Source: a virus
Taxonomy: Duplodnaviria; Caudoviricetes
Strand: one strand, 5' to 3'
Length of the DNA stretch: 64,000 nt
IMG/VR virus record: IMGVR_UViG_3300028591_000190
Coordinates: 7,853-71,852 of that record
Shown here: in pieces, positions 1 through 64,000 of the stretch
How positions within the stretch are numbered: position 1 is the first letter of the stretch
Layout: each line of letters begins with the position of its first letter
Made by a program: the position numbers and the translations under genes
The notes under the pieces: generated by a model
Told to the model about the DNA's origin: nothing
The model's input: only the letters and a program-made list of their open reading frames with translations
The model's database searches: none

Positions 1-555
1 AAGAGAGGAGAACCTGATACTAATTATGGTGGATGGGGAACTGTTGATGAAAGAAAAGCAAAAATAGAGAGTGTATTTGGAACAGGAGCAGCACAAGATA
101 TTGATAATTATTTAGCTAAATTTGGTTCAGATGTTGATAGTTATTATTTAGCAATGGTAAATAATGGAACTATTGATAAATATACTTATAAAACATTATA
201 GAAATTAATAAGATTTGATACTGGCGGATATACAGGTGCTTGGGCTTCTAATTTAGGACGACTTGCTCTTTTACATGAAAAAGAATTAGTTTTAAATAAA
301 GAAGATACAGCAAATATTTTATCTGCTGTTGATATGATTAGAAATATAGCACAAGTAATTGATTTAAATGCTCGCTCTACAAGTCAAGCGATGAGTTCAG
401 CATTTAGTGCTGGATTAGTCCAAGAGACAAATAGAAACTTTGAACAAGATGTTCATATTACTGCCGAATTTCCGAATGCGACAGATCGTGATGAAATTAT
501 TGCCGCATTTGATAATCTTACTAACCTTGCTTATCAATTAGCAGGACAACAATGA
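1..555 (+). CDS. Tape measure protein, C-terminal part (runs off window start; one in-frame TAG at 199-201)
   Basis: Frame 1 is open from base 1 to TGA at 553-555 if TAG is read through. It contains FDTGGYTGAWASNLGRLALLHEKELVLN, typical of tape-measure C-termini, and precedes the tail genes. Confidence 0.75.
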
Positions 556-561
556 TTTAAA

Positions 562-597
562 ATGGGCTGAGATATTTATCTCAGCTCATTTTTTTTA
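562..597 (+). terminator. Intrinsic terminator
   Basis: Hairpin ATGGGCTGAGAT-ATTT-ATCTCAGCTCAT followed by a T run, just after the stop at 555. Confidence 0.85.
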
Positions 598-616
598 TTT
601 GGGCGATATAGGATAC

Positions 617-645
617 TTGACCTTGTAGAAAAATTATGATATAAT
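617..645 (+). promoter_or_regulatory. sigma70/sigmaA-type promoter
   Basis: TTGACC (617-622), 17-nt spacer ending TGA, TATAAT (640-645); SD AAAGGAGG precedes ATG 672. Confidence 0.8.
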
Positions 646-671
646 AGAACTGGAGAGAAAGGAGGCCGTAT

Positions 672-3600
672 ATGGCAAGTAGTCAAACAATAGCCGAAGC
701 CGTTGAAAATTCGTTAAATGCTTATAATATAATTTCTAAAAAGCATCTCGAATCAGTAAATTATGATACAACAGTTAAAGCAAAAATTGTTGATATTAAA
801 AATCGTGATTTAGGTGAATATAAAGTAAATGACGGCACAAGTATTTTTTATGCTTACTCCGAAAAAACAGACTATTATAATGGTTAGACAGTTTGGGTGA
901 CTATTCCAAATGGAGATTATTCACAACAAAAGTTTATCCAAGGTAAATATGTGGAAAATGAAAATTCAGAACCATTTACTTATGTTTCTCCATTAGATTC
1001 TTTTGTAGATATGACTTAGAATCTAATAGAACCAGGCATGGTAAACGAAACCGGCCTCATTGCGAATGGTGATATAGAAGAAATCATTCTTTGGTCTATT
1101 TTCGGACGAGAATTAATTGGATATGATAGATTAGCAATTTAGGCAGGATTTAAATCTTGGCTAAAATCTTTGAATATTTAGTCTGGTGATTATGGCTTAC
1201 GATTAGATATTGTAAGTAATATGACTGGGACTTCACAAACAAGTAATAATCGTAAATTATATCAAGTATTATTAAATACTAATGATTTTTATGGCGATGT
1301 ATATAATTTTGAAACTTTTTACAATCAAATAAAGGTTGTTGATATTTCTATGATAGAATGTATTGAGAGTATGTCTCTTGTATTTTATCAAGGAAAAAAT
1401 TTTCAAGATTCAACAAATAATCTTATACTTTCTGGGATTTTTAGTAATATTTGGGTTCAAGAACCTTATGTTAGTTTAGGATTTGATGCTAGTAGATTTA
1501 CACAAGACACAGTATTATTAACAACCAATGATAGTAAAACTTATGCTCCTTATTTAAGTGAACGGGCAAAAGCAGATTTTATAGCATCTTTAAATCCTTC
1601 TACTTATCCTGTTGGAAGTTAGCAATATATAGATATTGTAGATAAAGTTGAAAGTGGAGATTCTGATACTATTAGAATGATTCTTAATCGTTTGAATAGA
1701 AAGAATATGACGGCTCATTATATTCATATAAATGAAGATGGAAAACCAGATATATATGGGTCAGGAGATATTTTACCTGATGGAATTATTCTTCATTGGT
1801 ATCAAAGTGTTTTACATAAAGATGTAAATGATAAATTAGCGGGTCCTTTTTGGGAAGAAAAGATTCCAGAAGCAGATAATCTATTTAAAATAAATAATTT
1901 TTATCCTAACATATCTCTTCCTAATGAAAAATTTAAAGTAATAGTTGAAAATCCTTCAAGAGAAGAAAAAGCAATTGAAGTATATAATAATAATTTATTT
2001 GAAAAAACTTATGAAGAAAATGGTGTTTAGAAAAAAATTATTGATTATAAATCTCGCCCAGATATAGATGAAACTTATTATGATTGGGCTATAGGGGGAT
2101 TAGATGCTATTGAAAAAGCTAAATAGCAAGCAGTAGCTTCTTTAAGTGATAAAACTCAAATTAGAGAAGCAGAATAGGCTATTTATGATGAATATTTACA
2201 AGTTTTAGCAGCTGAAGGACTTTCTCCTGAACAAGCAGCTGCAGATGACATAAATATAGAATATCGTAAAAAACTTATGAATGTGAGAACTAATCTTAAT
2301 TCTCATGTTAATGAATATACTAATTTATATAATGAAATTATTGGCACTCTTGAAGGAGCTATTTCTTATCAAAGTGAGATTCTTGAATTTACTAATGAAG
2401 AAGAAGTCCCTAATACTGTATCATTACAACTTGTTGATGGTCTTACTTTAACAGTAGATGATGATTATCATGGCCATTATCATATTTATAATGAACAAGG
2501 AGAAATTATTAGTAAAAGAGAAAGCCAAAAGAAAAGAGTAATAACGGCAAATTGGAAATAGTTAATTACTGGAGATCGTAAATTGGATAATATTGATAGT
2601 ATTGAATGGTTAATTCCTACTACTAATACTATGATTCAATATCCAGAGAAAGGTGTAGAATATACTGATTATGAACCAGTAACTTTTGAAGATTAGATAG
2701 CTTTTGTATCTTATCCATATAATTTATATCGGAAAGTAATTGGTTCAGAAGAATATAGATTATATACTGATAGAGACCCCTCAGCATATAGTCAAACTTA
2801 CTATAAGAGAACGACTACTTCTTATACGCCAGATACTTACGGAAATAATTACTTTTCAATTTAGCGTTCTGGGCAAAAGTTTGAAGAACAAGAACTTGGA
2901 AAAGAAGAACCAGCATCAAGTGGGCAAGTGTTTAGAATTAAAGAATTTTATAATGAAAATTTAGTAAATAATACTATTAAATGTATTATTCATAAAAATA
3001 ATCTTACTTATGAGGCAGAATTAACTCTTACATTTGGTCCTACTGGAACTGCCGGAACTGATTATACTTTTTAGTTAGAATTTGCTGAAAAAATTCCTGC
3101 TTTAACTGTTGGAACTTCTAATTTAGTAGTTATTCCTCATTTATATAATTATGAAAATAAAGATGTAATTGAAGAACATTTAAATACATTGGAGTATGGT
3201 TGGTATTCTCCATTTGTAGAATCTGCTTCTAATTATAAAATACAAATAAATGATAATAATAAAATGAGAGTTATTCTTACTATATCTAATCAAAATAATA
3301 TAGAAGCTTTACGATATTATATATTAGGAGCAAAAGTAAGAGTTTCTACTTTAAATAATAAGAATATTGATTTATATACTTATAAGCCTGTGCCGGTTAG
3401 GCAAAATGATAGTTATATAAGTATAGATGGAGCAGATAAAGTTTATTATAATTCAGGAGGAACAAATCCTTCTTATTATAAGGATCCATATAAGATTTAT
3501 ACTTATGATTTTGAGAATCAAAAAACTATTGAAATAAAAAATGTTAGTTGGGCAATAAGTTTAGGTGAAGAAATTGGAAGTCAAGAACCTGATCCTAATT

Positions 3601-6600
3601 TTTATCCTATATTGTCTGATAATTATGCTTTAATTCCACCGTCTATATATATAAAAGAAAATGGTCGTGAAATAGCGGTAGAATGTAGTCAAAATGGAAA
3701 TATAATTTGGACTCAACCTTTATATATTTATCAAAATGAGTATTCATCTGCTCTTTTAAATTCTTGGGATGGAAGCTTGACTTTAGATGAAGAAAATGGT
3801 ATAATATTATCAAGAACAGTTGGAGCTGGAAGTAAAGATGACAGAAATCGTTACCAAGGCGTTCTTATGGGAGATATAACTCAAGTTGATAATACTCCTA
3901 TATATGGTTTATATGGTTATGATGGAGGCGTTCAAAGTTTTGGATTTAAAATTGATGGAACTGCTTTTATTGGTAAATCAGGAAAAGGTCAAATCAATTT
4001 TAATGGTAATTCTGGATAGATTTCAAGTTTATCAAGAAATGTATCTGCCGAAAAAGGTGAAGGTATGTTAATTGATCTTGATGATGGTTATATTGATATA
4101 AAAGGTTCTAATGTATTAAATATTAAAGAGATTGAAACTGGTGCTTTATATGATATATTACAAGTTTTAAATTTAGAAAAAAAGAAATATATTGATCTTA
4201 TAGCAGAATATGAAAGAGAAAAAAGTAAAAAACATACTTGGAATGATATGGTTAGTATATAGAAAGATATAAATAATAGAATTGATGAATATGAAGATTT
4301 TTTAGAAGATATAAATAAAACTTTAGAAGTTTTTAATCAAGAAGATAAATATATAGGAGAAACAGATAAAATAAAATATTTACAAGATAATAACTTAACT
4401 TATCTTATAAATAATGATGATTATATTCCCGTTTATGAAGGAAATCGTAGTGGAGTTCGTATATCAACTACTAATCCTTATTTTACTATTACTTCTGATA
4501 ACAGTAAAGAACTTATTCATATTGCTGATGATGAATATTTCTTATAGACAGATGATTATCAATCTGAATCTGATGAATTAATAGTAGAAGAAGATGAAGA
4601 AGGTAATACTACTGAACATTCAACTCTTGGCCGAGGATTAAAGATAAATCTTAAAGGTAAAAGAAAAGAAGGAGATCCTGATGGTTATATTGAAGGATAT
4701 AATTTTAAATTAAAGGGCGTTAATAGCGATGAAACTGATAATCTTGTAGGTTCATTTTTTGAATTAAATAGTAGTGGAGAACCTTTTTTACAAGTTCATT
4801 ATGTAAATAATGATAATAATAGTAATTTTGTTAAAGATTTAAAATTAAGAGGATATTTAGAAGCAGAAGAAAAACTTGTTAGAGATTTGATAAAAATTAG
4901 TAAAGATACTTTTATTTTACAAAGTCCTAATTATTATCCTCATACATTTGATACTTCATAGATTTCTGGATATAGAAAACATACAATTAATCCTTTTCAA
5001 TCTGGAGAAGGATTTTTATTAGATTTACAAAATGGTAAATTAGAAGGACATAATTTTGATATAAGTGCTGTTAATTCTAAATATATTGTTAATGGTAATA
5101 ATATTACATATGATTTAGAAGCAGGCTCTTATATTATGTTAAGTTCAAGTGGAGATCCTTATTTTAGAATTCATTATCAATATATAGAAAATCCAAATTC
5201 TGGATATACTGATTCTCAAGTTTGGAAATCAGTTGATGAACAAGGAGTTTATATAAATAAAAATGTTGATTTAATAAATATTTCGCATTCGGATTTTTCT
5301 ATAATGTCAAGAGATTATTAGGCTCCAACAGGAAAAGCGATTGGCAGAGGTATTTATTTTGATTTAAGCGGTAATAAAGTTTTAGGTACAGATATAAGTA
5401 ATAAATCAATAAAAGGTTCTACAATAGAGGCTTATAGTTTTATTCTTGATGCTTATCGGCCAGGTTTAATAAATAGAGATATTCGTTCAAGAATTAGAAT
5501 AAATTCTTCTGCTACTGGAATGAGGAATGAATCTCCAGTATATGCTATTGTGCCGAATCAGGATTTTTTATTACGTAATAATAATTCTTTGTCAGAATAT
5601 GAAATTCAGCATTAGATAGATGTTTATAGACAACAATATCCTAATGAATCATTAACAGATACGGCAAATCGTTTTACTTCTATTAACAATATTTCTCCAG
5701 TTAAGATAGTAACTGGAGTTGAGTATGATGATCCTTTTATTGTTGGTGGATTGTTTAGTGTAAGTTGGTCTGGTAAAGTAAATGCTGATTATCTTGTTGC
5801 GAAACAAGGTGGCAGAATTGGACCTTTTGTGCTATGTTCAAATGCATTATATAGTAATAATGGTATTTTATCTAATGGTCAACCATTTTATAATAGCAGT
5901 GGTTCAATAAATGAAGAACCTCAACCTTATGGAGTTTATTTAGGCTCTGATGGCATGAGTATTAGAGATAAATTTGTTATGTATAAAATGCCTATAAATA
6001 AAATTAAAAGTGATAAGACAAATTTAAACAATAATGATACTCATAAATTAAGAATTCCTCTAGGTTATAATATAAATACAAAAAAACAAGAATTTACTGA
6101 TGTAAAAGATTTTGTAACTACTGGTTATTATACAAATAAAGAAATAGGAGAATATTTTCTTAATTGTAGTGGAACTTATGATTAGGTATTTAAAACTGTA
6201 AATGATAATATTTTTGCTTTAGGAAATTTAAGTTTTTATTTAAATGGTAATTCTGTATTAAATGGAGTTACTGCTATGAATGGAAATACTTATATTTTTG
6301 GTCATTTATAGGTTGGAGAATATTTATCAATTCTTGGAGAAGAAACTACAAATACTAATAATTCAGTAGTATTATATGCTAATACAAGTGTTTGGGGTAT
6401 TTTTAGAACTACTGGAAAAACTTATATTGGTGATCAAGATACTAAATGGGCAAATAATGAAGATGTTTTAAGAGACGATAGTAGACAAATAATAGATAAT
6501 GATCGCCTTGGAGCAATTATTTATAGAAATACTTATATTACAGGATTTTTAAAAGTTGCTGGAGGTATGGTTGTAGGTGATGCTACACCGACTAATGCTA

Positions 6601-8873
6601 TAGAGTATGATAGTAAAAAACTTACAAGTGATTTTACTGCTTATGTAAAAAATGCTAAATTTTTTGGAGATTTAGAAGTTGCAGCAGGATTTGTTGCAGG
6701 TAGTTTAAGTACAGATAAACCTATTGGAGAAAATTTAGCGAGAGTTCCAAAATATACTCCTAATATTAATAATAATTCTATATCATTAAATTTAAGTTAT
6801 GTAAATGGTTCGGGAATTTAGTCAAAATATATCTTTTTAGGTAGATCTCCTTAGAAGATTAATAATTTATCAAATTAGAGTGATTTAATTATTTATGCTA
6901 ATACTACATAGTATGGTAATTTTATTGCTGGTATTAATGGATAGTCAGTAGAATTATATGCCAATGAAAATGGTGCTGGTTCTTATGGCTATATTAAATT
7001 AAATAAAAATGGTATTAGTATATTAACAGGAGAAAATTAGCCGTTTGAATTAAAAACAAATGGAGGAGATATTACGATAGATGGAACTAATTCTTCTTAT
7101 GGAGGTAATATTTATTTAAAAGCCGGTACTGGAAAAAATAGAAAACTTTATATTACTGGCGGAGATAATGATTATATTAAATTTAATGAAGGAGCAATGT
7201 CTATTTCTGCAAGAGGCTCTATAGAATTAAAAGCTGGAGAAGCATCATTTTCTTTATCTAATAATATTATGACTCTATCAAATAATGTAGGAAAACTTGA
7301 ATTTGAAGATTCTGCTTTAACATTATCTGGGGAGAATGGAGAACTTAAATTTAATTCAAGTGGATTTTCTTTAAAAGGTGGAAATGCTTCTTTAACCGGT
7401 AATTCAGATAATAATTTTACTTTAAGTGGAGATACTACTATTGAAGGTAATATTTATGCTCATAATCTTAAATTAGATAATAACGGGGTAGTAATGAATA
7501 GTAATGATTATACTCCAACTGCGACTTCTAATGGTTTAGGTTTTAGTAATGGTGGAAATAATTCTGCTGCTCCTACGTTGTGGCTTGGAGGATGGACTGT
7601 AGTTGGACAAAATTTACAATCTTCTTCTACATCACCTAAAATATGTTTTACTCCATCAGAAGCTGCTATTTTATTTGGAGGAGATACATTAGCATCTGCT
7701 ACAAATTATATAGATGGTCTCGGCAATGGAACATAGGGAAGTGGCATTCGAGTAAAAGGAACTACTTGGATTGTAGGTAATTTTTATGTTACAAACAATA
7801 ATGCTGAATAGACAGAACATTTTTTACTTGTTACTTCTGGAGGAATTACTATAAAACCGGATTTAACAGTAAGAGATAAAATATTGGTATAGAAGTCAGG
7901 TGTTTAGGCTAAAGTAGAATTAGATACGAGCGGAAATATTACAGGAACAGGAAGTTTAAATATAGGAAATAATTTAACAATAAATAATGATTATGGAATT
8001 ACTTCTGCTGGAAAATTTTATGGAAAATCTCTTTATATAGATTCGAATATTTCATCAGAAATGAATACTAGTGCTTCAGTTTGGATTACTCCAACAGGAG
8101 CATCTTTTGGTTCTAGTAATTATACTTTTAAAATAAATGGTGAGTCATTAGGTAAATTAGCTTTTATGGATGATGTTAAAAAAAAAATATAGCTGAATAA
8201 TTTAAAGTTTAAAATAAATTTAGAAGATAGTTATAAAATAACTTCATTAAATGATATTTATACTAATGATGATAATCTTACTGCAACTTCATATAATTTT
8301 TATTATACAACTGATTCTAATTGGAATGTTATAAAAGAAATTCCAAGAAAAAGTAGAAATGGTGATCCTATAACTCTATATGAAGAAGGTAGTGAAAGAA
8401 CCGTTTATGAACTTGATGAATCTTATACTGGATAGTTAGCAGATGTTTCAAATGTTGGTGGTGGTTGTTATCAACAAGGCAGCTATTGTTGGGTATCATT
8501 ATTTACTCAGAATAGTGATGGTACTTTTTCGCCTTATTCAGGAGATTTATATTATTAGGGTTCTTGGATTGATTTTAATAATTATTATACTATAAATCAA
8601 TGGTATCATTCTTCAAAAAGAAGTATAACTGAACAAGGAGATAAGTATATTTATTCAGATCCTGAAAGTACAAAATTTTCAACATATAATCCACCTAAAA
8701 TTACATCTATTGAAGTTGATACTGGAACAAGAATAACAAGAGAAAGTGAAGTTTTAACTTTAAGTTCAAGCACAGATAGTTCTAATATTGAATTAGTTCA
8801 ATCAGATTTTACTAGTGGAGGAGCTATTATGCTTGTTTCTAAAGATAGTGTTGAAACTTATAATACTACTTAA
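672..8873 (+). CDS. Very large tail/tail-tip structural protein (~2733 aa, code 15)
   Basis: Ten track fragments (672, 1221, 1677, 2277, 3189, 4065, 5136, 5751, 6567, 7197) share one frame and all end at TAG; the frame closes at TAA 8871-8873. About 30 internal TAGs by manual reading. Motifs such as GGRIGPFVL and LGKLAFMD resemble tail proteins; it follows the tape measure. Confidence 0.75.
4040..5450 (+). repeat. Three to four degenerate protein-level repeats inside the 672..8873 gene
   Basis: Recurring S..PYF.I / LI.I....F.LQ..DY / G.G..IDL..G.IEG.NF module, e.g. ISTTNPYFTI...GRGLKINL, LNSSGEPFLQV...GEGFLLDL, LSSSGDPYFRI...GRGIYFDL. Boundaries approximate. Confidence 0.55.
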
Positions 8874-8897
8874 TTTTAATAAAGGAGAAAAAGGATT

Positions 8898-9293
8898 ATG
8901 AAAGTAACAAAAACAATGAAAAATTCAGAAATTTATACAACAGCGGAAAATCTTCTTATGGCATTTCCGCAAGGTGAAGAAGGTAAATTTCCTGTAAAGG
9001 CACTTTTCCTTCTTAGAAAAAATATTAAAACATTTGTAGATTTGGCACAAGAAATTGAAAAAACTCGTACAGAAATTATTCAAAAATATGGTACTCCTAG
9101 TGAAGAAGATCCAGATAAATATGAGTTTAAAGATGAAAATATTGAGTTAGTAAATAAAGATTTAAATGAACTTGTTGATTGTGAACAAGAAGTTTCTTAT
9201 TATACTTTCTCTCTTGATTCTCTTGGAGATGTTGAATTAACAAATGCTCAAATGGATGCCATTATAGATTTTATTGATTATGAAGGAGAGTAA
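8898..9293 (+). CDS. Small tail-associated protein, DUF1617-like (possible assembly chaperone)
   Basis: Intact 131-aa ORF with SD and TAA stop. The LRKNIK...EIEKTRTEIIQKYG pattern resembles small helical proteins found after tail genes. Confidence 0.5.
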   Translation: MKVTKTMKNSEIYTTAENLLMAFPQGEEGKFPVKALFLLRKNIKTFVDLAQEIEKTRTEIIQKYGTPSEEDPDKYEFKDENIELVNKDLNELVDCEQEVSYYTFSLDSLGDVELTNAQMDAIIDFIDYEGE

Positions 9294-9298
9294 TAAAT

Positions 9299-11971
9299 AT
9301 GGCTAAATTGTATCCTCCCAATATTGAAGGGACAATTCCAGCCTTTTACACAGAAGGGGGGGCTACTATGTTAGTAGTCCCTTTTTCTATGAATAGAGCA
9401 GTAGGGAAAAGCGAAGTTTATGGATTTTCATTAAAACTTAAATATGTAGATGGAAGCATTATAGATACTTATTAGGTATTTAATAGTAATGTTATAATAT
9501 CAAATTCTGATGCTTATAATATATCAGAAGGTTCTTTTTATGATCTTGAAAAATCTTTAGAAGTATCTTTTAATGTAGATTCATCTTTATTTAATATAGG
9601 CCAATATTATAAAATACAACTTGCTTATATTGATGAAAATAATCAAATTGGTTATTATTCAACAATTGGAGTAATAAAATATACTTGTAAACCAATAGTA
9701 GAAATTGCTGGTTTAACAGGAGAAATTAATGCTCATACTTATGAATATGTTGGTGTATATAGTCAATATCAAAAAGATCCTACTGAGAAAGTTTATTCAA
9801 GTCGTTTTTTACTTACTGATGCTAATGGTATAGTTATAAAAGATACGGGATATATGCTTCATAACACAACTGAAGATGAACTTCCTTATGAATCAAGAGA
9901 AGGGTTTAAATGGGCAAAAGATTTAAATCCAAATCTTGTATATTATATAACTTATCAAGTAAAAACAATGAATGGTTTGGAATGTTCTTCAAATAGATAT
10001 AGAATATGTCAATTACGATTAGCAGGTAATTAGATTGATATAAAATTAAATGCAACTTTAGATTATGAGAATGGATATATAGGATTATCTTTTATATGCG
10101 ATGAACCTATTATATCTGGAACTTTTTTAATAAGTAGAGCTTGTTCTAAAGACAATTATCAATGGAATGAATTAAAACGATTTGATGTTCAATCTTTAAT
10201 TCCAAAAGAATGGAGTTTAAAAGATTGTACTATAGAACAAGGTTATACTTATCAATATTCATTACAACAATATAATGCTTATGATATATATAGTGAAAGA
10301 GTTCTCTCACAAGAAGTATTTGCAGATTTTGAACATGCATTTTTATATGACGGAATTCGACAATTTAAAATAAAATTTGATCCAAAAATTACTAATTTTA
10401 AAAATAATATTCTTGAAAATAAAATAGATACAATAGGAAATAAATATCCTTTTATTTTAAGAAATGGTAATATTAATTATAAAAGTTTTGATATTCAAGG
10501 TTTGATATCTCTTCATTCAGATTATGATGGATTGTTTATATCACGAGATAAATATAAATTAGATGATTTTGAATTTACAACAAATTTAACAAGTAATAAT
10601 ATAGCTTCTGAAAGATATTTTAAACGGCAAGTTCAAGATTGGTTAAATGATGGGAATCCTAAATTATTTAGATCTCCAACAGAAGGAAATTTTATAGTTC
10701 GTATTTTAAATGTAAATTTAACTCCCGAAGATAGATTGGGTAGAATGATACATATATTTAAAGCTACTGCTTATGAAATTGAAGAATTTTCTATTGAAAA
10801 TCTTGAAAAATATAATATTATAGATTCTCGTGAAAATTTATCAACTCTTACAAGATTATCTACTGTAAATTTAATAGAATTTAGTAAATAGCATTCTAAT
10901 ATTAACAGATGGATATCAGTAAATAGTTCTCGTAAATGCTATAGTATTAAAATTCAAGATTGTATGCCGGGAACTATTTTTAAAATAGATGGTAATGAAA
11001 TTATGATTGGAGCAACTGGTGCTTATATGGTTAAAAGTGAAAATGGATTTTCTTCAGTTGAAATTAAACCTTCTGATTTTTAGGATAATCCTTATTCATT
11101 TCCAATTTTAACTTATAGTTATCAAACAAAAGCAATAAGTGTATTTGGAGTTATTTCAGATATTAATATTATAGATGTGCCAATTTAGCAATGGATCGGA
11201 AAAAAAGAAAGATTAAATATTTTAGATAATATAAAAGATATAAGAACAACAATATCTTCTTTAGAATTAATCAGATTTAAAAAGAAAGATATTGGGCAAG
11301 TTTATGTAGATTGTTCTAAACCTCATTTATTTGATATAAATGTTCAATATAAATATTATATTGATGAAAATCTTACTGAAGAAATAAAACTTGATTCTTT
11401 ATCAAAAATTAATTTATATCAAATAAGATGTAAACGTAGTGATTATCGTGATTATTATCAAGAAGGTTATTATATAGATAATCAAAATGAAATATTTGCA
11501 CCTTTTACTAATTATATTTTAGATGGTAATACTAAATAGATTTATCCTATTACAGATGATTTATTTACAATTATTTTAAATAATGATTCTGAAATTGATT
11601 TAACTGAAATTGAAAAATTTGAAGTTCAAGATGTAAATGCTATATCATCAATTATAATTAATTTAGGAATAATTGCCGAAATAGGATATTCTAAACAAAT
11701 TAGTTCATACTATTTTGAAGATGATAATAATGCGGCAAAAAGTTTAAAAAATATGTTACAAAGTTATGAAAATTCTATTGAAAAATTTAAAAATGCTTTT
11801 GTTTCTTCTTCTGCTATTGGAAAAATTGGTCGAATGACAGACTATGAAATAGATAATTATTCAGGAACATTAAATAATTTGGCAATAGAAATAAAAGAAA
11901 AATATAGTGCTATTTTATTAGTTCTTAATAGTGCTATTATAGAATATAAGGAGCATAATGGATTACAATGA
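9299..11971 (+). CDS. Putative baseplate/distal tail protein (~890 aa, code 15)
   Basis: ATG 9299 (MAKLYPPNIEGTIPAF); track fragments 10502 and 11753 are in the same frame; ends TGA 11969-11971. Contains ENKIDTIGNKYPFILRNGNINYKSFDIQGLIS, reminiscent of distal-tail-like domains. Confidence 0.6.
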
Positions 11972-14900
11972 AAAAGAACCCTTTATTAGATAAAGATTTT
12001 TTAAAGGCTCTTGATGATGAAAACCAAAGAGAAATATTTGTGAAAATTGCTTCTTTGACATTTGATGAAGATCCCATTGAATTCATTACTGGGCGTGCGA
12101 CAGGTGGAAGTATTAATATAGATGGTAGTTCTTCTACTCGTCGCACTTGCTCCATTACTTTAACGGCAAAGGAGTTAAATATTCATGATTTTTATTGGGG
12201 ACTTAATACTAAAATTAGAGTCTTTATAGGATTAGAAAATAATATAGATAAACAATATGATGATATCATATGGTTTAATCAAGGAATATATTTAATTACT
12301 GATTTTTCAACAAATCAAACAACAAATAATTATACTATATCTATTCAAGGTAGAGATAAAATGAGTCTTTTAAATGGAGATATAGGAGGAATTATTACTT
12401 CTTTAACTGCCGATTTTGGCAAGGTGGAAAATGTTGATGAAAAAGGTAATATTACTATTACATCTCTTCCTCTTAAAGAAATTATTACAGAAGTAGTTCA
12501 TACTTGGGCTAGAGAATCTTATCAAAATATTATAATTGAAGATTTAGATGAAGTTGGTCTTGAACTAATGGAATATAGAGGTGAAGAACCTATGTATTTT
12601 TTAGTAAATGATAAAACTAATGAAGTATCAAATATGATATTATCATCTGAACTTTCTTTTCATAAATATTATTATAGTGCCGATGGTGGTAAAACTTATT
12701 CATCAGGTAATAATAAAATTAGCCTAGATAATGAGGCTTTTATATATGATACAAGAACTGAACTTTATGATGTTCAAACAACTCCTACTCATGTAAAAGA
12801 TGATTAGGGAGAAACTTATACAGTTATAAAATGTTCCTATGGTGAAACAATAGGATTTAGAGAGACTGATTTAACTTATGCCGGAGAGCTAATCGGCAAT
12901 GTTGGTAATTCAATAGTTCAATCTTGTCTTGAACCTATTAAAAATATGCTTGGTAATTATGAATATTTTTATGATATAGATGGACGTTTTCATTTTAGGC
13001 GTAAACCTACTTTTATTGATATTTCTTGGAACAGTCTTATAAAAAAAGATGATACAGAAGAAATATATGCTGATTCAAAAGCATTTACGTCTTAGGTTAT
13101 TTATTCTTTTGAAAATGCCAATCTTATTACTTCATTTTAGAATAAACCTCAATTTTCTAATTTAAAAAATGATTATTCAATTTGGGGAACTAAAACTACA
13201 TCAGGTAATAATACTTATCCAGTTCATCTTCGTTATGCTATAGATAAAAAACCTGTTTATTATAAAAACTATGATGGACAAATTTATAGTACAAAATATA
13301 AAAGTTTAATAACATTAAAGCAAGAATATGAAAAAGTTCAATCTTCAATGATTGATTCAATTTTATCTCAACATAAAAAAATGGAGTTACCAGATGGATT
13401 AAATTATCCAGGTTCTCTTTGGTGGAATATGCGAGATTGGGGAGAACTTTATTATATGATTGCTGGTGAATATCCAAATAAAGGTATTGGTTAGTATAGT
13501 CAAGATTATGATCATATAGATCTTGAAAGATATTTTCCTGGAGGTATTCATTGGGATGCCTCAAGGGATTTACATATTTTTGATGTTCAAAATTTAGATG
13601 ATGGTAATTTAAATGGTCCATTAAAGTCAACAGTTCATAATCCCTATTGTAGTCATAATTATTGGAGTTATTTTGTAATTTAGGGAGAAACTTAGAATTT
13701 TACTTCTTATATTTATAATCCTGTTTTTCCTGAAGTACAATAGAAACAACTTGAGGAATAGGCTTTTGAATATTATCAAGAATATAATAATTATAATTGT
13801 GATTGGAGAGAAATAATTTATTAGATGGCAAAAGATTATCTTAAATATGGACATAAGCAAGATTTTTTTTATAATATTGCTTAGAATAATTCTGATTATT
13901 ATCCAACGGGGTATACAGGATATGAAATGTATTATACTGATATTATTTCTTTTTGGAGAGAAATATATAATCCAGAATTTGATTTTGATTTATAGAGTGT
14001 TTCTATTACAAAAGCAATGTTTGATAAAAATCCTAGTGAGTATTATTGGCTTGATTAGTGTGAAGATGATGTAGCTTTTGATTATAATATAAATTATTTT
14101 ACAAAATCAGGATATGAAGCATATGATAGAGCTTATCCAACAGAAGAATAGTATAATTTGAATCCTAATAAATATTATATGTTAAGGCAAGGAAAAAATG
14201 GATAGTTTGATAGAAAAATAGATTATTTTATTTTATTAGAAGATACTTATAATAAATAGAAATATTCAGCAGTAATTGTTGATACTATAAGAGATATTAT
14301 TTATACGAATGATACTAATATAGTTTTTTATGTAAAATCAGAGAATGCTTATTATCATTATATACAACAAAAAGTAGGTTCAAGTTATACTTATAGTTTA
14401 GAAAAAATTATAGGTATTACTAATGTTTCAAAGTATCTTAAAACTAAAAATCCTGAATTTGGATGGCATAAAGATATAATAGAAAATCCTACAAATGTAA
14501 ATTTTTGGTTTGATTTTTTAGATAGTGCTGATGGTTCGTTATCAGCTTATAATGTAAGAAATATTGGGAATAGGCCAAAATCTATTAATGATAACAGTGT
14601 AAAGTCTATCTATTATAGAGAAACCCCAACAATTATATTTTTAGATTCTGATTTAGAAGATGAAGAAAAAATTAAATAGAAAAAATTAAAACCCGGTTAT
14701 ACTTTTATTTTATTCCCAAAATATATGGCTCCATTATTTACAGTTAGTACATAGAAAAAATGCTCTAAAGATGTTTTAGAACAGTGGCTATATGATTATA
14801 CTAAATGCACATAGTCAGTAACTATTACTGCTTTACCTGTTTATTATTTAGAACCAAATACAAGAATTTTTATTTATGATAAAAATAGTGGAATAAATGG

Positions 14901-14991
14901 AGAATATATAATAAATAAAATTAGTTATCAACTTACTTATAATAGTACAATGAATATTTAGGCTATTAAAGCAATTGATAAAATATATTAA
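11968..14991 (+). CDS. DUF5048-like minor tail / hub protein (~1007 aa, code 15)
   Basis: N-terminus GRATGGSINIDGSSSTRRTCSITL matches DUF5048-type tail proteins. The frame continues through TAGs (LITSFQNKPQFSNLKNDYSIWG...HLRYAIDKKP) to TAA 14989-14991. ATGA overlap with the upstream gene. Confidence 0.7.
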
Positions 14992-15011
14992 TTGAGATAA
15001 AGGAGAATAAA

Positions 15012-15356
15012 ATGTCAAATACAATACGGCAATATAGATTTTATGGAGTAAATTCTAATAAAAATTATAATATAAATAATGTAGAAGATTTAATTACTGG
15101 AAATTTTATATCAGGATATGCTCCTATAGTTTCACTTGGTATTCAAGCATTGCCAGGGACTTGTTTTTATTTAAATGATTCTATTGAACCAATTATAATT
15201 GGAGAAAGTGGAATATTTGAAATTGAATTAAAGGGAGTTATTGAAATTTCAAAGATTCAATTTGATTGTGTTTCATTAGACACTATTGCTAAAAATCAAA
15301 GTGCAATACTTATTATAGATACTGTCTATATAAGTCCAGAAGAAGGAGGCTTTTAA
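15012..15356 (+). CDS. Small structural protein (114 aa), paralog of next gene
   Basis: Intact ORF with SD AAGGAG and TAA stop; motif LGIQALPGT...IIIGESGIFEIEL. Confidence 0.7.
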   Translation: MSNTIRQYRFYGVNSNKNYNINNVEDLITGNFISGYAPIVSLGIQALPGTCFYLNDSIEPIIIGESGIFEIELKGVIEISKIQFDCVSLDTIAKNQSAILIIDTVYISPEEGGF

Positions 15357-15361
15357 TAAAG

Positions 15362-15766
15362 ATGGCAACCAATAAAATAAAATAGTTCCGTTATTATTCA
15401 GAACCCATTGAAGCAACAAATATTTCAAAAAATTATCCAAAATATATCTCAATAAATGGAGAAAATGTTTTATTAAACGCTTCTCATTTTATTAGCGGTG
15501 AAGTATTTAAAATTTATACTCCAATGATTCAATTAGGTATTTAGTCTTTACCTGGAACTGAAATATACATTAACGGCAGTGAAGAACCTATTATAATAGG
15601 TTTAACTGGTATTTATGAATTAGATTTAGCTTTAAATACAAAAATAACTTAGTTACGTTTTAGTAATAATAGTATGGAAAGCATTAAAAATAATAATAAT
15701 GCTTATCTTATAGTTGATTGTGTTTATGAAGAATAGCAACAAGAGGAGATAGAGGAGGTGTTATAA
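15362..15766 (+). CDS. Small structural protein (134 aa, code 15), paralog of 15012..15356; missing from ORF track
   Basis: MATNKIK*FRYY...LGI*SLPGT...IIIGLTGIYELDL aligns with the preceding gene; four TAGs; ends TAA 15764-15766. Confidence 0.8.
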
Positions 15767-18700
15767 TTGAGTTTTTATGGAAATATAACTAATACTTCGA
15801 GAACTACTTTTTAGTTTGATAAAATATATCCAAGTCGTTATGCCATGGATACTCATAGTTAGGTTGATGGCATATATGCTGGACGTTATGTATTAGTAGA
15901 ATATGATAATGAAATAAGTGAAATAGATTATGATAAAGGTTGGTATTTAATTAGTAATGGATAGCGACATATCCCTTACGGAAGTATTGATTCTTGTAAG
16001 GAAGGTGAAAATAATTATTTATATTTTAGCGGTCCTGTTGAAAATACTCACTATACTGCTGAAGATATAAATGTTTCAATATTATATTTTGCTCCTCATA
16101 AACATTTTACTATTTTAAATGATAATATAATTTATATTAAAGTAAAGAAAAATGGCTCATATACTGAAGTTTCATAGCAAGAATTTGAAGAACAATATGA
16201 TGAAAATGATATTCCACCACATGTACATATTGCGAATAATATTGTTCATTTTGATAATATTGAAATTTTTCCTGATGAAAATACTTATATATATGCCAAA
16301 GTTTTACCGGGCCAAAAATATCAGTATAATGAAAAAGGAGAATTATGGTCTGTAAATAATAGTGACACTTTTACTATAAGAATTGATGGAGTTGTTTATA
16401 CTTTTAAACAAATGACTCAATTATCTAATTCTACTTCTTCTTATCTTGCTAATTTTAATATAGATATTTCATATTATAATACTTCAAGGGGCTATGATTC
16501 AACAGTCTGGCAAAAAGTTTATTCAAACGGCGTTGAAAAATATGTTATGATTGCCGAATTGAATACAGTTGTTCCTACTTTTGGAGTTACTGCTGATGCT
16601 CCATCAATGTTGCCGATTGCTCCTCATTTTGGTGCTGATACAACTAATGTATATTATGATTTGCATTGGCAACCAAGTTGGGGTTTTAGAATTAAAGCGG
16701 CAAATAATTTATGGAATGTTTCTTAGATTGAGCCTAATGGAAAATTAGTTTTAAGAAATGAAAATGATATATAGTCATAGATAAATAATATTAGAACTAG
16801 AAAAAATGATAGTGTTTTTTATCCTAGTGATTAGTTTATGACTTGGAGTTAGACTTTTGAAGATAATACTTTAACTGGAGATTCAGAAAGAAAAACATTA
16901 TATTACAATAGTGAAACTCAAAAATGGGGTCAAGATTCATCTTCTTAGATACCGGCGGCAATATATTTTAATAAAGATGGTTTCAATTCTAGTGAAATTT
17001 CATATAGTAATGATTTGATTAGTGAAGAATCAAAAACTTCAACATGGGGAAAATATAGACAAGTAATTGCTAATTCTAATTGGAAAAATAATGATGCTAT
17101 TACTATTACTCCTACTGGAATTAGTGGTAATAATTATAATTCTCACGATGGAACTTTTGATAATAAACCACAAGAAGATATCCAAGAACTTTCTATTATG
17201 TTACCAAGTGTTGGTGATACAATGGCAAGAATTTGGGATTTAGTTTATGGTGGTCGTGATACTACAGAAGGTATTAAATTAACAAATCTTCGTAATAAAG
17301 ATATCGCATGGGAAAATGCAAAAGCAGAACCCTCCAGAAGAGGACTTAGATTAGTTGGTCAAGGTGGAGATGAATATAATACTGCTGAAGTAGATACTTT
17401 AGCTGGGGCTATTAATACAGCACATGATTTAATAGGTATGATTATTTCTTCTAATTCAAATGAAGAATTACAAGATTTAGAAAGACTTGATAAAAATTAT
17501 ATTTATTATAATACTGACCTTAAAAAATATTTTAGAAAACATGAAACTTATGATTTTGAAGAAGTTGAAAATTCTAATTTTGTTTATGATATTTTTTCTT
17601 CTAATACATTATCACAAGAAGAAATAGATAAAGGCTTATATTATATTTATGATGATGTAAATAATACTTATGTATTAGCTACTGTATATAGAGAAGGAAC
17701 TCAATATTATACAAAAAGAGTTAGAACTCCATATAGTGAAGTTGAATATGAATTATATGATTTCCCATATACTGATAATGAAGGAAGAACATATCGTTGG
17801 TATCAAGATTATATTAGTGATAATGTGCAGCATATTGATAATTTAGATGATCCAACTGTAAAAGATTTGCGAAGTGATTATATTTATGATTCAGTATATC
17901 ATCCGGATAGAAGTTATTATTATATTGAACCAGAACCAGTAACTCTTACAGCAAATTATTCACCAAAAAAATATTGGTATAAAACTAAGAATAATGATAT
18001 TAATATTTTTAAACTTGATATGGAAGAAGAATAGACTCATAATAGAGCATATTATACTTTTAATCCAAGTTCTTTAATTCGTTGCCCAAGTACTACAATG
18101 GTTTATGTCCCTGGAGTTTATTATTTTAAAAGATAGAATTCTAATGATGAAAATTCTTATTCATATGAATTAGATATTAGTGAAAATAGAAGTCAAAATT
18201 ATTCTTATGGAGTAGGGGTTTATAAAGATTAGAGTAATTCAGTAGTATATTATCAATTAAATATTATTACTATTAAAAATGCTAGCGGAGAAGAAGTTCT
18301 TTATAGAGTTATATATGAATATGAAGATGTTGGTACATTAACAGCAGGAGAATTTTTAACCGATATTTATTATTATAAAGATAATAATAATGAATATCAA
18401 TTAGCTACTGAATATGTTGAAGGACAATATTATTATTACAGAAAAACAACATATGAAAAAACCGATGGAAATTAGGTAGATGTTGAAGTTTTAAAAGAAT
18501 GGTATGAAAATGATTTAATTTTACATCGTGCTGAAACTTTTTATACAGTAATAAAAGATACTAATAGTGATATTATTCAATTAACTGAACTTACAAAATA
18601 GACTTTGTTAGATAAGCGTGATTAGATTTTTAATCAAGAAATATATGTTTTTGGTTAGACTGGTCAATATGATAGGCCTTATTTAACAATAAATGAAGCT

Positions 18701-21634
18701 GAAGAAAAAAATATTATTACTTTATAGAATGATTTTTATTAGAGTAATACATATCATTATATGAGAAATGATACTTATATTCTTGATACAAATTCTCAAT
18801 ATACTAAAGATAGACAATATTATATTATAGATAAACCTCCTTTAAGATTAAATAGTAATATACATTTTTATGAAAAAGATAAATATTATACAGAAACTCA
18901 AGATGAAGAAGGATTTGAATTAGTTTCATCTCAAAAGATGCCTGAAAATATTACTTTTTATAATAAAAATGATTATTATGTAATAAATGATACAAGGAAT
19001 CTTTTATCATATGGTTCTAAATGGAATCTTAATCTTTTAAATATTCCGGATAGTATTACTTTAGGTAAAAGAATTACTCGTTATGAATTGATTGAATTGC
19101 CGAATTACTCAGTTAATACAAATACTTTAAATGGAATGCTTATTAAAATTCATCAATTATTAGAAATCAATGATAATTTAACTCGTTCAAGTGAAAATTT
19201 AAGTGGTTTAATGAATCAACTTAAAGATTTACTGGCAAGTTTTTCTATAGTTAAATCTCGTGAATTTATGATAGTTGATGATTATGGACGTTATCATAAT
19301 GCTCCATTTAGAGGAGATAATTGGTTAAAACTTACTGTTGATGGTGATCCAGAGTTACCTTCAATTAAGATTGATCATACTTTTAATCCAGGAAATGATA
19401 CTACATCAACTTTAGATGTTAATGGTAATGGAAATACTATTAACTTATATACGCCAATTCTTGATGATAATGGACACGTAGTAGCTAAAGATACTAAAAC
19501 AGTAACTTTACCATATAGTTTTAAAACTATTAAAACTAATAAAGTTGGTAGTTCAGAAGAAAATATGAGTATTGAGGGAAGTGCAGATATTGTTGCAGAT
19601 TCTACTCAAGATACTTTAACTATAAATTCTGATAATGCATGGATTAGAATTAAAGGAAATTCATCTAATGATACTTTAACTTTTGCTCATGAAATTCATA
19701 ATATTGATACTGTAAATACTACTGATAGTAATTTCAATACTAATAATTCTAATACTTTTACTGTAACTGATATAAGTAATGATAAGGCAGGACATATTAT
19801 AGCCAATAAGAAACATACTTATACATTACCTTATAATTGGAAGACTTTTACATCTTCAGGTATAAATGCAAGTGAAAATGATTTAGCTTTCCCAGAAAAC
19901 AATCAACATGAACCAATTTATAGTAGTAGTATTGATGCGGATAATTGTAAGGCTAGTATAGCTATAGAGCCGGGTAATACTTGGCTAAAGATGATAGCTG
20001 AAAGTACGATAAATAATGATCAAGTTAATAATAAATTTACTATTGCTCATACTGTAAATCCTATTGAAACAATTCCAAAAGCTGATACTGATCTTGATAG
20101 GGTTGGTTATTTTACTGTTCAAGATATTTCTAAAGATAATGCAGGTCATATTACTGCTATTCAAAATCATAAATATATTTTGCCTCATGCTTGGCGTAAT
20201 TTTAAAGTAGGTAATGATACTATTTCGGCAAATGATTATGAAGGAACAGCAAAATTTGTTGGAGATAATTGGGTTGGAATTAGTCTTGTAGATGAAACAG
20301 AAGGATAGAATCCTGTAACTGATACAATTCAATTTATTCATAAAACAGCAGTTGAAGATCCTACATTTGTAATACCTAATAATGATACTCCGGCATTTAA
20401 TGGAACATTTTCAGTTCCATATATTGGAATAGATAGTAATGGTCATATTCATACATTAGGTAATAAAACAGTTACTATTCCAAATATTACTTTAACAAAT
20501 GCTTAGAGTGGTAATGTAGTAACTGGTATAAGTTATGTTAATGGGGCTTTTACTGAATCGAAAACAAATGTTGGAACTCTTTTATTAACAGATTTTACAA
20601 CTGATAGTACGAGTACGATATTAAATTTAGCAAATTCAGATTCTATCAATACTGCTTTTGGAAAACTTGAAAAGAGAATTAAAGAAGAAGAAACCAATAG
20701 AAAAGATGCTATAAATAATCTTGATGCTAATATTTCAGATGTATTTGATCAAGGTAAAACTCTATTAACTTTGACTGAAGAAGATGGTATAATTTCTTGT
20801 ACAACTCAAGATATTTATATTACTGGAAATCAAGTAAAAGTTGGAACAGTACCAAATGGACTTGAAACGGCAGATTTAACTTTAACGAGTTGGATTAATA
20901 GTTTAGATTTTACAGCTTCTGATCTTGGTGCAGGAAAAACTATTACAGCACTTACTTAGGTTGATGGTAAAGTATCTGCTACAGTGTCTGATATTGCCAT
21001 TACAGCAAGTCAAGTTGCAGTTGATGATAATACAAATTTTGATGCTAGATATTATACTGAAACTGAGATTGATACTAAGGTTAGTGGTTTAACGGCAAAT
21101 AATAATATTAGTTCTGGTGAAATTCATTTATTAAAGAGTTTGAGTGAAGTTAATGGCGTTATAAGTTATACAAGTGAAAAATTAGCATGGAGTCATATTT
21201 CAGCACTTCTTCCTTCTGGAAATAATGCTTTTGTGACACAAGCTGAACTTAATAATCATACTCATTCAATAACTTTAATAGCTGATACTAATTCATCAAC
21301 TATTACTTTATCTTCTGGTGGAACTTATAAATTGACTGCTGGTGGCAATTCAATCATTTTTGCATTAGATAACTTTGCTTCTTCAAATCATAATCATAAT
21401 GGTGTATATCAGCCAGTAGGAAATTATGCCGAATCATTACATAATCATACTTTAAGTAATATTATTGATATAGGGACTATTAGTGATGTTGTAGGTATAG
21501 AAAAACAACCTGCTATTGCGCCAAATCCTGAAGTTCCAGGAGATGAAGGAACACCTGCAGTTCTTACTGAAAATTTAATAGATTATATTAAATGGCTCGA
21601 AAATAGAATTACTGCTTTAGAAACTGGTGTATAA
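15767..21634 (+). CDS. Large tail fibre/spike-like protein (~1955 aa, code 15, TTG start)
   Basis: TTG 15767 after SD GAGGAGGTG; fragments 16412, 17015, 18761, 20771 and 20984 share the frame; ends TAA. C-terminal half has repeated D..GH(I/V) modules and HxH motifs typical of trimeric fibres. Confidence 0.7.
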
Positions 21635-21640
21635 TAAATT

Positions 21641-21676
21641 AAAAGTTTGGTCTCTACCATGAGGCCGAACTTTTTT
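21641..21676 (+). terminator. Intrinsic terminator
   Basis: AAAAGTTTGGTCTC-TACCAT-GAGGCCGAACTTTT stem (two G-U pairs) plus T tail. Confidence 0.7.
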
Positions 21677-21741
21677 AATTTTACATATAGTTTTTTTATA
21701 TTTTATAGTAAGGAAAAATTTTTAAAAGGAGGGTAAAAACT

Positions 21742-22512
21742 TTGGCTTGGAAGACATAGATAAGTGGTTATGTAAAGTTTTTAAGAGGAACTCCTGCTCT
21801 TTGGGCGGAAATTACTGAAAAAGATAATGATACTATATATTTTATTAGTGAGCCTTCTGCTTCAACAGGAAAATTATATTTAGGAGATAAATTAATTAGT
21901 GGTGGTGGTGAAGGTGGCGCGGTTTCTTTAAATGATTTAGAAGATGTTCTTATGTCAGCCGGAATTACAGCACCATCACTTTTAGTATATGATACTGTTA
22001 CTTCTAAATGGAAACCACAAACAGTTGCATCGATAATAAGTCAATATATTAGTATTATGACTGGAGCAACTGAAAATAGTGATGGAACTGGTGGTTTAGT
22101 TCCTCAACCTACACAGAACCAACAAAATTTATTTTTACGCGGAGATGCAACTTGGGCAAATCCAGTATTAAATATAGAAAATGAATTAAATACTTTAATT
22201 GGTAATGATACTGGAAAAAGCGCAAGAGAAATTGCAAGTGAAGAAGTTGCTGGATTAATAGCAAATGCTCCAGCGGCTTTTGATACATTAAAAGAAATTG
22301 CTGATTGGATTGATACTCATGATGCAACTGCGGATATAGTTAATTTAAATAATGTCGTTTTTGGAACAGAAAATGTAACTGGTTTAGCAGATTTAGTTCC
22401 TGTTATTCAAGAAGATGTAAATGGCTTGAATGATAGAATGACGGTTGTAGAAACAGCAGTTAGTGAAATTGACGGTCGTTTAAGATGGCAAAATATAATT
22501 GAAAATAATTAA
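21742..22512 (+). CDS. Fibre-like structural protein (256 aa, TTG start, one TAG)
   Basis: SD AAAAGGAGGG then TTG 21742, in frame with track ORF 21952..22512. Motifs YVKFLRG...TIYFI...LYLG and APAAFDTLKEIADWI are typical of phage fibre proteins. Confidence 0.7.
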
Positions 22513-22526
22513 GGAGGAAATAAAAT

Positions 22527-24362
22527 ATGGCGAATCCTGTAAAAAATCCTACTGGTGGAGCATTAATTAGTTTTAAAGTTGGTTCTCAAAGTACAATTGA
22601 TAATTGGCTAAAGAGTCCTTCTACATATGCATCTGCTATAAGTGAAGGCACTTTTTATTTAACTGAAGATACTCATAGATTATACATTGGTAATCAAGAT
22701 CATACAGTTAGTGCCTTAAATGAAGGTATTGAAACTTATAATAATATTGCTTCTTTACCAATAGCTTCTATTACTACTCTTGGACATTTTTATTATGCTA
22801 AAGCAGAAAATATTTTATGTGTAGGTGCAGGCTATAAAAATAGTCAAGGACAAGATGCTTATCAATGGATTCAAATAAATCAAAATACAGATCATTATCA
22901 TAAAGATTTTTCAAGAGCAGTTTCTGATAATAATTCAAATAATACAGTAACTATTACAGATTCTTTTAATGATCAAAATAACGCTCCAACAACATTATCA
23001 GTTATTTTAAAGGGTGATAATGGTATTATTATTACACAAGAAGATGGTGCTTCAACTCCTACTATTAAAATTAGCGGAGATACTTACACATTATCTGCAG
23101 CAAATAGTTCTACTACTGGTGAAGTTGATATTAAATTAGATTCTTCTAATTCTACTAATGATAGTAAAGTAATAATTAAAAAAGGTGCTAATATTAATCT
23201 TTCAGTTCCAGGTTCTGGAACAGATTCTGGAAAGCTTGTTCTTTCTGCTGAAAATGATGTGCCGAATAGTTTAACTTTTAATAATGCGGCAAATAGTGGA
23301 AATGGTTTTGTAGCAAGTATTGGTATTACTAATAAAAGTCCTGTTACTGGTAATTTTGATCCAGTAATTAATACTGGTCTTAATGGTGATACATCTACTC
23401 ATTTTGTAAATGGAAAAGCTGCATTACCGGTTTATACAATTGAAGAAATTGATGGCCTTGTTGAAGGCTTAAATGCAATGCATTATATTGGTACAGTTAA
23501 TGATTTAGGGACTGGTACTGGCGCAAAGGCAATTGTAATAAATACTACTCCAAATACTATTACTGTTGTAAAAAATAATGCTGAAACTGTACTTAAAGTT
23601 AAAATTGGTGACACTTTTTTAGCTAATGAAAATGGTATGGCAGGAAAGAAACCTGGAACTTTGTTTATTGCTACTGGTACTGAAGGTAGTGATGGTTATA
23701 TTACTGCTGAAAGTTTAAAATTTGAAATAGTAGAAGAAACTTATTTTACTGATACAAATTATGAATTAACTTGGTTACCAAATAGTGGCGGAAATGCTGT
23801 TCCAAGTATTGCCCTTAAAGATGCTGCTCCAGGAGGACAATTAGTAGGTGGAGCAACTACTTTTACTGGAGGAACTGCTATTAATGTATCTGCTTCTCGT
23901 AGTGGAGATAATCAAACAATTACTGTAACTCATGGAAATGTTTCTCATAGTGATACTAATGGAACTGCTACTTCAATGGCAGAAGCTGTAAGCAGTACTG
24001 GAAATATTTCTGCAAGTACTCCAATTACTGTTGTTACAGGAGTTACAGTAAATACACAAGGTCACGTTACTGGTGTTGAAAAAACTCAATATACATTAAA
24101 AGATACTAATGCTATTTTATCTTCAAATGCTTATAGTTCAAATGCTTATACAAGCTCTAATGTTAAAGTTGGTGTTTTATCTAATAGTGTTCAAGATACT
24201 AATAGTTTAGGTGGTCATAATACAGCAACTGGTAAAGCAGTTTTTACAAGTGAAACTTTAAATATTAATGCTGTTGCAACAACTGATGGTTATGGTTCTA
24301 CAGCAAGTGATACTGCTTATTTGAATGGTCTTAATATTGAAATGGTTTGGGGCACATTCTGA
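22527..24362 (+). CDS. Fibre/appendage structural protein (611 aa, no TAG)
   Basis: Intact ORF with SD AAGGAGG; S/T/G/N-rich; AMHYIGTV and NTQGHVTG fibre-type motifs; ends TGA. Confidence 0.7.
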   Translation: MANPVKNPTGGALISFKVGSQSTIDNWLKSPSTYASAISEGTFYLTEDTHRLYIGNQDHTVSALNEGIETYNNIASLPIASITTLGHFYYAKAENILCVGAGYKNSQGQDAYQWIQINQNTDHYHKDFSRAVSDNNSNNTVTITDSFNDQNNAPTTLSVILKGDNGIIITQEDGASTPTIKISGDTYTLSAANSSTTGEVDIKLDSSNSTNDSKVIIKKGANINLSVPGSGTDSGKLVLSAENDVPNSLTFNNAANSGNGFVASIGITNKSPVTGNFDPVINTGLNGDTSTHFVNGKAALPVYTIEEIDGLVEGLNAMHYIGTVNDLGTGTGAKAIVINTTPNTITVVKNNAETVLKVKIGDTFLANENGMAGKKPGTLFIATGTEGSDGYITAESLKFEIVEETYFTDTNYELTWLPNSGGNAVPSIALKDAAPGGQLVGGATTFTGGTAINVSASRSGDNQTITVTHGNVSHSDTNGTATSMAEAVSSTGNISASTPITVVTGVTVNTQGHVTGVEKTQYTLKDTNAILSSNAYSSNAYTSSNVKVGVLSNSVQDTNSLGGHNTATGKAVFTSETLNINAVATTDGYGSTASDTAYLNGLNIEMVWGTF

Positions 24363-24401
24363 TAATTTATAAGATTTATTTTTTATGATAAAATGAGAAA
24401 T

Positions 24402-24438
24402 AAAAGCGGAAGAGAGAATATTTCTCTTCCGCTTTTTC
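24402..24438 (+). terminator. Intrinsic terminator
   Basis: AAAAGCGGAAGAGA-GAATATT-TCTCTTCCGCTTTT perfect stem plus T run. Confidence 0.85.
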
Positions 24439-24485
24439 TTTTTATATATATGAGAAGAAAAAATGATAGAAAGGAGATAAACTGC

Positions 24486-27400
24486 ATGATAGATAATCGT
24501 ACGAAATTTAGACCTGTAGTAGGTGAAGAAGCAAAAATTAGAGTTATGCCACATAATGAAGGTTATGTTTATTATGCTTCTGATACAGGAAGAATCTTTC
24601 TTGATGCGTATGATGAAAGAATAACTATGGGTGGTAGTGGCGCTTCATTATTTTATTTTGAAGAAGATAAAGTCACTGAATTACCTAATGGTGCATATCA
24701 ATTACGTTTATCATCTGTTGCCGATGGTCAAGACGTAAATGCTATTAAAGAAATGGATTTAATTATTAATACAACTACAGGTAGTTTCTATCGTGTATCC
24801 AGTGTAGATCAAGAAATAGGTGTTGTTGAAGCTGAATTACTTGCCGTTGCTGGTAGTGGTTCAGGTGGCGGCAGTGGAGGTGGTGGTGGAGAAGTTTCCA
24901 CAAGCATCAAAATTGATGTTTTAGATCCACCTACTAATACTTATGTTTATGGACAAGACGCATATACTACAGTTGTTGTTACTGCTTCAGATGATACATA
25001 TGTTTATTTAACTCTTGATATTATTGGGGCACAAGGAACTACTACTAAAACAGATATTATTCAAAGTGGTGTTGAAGTTAGACTTAATATTGGTAAAGCT
25101 CTTCAGCCTGGTATTAATAAAATTGTTATTAGAGCATCTGGTGATAATAGTGGTACAGCAAGTCCTAAAAGTTATCCTAATAGACAAGCTATTCGTTTAG
25201 GACTTCAAGCAAGTTCTTCATTTAATCCTTTAGCAGTTCAAAGTGGAACAGCTACTATTCAGTATAGGCCAGAAGGTTTGATTGAAAAAACAATAACCGT
25301 TTATGTTGATAATATTCAAGTTGCTTCTAAGACTATTCATGCTAATATTAGTGGCGTTACTGATTCTATTGATGTCCCAGAACAAGCACATGGTGTTCAT
25401 AAAGTCTCATTAGTATTATCAGCAGAATTAAATGGCTTGACAGTTTCTACTGAGCCTCTTGAATATGAATTAGCTTGGGCACAATCAGGAAATCTGAACC
25501 CAATTATTTGGTTCCCATATGGATATAAAACGAATATTGTAAATTATAGTAATTATCTTCTTCAATATCGTGTATATGATCCATCTAATAATGAAACTAC
25601 AACAATGCACATCCGTCATAATGGAGTAGAAATAAACACTTCTCCTTTGACAGTTTCTTCTGATATAAATGCTACATCAGCTCAGACACTTTCAATTAGT
25701 GATTATAATGTAGGTTCTAACTCTTATGTTTTTGTTGTTGGTTCTACTTCTAAAGAAATCCTTTTTGAAGTATCAGAGGATATGTCCAGAGATTTAAATG
25801 TTTTACAATCTGGCTTAATCGTGAATTTAGACTCAAAAGGTAGAAGTAATGCAGAAAATCCTCAAAGTAGAGAGATTTGGACTAGCGTTCGTGATGGTAA
25901 GACAACCACTGTTCAATTTAATAACTTCAACTGGTATAATAATGGTTGGATTATGGATGAAGACGGCAATAGTTGTTTGAGAGTTAGTAATGGCGCTTCT
26001 ATTACAATTCCATTAGGTGAATTTGATATTTTAAGATCTACTCAATTAAATACTTCTTTAGCATTTGAGTTTAGATTTAAAATTAGAAATGTTCGTGAAT
26101 ATGCTACATTAATTACACGTCAAGCAACGGATGCTTCTGATCCTAACTATGAAGAAGATCCTAATAAAGCTATTTACAATGTTAGTAATTTTGAAACTGA
26201 AAGAGGCGTTGTAGGTAAATTCTATGGCACAAAAGGTATCTTAATCGGCACACAGGAAGCTCTTTTCTCTACTGGAGAATCAACAATCAGTGCTAGATAT
26301 AAAGAAGATGATATTGTTTCACTTACTTTTGTTCTTGAAAGAAGAACAGCTACTAGAACTAAGCCTTTAATTTATATTTATATTAATGGCGTAGCAAGTG
26401 GTGTTTGTACTTATACTTCAAGTGAAAGTTTTGAAGCACAAGTATCAAATATGATTTTTAATTCAACTTATGCAGATATTGATTTATATAATATTCGTAT
26501 TTATAATATTGATTTCTCAAGTGCCGATGTAGTTCATAACTATATTGCAGACATCAAGGACGTTGATATTTATGATGTAAATAACAATATTATTACATAT
26601 GAAAACAACCTTCCTATGATTGATTATACTAAGATGCTTGAATATAACCAAGTACATCCAAGCACACCTATCGAACCTTATGCAGTAATTAAAGTTAGAA
26701 GAGATTCTGATAAGATGCCATATTTTAAAGGTGATAAAGTTCCAGTCGATATTAAGTTTGTAAATCCATATCTTGATTATCTCTGGGAAAATCGTGATAG
26801 CGGTGTTGTTAATCCTATTACTGGTAATCCTATTACAGAAGAAGAATATTTGACAGGTTGTCCGAGTTTTAATTATGTAACAACTGATGCGGGTGTTACA
26901 TACGCTATAAATGGAGTAAAAGGACAGTTAAATGTTCAAGGTACTTCTTCTCAAGGTTATCCACGTCGTAATTTCAAGTGGAAAGCTAGTTTAAAGGATA
27001 AACAAAAAAATCAGTTATCTGAATGGACTTATACTAATGGACCTCTAAAAGATCAATCTCTTTGGGATAAGAATACTGTAAATGATAAATCTTATAAAAA
27101 TTGGTATATGGATACAACTTTAACTGGTTCAAGTGTATTTACTTTTAAAGCAGATTATATGGAGTCTTCAAGTTCTCATAATACTGGTATGGCTAATTAT
27201 GTAGGAACATTATATAGTAAGCATCCTCTTGAATATTATGATAATTTGAATCTATCTGTCAATATTTCTTTATTAAGAACTACTATTTACGGTTTCCCAA
27301 TGCTTGTATTCCAAGAGAAACAAGATGGAACATATGAGTATTTAGGTAGATATAACTTCAACCTTGATAAAGATTCTAATGAACGTTATGGTTTTGAAGT

Positions 27401-30400
27401 TGAAGATGATTCTTTAGTAAGAGATCCAGCAGATAATAGTAAATTCTTGTCGATTGCTAGAATCGCTGAATGTTGGGAATTTGAACATAACGGCGGTGGT
27501 CGTTGCTCTGCTAAGAAAACAGATTGGGATGAAATTGATTCTGATCCTCAAAAGAATGGTGCCCTTTCACTTATGTCAGACTTTGATTATAGATATAATT
27601 ATTATGCTGATGATATTGATGATATGGTGGATGGAGCTGGCGATTGGGAGAATGCTACTCAAGCAGAAAAAAATGCTTATTGGCTTGAAAGAACAAAAAA
27701 TCTGAGAGATGTTTTAGATTGGCTTACTTCAACGGATACTTCAGTTCAAGGTTTGACTGATGAACAAAAAGCTGCTAGATTGACTAAGTTCCGTAATGAA
27801 TTTTCAAGTCATTTCAATAAAGAATATTGTACCATTTATTTCATTGCAACAGAGTTACTTCATATGTATGATAGCCGTGGTAAGAATATGATGTGGGCTA
27901 CTTGGGGTCCTCAGGTCGAAGGCGGCGATTATATTTGGTTCCCTATCTTCTATGATATGGATACAATGTTTGGTATCAACAACTCAGGTATTCCTACTTG
28001 GGATTATAACGCAGAGCCTACTGATTTAGGTCAATTCTCAACAAACAATCATACATTATGGGAAAACTTCTATGCTTGTTATGAAAGTGATATTCAATCA
28101 GCATATAGAACTCTTGTAGGTTCTAAAATTAGTTATGAATAGTTGGCAGGTTATTTTAACTTTGACCCAATGGTAACTAAATCTTTAGCGATGGAAGGTC
28201 AAAGACCTATCGTTACTATTAATGTAGATGAATATTATAAATATATAGCCCCTGCTTTCTCTGGTTATATTGATCAAGAAGGTAATACTTCTTATACTCA
28301 AACATTCTTCTATTGCTTACAAGGAACTCGTGAATTACAACGTAAATTATATTTCCGTAATAGATTGAATTATCTGAATAGTAAATGGTTTGCGGGAACA
28401 TATACAACTGGTGGAGTTAAGTCTCAATATCATGCACGTTTCAATGCGAATAATGCAGCTGAAACATCTGATAAATATATTTACAATCCTACTCAACCAG
28501 CAGGAACAGAAATTGAGTTAAAAGGTAGAACCTTTATTACATCTGATACATATCCGGCAAATGAATTAGATGCTGATTTGACGCTTAATATTAGAACATT
28601 CTTGAAACAATATGTATCAGGACAGTTTGATGATACTAAGACTGAAAGAAAATATTCTGATGGTCTAAATGCTCAATCTGTTATTCCTCCTTCTGATCGT
28701 ATAAATTCTATTCAAACTGAGCCTATGAAGGATGAATCTTTATATTATATTGGTGGTGGAGAATATATTGCCGATTTAGGTGATGTATCTAAACATTATC
28801 CAAATCTATTTATGATTAGTCCTTTAGTTAGATTAGAGGAAATTAACCTTGGTAGTGATGTTGATGGATATTTTAATGATAGAATGACATTTAGTAACCT
28901 TACATTAGATGATTCGGCAGATTCAGAAAATCCAAAAAGTTTATTAAAGAAAGTCAATATGACTGGTTTAAGAAGATTCTCAGGCCCCGTTGATTTAGGT
29001 GGTTCTGAAAAACTTGAAGAATTCAGAGCACTGAATACTGGTGTTACTTCTGGAACATTTGCTCCAGGCGTTCAGTTACATACACTCCATTTACCTGTAA
29101 CTACTAATAGATTGGAATTAGTTGAAGCTACCTCTTTAACGACTTTATTATCTGCTCCAAAAGTGAATGGTGAAGTTCAAAGAGGTTTATATATTGAAGG
29201 TTTAACAAATCAAGTTGGAAATGTTACAGCTGATGCTACTAGAATGAATACTTATTCATTAGTTGGTGGAGCACTTGGATATAACTCTTATAAATTATTG
29301 AAAGTTCTAACAATAATTAAACAAAGAATGCAGAATGCTGAAACATTAGCCGCAGGTTTTGACAAAGTTTTAAGAATTAATTTATAGAATGTAAATTGGT
29401 CTCCATATCGTCAAGTAAGCAATGGTGAAATTTATATTTCTACTAATCAGTATCATAAAGATAATGGAAGATATAGATTAATACCATATACATATGACGC
29501 TGAAACTTGGGATGAAGATGTTTTAAATGGAAGAATTTATCAATATACGCCTAGTGCTTATGAACCAGCAGTTGTTACTGACTTAAGTATTTTAGATACT
29601 TATATTCAAAGTTATCTCGATGCAGTTGAATATTTCAATGAAGAACACTTATTGACTTTGAATTATTTCAGAAACACTTCTTCAACAGCTTCAATACCTA
29701 CTTTGCCAACAATTACTGGTTTGGTATATGTTAATAATTCAACCGCTATTAGTGAAGCTGATTTATTCAATAAATATGAGAAATATTTCCCAGATTTAAA
29801 GATTTTCTGCCTCAATGTTCAAGAAGGATATGTTACTAATTATATCAATATTGACGAAAGCGGCAAGCAAAATATTTACTTGAAACAATGCGTATCAACT
29901 TCTGATACTTCTACTCTTGGACCTATTTATCCAGAAATTGATCCTACAAAGATTAATTATGATTTCCAAGGATGGGCAGTTGCTCCAAATGGAACGGTGA
30001 AGAGCCAAGCTGAAATTGAAGCATTGAGATATTCTTCTCAATCTACTTATAATTTCTATTCAACTTGGGATGTTCAAAGATTTACTATTACATTCAAAGA
30101 TCCTGATACAGAAGCTGTAATTACTTCTTATGAAATTCCTTATGGTGAAATGTTATATGATCCTATGGTTCTTCCAATAAGTGCAAGAGAAAGTTCATTA
30201 GTAGATGATTAGAGATATAAATGTATTGGTTGGGTTATAAATAAGGATAATAGTTATCCATTATCTATGAATTCAGCTAGAGTTAATTTATTGAATCTTT
30301 CAGCTATTATGTCTCAGAACAATGATAGAACATATTACGCTTGTTTCTTAGCAGAAGATTGTAGAACAAATCCAACAGATTCAAGATTCTTTACTTTTTC

Positions 30401-31094
30401 TAGAAAAACAGGAACTAATGAATGTGTATGTCAACCAGCAGATGGTGCTATATTAAAAGGAAAAATTACTATTCCTACAATATATAATGGAATGATAGTT
30501 ACTGAATTATCAGATTTTGGAACGGGTTATACAAATACTAAAACACCTCAAGAAATTACTCATATTTATTGGTATAATGTAAATGGAATAGAGCCTCAAT
30601 TAAAAAGTATTGCATCATCAGCATTTAGATCTTGTACAAATTTAATCTATATTGATATTCCAAATACAATTGAAATAATTCAAGATTCTGCTTTTAGAAA
30701 TTGCATTTCTTTAAAAATGATAGATTTTTCTAACTTTAAAAAATTAGAAACTATTAGCGATTATGCCTTTAATGGTGCTTTTGGAAATATGGAAGATATA
30801 AATCTTCATTTTTCTGGTAAAACAAAGAATTTTGGACAATATAGTTTTGCTTATTTAAATTCAAAAAAGTTAGGTAGACTTCAATTTGGAGATATTGATG
30901 ATCCTGTAACATTTACAAATAATATAACTATAGCGTTACAATCATTTTTACAAGCACCGGGAGATAATTTTCAATATGTTACTTTTTATTATAATTCTAC
31001 TACAACAAATAAAGAAACTGCTTTAGTTCCTTTATTTAATGAATTATATATGAGTATTGCTGGTGCTCAAGATGATTATATAGATGTTGCTTAA
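24486..31094 (+). CDS. Giant multidomain virion protein (~2202 aa): Ig-like, LamG-like, CotH-kinase-like domain, LRR-like region, InlB B-repeat-like segment, C-terminal BspA-type LRR
   Basis: Track ORFs 24393, 28143, 29652 and 30267 share one frame, joined by three TAGs; start set at ATG 24486 from SD GAAAGGAG. CotH-like motifs: VQGTSSQGYPRRNFKWK, FKADYMESSSSHN, YLGRYNFNLDK, MYDSRGKN, WFPIFYDMDTMFG. LRR_5-like: SIASSAFRSCTNLIYIDIPNTIEIIQDSAFRNC. Confidence 0.75.
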
Positions 31095-31114
31095 TTTGAA
31101 TGGGAGGACGTAAT

Positions 31115-31318
31115 ATGAAAAAAACCGTGTATTATGTTTATTTAGGAACGAACGGGACTATTATGAGTCCCGTTCATTTAGAAGATATATATTATACTCG
31201 TAGACTTTAGATTCATGCTGATGAGGGAAAACTTCTTACTTCTGATGGAAAAATTTTTCAAGCAGAAGCTTTTATAAATGAAGAAGACCTTGATAAATGG
31301 GTTGAAGTTGATAAATGA
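31115..31318 (+). CDS. Small hypothetical protein (67 aa, one TAG); missing from ORF track
   Basis: SD GGGAGG, ATG 31115 (MKKTVYYVYLGTNGTIMSPVHL), ends TGA 31316-31318. Confidence 0.65.
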
Positions 31319-31422
31319 TTTAAGGACAAAACTCTTTACATTGCTATTGTTTTTTTTCATATAAAAATGAAAGGAAACAATAGCAATATTAAAAAAATTT
31401 ATAGAAAGGATTGGACAAATAC

Positions 31423-33465
31423 ATGATTACATCTATTAAAGATACTAATGCTGACCAATATAGTATTTTATTTTCTAAAGCAGTAAAAGATTTAATGAGT
31501 CATGATGATAATGGTAATCGTATTGATTCCCCAACTCCAGGAGCAGAAACACCTGCTATTCCTTATGAAACTATAAGTTTAAGTTCTTATGAACCAAGCA
31601 CTTATTATCGTTGGGATCCTGTAGAAAAAGAATTTGTATTGGCTACAGAAGAAGAGGCTTTTGATGATGAAACATATTATAAAATAAAAAATGATAATGA
31701 TTATATTGCTTCTTTAAATGAATATTTTTCATATATTAAGACTTTAGCTTTAATTAATAAAACTTATACTATGTTATCATTAGATGAACCTACTTTTGAT
31801 ATTGATTTAAATACTCGTGAAATTAAAGTCCCAGAACATTTTGAAAAAAATGGTATTTCAGTTCAAGGTGATGAAATTGCTGAAATTATTTATTTTAAAG
31901 TAAATAGATACTTTGATATGATTGATTTAGCAACGCAAGATATTTATATTCAGTGGAGAAGTGCTGCCGTTGATGAAGAAGGCGAATATATTGAAGGTGT
32001 TTCTACACCTTGGTGTGTTGATTATGAAAGTTAGCCAGGTTATATCATTTTTGGTTGGCCAATTTCTTCAAAAATTACTGCTGAATCAGGACAAATTGCT
32101 TTTGCAGTTCGTTTTTATACATATGATGCTGATGAATTAAAAACTCCTTTAACTTATTCTCTTTCAACTTTAACACAAATTGTTACTGTAAAGCCAGCTC
32201 TTAATTTTGATTTAGTTGGTAAAATTTTACGCGATGGGGCACAAGATGGTTTTATCAGTGATAATAATATTAATTTAATTCTTAATAGATTAGTTAATTC
32301 TGAAAATAGTGAAGGTGCGGAACCTGCAACTGAGCCTATATTTATTATGAATTTACAACAAGGTAATAATACAGTTTCTGAAGATGGAAAAACTTTTGCA
32401 TGGTTAGATTTAAATCCAGACGGTTTCAGAACTGTTCCAGTTAAACTTCAGGTAGAAGCAATTTCTACAGATGCTGGTAGAATTAGTTATAACGTAAGTA
32501 AATATAAATTAGATGGGACCTTTGATGAAGATTATCAAGGAGCAGCTACTGTTTATATTAAATCAAAAGATACTGAACGTGTTCAAAATAAAAAATATTA
32601 TTCTTATGTAGATGGTCTTGGTTATCCTGAAATTGAAGATTTTTCTGAGATTGAATGGAATGCCGATCCGGATGAAAGAAATCTTTATGAACGTGTATTT
32701 GAAGTTACTATTGATACTATTGGTATGTATAGAGTTAGAGTTACTAATAGAATTGGACGTAGCCAATCTTCAGCTTTAAGTTATATGGTTATTGTTGAAA
32801 AGCCTAAAACTGTAACTGTTACAAATCCAGTAATTAGTGGATATGTTAATGATACATTACTTTCTATTGAAGCAAATTCTGATGATTCAGATAAGAGTAA
32901 ATTTACTTATCAATGGAGTAAAAAATCATTAAATGGTGATGAATATGCTGAAGTAAGTGGAGCAACTGAAAATACATATTTACCAGAAGAAACTGGATTT
33001 TATAAAGTAAATGTTCGTAATAATTTACATGTTGATTATAATGGGGAATTAGATTATACTACAGTTGATAGTTTACCAGCAAGAATTACTGAACGTGCAA
33101 AAACTTGTACTGTTGTAGCGATGTCTAAAACTCAAATTCCTAGACAACAATTAGGAGAAGGCTTTAGAATTTCAGTAACACCAGATTCTTCTGAAATTAG
33201 AGATATTAATTTTGGAGATACTATTTTATATCAATGGTATGATTATGGTATTATGCCAGGAGCAGAATATGATAATGATGTTGCGGCCGCTAATAATGGT
33301 CTCTATGAAACAACAGAAGCTGATAGTATTGTTGAAGGAGCTACTGAAGCTACTTTTTTACCAAATAGTGAACAAACAGGAACTTTCTATTGTAAAGTTA
33401 CTAATAGATATAATAATGATGAAAAATCTATAAATTCTATGTTCTTTACAATTACTGATGAATAA
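31423..33465 (+). CDS. BppU-like baseplate upper protein with Ig-like domains (~680 aa, one TAG)
   Basis: EPTFDIDLNTREIKVP...GDEIAEIIYFKVNRYFDMIDL is a BppU-N-like motif; track ORFs 31411 and 32347 are joined at TAG 32032-32034; ends TAA. Start may be TTG 31411. Confidence 0.65.
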
Positions 33466-33486
33466 TAATAAAGGAGGGTTTGGCGA

Positions 33487-34215
33487 ATGTATACAGATAG
33501 TCAAGAATATTTAAACCTGCTATATAAAATACAAGATAATAATAAGCCAAGCCTTGCTGTTTTAGCACCTGGTTATGAACCTTTTTATGAAATTGACTTA
33601 AATACAAGGACTATAAATGCTCCGACTGTTCTTGGTATTAAGACAGACCATAAAGCAGAAACAGTATTTTTTAAAGTAGCAAGACATTATGATGGTATTG
33701 ATTTATCTAATTTAAATTGTATTATTCAATATATTAATGCGGCAGGAGAAGGACGAGTATATGTTGTTCCTTATTATGATCTTGATACTTGCTCTAATGA
33801 AGATGAAATATTGTTTCCTTGGGTTATTGATGGTGAAGTAACTAAAGAAGCAGGTGAAGTATAGTATTCAGTTAGATTTTTCTTATTAGATAATTCTGGT
33901 TCTTATTTATTATATAATTTAAATACTCTTCCTACTATTGGAATTGTAGAAAATGGAATAGAATTTAATGATGAAATGTTTTATATTGAAGTAATTCCTA
34001 CTCCAACAGCAAGTGAATATGATGAAGGTGAATATTATACTTATAATGGCAATAATCATACTTATGAACGTAGTATAGGTAATTATGATAGAAGTATAAA
34101 ATATTATAAAAAAGTTTCACTCGAAGATAAAGAATGGGCTGCAAGTTTTATACAAAAAATAGAAAATTATATTATGGAAATGTCATAGAAAGATTTGACA
34201 TGGATAGTAGTTTAA
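33487..34215 (+). CDS. Second BppU-N-like protein (242 aa, two TAGs)
   Basis: EPFYEIDLNTRTINAP...DHKAETVFFKVARHYDGIDL parallels the preceding gene; fragments 33487 and 33976 share the frame; ends TAA 34213-34215. Confidence 0.65.
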
Positions 34216-34218
34216 TAT

Positions 34219-34257
34219 ATAGGGGAAGAATGATAAATCATTCTTCCCCTATTTTTT
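34219..34257 (+). terminator. Intrinsic terminator
   Basis: ATAGGGGAAGAATGA-TAAA-TCATTCTTCCCCTAT perfect stem plus T run. Confidence 0.9.
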
Positions 34258-34345
34258 ATTTAGGACAAAATAGATTAAAAATTATATCTTATTTTTAAAT
34301 ATATTATAGGTATAATTTTTAAGAAGAAAAGGAGGAATCTTTTTA

Positions 34346-37300
34346 ATGTCTAATAATAAACCATTAAAGGTATTTTTTAAAATTGGTCAAGAAGTAAATG
34401 CCAATGATGTATAGAAATTACCTTTGGAAGAAGGCCAAATTACTTTTTCTACTGAAAAAACAACGGGTGGAATAAATAAAGCTTATATTTATATAGATAA
34501 AAAAGATAATACTGGCGAAATACAAAGAATTAAAATTTCATCAGAATATGCTAATAGGGCAATAAATGATGAAGATGGTTCAAATATTCAATCAACTTAT
34601 GTTAAACATGGAACTATTTCTATTGATGATATAAATAAACATATTTTTAAATATAAAAATAATGTAAATAATGAATTAAAAATAGAATTGCCTTATGTTC
34701 TTTTAGATGGAGATACCATGACGGGCAGTTTATATACCTTAGGCTCAATGTCTGCCGCTGGTGGTTTTTTAGGAGATGTAAAAGGAAATATTAAAGGAGA
34801 TTAGGGTTCGTTTAGAAAAATTATTATTAAAGGTAAAACTGAAGCAAAAAATACTTATGATTCAAAAAATCCTCGTATTGATTTTTCATCAAATACTGAA
34901 GATCCTGAAATTATATCTTTAATTTTTACTGATAAAAATACTATTAATACAACTGAAGGAGCTTCTCCTCATAGTTTAACTTTAAGAGGAAATGATAGTT
35001 CAATAGAGCCATTATTTATTACTCCAAGACTTAAAGTTGGAACAAAATTAGATTCTCTTTATGCTTTTAATGCTGATTCGGCTTTAATTCATAATTGGAT
35101 TGAAACGATAGGAAATTATGGATGGAAAAGTAGCACTTTAGGTGGTGGTATTTATATGCCGGATATAAATACTGTTTCAATATATGGTAATAAAAATTTT
35201 AAAGTTCCTGTATCTACTGTTTCTACTATTCTTGAAGGTATTTTAAAAGTAGGATTAATCAGCGGTAGTAATTATGCAATGGTTGTTAGTAATTCAGAAA
35301 TTACTTTAGGTAATGCAACAAGTATTAGAAAAGATGGCTGTAATCTTACAACTATAAATGGTCATTTAGTTATTAATTCAGCAAAAAATACAGATACATC
35401 TTATAATGAAGGTATTAGAATAAATAAAAGTAATACATCAGAAACTTGGTCTGGAATTACTATTGGTGGAGCAGAAAATTCAACAGCAAGTACATCAATC
35501 GGAACATGGTTTGTTGGTTGTAAAAATGGAAATTTTTATGTAACACATAATAATCGTGATAACGCTTCATTATAGATTATTGGACAATTGATTAATCAAG
35601 AAGAAAAAGGTTTTATTGTGAAACCGAGAGTAGGAATAAATGTTGATAATATAAATACAAATTATTTTTTAGAAGTAAATGGAGTATCTTATTTAAAAGG
35701 AAGAACTTATTTTGAAAACGGTATTAGTTTACATAGTCCAACAGAGACAGGAATTCCTACTAATACTGGAATTTTCTTTAAGAATTTAGCAACTTTAGCA
35801 GCACCTACAGCTTCTTCTTTTGGATAGGGGCAGATTCAATTTTATGCGGATAAAGATACTACCGCAAATACTAAAAATCGGACTGGTAGAAATCAAAAGG
35901 AATCTGCTATTTTGTCTATTTCTGGAGAATCTGGTAAATTAACTCATCAATTAAGTTTTGATATTTCTAATAAAACTTCTATTGATGGTAATTTATATCA
36001 TAGAGTTGGAGATGCTACTGCTTGGGAAGACTGGGCGATTTTACTTGATAATACTAACGTAAGTTGGAGTAATTGGACAAATGGTACTACTTCAGGACCT
36101 ATTGCAAATATTAGTATAGGTGGAACTAATATTGCAAGTTCTGCTGTTCCGGCAGCTACAGAAACAATTTCAGGAGTTATAACTACTGGGGCACAAACTT
36201 TTAGTGGTAATAAAATTTTTAAAGGAACATTAACTGTTAATTCTTCTACTGTTGGATTAGGAAATAATATTACATTAGGTAAAGGTTCTGTTGATGATAC
36301 TGCGAGAAGTATTATTGTTCAAGGAAAGGCTGGTAATATAATTTTAACTTCTCCTGTGAGCGGAGTTAGAACTTTATCTTTTACTAATGTAAATAGTAGT
36401 ACTGTAAATGCTATTGAGGCTTCTAATTCTGGTATTACTTTTAATGGTAGTTTATCAGGAACTGCCGCTCGTGCTATAAGTGATGCTAGTGGAAATAATA
36501 TTGTAAATACTTATGCTACTAAAACTGAAATGAATGATTTATTAGCTATTGCTGATGCTATGATATTTAAAGGAACTATTGGTAATAGTGAAGATAATCC
36601 TACTATAACATCATTGCCAGCTATTCATAATGCAGGATGGACTTATAAAGTTATTACTGAAAATAGTTATATTGGTAAGCAATGTGAAGTTGGAGATTTA
36701 ATTATTTGTATTAAAGATGGTACAGTAGCAAGTAATAATGATTGGACAATAGTTCAAACGAATGTAGATAGAGCATTAGTTAGTCCTTTGGAAACTAAAA
36801 CTGGTGCTTTAGCAATGTATAGTAATAATACTGGAATAGTAGTTCAATCTTCTATAAAAAGAGGAAATACAACTTGTCCAATTTATATTGATGAAAATGG
36901 TGTGCCGCAATCAATTACTGCTTATCAAGGAAATGCTGCTTCAGCAACTGTTTTATATAATAAGAGAAAAATTAATGGAACTATATTCAATGGTTCTGAA
37001 GATATTGTAACTAATAAATGGGGCGTTTCAAGACCTGCTTTAATTTCAGATGGTACTAATTTTGGAGAAATTTCCAATATAGATGGTAGTGATAATATTA
37101 TTTTAAAGCTACCAACAACTATAAAAGCATCATTAGATGGAATTGCGACTAAAGCAACAAACGATGCAGAAGGAAATAATATTATTAATACTTATGCTAC
37201 TAAAAATGAATTAACTTCATTGGAAACTAATGTAAATAATTTATTAACTGATAATGATGTTATGATATATAAAGGCACTATTGGAGGAACATCTTCAGGA

Positions 37301-38758
37301 GCTAATGTAACTGCTTTACCAGATAATCATAAAGTAGGATGGACTTATAAAGTTATTACAGATGGAACTTATGCGGGAAAAAGATGTGAAGCAGGTAATT
37401 TAATTATATGTATTACTGATGGAACAACAACAAATAATAATCATTGGATAACAAATAATGTAGGCAATGGAGTTCTTAATTTTAGTTCTTCTGTTCAAGA
37501 TGGAGCATTAGTTATTTATGATGGTTCTACCGGTAAAAAAATTAAATAGGTTATAACAACTGGAAATTCTACTTGTCCAATTTATATTGATTCAAATGGA
37601 AAACCTCAAGCAATTACTTCATATTCAGGTAATGCGGCAAGTGCAACTATTTTATAGACTGGAAGATAGATAAATGGAACTATATTTAATGGTTCTGAAA
37701 ATATTACTACAAGTAAATGGGGAACTGCAAGAAATATTTCAATATCTGATAATAGTAGTACTAATACTGGAACAGCAGTAAGTGTTGATGGTAGCGGTAA
37801 TATTACTTTAAAATTGCCTGCTACAATATAGGCTTCTTTATCAGGAACAGCAACAAATGCAACTAATGCTACAAATGATGCTAGTGGAAATAATATTGCT
37901 AATACTTATGCTACTAAAACCGCTTTAAATACATTAAGTGGTACAGTAAATGGATTATTAGCAGCAGCTGATGCTATGATATTTAAAGGAACTATTGGTA
38001 CTGGTGGCACTATAACATCATTACCTTCTACTTCTGAAGCTGGTTGGACTTATAAAGTTATTACAAATGGTACGTATGCTGGTATTACTTGTGAAGTTGG
38101 AGATTTAATTATTTGTATTAAAGATGCGACAACATTTAATAATGCTAATTGGACTGTAGTTCAAACAAATACAGATGGAACTATAACAGGTCCAGTAAGT
38201 TCTACAAATGGAGCATTGACTTTATTTGATGGAACTTCAGGAAAAAATATTAAACAAGCAACGAATAAAGGAAGTACTACACTACCTATTTATATTGATA
38301 ATAGTGGAATTCCTCAAACAATTACATCATATGAAGGAGTTGCTGCTAAAACTAATAAAGCAAATATAACTTCAACAGTAAATGCTATTGCTTATTATAG
38401 TGATACGACAGGAACTTTCAGTTATATTAGCAGTAGTTCTGGAGCTTTTTATTCTACTGGAACTAATACAAAGCCTGTATTTGGAACTTTACCTATAGGA
38501 CAAGGAGGCACTGGTATAACAAGTTTTACAATAAATAAAATATATTATGCTTCTGGTTCAACTACTTTAACGGCAAGTTCTCATAGTATAGATAATAGTC
38601 ATTTAGCTATAAATAATAGTATTAATAATTCTTATAATTTCTATGTAAATGGACCTTCATATTTGAATGGTGAAGTTTGGGCTTCTACTTTATATCCTAC
38701 TGAATTAGTTTTACCAACTACAGCTTCTTCAAGACCAGGAGCAATTTGGATAGGATAA
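34346..38758 (+). CDS. Long tail fibre protein (~1470 aa, code 15) with three internal repeats
   Basis: ATG 34346 after SD AAAAGGAGG; fragments 34424, 35156, 35588, 35912 and 37976 share the frame; ends TAA. NWIETIGNYGWKSSTLGGGIYM fibre motif and repeated AMIFKGTIG...GWTYKVIT...CEVGDLIIC modules. Confidence 0.75.
36470..38340 (+). repeat. Three tandem ~230-aa repeat units in the tail fibre
   Basis: Units begin at DASGNNIVNTYATK (~36480), DAEGNNIINTYATK (~37160) and DASGNNIANTYATK (~37875); each has MI(F/Y)KGTIG and GWTYKVIT. Third unit is shorter. Confidence 0.85.
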
Positions 38759-38783
38759 AAAAGAGAAAAAGGAGATGAGTTAA

Positions 38784-40889
38784 TTGTTAGGTTTAGCATG
38801 TCAATTTAATGGGATAAAAACTACATATTCAGGAACAGAATATAATTTTAATGCAGGAACATCAAGACTTTTACTAAGAACTGCTTCTGGAGATAGCGGT
38901 GTTCTTACTTATCCTTTAACTTCTGATTCTACAGCAAGTTAGTATTGTGGAATAAAAATAAATGTAGGAGGACATACTTGTTATTTAGCGAGACAAGAAA
39001 GTAGATAGTATACTACTGATATTCTTTCTAGTAATGATATAATATTATTAAATTCAAATACAGGACAATTAATATTAAATTAGTATACTGAAAATTATTT
39101 ATATAATATTACTAAAAGTTCGTATACAGAAACTAATACATAGGCTTCAGGAACTTCTCTTGCTAGCGAACCTATAGAATGGGTTGGTTTTGCTCAAAAT
39201 GTAACTTATTCTAGATATACAAATAGTGTAACAAAAAATGTTTCTGTTTATCAAAATAGATATAAATATAATTATTCAACTACAACTTCTTATAAGTTAT
39301 CAGTAAATGGATATGGAAGTTATACTTCTTCATTATATTATAATATGTCTGGAGTTTCTAATAGCTCAAGTGAAGCAATTTTACATTCATAGAAAAATAC
39401 TACTAGAATTACAAGAACAAGTTCAGGATATTATTATAATTATTCTACTAATGTTGCTCCTCCTTATTTAGCAACTATTTATAATTCTATTACTGTTCCA
39501 ACTAATCAATAGTGTAATGCTTATACAACTGCATCTTATACTGATTAGTATACTAGATAGGCATTATGTCCATCTGGAATGACTCTTATTAGGACTTATC
39601 CAGAACTTGAAGAAATAATAGTTGAACAAGATATTGTAGTTCCAGAATCTAAAGGTGGACAATATAATAACGGAGTTGTTTACGGTTATAGTAGTAAATA
39701 TTATGAAAATACTTTATATAATACAGGAACTACTTCAAATTTTTAGAAACCTTCTATTACTGAAAATCAATATTATACAGCAGCAATTGCAAATGGTACT
39801 TATTAGGGAGGATCTATTTATAAATATAAAAGTTATATAAATTAGGTTTATTTAAATAGTGGATATAGAAAATATGGAAGATATATTTCTATTACAGCCG
39901 AATCTTATGATGGATATGATTATGATTTACGAGCTTTAACTAAAACTGATACAGAATCTTATGAATCAACTGCAAAAAAAGCTAATACTGATACTTTAGT
40001 ATCAGCAAATTATGGTCAATCATTAGGCGGTTTGAAAAGATGGTATGCTTGGCATGATGAATCTTATACTTATTTATAGAATAAAAATATTGCTGAAGCT
40101 GATTATGAAAAAACTTCATGGATAGATGATGATGCTGTAGCTTTTGTCCCATCTGGAGGGAGTAAAACTACATATAGAAAAATTTCTGGTTCAGATGATT
40201 TTGGTAAAAAAATAGATAGTGTTACTTATATTACAAAATTTGATAACAGATGGACTTAGGGTGATAGGATAGGTTATGCTTATACAAAGTCCAAAGAATA
40301 TAGTTTTATAAGAACTGAAAAAGAACTTTTCTATGATGCTTATACAGCTAAAATATCTGATAACGGGGATGGTTATTATAGAACTCTTTATACTTCCAAA
40401 TCAAATCAAACAACTAGTAATAAATTTTAGGTTTGGATTGGAAGTAATCCAGATGATAGATTATTTGATTCTTGGTCAGGGAAAGCTCGTGCAACTTTTG
40501 AAATTTGGACAGGTTATTCTAAAGATAATTTTGATGCAAAAGTTCAAAGAAAATCTGGTACTTATACAGGATATACTTATACACCTACCAATAAATATAA
40601 ATCTCGTATAAATATAAATACTGTAGGATATGAATATACTTCAACATATAAATATAATTATTCTACAGAATATTATACTGAACCTTACACTTATGTATCA
40701 AGAAGTACTGAAAATACAACTCATACTGTTGCAGTTGTTAAATAGTTAACAACAGTGTATAAAACAGAAAGTAGATATACTTTACAATTTTCTTCAGTAG
40801 AAGAATTAATAGAAAATATATAGCTTTCAACATATACTACAAGAAATACCTATTCAATATTATATTATCAAAATAATGTAAATATTTAA
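38784..40889 (+). CDS. Tyr/Thr/Ser-rich putative fibre tip or adhesin (701 aa, TTG start); invisible in the code-11 track
   Basis: Read codon by codon: TTG 38784 downstream of AAAAGGAG, no TAA/TGA until 40887-40889, 16 in-frame TAGs. Confidence 0.75.
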
Positions 40890-40891
40890 AC

Positions 40892-40920
40892 TTGACTTTT
40901 AATATTTTTTTTGGTATTAT
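40892..40920 (+). promoter_or_regulatory. sigmaA-type promoter for the glycosyltransferase
   Basis: TTGACT (40892-40897), 17 nt ending TGG, TATTAT (40915-40920); SD AAAAGGAG before ATG 40956. Confidence 0.7.
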
Positions 40921-40955
40921 TTATATAGAAAATAAAATATTAAAAGGAGAAAATA

Positions 40956-42203
40956 ATGAAAGGAATAACTGTAGTATCCCCTATGTGGGGTGAACGTCAT
41001 ATTACTGATAGAATGATCTTTTCTGTTCTTCATCAATATATAGGTAAAACAAATCCTTTTAAAATTCATTTAGTTTTAGTAGATGATTATATAGAAGGAA
41101 GACTTGAAAATGGAGACAGCTATTATAAATATTATGAATCAGAAGAATTTAAAGATTTTTATAATACAGAAAATATAAAAATTACTATTATTAAAAATAA
41201 AGAACATAAATATCAAGGGGAAAGTAGAGAAATTGGTTTTCTTGCTGGCGATTATCCATATTTTGTTTTAATAGATTGTGATGACATGCTTGCACCAAAT
41301 GCTCTTGATAGATATATTTGGGCAATTAAAAATAATAGTCGTAATAAAGGATTGCCAATTGCTTACATAGGTGGTATGACATATGGTTTTGAATCAGGGA
41401 TGCCACCTCAAATAATTCCTGGACATTCTATTTGGGTTCAAGGTAGGTGTTATAATCGTGATTTTATTCTTAAACATGATATTCATTTTCCTACTGGAAT
41501 AAACTCTCGGCAAGGTGAAGATTATCCATTTATCAACAAAGTAGATTATGCTGTAGAACATGATCCAGGTTATCAAGTTCTTCAATTATTTACAGAAGAA
41601 AATCAACAATGTACTACATTTTGGTTTCCAAATCCCAATAGTCTATCTCGTCAAGATCCTCATTATGGACAACATTTATCAGGTTGGACTATGAAAAGTT
41701 CGGCAGCAATACTTGATTATTTTGAAGAATTTAATGAAAAAAATGATTTAAGTATTGAAGAAGATGAATATTTAAAAATGAGAAGCCTTGATATGACTAT
41801 TTATAGTTTTTATAATTTTTTAGATTTTATAAGAGAAGTTGCTTCAACAGATTATGAACCTCTTGAAGAAGATTGGTATGCGTTACGAAATGCAGCTAAT
41901 TATTTAAGAAAAAAACTTAAAGATACTTTTTGGGATGAAATTTGTTATTCAGATGTTGAAGATAAATTATATCAAGTTAAACATTTTTCAGATGTAAGAT
42001 TTTGTGAAAGTTGGATTGGAACATTTTATGATTATATAAATAATAAGTCACCACTTTTAAATATGACTTATGATGAAATGAGAGAATATGCTAAAACTCT
42101 TGAATTTGATGAAGCTGGACACGAAATTCATTCACCACAAGTTGTTGCTTGGAAAGAACGTCATAAAGAACATATAAATAAAATGAAAGAAGGAGTGATT
42201 TAA
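40956..42203 (+). CDS. Glycosyltransferase family 2 (GT-A fold)
   Basis: ITVVSPMW N-terminal strand, LVLVDD, G.SREIG, FVLIDCDDML (DxD) and a GEDYPF motif; 415 aa with no TAG. Confidence 0.8.
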   Translation: MKGITVVSPMWGERHITDRMIFSVLHQYIGKTNPFKIHLVLVDDYIEGRLENGDSYYKYYESEEFKDFYNTENIKITIIKNKEHKYQGESREIGFLAGDYPYFVLIDCDDMLAPNALDRYIWAIKNNSRNKGLPIAYIGGMTYGFESGMPPQIIPGHSIWVQGRCYNRDFILKHDIHFPTGINSRQGEDYPFINKVDYAVEHDPGYQVLQLFTEENQQCTTFWFPNPNSLSRQDPHYGQHLSGWTMKSSAAILDYFEEFNEKNDLSIEEDEYLKMRSLDMTIYSFYNFLDFIREVASTDYEPLEEDWYALRNAANYLRKKLKDTFWDEICYSDVEDKLYQVKHFSDVRFCESWIGTFYDYINNKSPLLNMTYDEMREYAKTLEFDEAGHEIHSPQVVAWKERHKEHINKMKEGVI

Positions 42204-42219
42204 ATCACTCCTTTTTTTT
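42190..42219 (+). terminator. Intrinsic terminator overlapping the GT stop codon
   Basis: AAGGAGTGATT-TA-AATCACTCCTT followed by a T run. Confidence 0.75.
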
Positions 42220-42234
42220 ATTAGGAGGTTTAAT

Positions 42235-42636
42235 ATGGATTGGTTAAAAATATTACAAGAAATATTCACTGTATGTATTATTCCATTATTAGGAATATTA
42301 GCTAAATATTTAATTGATTGGATTCAAGTTAAGAAAAATAATTTAATTGTTCAAGAAGAAAGTGAAATTAAACAAAGATATATTGAAATGTTAGCAAACA
42401 CAATTGAAACTTGTGTTATTGCTACTAATTAGACTTATGTAAATGCGTTAAAAGATAAAAATGCTTTTACTTTAGAAGCATAGAAAGAAGCATTTGAAAT
42501 AACAAAAAATGCCATTTTAGCTATACTTGGAGAAGAAGGCCAAAATTATTTAAAACAAATATACGGAGATTTAAATATATATATAATGAAAGAAATCGAA
42601 AAGAATGTCAATATTCAAAAAACTAATGGAAAATAA
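42235..42636 (+). CDS. Putative holin (133 aa, two TAGs)
   Basis: Single N-terminal hydrophobic helix, then IATN*TYVNALKDKNAFTLEA*KEAF, matching the ATNQTYV...AQKEAF pattern of LL-H-like phage holins; ends TAA 42634-42636. Confidence 0.65.
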
Positions 42637-42671
42637 AAAATGGGTAGGTTATTTAACCTACCCATTTTTTT
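42635..42671. terminator. Bidirectional terminator between the convergent modules
   Basis: AAAAAATGGGTAGGTT-ATTT-AACCTACCCATTTTTT, with an A run on the left and a T run on the right. Confidence 0.9.
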
Positions 42672-43182
42672 ATGACCAATCATGATCTTCTTCAATTTTT
42701 ATATTACTATTTACAATATAAGTTCCAATACAAATCGCATCACATTCATCTTGTGTAGCTTTGATACCATAAGTATCATTTACATATTTCTAAGCATTTC
42801 TTTTCTGTTCAGTTCTATTTTTACCTTTAATTCCTAATTTACTTTTCCAAACAGAAGCTAAAACTGACGTCCGCGGCAATTTTAGTCCAACGGCAAGTTC
42901 ATATACAACTCCATATACCTCAGCTAATTTCTTAAATGTTTCAACATTATTCAACATTTCCTATCCATTCACTGTCTTTTGGAATTGTATATCTTCAAAA
43001 ACTAATTCATCTACTTCATATTTATCAATCAGTTCCTATACTTTCCGTTTTATATAATGTAATCTATCGCCAATATCATCCTAATCAGCAGTAAATTTTC
43101 CATAATCTTTTAACTGATTATCTTCAAAATAAGCCCAACCCGAGGTTTTTGACGCTTGATCTAGTGCCAAAAGTTTATACAC
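42670..43182 (-). CDS. RuvC-like Holliday junction resolvase (170 aa, GTG start, four TAGs); missing from ORF track
   Basis: MYKLLALDQASKTSGWAYF...LVFEDIQ...WKSKLGIKG...QDECDAICIG shows the RNase H/RuvC acidic motif layout. Confidence 0.8.
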
Positions 43183-43729
43183 CAGTTGAACCCATACCAC
43201 CAGTTCTTTCACCAGTAGCCTTATCATCAGAAGTGATATTATAATTCATTATAATACCCTAACCTATTCTATCTCCTTTTTTAAGATAAATAGGAAGTGG
43301 GGAAAGATTTATAATTTGAAAGAAAATCTCTCCTTCATTATCTGGATTATTGTAATAATCAGCGTCAATAATTCCTACACTATTTGCCATAATCAGCCAG
43401 TTTTTCAGCGGGCAGGAACTTCTAACGCTTAACTGTAAATACTGATTACTCTCCATTTTACATTTCATTCCAGTAGAAACAAGAGTAGGTTTAGCTTCTG
43501 TCTTTTTAGTAATTTTTGCTATTTCATCAAGTGAAATTGGTTCAATTTCATTATAATCATAAGACTTATTATACTCATTTATAATATCATTATTATGATA
43601 TAACCAAGAATCAACAATTACATCTTCGGCAACTACAAAATCATAACCGGCACTCTAGGCCGTTTTGCGTTCGGGCATTGGCAAATCTACATCAGCGAAG
43701 CGGCTTACTTTTTCAAATTTAATATCCAT
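43175..43729 (-). CDS. dut: Trimeric dUTPase (184 aa, two TAGs)
   Basis: SAGYDF, RSS, GIIDADY, GDRIG*G (conserved Gln of motif IV) and RTGGMGSTG. Confidence 0.92.
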
Positions 43730-43974
43730 TAAAAACTTACCTCATAACTCACAGCAACATCTTGCTCTGGTTCTTTCTCTTCGTTAAATTGTAGCTTTGC
43801 TTTTACTACTTGGTATTCCTCTAAAATTTCGCCCTTCGCTTTTATATATTTTGTTGTATATGAAAAATTAACTAACTCACAATTTGGTGTATTCTGTAAC
43901 TTATCTCTTAATGCTAAAGCATCTTCTACTGTTGGAACTCTATATGTGTTTACTACGTTTAACAAATATGTCAT
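43729..43974 (-). CDS. Hypothetical protein (81 aa)
   Basis: Intact ORF coupled to dut by a TAATG overlap. Confidence 0.65.
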   Translation of the reverse strand: MTYLLNVVNTYRVPTVEDALALRDKLQNTPNCELVNFSYTTKYIKAKGEILEEYQVVKAKLQFNEEKEPEQDVAVSYEVSF

Positions 43975-43975
43975 C

Positions 43976-44236
43976 TCAATTTACCTCAATATTTATTTTA
44001 TTCATTCTATAAAGTGTCTGCTCTTCACCGTTGATACCCATTACAACTCCCTCAAGATAACTCCAAGGGCCAACAAGATGAAGATTGAAGCATTCTTCGT
44101 CATAACATTTATGCATTAGATATTCTACAAGTCCACACATCTCGTGTCTTTCAGTTCCGATTATTGCGGACTTATCATAATACATAATTGTCTGCTCTGC
44201 CATTCCCGGTTCAATCTTTACAACAATTTTATCCAT
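43976..44236 (-). CDS. Hypothetical protein (86 aa)
   Basis: ATG 44236 (MDKIVV) overlaps the upstream stop; ends TGA 43976. Confidence 0.6.
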   Translation of the reverse strand: MDKIVVKIEPGMAEQTIMYYDKSAIIGTERHEMCGLVEYLMHKCYDEECFNLHLVGPWSYLEGVVMGINGEEQTLYRMNKINIEVN

Positions 44237-44735
44237 AATATACAACCCCATCTGAGTAATCAAATAAATATAAAACTGTCACATAGTCTTCATATTTAAC
44301 CCAAATCTCAATAGCACCATTTTCTTGAACTTCAAAAGTTTTTACACTATCAAACGCTTCAAGACATTTAAGAACCATCGTTCCTAAATCTTCATCAGCA
44401 ATTACTTCTTTTCTTTCAAATAAAGTGAAATATGAAATTTCTTTACCATATAATAGATAATAAATCTTATTACATTTTGTGTTAATAGTATCTTTTAAAT
44501 CATTTAACTGAGTAGCATCCATATCATCCATTTGATTGATAATACTTTGATTTAATTCATATGCACTCATACTAATTCCATTAGAAGATACAGTTGTTGC
44601 TTTTAATTCATTCCATTTTCCATTATTCCAAGAATAATACTTTTTTGTATCTTCTACATAAATTGTATACCCTTCATTTAAAAGTGCCGTATTTTTGTTC
44701 TATAGTTCATCTAAATCTTTTACGGTCTCAGTCAT
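44229..44735 (-). CDS. Hypothetical protein (168 aa, one TAG)
   Basis: Track ORF 44229..44570 extends through one TAG to ATG 44735, which has SD AAAGGAAG. Confidence 0.65.
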
Positions 44736-44766
44736 CTTTTTCTTCCTTTCTTTATCTTATAAATAT

Positions 44767-44795
44767 ATTATACCAAATTTTTTTATAAAAATCAA
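44767..44795 (-). promoter_or_regulatory. sigmaA-type promoter
   Basis: On minus: TTGATT, 17 nt ending TGG, TATAAT. Confidence 0.8.
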
Positions 44796-45289
44796 CTTTC
44801 ATCCCATTCAAAATCATTAGAAGAAAGGATTCTTTGATTAGATGAGCCTCTCATATTTAGTGTAACATCTCTTAAATTTATATCAAATCTGCCGTCTATA
44901 ATATATTCACATTGTGAAATAATTTGTTTAAGTTTCTGTATATTAATACTTGTCATTATCTCAGCTTTTGTATAACCAGTCCATAAATATATCTTAGTAT
45001 CTGGCAATTTAGTTTTTACTTCATTTATAACCATTAGAGTTAAAAACTGATTTTCAGGACAGAGTGGCTCTCCACCCATAATACACAGACTTCTTTTTAT
45101 ACCATTTGCCGTTAATGCTTTTATAATTGATTCTAATGTATCATTTGTAAATTCATATCCGCCTTCAAAATCCCAAGTTTCTGGATTATGGCAACCCTCA
45201 CAATGGTGAGGGCAACCTTGCGTAAAAAAAGTTACACAAACCCCAGGAGCGGCAGAAAAATCATTTTTTATTATTCCTGCGTACTTGAT
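44792..45289 (-). CDS. nrdG: Anaerobic ribonucleotide reductase activating protein (radical SAM), apparent ATC start
   Basis: (M)KYAGIIKNDFSAAPGVCVTFFTQGCPHHCEGCHNPETWDF has CxxxCxxC; MGGEP and RGSSNQR present. An in-frame TGA lies three codons upstream of the ATC. Confidence 0.9.
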   Translation of the reverse strand: MKYAGIIKNDFSAAPGVCVTFFTQGCPHHCEGCHNPETWDFEGGYEFTNDTLESIIKALTANGIKRSLCIMGGEPLCPENQFLTLMVINEVKTKLPDTKIYLWTGYTKAEIMTSINIQKLKQIISQCEYIIDGRFDINLRDVTLNMRGSSNQRILSSNDFEWDES

Positions 45290-45978
45290 AGGTCTTCACC
45301 TTCTTTCCAATCTTGATAATATTTCCATTTATATCCTAAATGAGTTTTTCTTCTTCCGTGTAAGTAATCAAATAAGCAACTTTTTGTTACTTTTAAATTG
45401 GAAGAAAGTAATACATCTGTACTATTTATATATCTATTTATCAAATTATTATTTTTATCTAATTGACAAATAATTTTTGGTCTTAAAGAAAAAGCATATT
45501 CTTTTATTTCTTCAGGTGTTTTATTTAGAATATTTTCTGTTTTTACTAATACATAATCATTATACTATACCTAAGTTATTTTATCTGCTTCCTAAGTATT
45601 CATTGTATCAGTTGCTTTTTCATAAGTTTCTAATATAGAACCATCTTTTAAACTAATTTTAGTATAACTTATTTTTGGTTTAGAGGTCATATCTCCTCCT
45701 AAGGTTGCATTATATCCTTTTCCATTAATACCATATGTATTATAAAATTGAATATAATATTGTTCTTTTTCTTTAAGTTCTTCTAAAGAATTAGCCGTAT
45801 CTATTTGTTCTATTTTAAAATTTTCAATACCATATTTTCTCATAGCTCTATATAAGGGCCTATCTGTTCCGTGATTAGCCTCATATTTATGCTATGTAAA
45901 ACGTTTCTCTAATGAAGAAGTAGTTAATCCTATATAACTTTTATTGTTTATAAGATTAGTTATTTTATATATATAAAT
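45271..45978 (-). mobile_element. Free-standing GIY-YIG homing endonuclease gene (235 aa, apparent ATT start, four TAGs)
   Basis: (M)YIYKITNLINNKVYIGLT...RF..H...E.YYI..YNT..GYNAT.GG is the GIY-YIG pattern; NUMOD1-like C-terminus (HLGYKWKY); the stop overlaps the first nrdG codons. Confidence 0.85.
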
Positions 45979-45984
45979 AAGTCT

Positions 45985-46539
45985 TCACTCCTTCCAAACC
46001 GCCGATTTAGTAAAAAAACGAAACATCAAAGACCCCAAGGAATTACCTACTACGATAATAGCAACGAACGCTAAAACTTTGATTGAAAACATATGGGCGC
46101 TTGCTAAATATCCTATATCGGCAACACAGTGTTCTGCTCCGAACAATATGAAAGCCGGCACGCATATAAGAACCATATATTCTTTTCCGTGTTTAAAACA
46201 TTCAACTGCGGCGTAAATAAGAATGCCGCAGATGAATGCATTTATGAAAGTAATATATAAGGGAGTATTAAGTTTCTTTTCTACTACTTCTACTGCTGTG
46301 TCTATTGGATAGAAGTAAAGTATCATTGCCCCGAGGGCATTTCCTAATAAAATCGGCAAGTTATTTATTATCCCTGTGTATCCAACCTTACCTGTATATA
46401 AGTTTAATTGGAAATTACAGACGAGAAATAGCCCTACGGAAAATATAACCGCTCCGGCTACTCCTCCTATTTTTAAATTTATATATACTCCTATTGCTAT
46501 TGCTATACCTGCTAAAATACTTTTTATGAATTCAGTCAT
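45985..46539 (-). CDS. Formate/nitrite transporter (FNT/FocA family), short form
   Basis: Multi-TM 184-aa protein with KSILAGIAIAIG, LNLYTGK, FILFGAEHCVAD and VGNSLGS, matching FNT signatures (LFTGN, FEHSVAN, GN..GG). ATGA overlap with the nrdD stop. Confidence 0.8.
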   Translation of the reverse strand: MTEFIKSILAGIAIAIGVYINLKIGGVAGAVIFSVGLFLVCNFQLNLYTGKVGYTGIINNLPILLGNALGAMILYFYPIDTAVEVVEKKLNTPLYITFINAFICGILIYAAVECFKHGKEYMVLICVPAFILFGAEHCVADIGYLASAHMFSIKVLAFVAIIVVGNSLGSLMFRFFTKSAVWKE

Positions 46540-47568
46540 TGTTCCATATACCCCGTGTGTTTTACTCTATGTTCTGTTTCATCTTGTTTTCCAAGATTGA
46601 AAGCAGTTTTATAATCACCGGTAAGATAACCAGTCACACGACGAAGCTGTTGTATATGACGGCTTCCACATTCAGGGCAACTGTCGTTAAATTCACCCTC
46701 ATATCCACAGTCGAGACATTTATCATTAGGAACATTTATTGCCATATAAGGAAGGTCTTTATCCATAGCATAATTTATAAGTTCTTCAAGAGCATCAATA
46801 TTTTTCCAAACAGTCTCTTCAAGTTCTACATAAGTAATACATCCTGCATTACTATATCCAGCAAGTTGAGATTCAATATCAATCTTATCAAATGGACTGA
46901 TATGTTTCCATACTGGAACATGAATACTATTTGTGAAATATTCGTGATCTGAAACTTCTGGAATAATACCATACTTTAATTTGAATTTTTTCATTGCTGT
47001 ATAACAAAGATTTTCCGCAGGAGTATAATATACACCAAAATTTAATTTGTACTGCTGTTTAAATTCAGCACAACGAGTTTTAAATAATTGCTCTATTTTC
47101 TTTGCGAGTTCCATACCTTCTTCTGTTGTATGGTCTTTGCCGATAAGGATTTGAAGTGTTTCGGCAAGTCCTAATTGACCAATAACAAGGGTTGAATGCT
47201 TCATGGCACTTTCAATTCCTTCTTCTGGTTTATACCCCATCATGGTATTATTTTCCCACATAAATTTAGCAGAAGCAGGAGACTGAGAACATATATGCTC
47301 ATAACGCTCAATCAATTCATCACGAGCATCTGTAATAGCATTGTCAAGAATTTCCATAAAACATTCGATGGAATCTTTTCCTGCGAGTTTTAATAATTTA
47401 TTACCTTTACCATCTGTAGCATATACATCATCAGCTAAATTTACTGCTTCCATAGCAAGAGTAGGAAGAATAATAGTAACTGGGGCGATATTACCACGAC
47501 CATCCTTCATTTGAGCGTTCGTGCCTTCTTCGGCATTTATATCAGAACCATTATAAGTACGACATCCC
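46536..47568 (-). CDS. nrdD: Class III ribonucleotide reductase, exon 2
   Basis: Begins (G)GGA TGT CGT ACT (GCRT); GRGNIAPVTIILP, YTPAENL, YFTNS, CLDC/CPEC zinc site and the RRVTGYL glycyl-radical motif. Confidence 0.92.
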
Positions 47569-48366
47569 CATGCCGTTATAAATAGACTATGTCATCAATA
47601 TTAGTTGTTTTAACCTTCTAATACTGCCTATCGTTTCGAGTGTTTGACACCCTACCCTACTCACTTCTTTATATAAGTTTTTCTCTTATACTATGTTTTC
47701 GGTAGTCGTTGAGCTTTTATAATTTATCCTTTGTAATCCTAATTTTCCTAATTTTTTATTGTGCCAATCTTTAAAAAACCATTGTCTTTTACAACTTCTT
47801 TGAAAACAATCTTGACCCATAGGATAATCTTCTCTAAATGCTTTTCCGCTATTATAGATTTTTATGTTTTTATTAGTTTCTAAATTAAAAACTCTATAAT
47901 ATATATTCCCTTTAATTCCAGCAATATGGACTCCTCGTAAATTATTTTCATAAGCATGTAAATCATTTTGGCTACGAGTTACCCATTCTAAATTATCAGC
48001 ACGATTATTTTGTTTATTTCCATCTTTATGATTTACTACTAATTCAGGACTATATCCATCACAAAAATGATAAGCAACTAACCTATGAATAAAGAATCTT
48101 TTTCTTATAGGAGAATATAAAACAACTCTTTTATAGCCAAGACTGTTTCTATCACCTTTTAAAGTTTTTCCTGTTTGTATATTTTTTACTTCTCCATAAT
48201 TACTAATAACATAATTATTTTCATAATTTTTAATAGGTTTCCATATTTTTTCCATTTTACTCCTTTCTTTAGGATAATATTAGGATAAATTAATTTTAGC
48301 ACACGAGTAACTTTTTAAAAAAGCTTCCTCCGTTTAGATAGGTTTAACGACCACAGGACAAAGTTT
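47569..48366 (-). mobile_element. Group I intron (798 nt) in nrdD
   Basis: 5' exon ends in U (ACC AU) and pairs with IGS GUGGUCG (P1 with U-G); intron ends in G; P3 CCUAUC/GAUAGG, R element CUCAACGACUA, S element GACAUAGUC. Splicing restores AT^G GGA TGT and gives 2292 nt in frame. Confidence 0.9.
47686..48255 (-). CDS. Intron-encoded NUMOD4-HNH homing endonuclease (I-HmuI-like)
   Basis: WKPIKNYENNYVISNYGEVKN (NUMOD4), IHRLVAYHF, VNHKDGNKQNNRADNLEW (HNH); SD AAAGGAG. Confidence 0.9.
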   Translation of the reverse strand: MEKIWKPIKNYENNYVISNYGEVKNIQTGKTLKGDRNSLGYKRVVLYSPIRKRFFIHRLVAYHFCDGYSPELVVNHKDGNKQNNRADNLEWVTRSQNDLHAYENNLRGVHIAGIKGNIYYRVFNLETNKNIKIYNSGKAFREDYPMGQDCFQRSCKRQWFFKDWHNKKLGKLGLQRINYKSSTTTENIV

Positions 48367-49625
48367 ATGGTCGCCACTTCTGTAGCAGGATCGTTTTCAT
48401 CATATCCAAAATTAGTAGTCCAATCTACATTAGCATAATTAGGATATAATCTCTTTGCTGTAGATTTAAGTGCTAATCTAAATAAATCATAATTTGGATC
48501 GCCGGGATAACGATTAACACCTTTTTTAAGTTTAAAAATACCACAGGGGAATATAGGAGTTAAATGAACTGAACCAAGTCCTTCAAGTGATACATTTAAT
48601 AAAGTTCTTGTAATCAATCTTCCTTCTGGAAGAGTGCAAGTTCCATAATTTAAACTGGTAAATGGAAGCTGATTCCCACTTCTACTTTGTAAAGTATTTA
48701 GATTATGATATAATGCTTCAACCGCTTGATGGGCTTCTTCTTCTACTTGTTCCATTGCGAATTGATAAGCCTTAACATTATATTTATATTCAGGATCTTC
48801 AATAGATAAATTAGGATCAAATGGTGGAATTTTACTTATATCATAATCATTAGGATACAACCATTTCATACCTTTTTTATATGCTTTATAAAAAGATTTT
48901 CTCACATATGGAACCATAGTCCAATCAATATGAGTTGCGGCTACACCACCAAATTGACATAAACTTTGAAGCTGGAATATAACAGCAACAAGTTGCATAG
49001 CAGTATCCAAAGAACCAGCAGGACGAACATCAGTTTGTCTTGTTTTAAATCCCCTAGCTAATAAATCATCAAATGGAATTGAAAGACAATTATGCATTCC
49101 AACAGCATAAGAATCTAAATCATGAATATAAATTCTATTATTAATATGATTACGAGCAAACTTTGGAGAAATCAAATTTTTCAAAGCATACTCTTTAGTC
49201 ATAACACTTGTTGCTTCGCCCATTCTTCCACCAAATGAATATTCATCAACATTGGCATTTTGATTTTGAACATTTGAAGCGTTAAGTTTTTCTCCAATAG
49301 CATCAAAGAATGTAGACTATGTAGTTCTTGCTACTTCTTTTTTAAATCTATATCTGATATAAGAACGGGCTACATCTCTACGTTCTGAACGCATAAGATA
49401 ATCTTCAACTAAATCTTGTATTTGTTCTACTGTTAATATTTTATTATCAGGATGATCAAATAAAATCTTAGCAACAGCTTCAATTTCATCAGCTATATCT
49501 TGTGCCGTATCAGTTTCATATAATACACCATCAACCTCTAAAAAAGCATTGTTAATAGCGTTTATAATTTTTAATTTATCAAAATCTACTATATCACCAT
49601 TTCGTTTTTTAATTTTTACAGCCAT
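48367..49625 (-). CDS. nrdD: Class III ribonucleotide reductase, exon 1 (ATP cone, one TAG)
   Basis: ATP cone (IKKRNGDIVDFDKLKI) joined through TAG 49317-49319 to NVQNQNANVDE...IYIHDLD...HNC...LQSRSGNQLPFTS...EVAT. Confidence 0.92.
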
Positions 49626-49635
49626 ATATTAACCT

Positions 49636-49682
49636 CCACTATATATTCCCCTATTTTTAGGGGTCATTACTATATATGGTAT
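49636..49682 (-). promoter_or_regulatory. Tandem NrdR-box-like operators upstream of nrdD
   Basis: Minus-strand 16-mers ATACCATATATAGTAA and GGGGAATATATAGTGG resemble acaCwAtATaTwGwgt; cores are 31 bp apart. Confidence 0.65.
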
Positions 49683-49686
49683 TTCT

Positions 49687-50268
49687 TCAAGGTATCTTAT
49701 CATATTTTGTCCAACGAATACTATCTAAATAAATTCTTTGAACTGATTGTATGAAGTCTTCATTAGTTTCATTTCTTAATACTGTATACTCAAACGGCAA
49801 AAGAAAAAAGTCCTCATCATCAGCTATATATCGTCTAAATATTTCTGGTATATCAGGATTTTGTTCTCTCATAAGTTGACGGCAAATTCTAATCCTACCC
49901 GGCACATCAACATAATATACTTTTAAATCAATATCTTTATGAAGCAATATATTCTCTATTCCTTCTGGATTAAGAACTGATATATTTATTTTATCTGTTT
50001 TTAAATCCTCTTTTAAAGTTCCATAAAACCAATCATTAAATTCAGCAACTTCAAGGAATTTATTTTCTAATACCTTTTTAGCAAAATCTTCTCTTGATAA
50101 AAAATGATAATCTACTCCATCTTTTTCATAGTCTCTTGGAGGCCGAGTAGTGCAAGATATGGTGGGAGATAAAAAATTATCCCCACCTTCTTCAAGAACT
50201 TTATTTAATATAGTATCTTTTCCTGCTCCGGCTTCTCCAATAATTCCAATCATTTTATATTTCTTCAT
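49687..50268 (-). CDS. gmk: Guanylate kinase-like protein
   Basis: GEAGAGKDT P-loop, SCTTRPPRDYEKDGVDYHF, WFYGT. Confidence 0.85.
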   Translation of the reverse strand: MKKYKMIGIIGEAGAGKDTILNKVLEEGGDNFLSPTISCTTRPPRDYEKDGVDYHFLSREDFAKKVLENKFLEVAEFNDWFYGTLKEDLKTDKINISVLNPEGIENILLHKDIDLKVYYVDVPGRIRICRQLMREQNPDIPEIFRRYIADDEDFFLLPFEYTVLRNETNEDFIQSVQRIYLDSIRWTKYDKIP

Positions 50269-53200
50269 CTTCTGAAAAACCTTTCGCTCGTTCTGTTTGG
50301 AGAATTATATCTCCATTTTCATCTATTTCTGTAATCTTATATAATTGATGACCGATAGAATTAGCATACTTCTTAGCTATGAAATTATCTTCTGACCTCA
50401 TTCCCATAACCATAATCATGCTCCCTCTATTAAACCAAGATTTCTCAACTATATGTTTAACACCATCGGCACCTTTTTGAGAAATCTGCTTATCAAATAA
50501 TGCAAAATATTCTTTTCTAAATTTCACAGTTACTACACCAGAAGTTGTTAATAAACTTACAGTGCTTTTAGTTTTATTTTTAGCAATACAAGTGCCGCAA
50601 ATCTTACTTAATTTATATAATGTGATAATCTTTCCACCTTTTGGATATGTCTTTTCAACTACTGGATTTTCTGGTAAATCTTCAAAATTAACAATGCCAT
50701 ATTTGCCTTTATTTAAATGAGCCAACTCATGTTCGTGATAATAGAAACATAACGCTTCCATTTCCCAATGAGATATAGTGCCATCTGCGTATTTCTTCCA
50801 GTCTTCCATAAATATATCATCATTCAAGTTTTGAAGTATTTGCTTACCGTCTTCTTTTATCCAATTTCTAAACATATCCATCCAGCTTTGATAAAATTTA
50901 TCCCAAGTTTTAGCATTTAATGAATATCCTTCAAAGTCTTCAAATCCCAATTCAGCTAAAAAATTCATTGCTCTATCATCTAATTGATAATATTCATCTG
51001 CGGCAGTTCTTCTACATTTTGCTTTTAAGTAGCGAGTGAATTCATATACCCTCTTTGCCATTCTTTTTTCATCTGTATCTATTGGAAGCATATCTCTTTT
51101 AATTAGAGTTGGCAAATTTTGAAGGGTAAGTCTACTTTTTTTATCACAAGTTTCATATATGAACCAAGCCATACATTGACGACGGTCCATCATTTCATCA
51201 AATGCTCCACCTTTAATAAGTGAAATCATTGCAGGTTTCTTTGGCTTGACTCTTAAATAAAAATCTTTTGGTGATACAAACGGACGTTTTTCTATTGTGG
51301 ATTCAATTACATCATCACCCACATTTAGCATTGCTTTCATACCATACAAGATACGATTATTCTTTGCATCAGGTTTAAAACCATAATCAGATGAATTTAT
51401 ATTTACAAGACTTAAATTAATTCCTGCTGCAATAATTTCACCCATAGCTTTTGCTAATTTAGAATAGTCTGTTTGTCCTCCATTATCAGGATCAGTTGCT
51501 CCACTATTTACAATAAGACAAGCTGTATTCCAATAAATTGGATTCCAATTTGTTGCTATATATAAAGTTTGAACTCCAATAAATGAATATGCTAACGCGT
51601 GAATAATACTAAATGAATAACCCATCTGTGGGCCAGCTCCATATTTCCACACATATTCACCGAGTTTTTTACTTTTTGCTCTATCCAAAACCATTTGATG
51701 AAGTTCTGGAATTTTACTCATTTGTTTCTTACCAACAATTTTACGAGCCATATTTGCTTCTCCAAGAGAGAAATTACATATATTTTCATCCATTAACATC
51801 AACATAAGCTGTTCCTGGCTCGGCGGCACGCCATATGATTGTTTGAAATACGGTTCAAGACTTTTTTGTTCGTCATAATTCAAACCATAATTATCCATCT
51901 CACGATACCATAATTCAATATTCTTCTTATTCCGAACATATTTATCTAACGGACGCATTTCACCTTCTTCGCCCATCAGACGCATTAAGCCATTGGCATC
52001 TGCCATTTCCAATACATTCTGAGGAGCAATCTTCTTTGCCGCCTGTGCCCCAACGGGACTATCAAACTGGAACGTATTGATAACTGAAACATTACTTAAT
52101 GCATCCCATATTCTTTGATCTTCCAGAGGAAGAACATTTGGATGAAAATATTCATCATATATTTCTCTTAGTTTTTTATCTGCTGGTAAAACGCCATCTT
52201 CTTGCATTAAGTTAATACATTGAACTAATTTATCCTGAACTTCTGTTACAAGGAAATCATATTTTGTAAGTCCCATATATTCAGCATCGTGTAAATCATA
52301 CTGAGTTATAATTTCACCTTTCGGTGTTCTCATAAATGCACTACGCTCAAATGGGTCATTATCAAATAATATGACGCCTGATGCATGACTTCCTCTATGG
52401 TTTATTAATCCTTCAATTTCAAGAACAATATTGAGAAGTCCTGGATATTGATCAATTGCTGTTTTGAATAATGCAATCGGCCTTCTATCTTTATCTTTAT
52501 TTCCATAATAAGTTTCTTTAACAGACCAAGTAAATCCTCTTTCTTCTGGAATAAGTGATGATAAAAATCTCGCATCATCAACATCAATTCCTTCTGGATA
52601 ATCATCAGTTCTATATCCGCGGCAAGCTGTTAATATCGCACTTTTCGCGGCTTCAGTTCCATATGTAGCTATCAAAGTACAACCGAGATTTTCTTTTGCC
52701 CAATCACTTCCTTTAAGCCATTGACTTCTTTCTTCTCTTATCTTTTGGAGAATAAGAGGACGCTTTGATGGACAAATATCAATATCAATATCACCAAGTT
52801 CTACACGTTCTTCATTTAAGTATCTAAAGAATGGAAGATTCCATTCAATCGGATCAAGTTGAGTTATTCCCATAAGATAATGATTAAGTGCTGCACAAGA
52901 TGAACCACGACCAGCACCAACCATTGAACCACAGTCCCAAATTAAATCAATATAATGTTGAAGAGTATTAGGATAACGAAACATATTAGTTTCAAGTTTT
53001 TCACTAATAATTGATTTAACTCTTGCTTCTTCTTCTAATCTATCTAAGTAGGTATAATCTCCTGTTTCACAAGCATGAACCCACCCTTTATTTATTTCAT
53101 CAAGTTTATTCCAATTTTCATTTACCCAGTATCTATCTTGAGGATCTTTTGAAGTGAATAATCTACTCAATGTTGGATATGAATGTTTCATATCATCTGC

Positions 53201-54223
53201 ATAATCATTATTCACTCCCCACCAAGCTGATGGCTCATAATTCTTTACTGGGACTTCTGGAATATCTTGTTTATGAAACAAACTATATCTTTGAATTTTA
53301 TTTTGAATTTCTATTGTATTTTCAAAGATTTCATATATTTTTTCATTTTCAAATGAAAGCAATAATAAGTTTCCGGCTTCTTCAATATCCATTAATCTTG
53401 CAAATTCATAGAAATCATCAACTTCTCTTTCGCCTTCTTTTGACGTAAGATATGCTTTATGAATTGTTCTATATTCTTCTGTGAGATAATGAGCATCAGT
53501 GCCGACTACCATTTTTATACCATATTCTTCGGCAACTTCTTCTAATAATTTATTTGCCAATATTTGTTCTGGTTTATTACTTGGAGCACACTCAATATAA
53601 AAATCATCTAAGAATAATTCTTTCATTAACCTTAGAAATTCTTTAATTTTTCTATCATAATATTCAAATTTAATTTGTGTTTGTTCTCTAGTAATAATAT
53701 CTATATCATCATCATTTTCAATAGGAATGTTCTTATATCTTTGTAATAATAAACTTGGAAGTTCTCCTCCAATACAAGCAGACGTTGCTATAAGATGACC
53801 TCTACTAAATCGCTCAATAATTTCAATAAGTTCTTTTTTAAGTGTAGGAACTCTTTCCATACGGCGAGTTTCATACATATTAAACCAAGCTATTGAACTT
53901 AATTCACGAAGTATTCTATGACCAACTTTATCTTTGGCAATCAAAATAAAGTGGTAATATTTTTGATTATCACCACTTCTATCATCAATCAGATATATTT
54001 CATTTCCTAATGCGATTGTGAATTCTGGATGTTCTTTATATACTTCTTCTGCATATTTATTTACTTCTACATGCGCTCCCAAACATTCATGATCTGTAAT
54101 TGCTATTCCTGTAAGTCCTAATTCTATTGCTTTGTCAATCAAGTCTTTAGGTCTATTGATACTGTCTAATAGACGAAGATTTGAATAACAAGTATGATTG
54201 TGTATGCCGAAGTATCCTCGCAT
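50255..54223 (-). CDS. dnaE: DNA polymerase III alpha subunit (C family, PHP domain)
   Basis: HNHT...AITDH (PHP), GAGRGSS, DIDID, HASG, KYDFL, YSFSIIHA; 1322 aa uninterrupted. Confidence 0.93.
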   Translation of the reverse strand: MRGYFGIHNHTCYSNLRLLDSINRPKDLIDKAIELGLTGIAITDHECLGAHVEVNKYAEEVYKEHPEFTIALGNEIYLIDDRSGDNQKYYHFILIAKDKVGHRILRELSSIAWFNMYETRRMERVPTLKKELIEIIERFSRGHLIATSACIGGELPSLLLQRYKNIPIENDDDIDIITREQTQIKFEYYDRKIKEFLRLMKELFLDDFYIECAPSNKPEQILANKLLEEVAEEYGIKMVVGTDAHYLTEEYRTIHKAYLTSKEGEREVDDFYEFARLMDIEEAGNLLLLSFENEKIYEIFENTIEIQNKIQRYSLFHKQDIPEVPVKNYEPSAWWGVNNDYADDMKHSYPTLSRLFTSKDPQDRYWVNENWNKLDEINKGWVHACETGDYTYLDRLEEEARVKSIISEKLETNMFRYPNTLQHYIDLIWDCGSMVGAGRGSSCAALNHYLMGITQLDPIEWNLPFFRYLNEERVELGDIDIDICPSKRPLILQKIREERSQWLKGSDWAKENLGCTLIATYGTEAAKSAILTACRGYRTDDYPEGIDVDDARFLSSLIPEERGFTWSVKETYYGNKDKDRRPIALFKTAIDQYPGLLNIVLEIEGLINHRGSHASGVILFDNDPFERSAFMRTPKGEIITQYDLHDAEYMGLTKYDFLVTEVQDKLVQCINLMQEDGVLPADKKLREIYDEYFHPNVLPLEDQRIWDALSNVSVINTFQFDSPVGAQAAKKIAPQNVLEMADANGLMRLMGEEGEMRPLDKYVRNKKNIELWYREMDNYGLNYDEQKSLEPYFKQSYGVPPSQEQLMLMLMDENICNFSLGEANMARKIVGKKQMSKIPELHQMVLDRAKSKKLGEYVWKYGAGPQMGYSFSIIHALAYSFIGVQTLYIATNWNPIYWNTACLIVNSGATDPDNGGQTDYSKLAKAMGEIIAAGINLSLVNINSSDYGFKPDAKNNRILYGMKAMLNVGDDVIESTIEKRPFVSPKDFYLRVKPKKPAMISLIKGGAFDEMMDRRQCMAWFIYETCDKKSRLTLQNLPTLIKRDMLPIDTDEKRMAKRVYEFTRYLKAKCRRTAADEYYQLDDRAMNFLAELGFEDFEGYSLNAKTWDKFYQSWMDMFRNWIKEDGKQILQNLNDDIFMEDWKKYADGTISHWEMEALCFYYHEHELAHLNKGKYGIVNFEDLPENPVVEKTYPKGGKIITLYKLSKICGTCIAKNKTKSTVSLLTTSGVVTVKFRKEYFALFDKQISQKGADGVKHIVEKSWFNRGSMIMVMGMRSEDNFIAKKYANSIGHQLYKITEIDENGDIILQTERAKGFSEDEEI

Positions 54224-54247
54224 TTTTTTATTTTCCTTTTTCTTTTT

Positions 54248-54276
54248 ATTATATCATATTTTTTATTATAAGTCAA
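54248..54276 (-). promoter_or_regulatory. sigmaA-type promoter for dnaE
   Basis: On minus: TTGACT, 17 nt ending TGA, TATAAT. Confidence 0.8.
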
Positions 54277-54896
54277 ATAAGTGTATAATCTTTATCATGT
54301 ATTTCTTCTGCTATTGCACGCCAAATCATAAATAAAGCACGATAATCTGGCGGTATATATGCAGGTGAATAACACAATATTAGCTCATTTGTTTCATCTG
54401 CTAATTTGCCGAGATCGTAATCTTTGATTTTTTCTATATCTATCTTATCCATATAAGGACAATTTGATATATCAAAGATTATTGAATTATGATTACCAAC
54501 CCAAGTATAATGATTAATATTACCAGTATCAAGTAATCTCTTTACCCAATTACCAGAATTGATTTCAATGATGGGTTCTTTCCATTCATCTCTATAATTT
54601 ACATCATGATGATGGTCAATATTTATAAGATTAAATGATTCATTTTCTTCTGATAAAATATCAACAATTTGTTCATGACTTGTAATGAACTTGATATTAT
54701 CAGTTTTCATAGCTACTTCTGTAATATATCTTGTAAGATATTCATACAACCATAGGTTAGGTCTAGCTAAGTTAAAATATGGAAACTTTTCACAAATTGT
54801 ATCCATATCATTTCTTGGAGGGTCAATCATATCATTATATCCATCAATACTTGGCCCCATAATAATATCAAAATCTATTGTTGTAATAGTTTTCAT
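54273..54896 (-). CDS. Hypothetical protein, UPF0489/arginase-like metal-binding motifs
   Basis: TIDFDII, SHEQI, NIDHHHD, NSGNW, CYSPAY; 207 aa intact. Confidence 0.5.
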   Translation of the reverse strand: MKTITTIDFDIIMGPSIDGYNDMIDPPRNDMDTICEKFPYFNLARPNLWLYEYLTRYITEVAMKTDNIKFITSHEQIVDILSEENESFNLINIDHHHDVNYRDEWKEPIIEINSGNWVKRLLDTGNINHYTWVGNHNSIIFDISNCPYMDKIDIEKIKDYDLGKLADETNELILCYSPAYIPPDYRALFMIWRAIAEEIHDKDYTLI

Positions 54897-56091
54897 GCCT
54901 TTATAATCACCAATTTTTTAGATGCACGAGTTATAGCAGTATATAACCAACGAGCATGACTATCGGCGTTATCTCCTTTCAAATATTCTTCAAATACAAG
55001 AACCTTTTCAAATTCTGAACCCTGGGCTTTATGACAAGTTATAGCATAACCAAAATCAAACTCATTAGGTTTTAATTGACTAGGTATTTTTGAAAAATTA
55101 TTTCTATTTACAAGAGGCTCTCCTTCAATAAATAATTTTCTATCCATTCTAACATGACAAAAAGTTCCCCAAAGTTTATCTCTTTCACTATTTAAATCAT
55201 AATAATCAGGAATAAAATCAGCAAACATTGTAGGAGTATAACAAAAATTTTCACGATTTTTATATTCAATATCAGATATGACACCAGTTACACCATTAAT
55301 CAAAGAATCTCCATAAAAGTTTGCTATATTCCAATTATTACGAGTGCATATAATTTTATCTCCGTCTTGAGGTAAAGGATCCTCCCATCCAAATAAATCA
55401 TATCTCATTTGAGCATTAAGACCTATCCGAGTTGCATTTTTGGCACATATAATCTGATCGGCCCAACCTAGCACTCCCATATTATTACGATATTCATCCC
55501 AACTAATAACTCGGACATCATTGCCTTTAAAATATTTTAAAGGTTTTTTATCACGAACATCCATACTTAATCTTAAAATATCACTTGTATCTTCTTGTCT
55601 CATAACTTCATCAAGAAATACATGAGGATGCTCTAAGATACCATTATCTAATGCTTTTACAGGAGGTAACTGACCAGGATCTCCAAGAGCAAGAATATGA
55701 ATACCATATCCAAGCAAGGTTTCCCACATATGCTCAGGAACCATAGATACTTCGTCTATAACTATAAGTTTATATAGTTTATCTAATCTCTCTTTTACTT
55801 TAAAATAAAATGTGCCGTCTTTGCGCGGGATGGCATTATATATGAGCCGATGAATAGTTGAAGCATTCGGACATCCTTTTCTTTTAAGAACATTTGCCGC
55901 TTTGCCTGTATAAGCCGCGTAGCATACTTCTTCTTCTCGGTCAAGACCTATGGCATCAATTATAAAAGCCACAAGTGTAGATTTACCTGTTCCAGTCAGG
56001 CGTAGCCAGCAATACAACTATATAATTCATGAGCGTTGTATCTGGCCACTACTTCTTTCAACCCTTCTTCTTGTTTATTATTTAATATCAA
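54893..56091 (-). CDS. RecD2/Dda-like SF1B helicase, interrupted by a 5-nt insertion in Walker A (possibly a pseudogene)
   Basis: TTG 56091 with SD GGGAGGA reads ...IAGYA then TGA. Removing TGACT (55994-55998) gives GYAGTGKST. Downstream: IVIDEVSM, GDPGQLPPV, YAITCHKAQGSE, YTAITRA. Confidence 0.8.
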
Positions 56092-56127
56092 GGATTTATT
56101 TCCTCCCTTCTTTTATATTCTATATAT

Positions 56128-56156
56128 ATTATATCACATTTTTTATAGAAAATCAA
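56128..56156 (-). promoter_or_regulatory. sigmaA-type promoter
   Basis: On minus: TTGATT, 17 nt ending TGA, TATAAT. Confidence 0.8.
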
Positions 56157-56239
56157 CTTTACCCTCCAATTCGGTCCAAAAAATCGAGGCGACTTTTTTG
56201 ATTTTGGCGGACGGGGCTTAGGACCCCGACCGGCCCAGC

Positions 56240-56266
56240 AAAAAGGCGAACCCTTTGGCTCGCCTT
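56240..56266 (-). terminator. Intrinsic terminator after the DHH gene
   Basis: On minus: AAGGCGAGCC-AAAG-GGTTCGCCTT then TTT. Confidence 0.8.
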
Positions 56267-58022
56267 AAAAATAATACATCATTTTAGAATCATAGTCAAT
56301 TATATCAATTTGTGGTGTTAATTTACCGCCCCAAGTATTTACGGCACAAGTGCCTACAATATTCATTACATTAACTTTTCCTACTTCTGGAACTAAACTC
56401 TCATATTCTTCTATTGAGGAATAACGCTTAATAGCTTCCACTCCATTAGGAAGTAAAATCTTAATTGTAGGATATTTTTCTGGTGACATTATTTTTATTG
56501 TATCTTTTGTAACTATAATATCTTTGATTAAGATTTCAGGTCGTTCAAGGCCTTTACCCCAAATACTATCATAATCACTAATATCCATAATCGTGTTTTT
56601 ATCTATACTATTTACGTCCCAAACAAAATCTACTATATGAGATGGATTGAAAGTGCAATCTTTCAAATCTTCATTTGTATCTTTTATAAAATCATCAAAA
56701 TCTGAATCATAAATCCCAACACCAAATGCTGAGGGATGACCTTCGGCAAGATATACCGTGATTTGACTATTCATAAATTCTTTAAAATTTTCAAGTCCTT
56801 CATATTCATATGACCGAGCTGAACCTTCCCATGCAGGAGAACCATCAGGTCCAGTAGTAGGAGATAAAAGTAAGATTGGTTGTTTATATTTAGACAATAA
56901 TTGATTAGCAATTAAGCCTGTGAAGTTTCTATTAATACTAGCTGGCATTTTAACTGCGAGAATTTTATTCTCATTTAGTTTTTGCTTTTGTATCATATTA
57001 TCAATTAGCTGATAACCTTCATCTCTTTGTTTATCCTGTTTAGCTTTTATATTTCTAGCAGTTCGGCAGGCTTGTTCGGCCATTGTTTCCATCTACCCCT
57101 TATAGCCACGTTTTGTAGAAGGAATTTCTAAATCTGCTTTCCAATCTAACATCGCATCAAAGAATAATTTCTTTTCTTCTTGTGTGCCGCTTCGGGTAAT
57201 GGCATTTACTAACGGGCTTATATACCATCCAACAGTAAAAGGATTTAGTCCTCCATGATTACTTATTAAATAATCCTACATTTTACATATCTCATAAAAT
57301 AACTTATTATGAACGTTCTTAGTGCCGCGTTTGATAATTTCTCTTGTTTCAAAATCCCGAACATCCATTACATCGGCAATAATGCCGAATGTGGCAAGAT
57401 CGTAAAAATAATCTGAATAATTTTTATCTAATAGCTGGTCGATATATTGACAAAATTTTAATATCATACCAACGCCTGATAATGATTTTGTAGGATAATC
57501 ACATAACTGATTATTGATAGTCACAGCATATGGAGAATATTTTTCAGCATGGTGATGGTCAATAACTAATACATCAATCCCTCTATCATGAAGTTCTTTA
57601 TGAATATCATAATCATTAGAGCTGCTATCGGGAGCAATTACTAACTTTGTGTCTTTTGGAATATTATCTGTTAATCCATGTTGTTTTCCATCATGAAAAT
57701 CATATGAGATATTATTCTCAACAAACCCAGGGAATAACAGATGTAAATAATTTAAAAGTAAAGCTGCGGAAGTATATCCATCGCAATCACTATCAACTTG
57801 AACAAATATCTTATCATCATTGTTAATATGCTTGATTAACATTTTTACGCCTTCTTGCATATATTTGATAGTGGCTGGATTTATAATATCTTCCTAACTT
57901 GTATTTAAGTAATGATAAATATCATCTTTTGTAAATCCTCTGTTGGCAAATATCTATTCAACAGGATCAAGCATTATATATTCTGTAAGAGGAAGAAGTG
58001 AAGGTCTGATTTGATACTCCAT
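56265..58022 (-). CDS. DHH-family RecJ-like ssDNA exonuclease (585 aa, four TAGs)
   Basis: QVDSDCDG, IAPDSS, VIDHH, SGVG, GIIADVM, WEGSAR, AEGHPSAFG; track fragments joined by TAG; ATG 58022 with SD AAGGAG. Confidence 0.88.
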
Positions 58023-58029
58023 ATAACAA

Positions 58030-58335
58030 TCACTCCTTATTTTTCTTTGCTTTCATTATTTTAGCGAAATCTTTTATATATTGTTTTTTAGCATCTTTTT
58101 TAAGTTTAGAACTAGCTTCGGCTATTGTGCTAACAACCTGATTTACAAAATCAGCGCTCTTTTCTGCTTCCTCTTTAAAATATCCACATAATCCTACAAT
58201 ATCTTCTATATATTCAGTAAGAACAATTAGGCTTGTTAGCCCTTCGGCATTATCTCCACATATCTCATTCAACTTATTTATTGCTTTTACTATTTCATCT
58301 TCTTTATGCCTTATATAATTAGTTTCATTATACAT
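58030..58335 (-). CDS. Hypothetical protein (101 aa)
   Basis: Intact helical ORF overlapping the primase stop by one base. Confidence 0.6.
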   Translation of the reverse strand: MYNETNYIRHKEDEIVKAINKLNEICGDNAEGLTSLIVLTEYIEDIVGLCGYFKEEAEKSADFVNQVVSTIAEASSKLKKDAKKQYIKDFAKIMKAKKNKE

Positions 58336-59435
58336 TATACAACCCTTTCTTTATATAACTGTAAGAATATATCTTTCCCACAATCAATCGGGGAATCTTT
58401 ATACCCAGTAAGCATATCTTTATCTATAATAAAAGATATTGATATACTATTACCAAATTTACTTTTCATCTTTTTAAACTTATCAACTAATCGGTTAAAT
58501 TCTTTATCATTTCTTTCTTGAAACTGCCTATCAAAAGCAATAATAATTTCAGCACCAGTTTCTTTTAACATATTCATTTGATAAGTTGACAAACTAAAAC
58601 CACAACAAGCAACCGATATATCATTTTCAGTCCCAAAATATGAACGATATAATAAACAAGATTTTTCGCTCTCAAATACAAATACTTTTTTCATATTTTT
58701 TATATTATTTTGAGAATGATTAAAATTGTATAAATTCATTCCAAGAGGATGACGATATATAAGGTTATTTATTTTTAATGGTCTATATTTGCCGTAATAT
58801 TCAGCTTCTTCTGCCACAACTGTTCTGCCGCGTAAGCCTATAAATCGCCCCATTTTATCATAATGAGGGATGGTAATTTGATCGCCTCCGGGATAAAATC
58901 CAATATTACTAAGTTTTAAAACTTCATCTGAGATACCTTCTTTTAACCAAGGATCAATTTTTATTTTATAGTCAAGATTTTTTAAAACTGCTGGATCATA
59001 AGTTTTAAGAACTACTTCTGGTTGTCCTTTATTTACTTTAATTGTAGAGATACGTTCCCACTCAGAAAGTTGTTTGTAATCTTCCATTTTGTGAGTATCT
59101 TCTTCTACATATACGCCGTTAATATGAAAATAATTAGCAATCCAGCGAACGGCATCATTTAAGTCATAATCTTCGTGCCACTGTATATCAGCTACTTTTC
59201 TCACCAACTCATAAATATCAAAATAACAATCGCATTCAGTATAACATCTGAAAAGCATTGAATTTTCATAGAAGTATAACTTACGACTGCCTTCATTTGG
59301 CGGATTGTGGCATATAGTATCAGAGAGAATCCCGAAACTAGAATATTCAGGATTCCCTCCAAATGTATTTAATAAATCAAAAATATTTTCTAAGGTTAAT
59401 TCTTCTTTTATTTCATCTTTATTATAATCTATCAT
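58335..59435 (-). CDS. DNA primase (zinc finger + TOPRIM)
   Basis: TICHN...FRCYTEC zinc finger, IPH..K.GRFIGLRGR, VFESEKS, IIIAFDRQF; start set at ATG 59435 (ATGA overlap). Confidence 0.85.
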   Translation of the reverse strand: MIDYNKDEIKEELTLENIFDLLNTFGGNPEYSSFGILSDTICHNPPNEGSRKLYFYENSMLFRCYTECDCYFDIYELVRKVADIQWHEDYDLNDAVRWIANYFHINGVYVEEDTHKMEDYKQLSEWERISTIKVNKGQPEVVLKTYDPAVLKNLDYKIKIDPWLKEGISDEVLKLSNIGFYPGGDQITIPHYDKMGRFIGLRGRTVVAEEAEYYGKYRPLKINNLIYRHPLGMNLYNFNHSQNNIKNMKKVFVFESEKSCLLYRSYFGTENDISVACCGFSLSTYQMNMLKETGAEIIIAFDRQFQERNDKEFNRLVDKFKKMKSKFGNSISISFIIDKDMLTGYKDSPIDCGKDIFLQLYKERVV

Positions 59436-59710
59436 AATGTAATAACTTTTACACAATAACCAATAAGTCCAAAGGTTTCATTTACATAATCACATAGCCA
59501 CTTCTGAGGGTCGCCTCTTTTACCTTCTTGTTTCTGCAAAAGCAAAATATCTTCTGCGTCTTTATGGCTCATATGATATTCAATCAGTCCACGATGACCT
59601 CCCCATTCTTCCCAGGTTTTAGGAGTAGGGAGAGACCTCTTTTCAAGCTGTTTTGCCAGAGAAATTTTCTTGTCTTTTTTATTGAATTTCTTATTGTTAT
59701 TTTTTGCCAT
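59432..59710 (-). CDS. Hypothetical protein (92 aa, basic N-terminus)
   Basis: Intact ORF with SD AGGAG between helicase and primase. Confidence 0.6.
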   Translation of the reverse strand: MAKNNNKKFNKKDKKISLAKQLEKRSLPTPKTWEEWGGHRGLIEYHMSHKDAEDILLLQKQEGKRGDPQKWLCDYVNETFGLIGYCVKVITL

Positions 59711-59734
59711 TGTTATCTCCTAATTTTTTATTCT

Positions 59735-61261
59735 TTAAAAAGCTGATTCTTCTTCTACTAGAATTTTTATATCATCAACATTTATTAGTTCATAATTCCA
59801 AGTTGTACAAAACATTGGTTGAATACGACAGGTTCCTAAATCGGCTTTGCACCATAAATAAACTCCTTTATAGCGACCCCGTCTATTTTTATAAACAGAC
59901 ATTTTGATTGTCGGTTTGTCAAATACATTCGCATTTAAAATTGTTTCTAAAGCTTCTATATCATCTTTCGTTGTATTCAAAAGAATTGAACCATAGTCAA
60001 TTTTATCGGCTATTGCTTTTGCTCCTCTTAAAAGATTTTGATCGGGAGTTTCACTTGTTGTATAATCAGCATTTAGCTGAGTAGCGCTCATAATGAATAC
60101 TCCATATTGATTACATATATCTTTCAGCTTTGTAGATAACATAAATAATATATTATCTTCTCTTAATCTAACACCGCCAGACCGTCGTGTGATTTCTTCG
60201 AGAATTTTGATACTCGTATGGATATAGTCATGAAAAACATATTTAATATCGTGATCTCGAAGATTTTTCTTAATAGTATTTTCTACGTCTTGGAGGGAGA
60301 AGTCTGGCAATTCTTCAATGAAGATTGGGGAATTTTTAAGAATATTGGCTGCTTCTTGGACTCTGTCATCTTCATCTCCTTCATAATAATTATTAATTAT
60401 ATGCTCTTCATTTACATTAGCAAGAAAAGCAAGCATCATTGTTTGAATTTCCTCTTTTTCTTGCTCTGTTGTAATAAATAATACAGGTTGTGCTATACCA
60501 GTTTTTATCCACCCAAACATATCATCATAAATCTTATTACATCCTATATAGCAACAATCGGCAATCATACTTCTTGTTTTTCCGATACCAGTTGCCGCTG
60601 ACCTTAAATAGAATTTTTTAAGTCTCGCACCACGAGTAACCGCATTGATAAGTGGACCGTAAAGTGGCACGCCAACCTCTGGATGTTCTTTAAATTTCTG
60701 TATTAACTCAAAAATGCCCTCTCCGGCCGGTGATGCTTGACCGTAGTCCTAATCGGCATATGTCATTCTAATTCGTGAAATTTTATCATCTACTAAATCG
60801 GCAAGACTTGTCAAAGAACTATTATCAAGAAACGCTTCTTGCATTTCTTTTTTCTTTGCATCTAAGATATTATCATCATCATATATATCACTTACATCTA
60901 CGCCGTTTTGATAATATACACGAAGAAGTGTCATTTTCTTCAAACGATTATAGTAATAATCAAAAGTCAATTCATTAGCATATGTAGAAACTTCTAATAA
61001 CCAATCGTCTCCTTTTTCGGCTTGATATATGCCCTAACTTTTTGGTTTTGATGCCAAATAATCATTTATATTTTGTAGTGTAATAACTTTAGCACCAAGT
61101 TCATGAACTTTATATATGGTTCCAAAAACTACTTTATGAAATTCATTTGAGAAATCTTCATCAGTTACAAAATATTTATCATCCATATCCAAAAGAGAAG
61201 GATTATTAAAAACGCATCCTATAACCTATAAGACGGCAGTTGTGTCATAATATTTAGCCAT
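59735..61261 (-). CDS. DnaB-like replicative helicase (508 aa, three TAGs)
   Basis: SAATGIGKTRSM Walker A, FITTEQ, FHDYI, MSATQLN, IADKID, YKNRRG; N-terminal domain joined through TAG. Confidence 0.88.
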
Positions 61262-61779
61262 TATACGTCCTCCTCTAAGAATTTGAATACTTCAATCTTC
61301 TTCTTTTCTACTTTTGGAGGTGGAATTCTAATTTCTCTTATATTCACTACAATTTCACCTACATCTTTATTTATTTCTTTTGCCGTTTTAATTTTTTCAA
61401 AATGTTCTTGCGCTTTTTGATAACAATATGGGACAATACCGAGTGTGTTATATTCCATAGTTGCAGGATGTTTTAATACCTCATAATAATATTTTAAAGC
61501 ATTTAAAATACCTTTATAAGTATAATTAAAATCTCGCCCTAAGTAGCGTTTCATCTACATTTGGATAACTGGATAATTAGCTTGCTTATCCCATAATTTA
61601 TCTATGTATTTGCGGAGTTCTAATTCATCTTGTTGTTCGGTAAATTCTTCATTATTGTTTTCTTCTGCTTTTTTAGAACACTCTTTATGAGCGTATCTAC
61701 TATTTGTTATCTAAATGAAAGGAACTTTATCTCTGTCAAATCTTTCTCCGCAATAAAAGCATTTTACAAAATGTGCTAT
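61261..61779 (-). CDS. Zinc-finger protein upstream of the helicase (172 aa, apparent ATA start, two TAGs); possible helicase loader
   Basis: SD GAAAGGAGG followed by ATA GCA CAT... = (M)AHFVKCFYCGERFD...YAHKEC; continuous through TAG into track ORF 61261..61554. Loader role is positional inference. Confidence 0.65.
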
Positions 61780-61809
61780 TTTTTTGCCCTCCTTTCATTT
61801 TATAATAAT

Positions 61810-61838
61810 ATTATACCATAAAATAAGAAAAAAATCAA
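61810..61838 (-). promoter_or_regulatory. sigmaA-type promoter
   Basis: On minus: TTGATT, 17 nt ending TGG, TATAAT. Confidence 0.8.
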
Positions 61839-61872
61839 CTCAATCCTGCGTAGGTATTGAGTTGATTTTTCT
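61828..61872 (-). terminator. Intrinsic terminator overlapping the -35 box of the next promoter
   Basis: AAAAATCAACTCAAT-CCTGCGTAGGT-ATTGAGTTGATTTTT inverted repeat after the ATPase stop. Confidence 0.8.
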
Positions 61873-61878
61873 TTCATA

Positions 61879-62859
61879 TCATAACTTAAATTCCTCTTTC
61901 ATATCCATAATAATAAGTGCTAACAATTCAGCCTGAGAAGGTGAAAGATTCTGAACTTTCTTTCCCTTACCAAGATGCTTATCTACAATAGCTGTAATAC
62001 GAGAACTAACTTTCGGGTCTTTATTCATAAGTTGTCCTGCCATTGTAGCAAATTCTTCTTTCATAGCATCAAAATCATATTCAATCTTTTGAACTTCTTT
62101 TTCTTTTTCATCTGTGACATATTTTCCATCATGTTCTTCGGCTTCCTTATCAATAGCTTCACGAACTGCTGCGACAAGGTCATCATAAGTAAATGGAATT
62201 TCTTTCTTTATATAATGGAAACGTCCGCCACAAGTAATACTATCATCATCAGCTCTAAGTGTTAAAACTGACATATCACTTGTTCTAACCTGATGAGCAT
62301 ATCCATAAATATCGGCCATACCTTCAATACACTGTTTAGCAGCTGAACCACTAATTGCGGGGCCAATATAATTATACTCATTACCGGCAGTATCAGTTTT
62401 AGTTCCCAGCTTTTCGTGCCCGATAAAAAATACTGCGTATCCAAGCTGTGTCAATCCTCTGAATACTTCTTTAAACTGACTTGAAAATGCAGACCAACCT
62501 TTGCCATATCCAGCATCGCCAAGATTCTCAACATCAAGCTGGTCGCATACATACTTCTGACACATTTCAGCAGCAATATCTACTGTATCTACAATAATTG
62601 TTTTATACATAGCCTTAACATCTTCGGATTTCAACTGACGATATACCATAAGCATTTCGGCCCAAGATGTAATATCTACTGCTTTTACTCCTGGAAGGGC
62701 ATTATAACCCTTTTCAAATGCGAGCAAAAGTGCATCTGGCATCTAAACAGCTAATGTAGTCTTTCCTGTTTTTGGAGCGCCATAAATAAATGTAATATAT
62801 CCGCTCAAATCTCTACTTACTTTATGTGGTTCAATCTTTGTTAAATCTATAAGTCCCAT
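61879..62859 (-). CDS. AAA_24/Sak4-like phage ATPase (326 aa, one TAG)
   Basis: FIYGAPKTGKTT Walker A, LAFEKG, TIIVDTVD, GKGW, FIGH, ADI; ATG 62859 joined through TAG. Confidence 0.8.
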
Positions 62860-62906
62860 TTAATCTTCCTCCATATTCGCTCCTATTTGATATAAGTAGG
62901 GTATGA

Positions 62907-63863
62907 TTAGAAATCATACCCGTCGTTTGCGCTACTACTACCACTTGTAGCTACATTAGCTTTCTTACGATTTGCCTGATACTTTTCCTGACGCTCTTTA
63001 ATTCCTGCCAGATATGTTTCACGAGCTGCCATTGCTTCTTTAAGTTCCTCAGCTGTGATTGTGCTTTCATCATCCCAAGCATATGGAGTTCCCTTAGCCC
63101 AAGTCACAACATACTCTTTACGAGTTGAACGTGTCTCAGAAACTGAAACTTCTCCAAATGCACCTTCCTCTTCTTTACGAGATACGATTGTTGTAGAAAC
63201 CTGAGTTCCTTTAATCTCTGTGAAGAGAGGATTCTTATTTGAAATACCCATACTCTCAAAATATGCGATAGCCTTTGGATTATACACAACCAACTCAACA
63301 GGAAGAAGTTCATTACGGAAATTGAAAATTCCACCACCAATAATTGCGTGTTCCTTAATATTCTTCTCCTCGTTAGCATCAACTGTGCGGAACTTTGTCA
63401 CGACCATATCAACATCAAAAGCTGCTCTGTCTGCGACCTTCTCCTTCAGCTCTTCACTTGCTTTCTTAATATGGATAAATCCACCATCATTTCTCTTTAC
63501 ACTAACGAGTTCTTCCTCACCATTTCTGTTTGAATAGAATTCATTCAGAGCGATTGCAGAATCAATCTCAATCTTTGCAGCTTCCTCGCCAGCTTCCATA
63601 TATGTCTTATGAGTGCCATCAATAATGGCGTTCATAATATCCCAGTTGCCGTTCTTTTTACCTGATGTTCCAAAAGTAGGAGTAACATAAGTAAAATTAA
63701 CTTCAACAATATTTTCAAAATTATCATCAGTGGCAATCTTAATTCCACCGTTAATATATTCTGTGCCGGGGTTCTTAGAAGTCTCGCCCGTCACTTTCTT
63801 TTCCAGGCTATGCTCATACAAATAACCTTCAATATGTGTTGCATTCTTCATCTTTTTCTTCAT
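62907..63863 (-). CDS. Putative single-stranded DNA-binding protein
   Basis: Beta-rich 318-aa protein next to the Sak4-like gene, with a flexible tail ending in acidic residues and Phe (NDGYDF). Confidence 0.65.
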   Translation of the reverse strand: MKKKMKNATHIEGYLYEHSLEKKVTGETSKNPGTEYINGGIKIATDDNFENIVEVNFTYVTPTFGTSGKKNGNWDIMNAIIDGTHKTYMEAGEEAAKIEIDSAIALNEFYSNRNGEEELVSVKRNDGGFIHIKKASEELKEKVADRAAFDVDMVVTKFRTVDANEEKNIKEHAIIGGGIFNFRNELLPVELVVYNPKAIAYFESMGISNKNPLFTEIKGTQVSTTIVSRKEEEGAFGEVSVSETRSTRKEYVVTWAKGTPYAWDDESTITAEELKEAMAARETYLAGIKERQEKYQANRKKANVATSGSSSANDGYDF

Positions 63864-63883
63864 AATTTTATTCTCCTTTTATA

Positions 63884-64000
63884 TTATTCTACTACCTTAT
63901 TTTTTCCTTTTTCTGTCAAAGCATAAATCACTGGATCTTGACTCACTTTTTCAACATAACCATCAGTTACAAGTTTCCGAATCGCACCAGATACGGTTCT
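63884..64000 (-). CDS. Winged-helix DNA-binding protein, C-terminal part (runs off window end)
   Basis: RTVSGAIRKLVTDGYVEKVSQDPVIYALTEKG is a wHTH recognition helix plus wing. Confidence 0.7.
   Translation of the reverse strand, partial: RTVSGAIRKLVTDGYVEKVSQDPVIYALTEKGKNKVVE

Follow-up and report, generated by a model that had tools for sequence, protein, structure and literature searches.

Three genes of a ruminant-gut phage are best read as starting at ATC, ATT and ATA codons

Three genes of a ruminant-gut phage, encoding the activase of anaerobic ribonucleotide reductase (NrdG), a free-standing GIY-YIG homing endonuclease and a zinc-finger protein, are probably translated from AUH codons (AUA, AUC or AUU; ATH in DNA), each placed behind a strong and unstructured Shine-Dalgarno (SD) sequence. 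These starts would have two separate origins, one in the zinc-finger gene and one in a mobile cassette to which the other two starts belong. A weak ATH start is a known route to low protein amounts that gene finders overlook. In Firmicutes and Escherichia coli, AUH output was measured at approximately 5–30% of that from AUG (PMC13009471, PMC5499595), and the closest known cases are infC and pcnB of E. coli and cvfC1 and ccpN of Staphylococcus aureus. Here, we examine the three start sites in a window of 64,000 nt (the whole stretch of phage DNA that was analysed), together with their counterparts in related phages.

Results

Start sites of the three genes

The complete 71.8-kb record was screened from stop to stop, with TAG read as glutamine, for long open stretches ahead of the first ATG, GTG or TTG. 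The only real genes flagged were nrdG, the GIY-YIG gene and the zinc-finger gene, and their start features are as follows.

44792..45289, minus strand: nrdG, anaerobic ribonucleotide reductase activase, 165 codons (Pfam Fer4_12 2.7e-37, Radical_SAM 6.2e-10)
45287..45289, minus strand: predicted ATC start codon of nrdG; about 70 relatives have ATG at the aligned position
45296..45303, minus strand: SD-like GAAGGTGA, within the endonuclease gene at its 3' end; duplex −15.2 kcal/mol
45271..45978, minus strand: free-standing GIY-YIG homing endonuclease gene, 235 codons, three TAG read as glutamine
45976..45978, minus strand: predicted ATT start codon of the endonuclease; a paralogue in the nearest relative, G001, has its TTG start at the aligned position
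45988..45995, minus strand: SD GGAAGGAG of the endonuclease; duplex −13.9 kcal/mol
61261..61779, minus strand: zinc-finger gene (phrog_4680), 172 codons, two TAG read as glutamine; first gene of its operon
61777..61779, minus strand: predicted ATA start codon of the zinc-finger gene; its counterpart in the alignment is Met1 of P0003 (MAHNVKCFYC)
61787..61795, minus strand: SD AAAGGAGGG, preceding the ATA by 7–8 nt; duplex −16.1 kcal/mol

The original prediction had placed ATC, ATT and ATA starts at positions 45289, 45978 and 61779, where methionine is expected, and the sequence agrees at all three. On the minus strand the start regions read TGA AGA CCT ATC AAG TAC GCA (nrdG), TGA AGA CTT ATT TAT ATA TAT AAA (endonuclease) and AAAGGAGGG CAAAAAA ATA GCA CAT (zinc-finger gene), and homologues align with their first residue at each ATH codon. 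An SD-like run had been claimed 7–9 nt upstream; strong duplexes with the anti-SD are indeed found at about that distance at all three sites, compared with only −0.7 to −3.4 kcal/mol at the first canonical codons downstream (energies computed against a generic Firmicute anti-SD, which may differ from the host 16S). No special RNA structure was detected around the three start sites (fold z-scores of +0.7, +0.2 and −1.5). The reading frame continues without ATG, GTG or TTG for 72 (nrdG), 47 (endonuclease) and 78 codons (zinc-finger gene) after the ATH. Upstream, an in-frame stop lies five codons away in the zinc-finger gene and two codons away in the other two, where TGA blocks any canonical start, as had been claimed. 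These in-frame TGA codons overlap or adjoin the SD (GGAGTGA, AGGTGA) and are no separate signal. A screen on energy alone (strong SD, ATH and long ORF) returned 10 matches that included internal and adjacent codons, so an SD followed by ATH is not diagnostic by itself. Initiation at the ATH codons, and its efficiency, is what we infer from directly observed sequences and alignments, and for each of the three genes it is the reading that fits best.

Agreement between assemblies

The three codons are not assembly errors, given that they agree in other assemblies and in the metagenome of another study. The ATA and its context recur in two further IMG/VR assemblies (L082 and L083). A Logan contig from the probable source run matches 45167-46100 with 0 differences, and contigs from a goat-gut study cover the ATT (45850-46000, 0 differences) and span the ATC junction (45146-45337, 12 differences, none at the junction). 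Sequencing error was rejected on these grounds. The samples that carry the endonuclease-nrdG junction are from sheep (2019) and goat (2025); coverage of the stretch by runs X2 and X3 was incomplete, and their gaps are no evidence of absence.

A mobile cassette displaced the start of nrdG

The endonuclease ATT and the nrdG ATC belong to one mobile cassette that is missing from G001. Three further features define the site.

45985..46539, minus strand: FNT-like membrane protein gene (Pfam PF01226 4.2e-12), upstream neighbour of the cassette
45287..45299, minus strand: direct repeat, right copy GTGAAGACCTATC
45976-45988: direct repeat, left copy GTGAAGACTTATT

The two repeat copies flank the endonuclease ORF and are the sole perfect matches to GTGAAGACYTATY in the window; this 13-nt repeat supplies the endonuclease and nrdG with the same SD-spacer-ATY context. 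G001 is collinear with the window at 93–97% identity but lacks 45284-45986, and has a 112-nt spacer and ATG TAC TAT GCA at this site, so that its nrdG starts with ATG. The encoded protein carries an N-terminal GIY-YIG domain (PF01541, 1.6e-7, residues 2–81) and matches PHROG homing-endonuclease families down to 1.5e-26. Its SD is made of the last codons of the FNT-like gene, whose TGA stop (45985-45987) is in frame with the ATT, and the SD geometry is the same as in the TTG-initiated G001 paralogue. The evidence for conservation of the ATT comes from a single paralogue, one independent sample and one contig whose upstream context differs. Exact-pattern scans of metagenome and viral contigs for the 5' end of the gene gave 0 matches, and the relatives recovered by protein-based scans were at most 50% identical. 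A weak ATT start would suit a selfish nuclease that needs to stay scarce.

The cassette took the place of the spacer, SD and ATG of nrdG as well as of its first codons. The first 19 nt of nrdG now overlap the end of the endonuclease gene, and translation would start at the ATC behind an SD encoded in the last endonuclease codons, possibly aided by ribosomes that end the endonuclease 13 nt downstream. Because the cassette overwrote an ATG-bearing start region that is still present in the nearest relative, the ATC appears to be a by-product of insertion.

nrdG lies near both halves of nrdD (46536-47510 and 48315-49625), and its CxxxCxxC radical-SAM motif (GCPHHCEGC, codons 25–33) is located upstream of the first ATG (codon 72). 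Compared with nrdG of G001, 29 codons differ synonymously and five non-synonymously, with 21 silent differences clustered in codons 2–38, adjoining the insertion site. The goat-gut allele has the same endonuclease-ATC junction, and its 12 differences are mostly in third positions (worked out by hand), which suggests that nrdG is still under selection. Constraint on nrdG could largely predate the insertion.

Alternatively, nrdG could be a casualty of the insertion, a decaying gene whose ATC is barely or not used and for which a host activase may substitute. The ATG in about 70 relatives and the overwritten start region both fit such a history, as does G001, in which an in-frame TAA inside the Cys motif suggests loose constraint and means that nrdG may be dispensable in this lineage. 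We consider decay unlikely, although it deserves some weight: in a genome of 30% GC the frame stays open over all 165 codons, including the 72 ahead of the first ATG, a strong SD is correctly spaced from the ATC, and the junction persists in both sheep and goat, where most differences within the gene are silent. Use of the ATC remains our preferred reading for nrdG.

A conserved weak start ahead of a helicase gene

The zinc-finger gene follows a predicted promoter directly after a terminator hairpin.

61810..61838, minus strand: predicted sigma-A-type promoter TTGATT-N17-(TGg)TATAAT (consensus match only)

Its stop overlaps the start of a DnaB-like helicase gene (59735-61261) that has its own SD and ATG, and it lies directly upstream of this helicase in 80/80 loci. 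The protein combines a CCHC zinc ribbon, with invariant C7, C10, H31 and C34, with a helical domain (model pLDDT 89). Fold matches of the model in the wide VIA comparison are weak, all with Z < 5: 2zc2 (Z 4.6, 67 aligned, rmsd 3.3), 2i5u (Z 4.4) and SPP1 G39P (Z 3.3). Foldseek against the PDB gave no match at E ≤ 0.001, and a Pfam search gave no DnaD or loader-type match. The product probably has an accessory role in replication and would be synthesized before the helicase; its fixed place directly upstream of the helicase gene favours a possible DnaD-like or helicase-loader identity.

We surveyed the start codon in 80 loci (about 40 lineages) out of at least 294 phrog_4680 loci in IMG/VR. At the conserved M-A-H-x-V-K-C position, lineages (dereplicated by eye) use ATG (26), TTG (4), GTG (4), ATA (3), ATC (2) and ATT (1). 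A canonical alternative start is absent from the ATH lineages; the ATT lineage (L170) has an in-frame GTG three codons upstream, without a usable SD. In the tree, a quick search version, the window clade and the G002 clade (56–58% protein identity) form one fully supported, all-ATA clade, with spacers that differ between the two despite the common codon. In a second clade, eight contigs that are 73% identical to L124 retain ATC. ATH was gained at least five times among the approximately 40 lineages, and ATA or ATC persists over 27–44% protein divergence. The downstream helicase gene has an ATG start in 37 of 47 contexts. The zinc-finger gene is the sole gene flagged in two divergent relatives, G002 (156 kb, 113 ORFs) and G003 (67 kb, 53 ORFs), and we rejected genome-wide relaxed start use for these two genomes, in a screen that misses ATH starts with a canonical codon within the next 10 codons.

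Taken together, the deep conservation, the repeated gain and the sole flagged gene in two relatives point to gene-specific selection for a weak start. The deliberate low-level initiation put forward originally is thereby supported for the zinc-finger gene, where the ATH is kept within clades and recurs between them, but not for nrdG, where relatives have ATG and the ATC came with the cassette. Conservation and the insertion polymorphism are direct observations; the selective reason we infer. The zinc-finger start would be old and maintained, most likely selected to hold its product at low levels compared with the helicase encoded next.

A different route to this protein would begin at an ATG 19 nt upstream of the ATA (61796-61798, ATG AAA GGA GGG CAA AAA A...) and reach the frame either through a +1 shift or because RNA polymerase slips on the A7 run. 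One A fewer would bring the upstream ATG into frame, and L082 and L083 keep both the run and the ATG, with a GGG>GGA change that is silent in that frame. We rejected this very unlikely route because it is not conserved in sister clades: G002 and L101-104 keep the ATA without an upstream ATG or A-run, and ATC and ATA lineages elsewhere lack these two features as well. Furthermore, the upstream ATG has no SD, AAAGGAGG would be coding by coincidence, and P0003 begins with MAH at exactly the ATA position.

Other routes to the same frames

For the endonuclease and nrdG, initiation could also be imagined at the GTG overlapping the TGA (GTGA), with the frames reached by a 10-nt hop or by group-I-type splicing across 45284-45979. 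The frames do fit, in that excision of 45284-45979 leaves an in-frame GTG-initiated nrdG (GTG AAG ACT joined to TAC GCA GGA gives MKTYAGII); GTGAAGACYTATY is common to both sites, and the bases ahead of the two junctions, U at the 5' and G at the 3' one, are those of group I introns. We nevertheless regard this as extremely unlikely and rejected it. SD and GTG are directly adjacent (0-nt spacing), a ribozyme would have no space because the endonuclease ORF takes up the entire would-be intron, and Rfam finds no intron. G001, which lacks the endonuclease, is not a clean intron-less allele but has the different 112-nt spacer, and the endonuclease would need another shift than nrdG.

Production of FNT-endonuclease and endonuclease-NrdG fusions, by ribosomes that read through the in-frame TGA or shift to the −1 frame, was rejected as almost certainly wrong: TGA does stand in frame before all three ATH codons and a mini-ORF (ATG...TGA) precedes the ATC in the nrdG frame, but ordinary genes here end in TGA and the gene map is coherent when TGA is taken as a stop, only promoter DNA lies upstream of the zinc-finger TGA, a slippery heptamer is absent near the endonuclease/nrdG overlap, and a membrane-channel/nuclease product makes no functional sense.

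IF3 and TAG recoding

The original prediction had offered IF3-dependent initiation as a second translational feature alongside TAG recoding. No IF3_C domain was found in G000 or G001 (fragments, 42% and 33% complete), and no phage tRNA in the window. Several ATH-start lineages have no TAG in the zinc-finger gene, and nothing in the sequences links the ATH starts to TAG recoding. With only one to three ATH-start genes per genome, such starts are no genome-wide programme.

Discussion

At all three sites, a strong, well-spaced and unstructured SD would put the AUH codon into the P site and yield a fraction of the AUG output. In S. aureus, cvfC1 (AUU), ccpN, infC and citZ (AUA) have non-canonical starts behind extended SD motifs, AUU and AUA giving about 10–30% of AUG output (PMC13009471). 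These starts are backed by Ribo-RET and reporter proof and belong to cellular regulators; the non-canonical start of ccpN is common to its S. aureus and Bacillus subtilis orthologues, and cvfC1 encodes a small zinc-finger protein as the first gene of its operon (PMC13009471). The phage genes resemble these cases in their low-GC, SD-dependent setting, with a strong extended SD at a fixed short distance before AUU or AUA. The zinc-finger gene additionally shares the conservation of the codon among orthologues and, with cvfC1, both the type of product and the place at the head of an operon. Unlike the S. aureus genes, the phage genes are known from metagenome sequence alone, and the zinc-finger codon varies between ATA, ATC and ATT and arose repeatedly.

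In E. coli, infC and pcnB have AUU starts at which IF3 discriminates initiation (PMC5499595, PMC13009471). The phage starts would follow this classical model, to which the original prediction had appealed, of a near-cognate AUH codon that limits translation; infC, whose product is IF3 itself, is autoregulated, whereas the phage genes have no evident feedback loop.

The cassette is reminiscent of phage T4, with a GIY-YIG nuclease between or within nucleotide-metabolism genes (here the nrd cluster), presence/absence polymorphism between close relatives and a dense tract of silent differences by the insertion. The free-standing endonucleases of the T4 type (seg/mob) and the intron-encoded I-TevI are homing nucleases with low expression, which is attributed to promoter timing and occlusion of the ribosome-binding site and is not known to involve an AUH start. 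The phage endonuclease differs from them in its predicted AUH start.

Standard gene callers truncate all three proteins, and annotations of this phage group misreport them. The public zinc-finger protein cluster begins at an internal methionine or after a TAG (P0001, P0002), and nrdG as normally called loses its iron-sulfur motif. In the endonuclease and nrdG, a selfish gene would have overwritten the start of its neighbour and left that neighbour dependent on a near-cognate codon. The zinc-finger family is a clean comparative case for repeated gain and retention of weak starts in genomes that otherwise use ATG, and a weak start as a dosage setting is thus testable there. More speculatively, and with rather long odds in our estimation, the AUH start may act as a sensor that ties the onset or extent of phage replication to the translational state of the host, given that AUH initiation would depend on host fidelity (IF3 level, ppGpp and nutrient state). 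If true, this would explain the repeated gain and long retention of ATA, ATC and ATT (and of TTG and GTG) in the zinc-finger gene.

Results

The window (positions 7853-71852 of an IMG/VR virus record of 71.8 kb, with an estimated completeness of 42%) has a GC content of 30%, and its large virion genes are open only when TAG is read as a sense codon. Near-identical DNA is present in sheep, goat and bovine gut metagenomes. The SD sites of the window genes are strong and of the AAGGAGG type, which points to a low-GC, SD-dependent bacterium as the host. The three genes concerned, nrdG, a GIY-YIG endonuclease gene and a zinc-finger gene, all lie in the minus-strand early/replication block.

Genes of the minus-strand block (window coordinates)
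48315-49625, minus: nrdD, N-terminal half
47686-48255, minus: HNH endonuclease, between the nrdD halves
46536-47510, minus: nrdD, C-terminal half
45985-46539, minus: FNT-like membrane protein (PF01226, 4.2e-12)
45271-45978, minus: GIY-YIG endonuclease
44792-45289, minus: nrdG
61261-61779, minus: zinc-finger gene, first in a promoter-led operon (minus) of zinc-finger gene, DnaB-like helicase, small ORF and primase, in that order

A 798-nt element with an HNH/NUMOD4 endonuclease (47569-48366) splits nrdD, and an Rfam search found no group I intron in it. In the nearest relative, G001 (58 kb, 93-97% identical to the window and collinear with it, but with different mobile-element content), nrdD is contiguous at this position and has two other insertions (G001 13855-14897 and 16029-16996), the first of which holds a GIY-YIG paralogue and has intron-like flanks. 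The FNT-like protein, encoded between nrdD and nrdG, has only 184 aa, short of the 240 positions in the Pfam model PF01226; G001 keeps the gene, with TAA as its stop codon vs TGA in the window.

According to the original prediction, nrdG starts at ATC, the endonuclease gene at ATT and the zinc-finger gene at ATA, each where Met is expected and behind an SD-like run, with no ATG, GTG or TTG available to nrdG and the endonuclease gene. The sequences re-read from the window match it exactly, and each of these points was borne out. The open run before the first canonical codon spans 72 (nrdG), 47 (endonuclease) and 78 codons (zinc-finger gene), and, among real genes, a stop-to-stop screen covering the full record found so long a stretch in these three only. 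N-terminal extension is impossible, since each frame is closed by a TGA, 2, 2 and 5 codons before the start, respectively. Computed SD:anti-SD duplexes, for an anti-SD that may not be the host's, reach -15.2 (ATC), -13.9 (ATT) and -16.1 kcal/mol (ATA); those of the first canonical codons reach just -0.7 to -3.4 kcal/mol. A fold test found no unusual RNA structure around the three starts.

Each ATH codon (ATA, ATT or ATC) aligns with residue 1 of homologues. At the nrdG position, ATG is found in about 70 related viral loci and TTG in two, followed by (K/R/N)-Y-A-G-I, and nrdG read from its first ATG would be without the CxxxCxxC cluster. The G001 endonuclease paralogue reads AAAGGAG-N9-TTG ATA ATT TAT AAA and the window GAAGGAG-N9-ATT TAT ATA TAT AAA. 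P0003, a homologue (42% identical) of the zinc-finger protein, starts MAHNVKCFYC; the window protein starts (ATA)AHFVKCFYC.

The ATH bases are real at all three sites, as they hold in other assemblies and contigs. The zinc-finger ATA and its context recur, with substitutions nearby, in two assemblies from different metagenomes, and a Logan contig from the probable source run covers 45167-46100 with no differences. A goat-gut run from another study has contigs over the endonuclease/nrdG junction (45146-45337) with 12 differences, all within nrdG and none at the ATC, and covers the ATT (45850-46000) with none. By codon arithmetic from the listed positions, 7-8 of the 12 are silent third-position changes, and the remainder fall at the variable x residues of CxxxCxxC.

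Window positions 45284-45986 are absent from G001, in which the FNT-like gene is followed by a hairpin, a 112-nt spacer, AAAGGAGG and then ATG TAC TAT GCA GGA. From this comparison, a cassette, the mobile unit holding the endonuclease, has evidently taken the place of the spacer, the SD, the ATG and the first nrdG codons in the window. The endonuclease ORF overlaps the nrdG start by 19 nt, and GAAGGTGA, 6 nt 5' of the ATC (aligned spacing 9 nt), comes from its last codons. Both the ATT and the ATC are contained in a 13-mer, GTGAAGACYTATY, whose only two perfect copies in the 64-kb window are these two sites, 689 nt apart; similarity continues upstream (TTGGAAGGA vs TTGGAAAGAAG). We read the pair as a duplicated junction that probably moves with the cassette. 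In one contig of X3, a 2024 gut metagenome run, the endonuclease match ends one base before ATT (window 45979, the boundary falling between ...GAGGTAAGCG and T ATT), and the sequence beyond it is unrelated (...TTTGTGTAAATCACAATCCCGAGGTAAGCG, read on the strand of the gene). This implies that the endonuclease also occurs at another site or in another phage, and this single contig suggests that the ATT belongs to it there too.

Between the window and G001, nrdG has 29 synonymous and 5 non-synonymous codon differences, and 21 of the 29 crowd codons 2-38, adjoining the insertion. Such a cluster would be expected of co-conversion or target-site divergence at a homing site, and it shows the N-terminal stretch to be protein-coding. 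It is unlikely, though some support comes from a TAA in the G001 copy, that nrdG is an insertion casualty in decay, with its ATC barely or not used and a host activase perhaps substituting.

The G001 TAA lies in a 9-nt in-frame insert in the radical-SAM motif (nrdG locus L002:3068-3085), reading GGC TGC CCG TAA CAG CCT CAT CAC (GCP*QPHHC) with a Pro codon on each side, within a 110-nt tract of 21 silent, GC-richer differences from the window. The gene may be broken, or the insert may give the target site immunity to the endonuclease or be a short stretch that is bypassed.

A promoter/terminator-like stretch, TTGATTTTTATAAAAAAATTTGGTATAAT, follows nrdG (44747-44793). Its summed contig depth is 20- to 300-fold above the flanks in four ruminant metagenomes, and many metagenome contigs diverge on either side; it is a short motif common to many phages. 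Copies resembling it lie ahead of the operons of the helicase (56150) and the zinc-finger gene (61838). Walker A of the Dda/RecD-like helicase contains 5 additional bases (55990-56010, minus; GCC TGA CT GGA ACA), as does that of G001, and 3 of 6 differences between the two in the short ORF upstream are silent in frame. Possible explanations are a -1 shift, which would produce ALTGTGKS, a 5-nt skip, which would produce GYAGTGKS, and a pseudogene shared by both.

For the zinc-finger gene, a profile scan gave 294 related viral loci, of which 80 were kept for counting and dereplicated by eye from sequence contexts into ~40 lineages, a step on which the counts depend. At the conserved M-A-H-x-V-K-C position the start is ATG in 26 lineages, TTG in 4, GTG in 4, ATA in 3, ATC in 2 and ATT in 1. 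In the ATH lineages a strong SD is paired with the ATH codon, and the stretch from the upstream stop to the first Cys has no canonical codon; the sole ambiguous lineage is L170 (ATT), with a GTG 3 codons upstream that has no usable SD. In a quick ML tree built from 55 unique proteins, the window clade and that of G002, a divergent relative (56-58% identity to the window protein), are united with 100% support; every member starts with ATA, with differing spacers. L143 (ATA), L117 and L124 (both ATC) and L170 fall elsewhere, amid ATG, GTG and TTG relatives. Eight more contigs with 73% identity to L124 all keep the ATC and an upstream in-frame TAA. On this evidence, ATH arose in the gene on at least five occasions and has since persisted across 27-44% protein divergence. 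A start at an upstream ATG, with the main frame reached by a +1 shift or by RNA-polymerase slippage on A7, is very improbable, and the A7 route is not kept in sister clades.

The zinc-finger gene is the only one flagged by the start screen in G002 (156 kb, 89% complete, 113 large ORFs) and in G003, another divergent relative (67 kb, 53 ORFs). For the helicase directly 3' of it the start is ATG in 37 of the 47 different contexts, and nrdG of G002 (L003) likewise starts with ATG. Hence, ATH is a trait of the zinc-finger gene and not of the genomes. Two of the downstream DnaB-like helicases start with ATA, in L124 (~1725; ATA AGC AGT CAA TAT GTT GAT) and L177 (ATA AGT TCA AAA TAT GTA GAT), so L124 has two adjacent ATH-start genes. 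The proposal of a deliberately weak start is supported for the zinc-finger gene, in which it is gene-specific and ATA or ATC is maintained within clades, but not for nrdG, which has ATG in relatives and an ATC that is collateral of the cassette.

That the endonuclease and nrdG start at GTG and then hop or splice into frame is less credible still; the reading frames fit, but little else does. TGA read-through or a -1 frameshift to fusion proteins makes no sense for the zinc-finger gene and is the least plausible of all.

The zinc-finger protein is modelled with confidence (pLDDT 89), with a CCHC zinc ribbon ahead of a helical domain. Structural matches to DnaD-like domains (Z 4.4-4.6) and SPP1 G39P (Z 3.3) are weak, so its putative role as a replication or loader protein rests mainly on its fixed place before the helicase.

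Discussion

The three starts belong to the known phenomenon of near-cognate starts, which includes infC and pcnB in E. coli and cvfC1, ccpN and infC in S. aureus; ATT, ATC and ATA are already among the possible starts of NCBI table 11. No link to TAG recoding, beside which the original prediction had placed them, was found.

Initiation at the ATH codons, its efficiency and any IF3 dependence are what we infer. Two of the three AUH bases would pair with the initiator tRNA, and the codon would be kept in the P site by a long SD helix. In S. aureus, AUU and AUA starts that occur naturally after extended SDs yield ~10% of the signal from AUG, rising to as much as 30% in rich medium, and the AUA start of ccpN is kept as far as B. 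subtilis (PMC13009471). In E. coli, older measurements quoted in PMC5499595 put AUA, AUU and AUC at 5-7.5%, and in vitro an AUA mRNA whose initiation region had been optimised equals AUG (PMC5499595).

A strong promoter, a strong SD and ATA would together give a small, fixed amount of zinc-finger protein, with the helicase translated from its own GAGGAGG and ATG. A weak start would fit the endonuclease, given that scarcity is required of a nuclease. In nrdG it would be collateral, and lower output may be tolerated because the activase is catalytic. What is new is a phage gene family in which ATH starts are recurrent and long-kept against a genomic background of ATG, together with a documented before-and-after pair of an endonuclease overwriting its neighbour's start.
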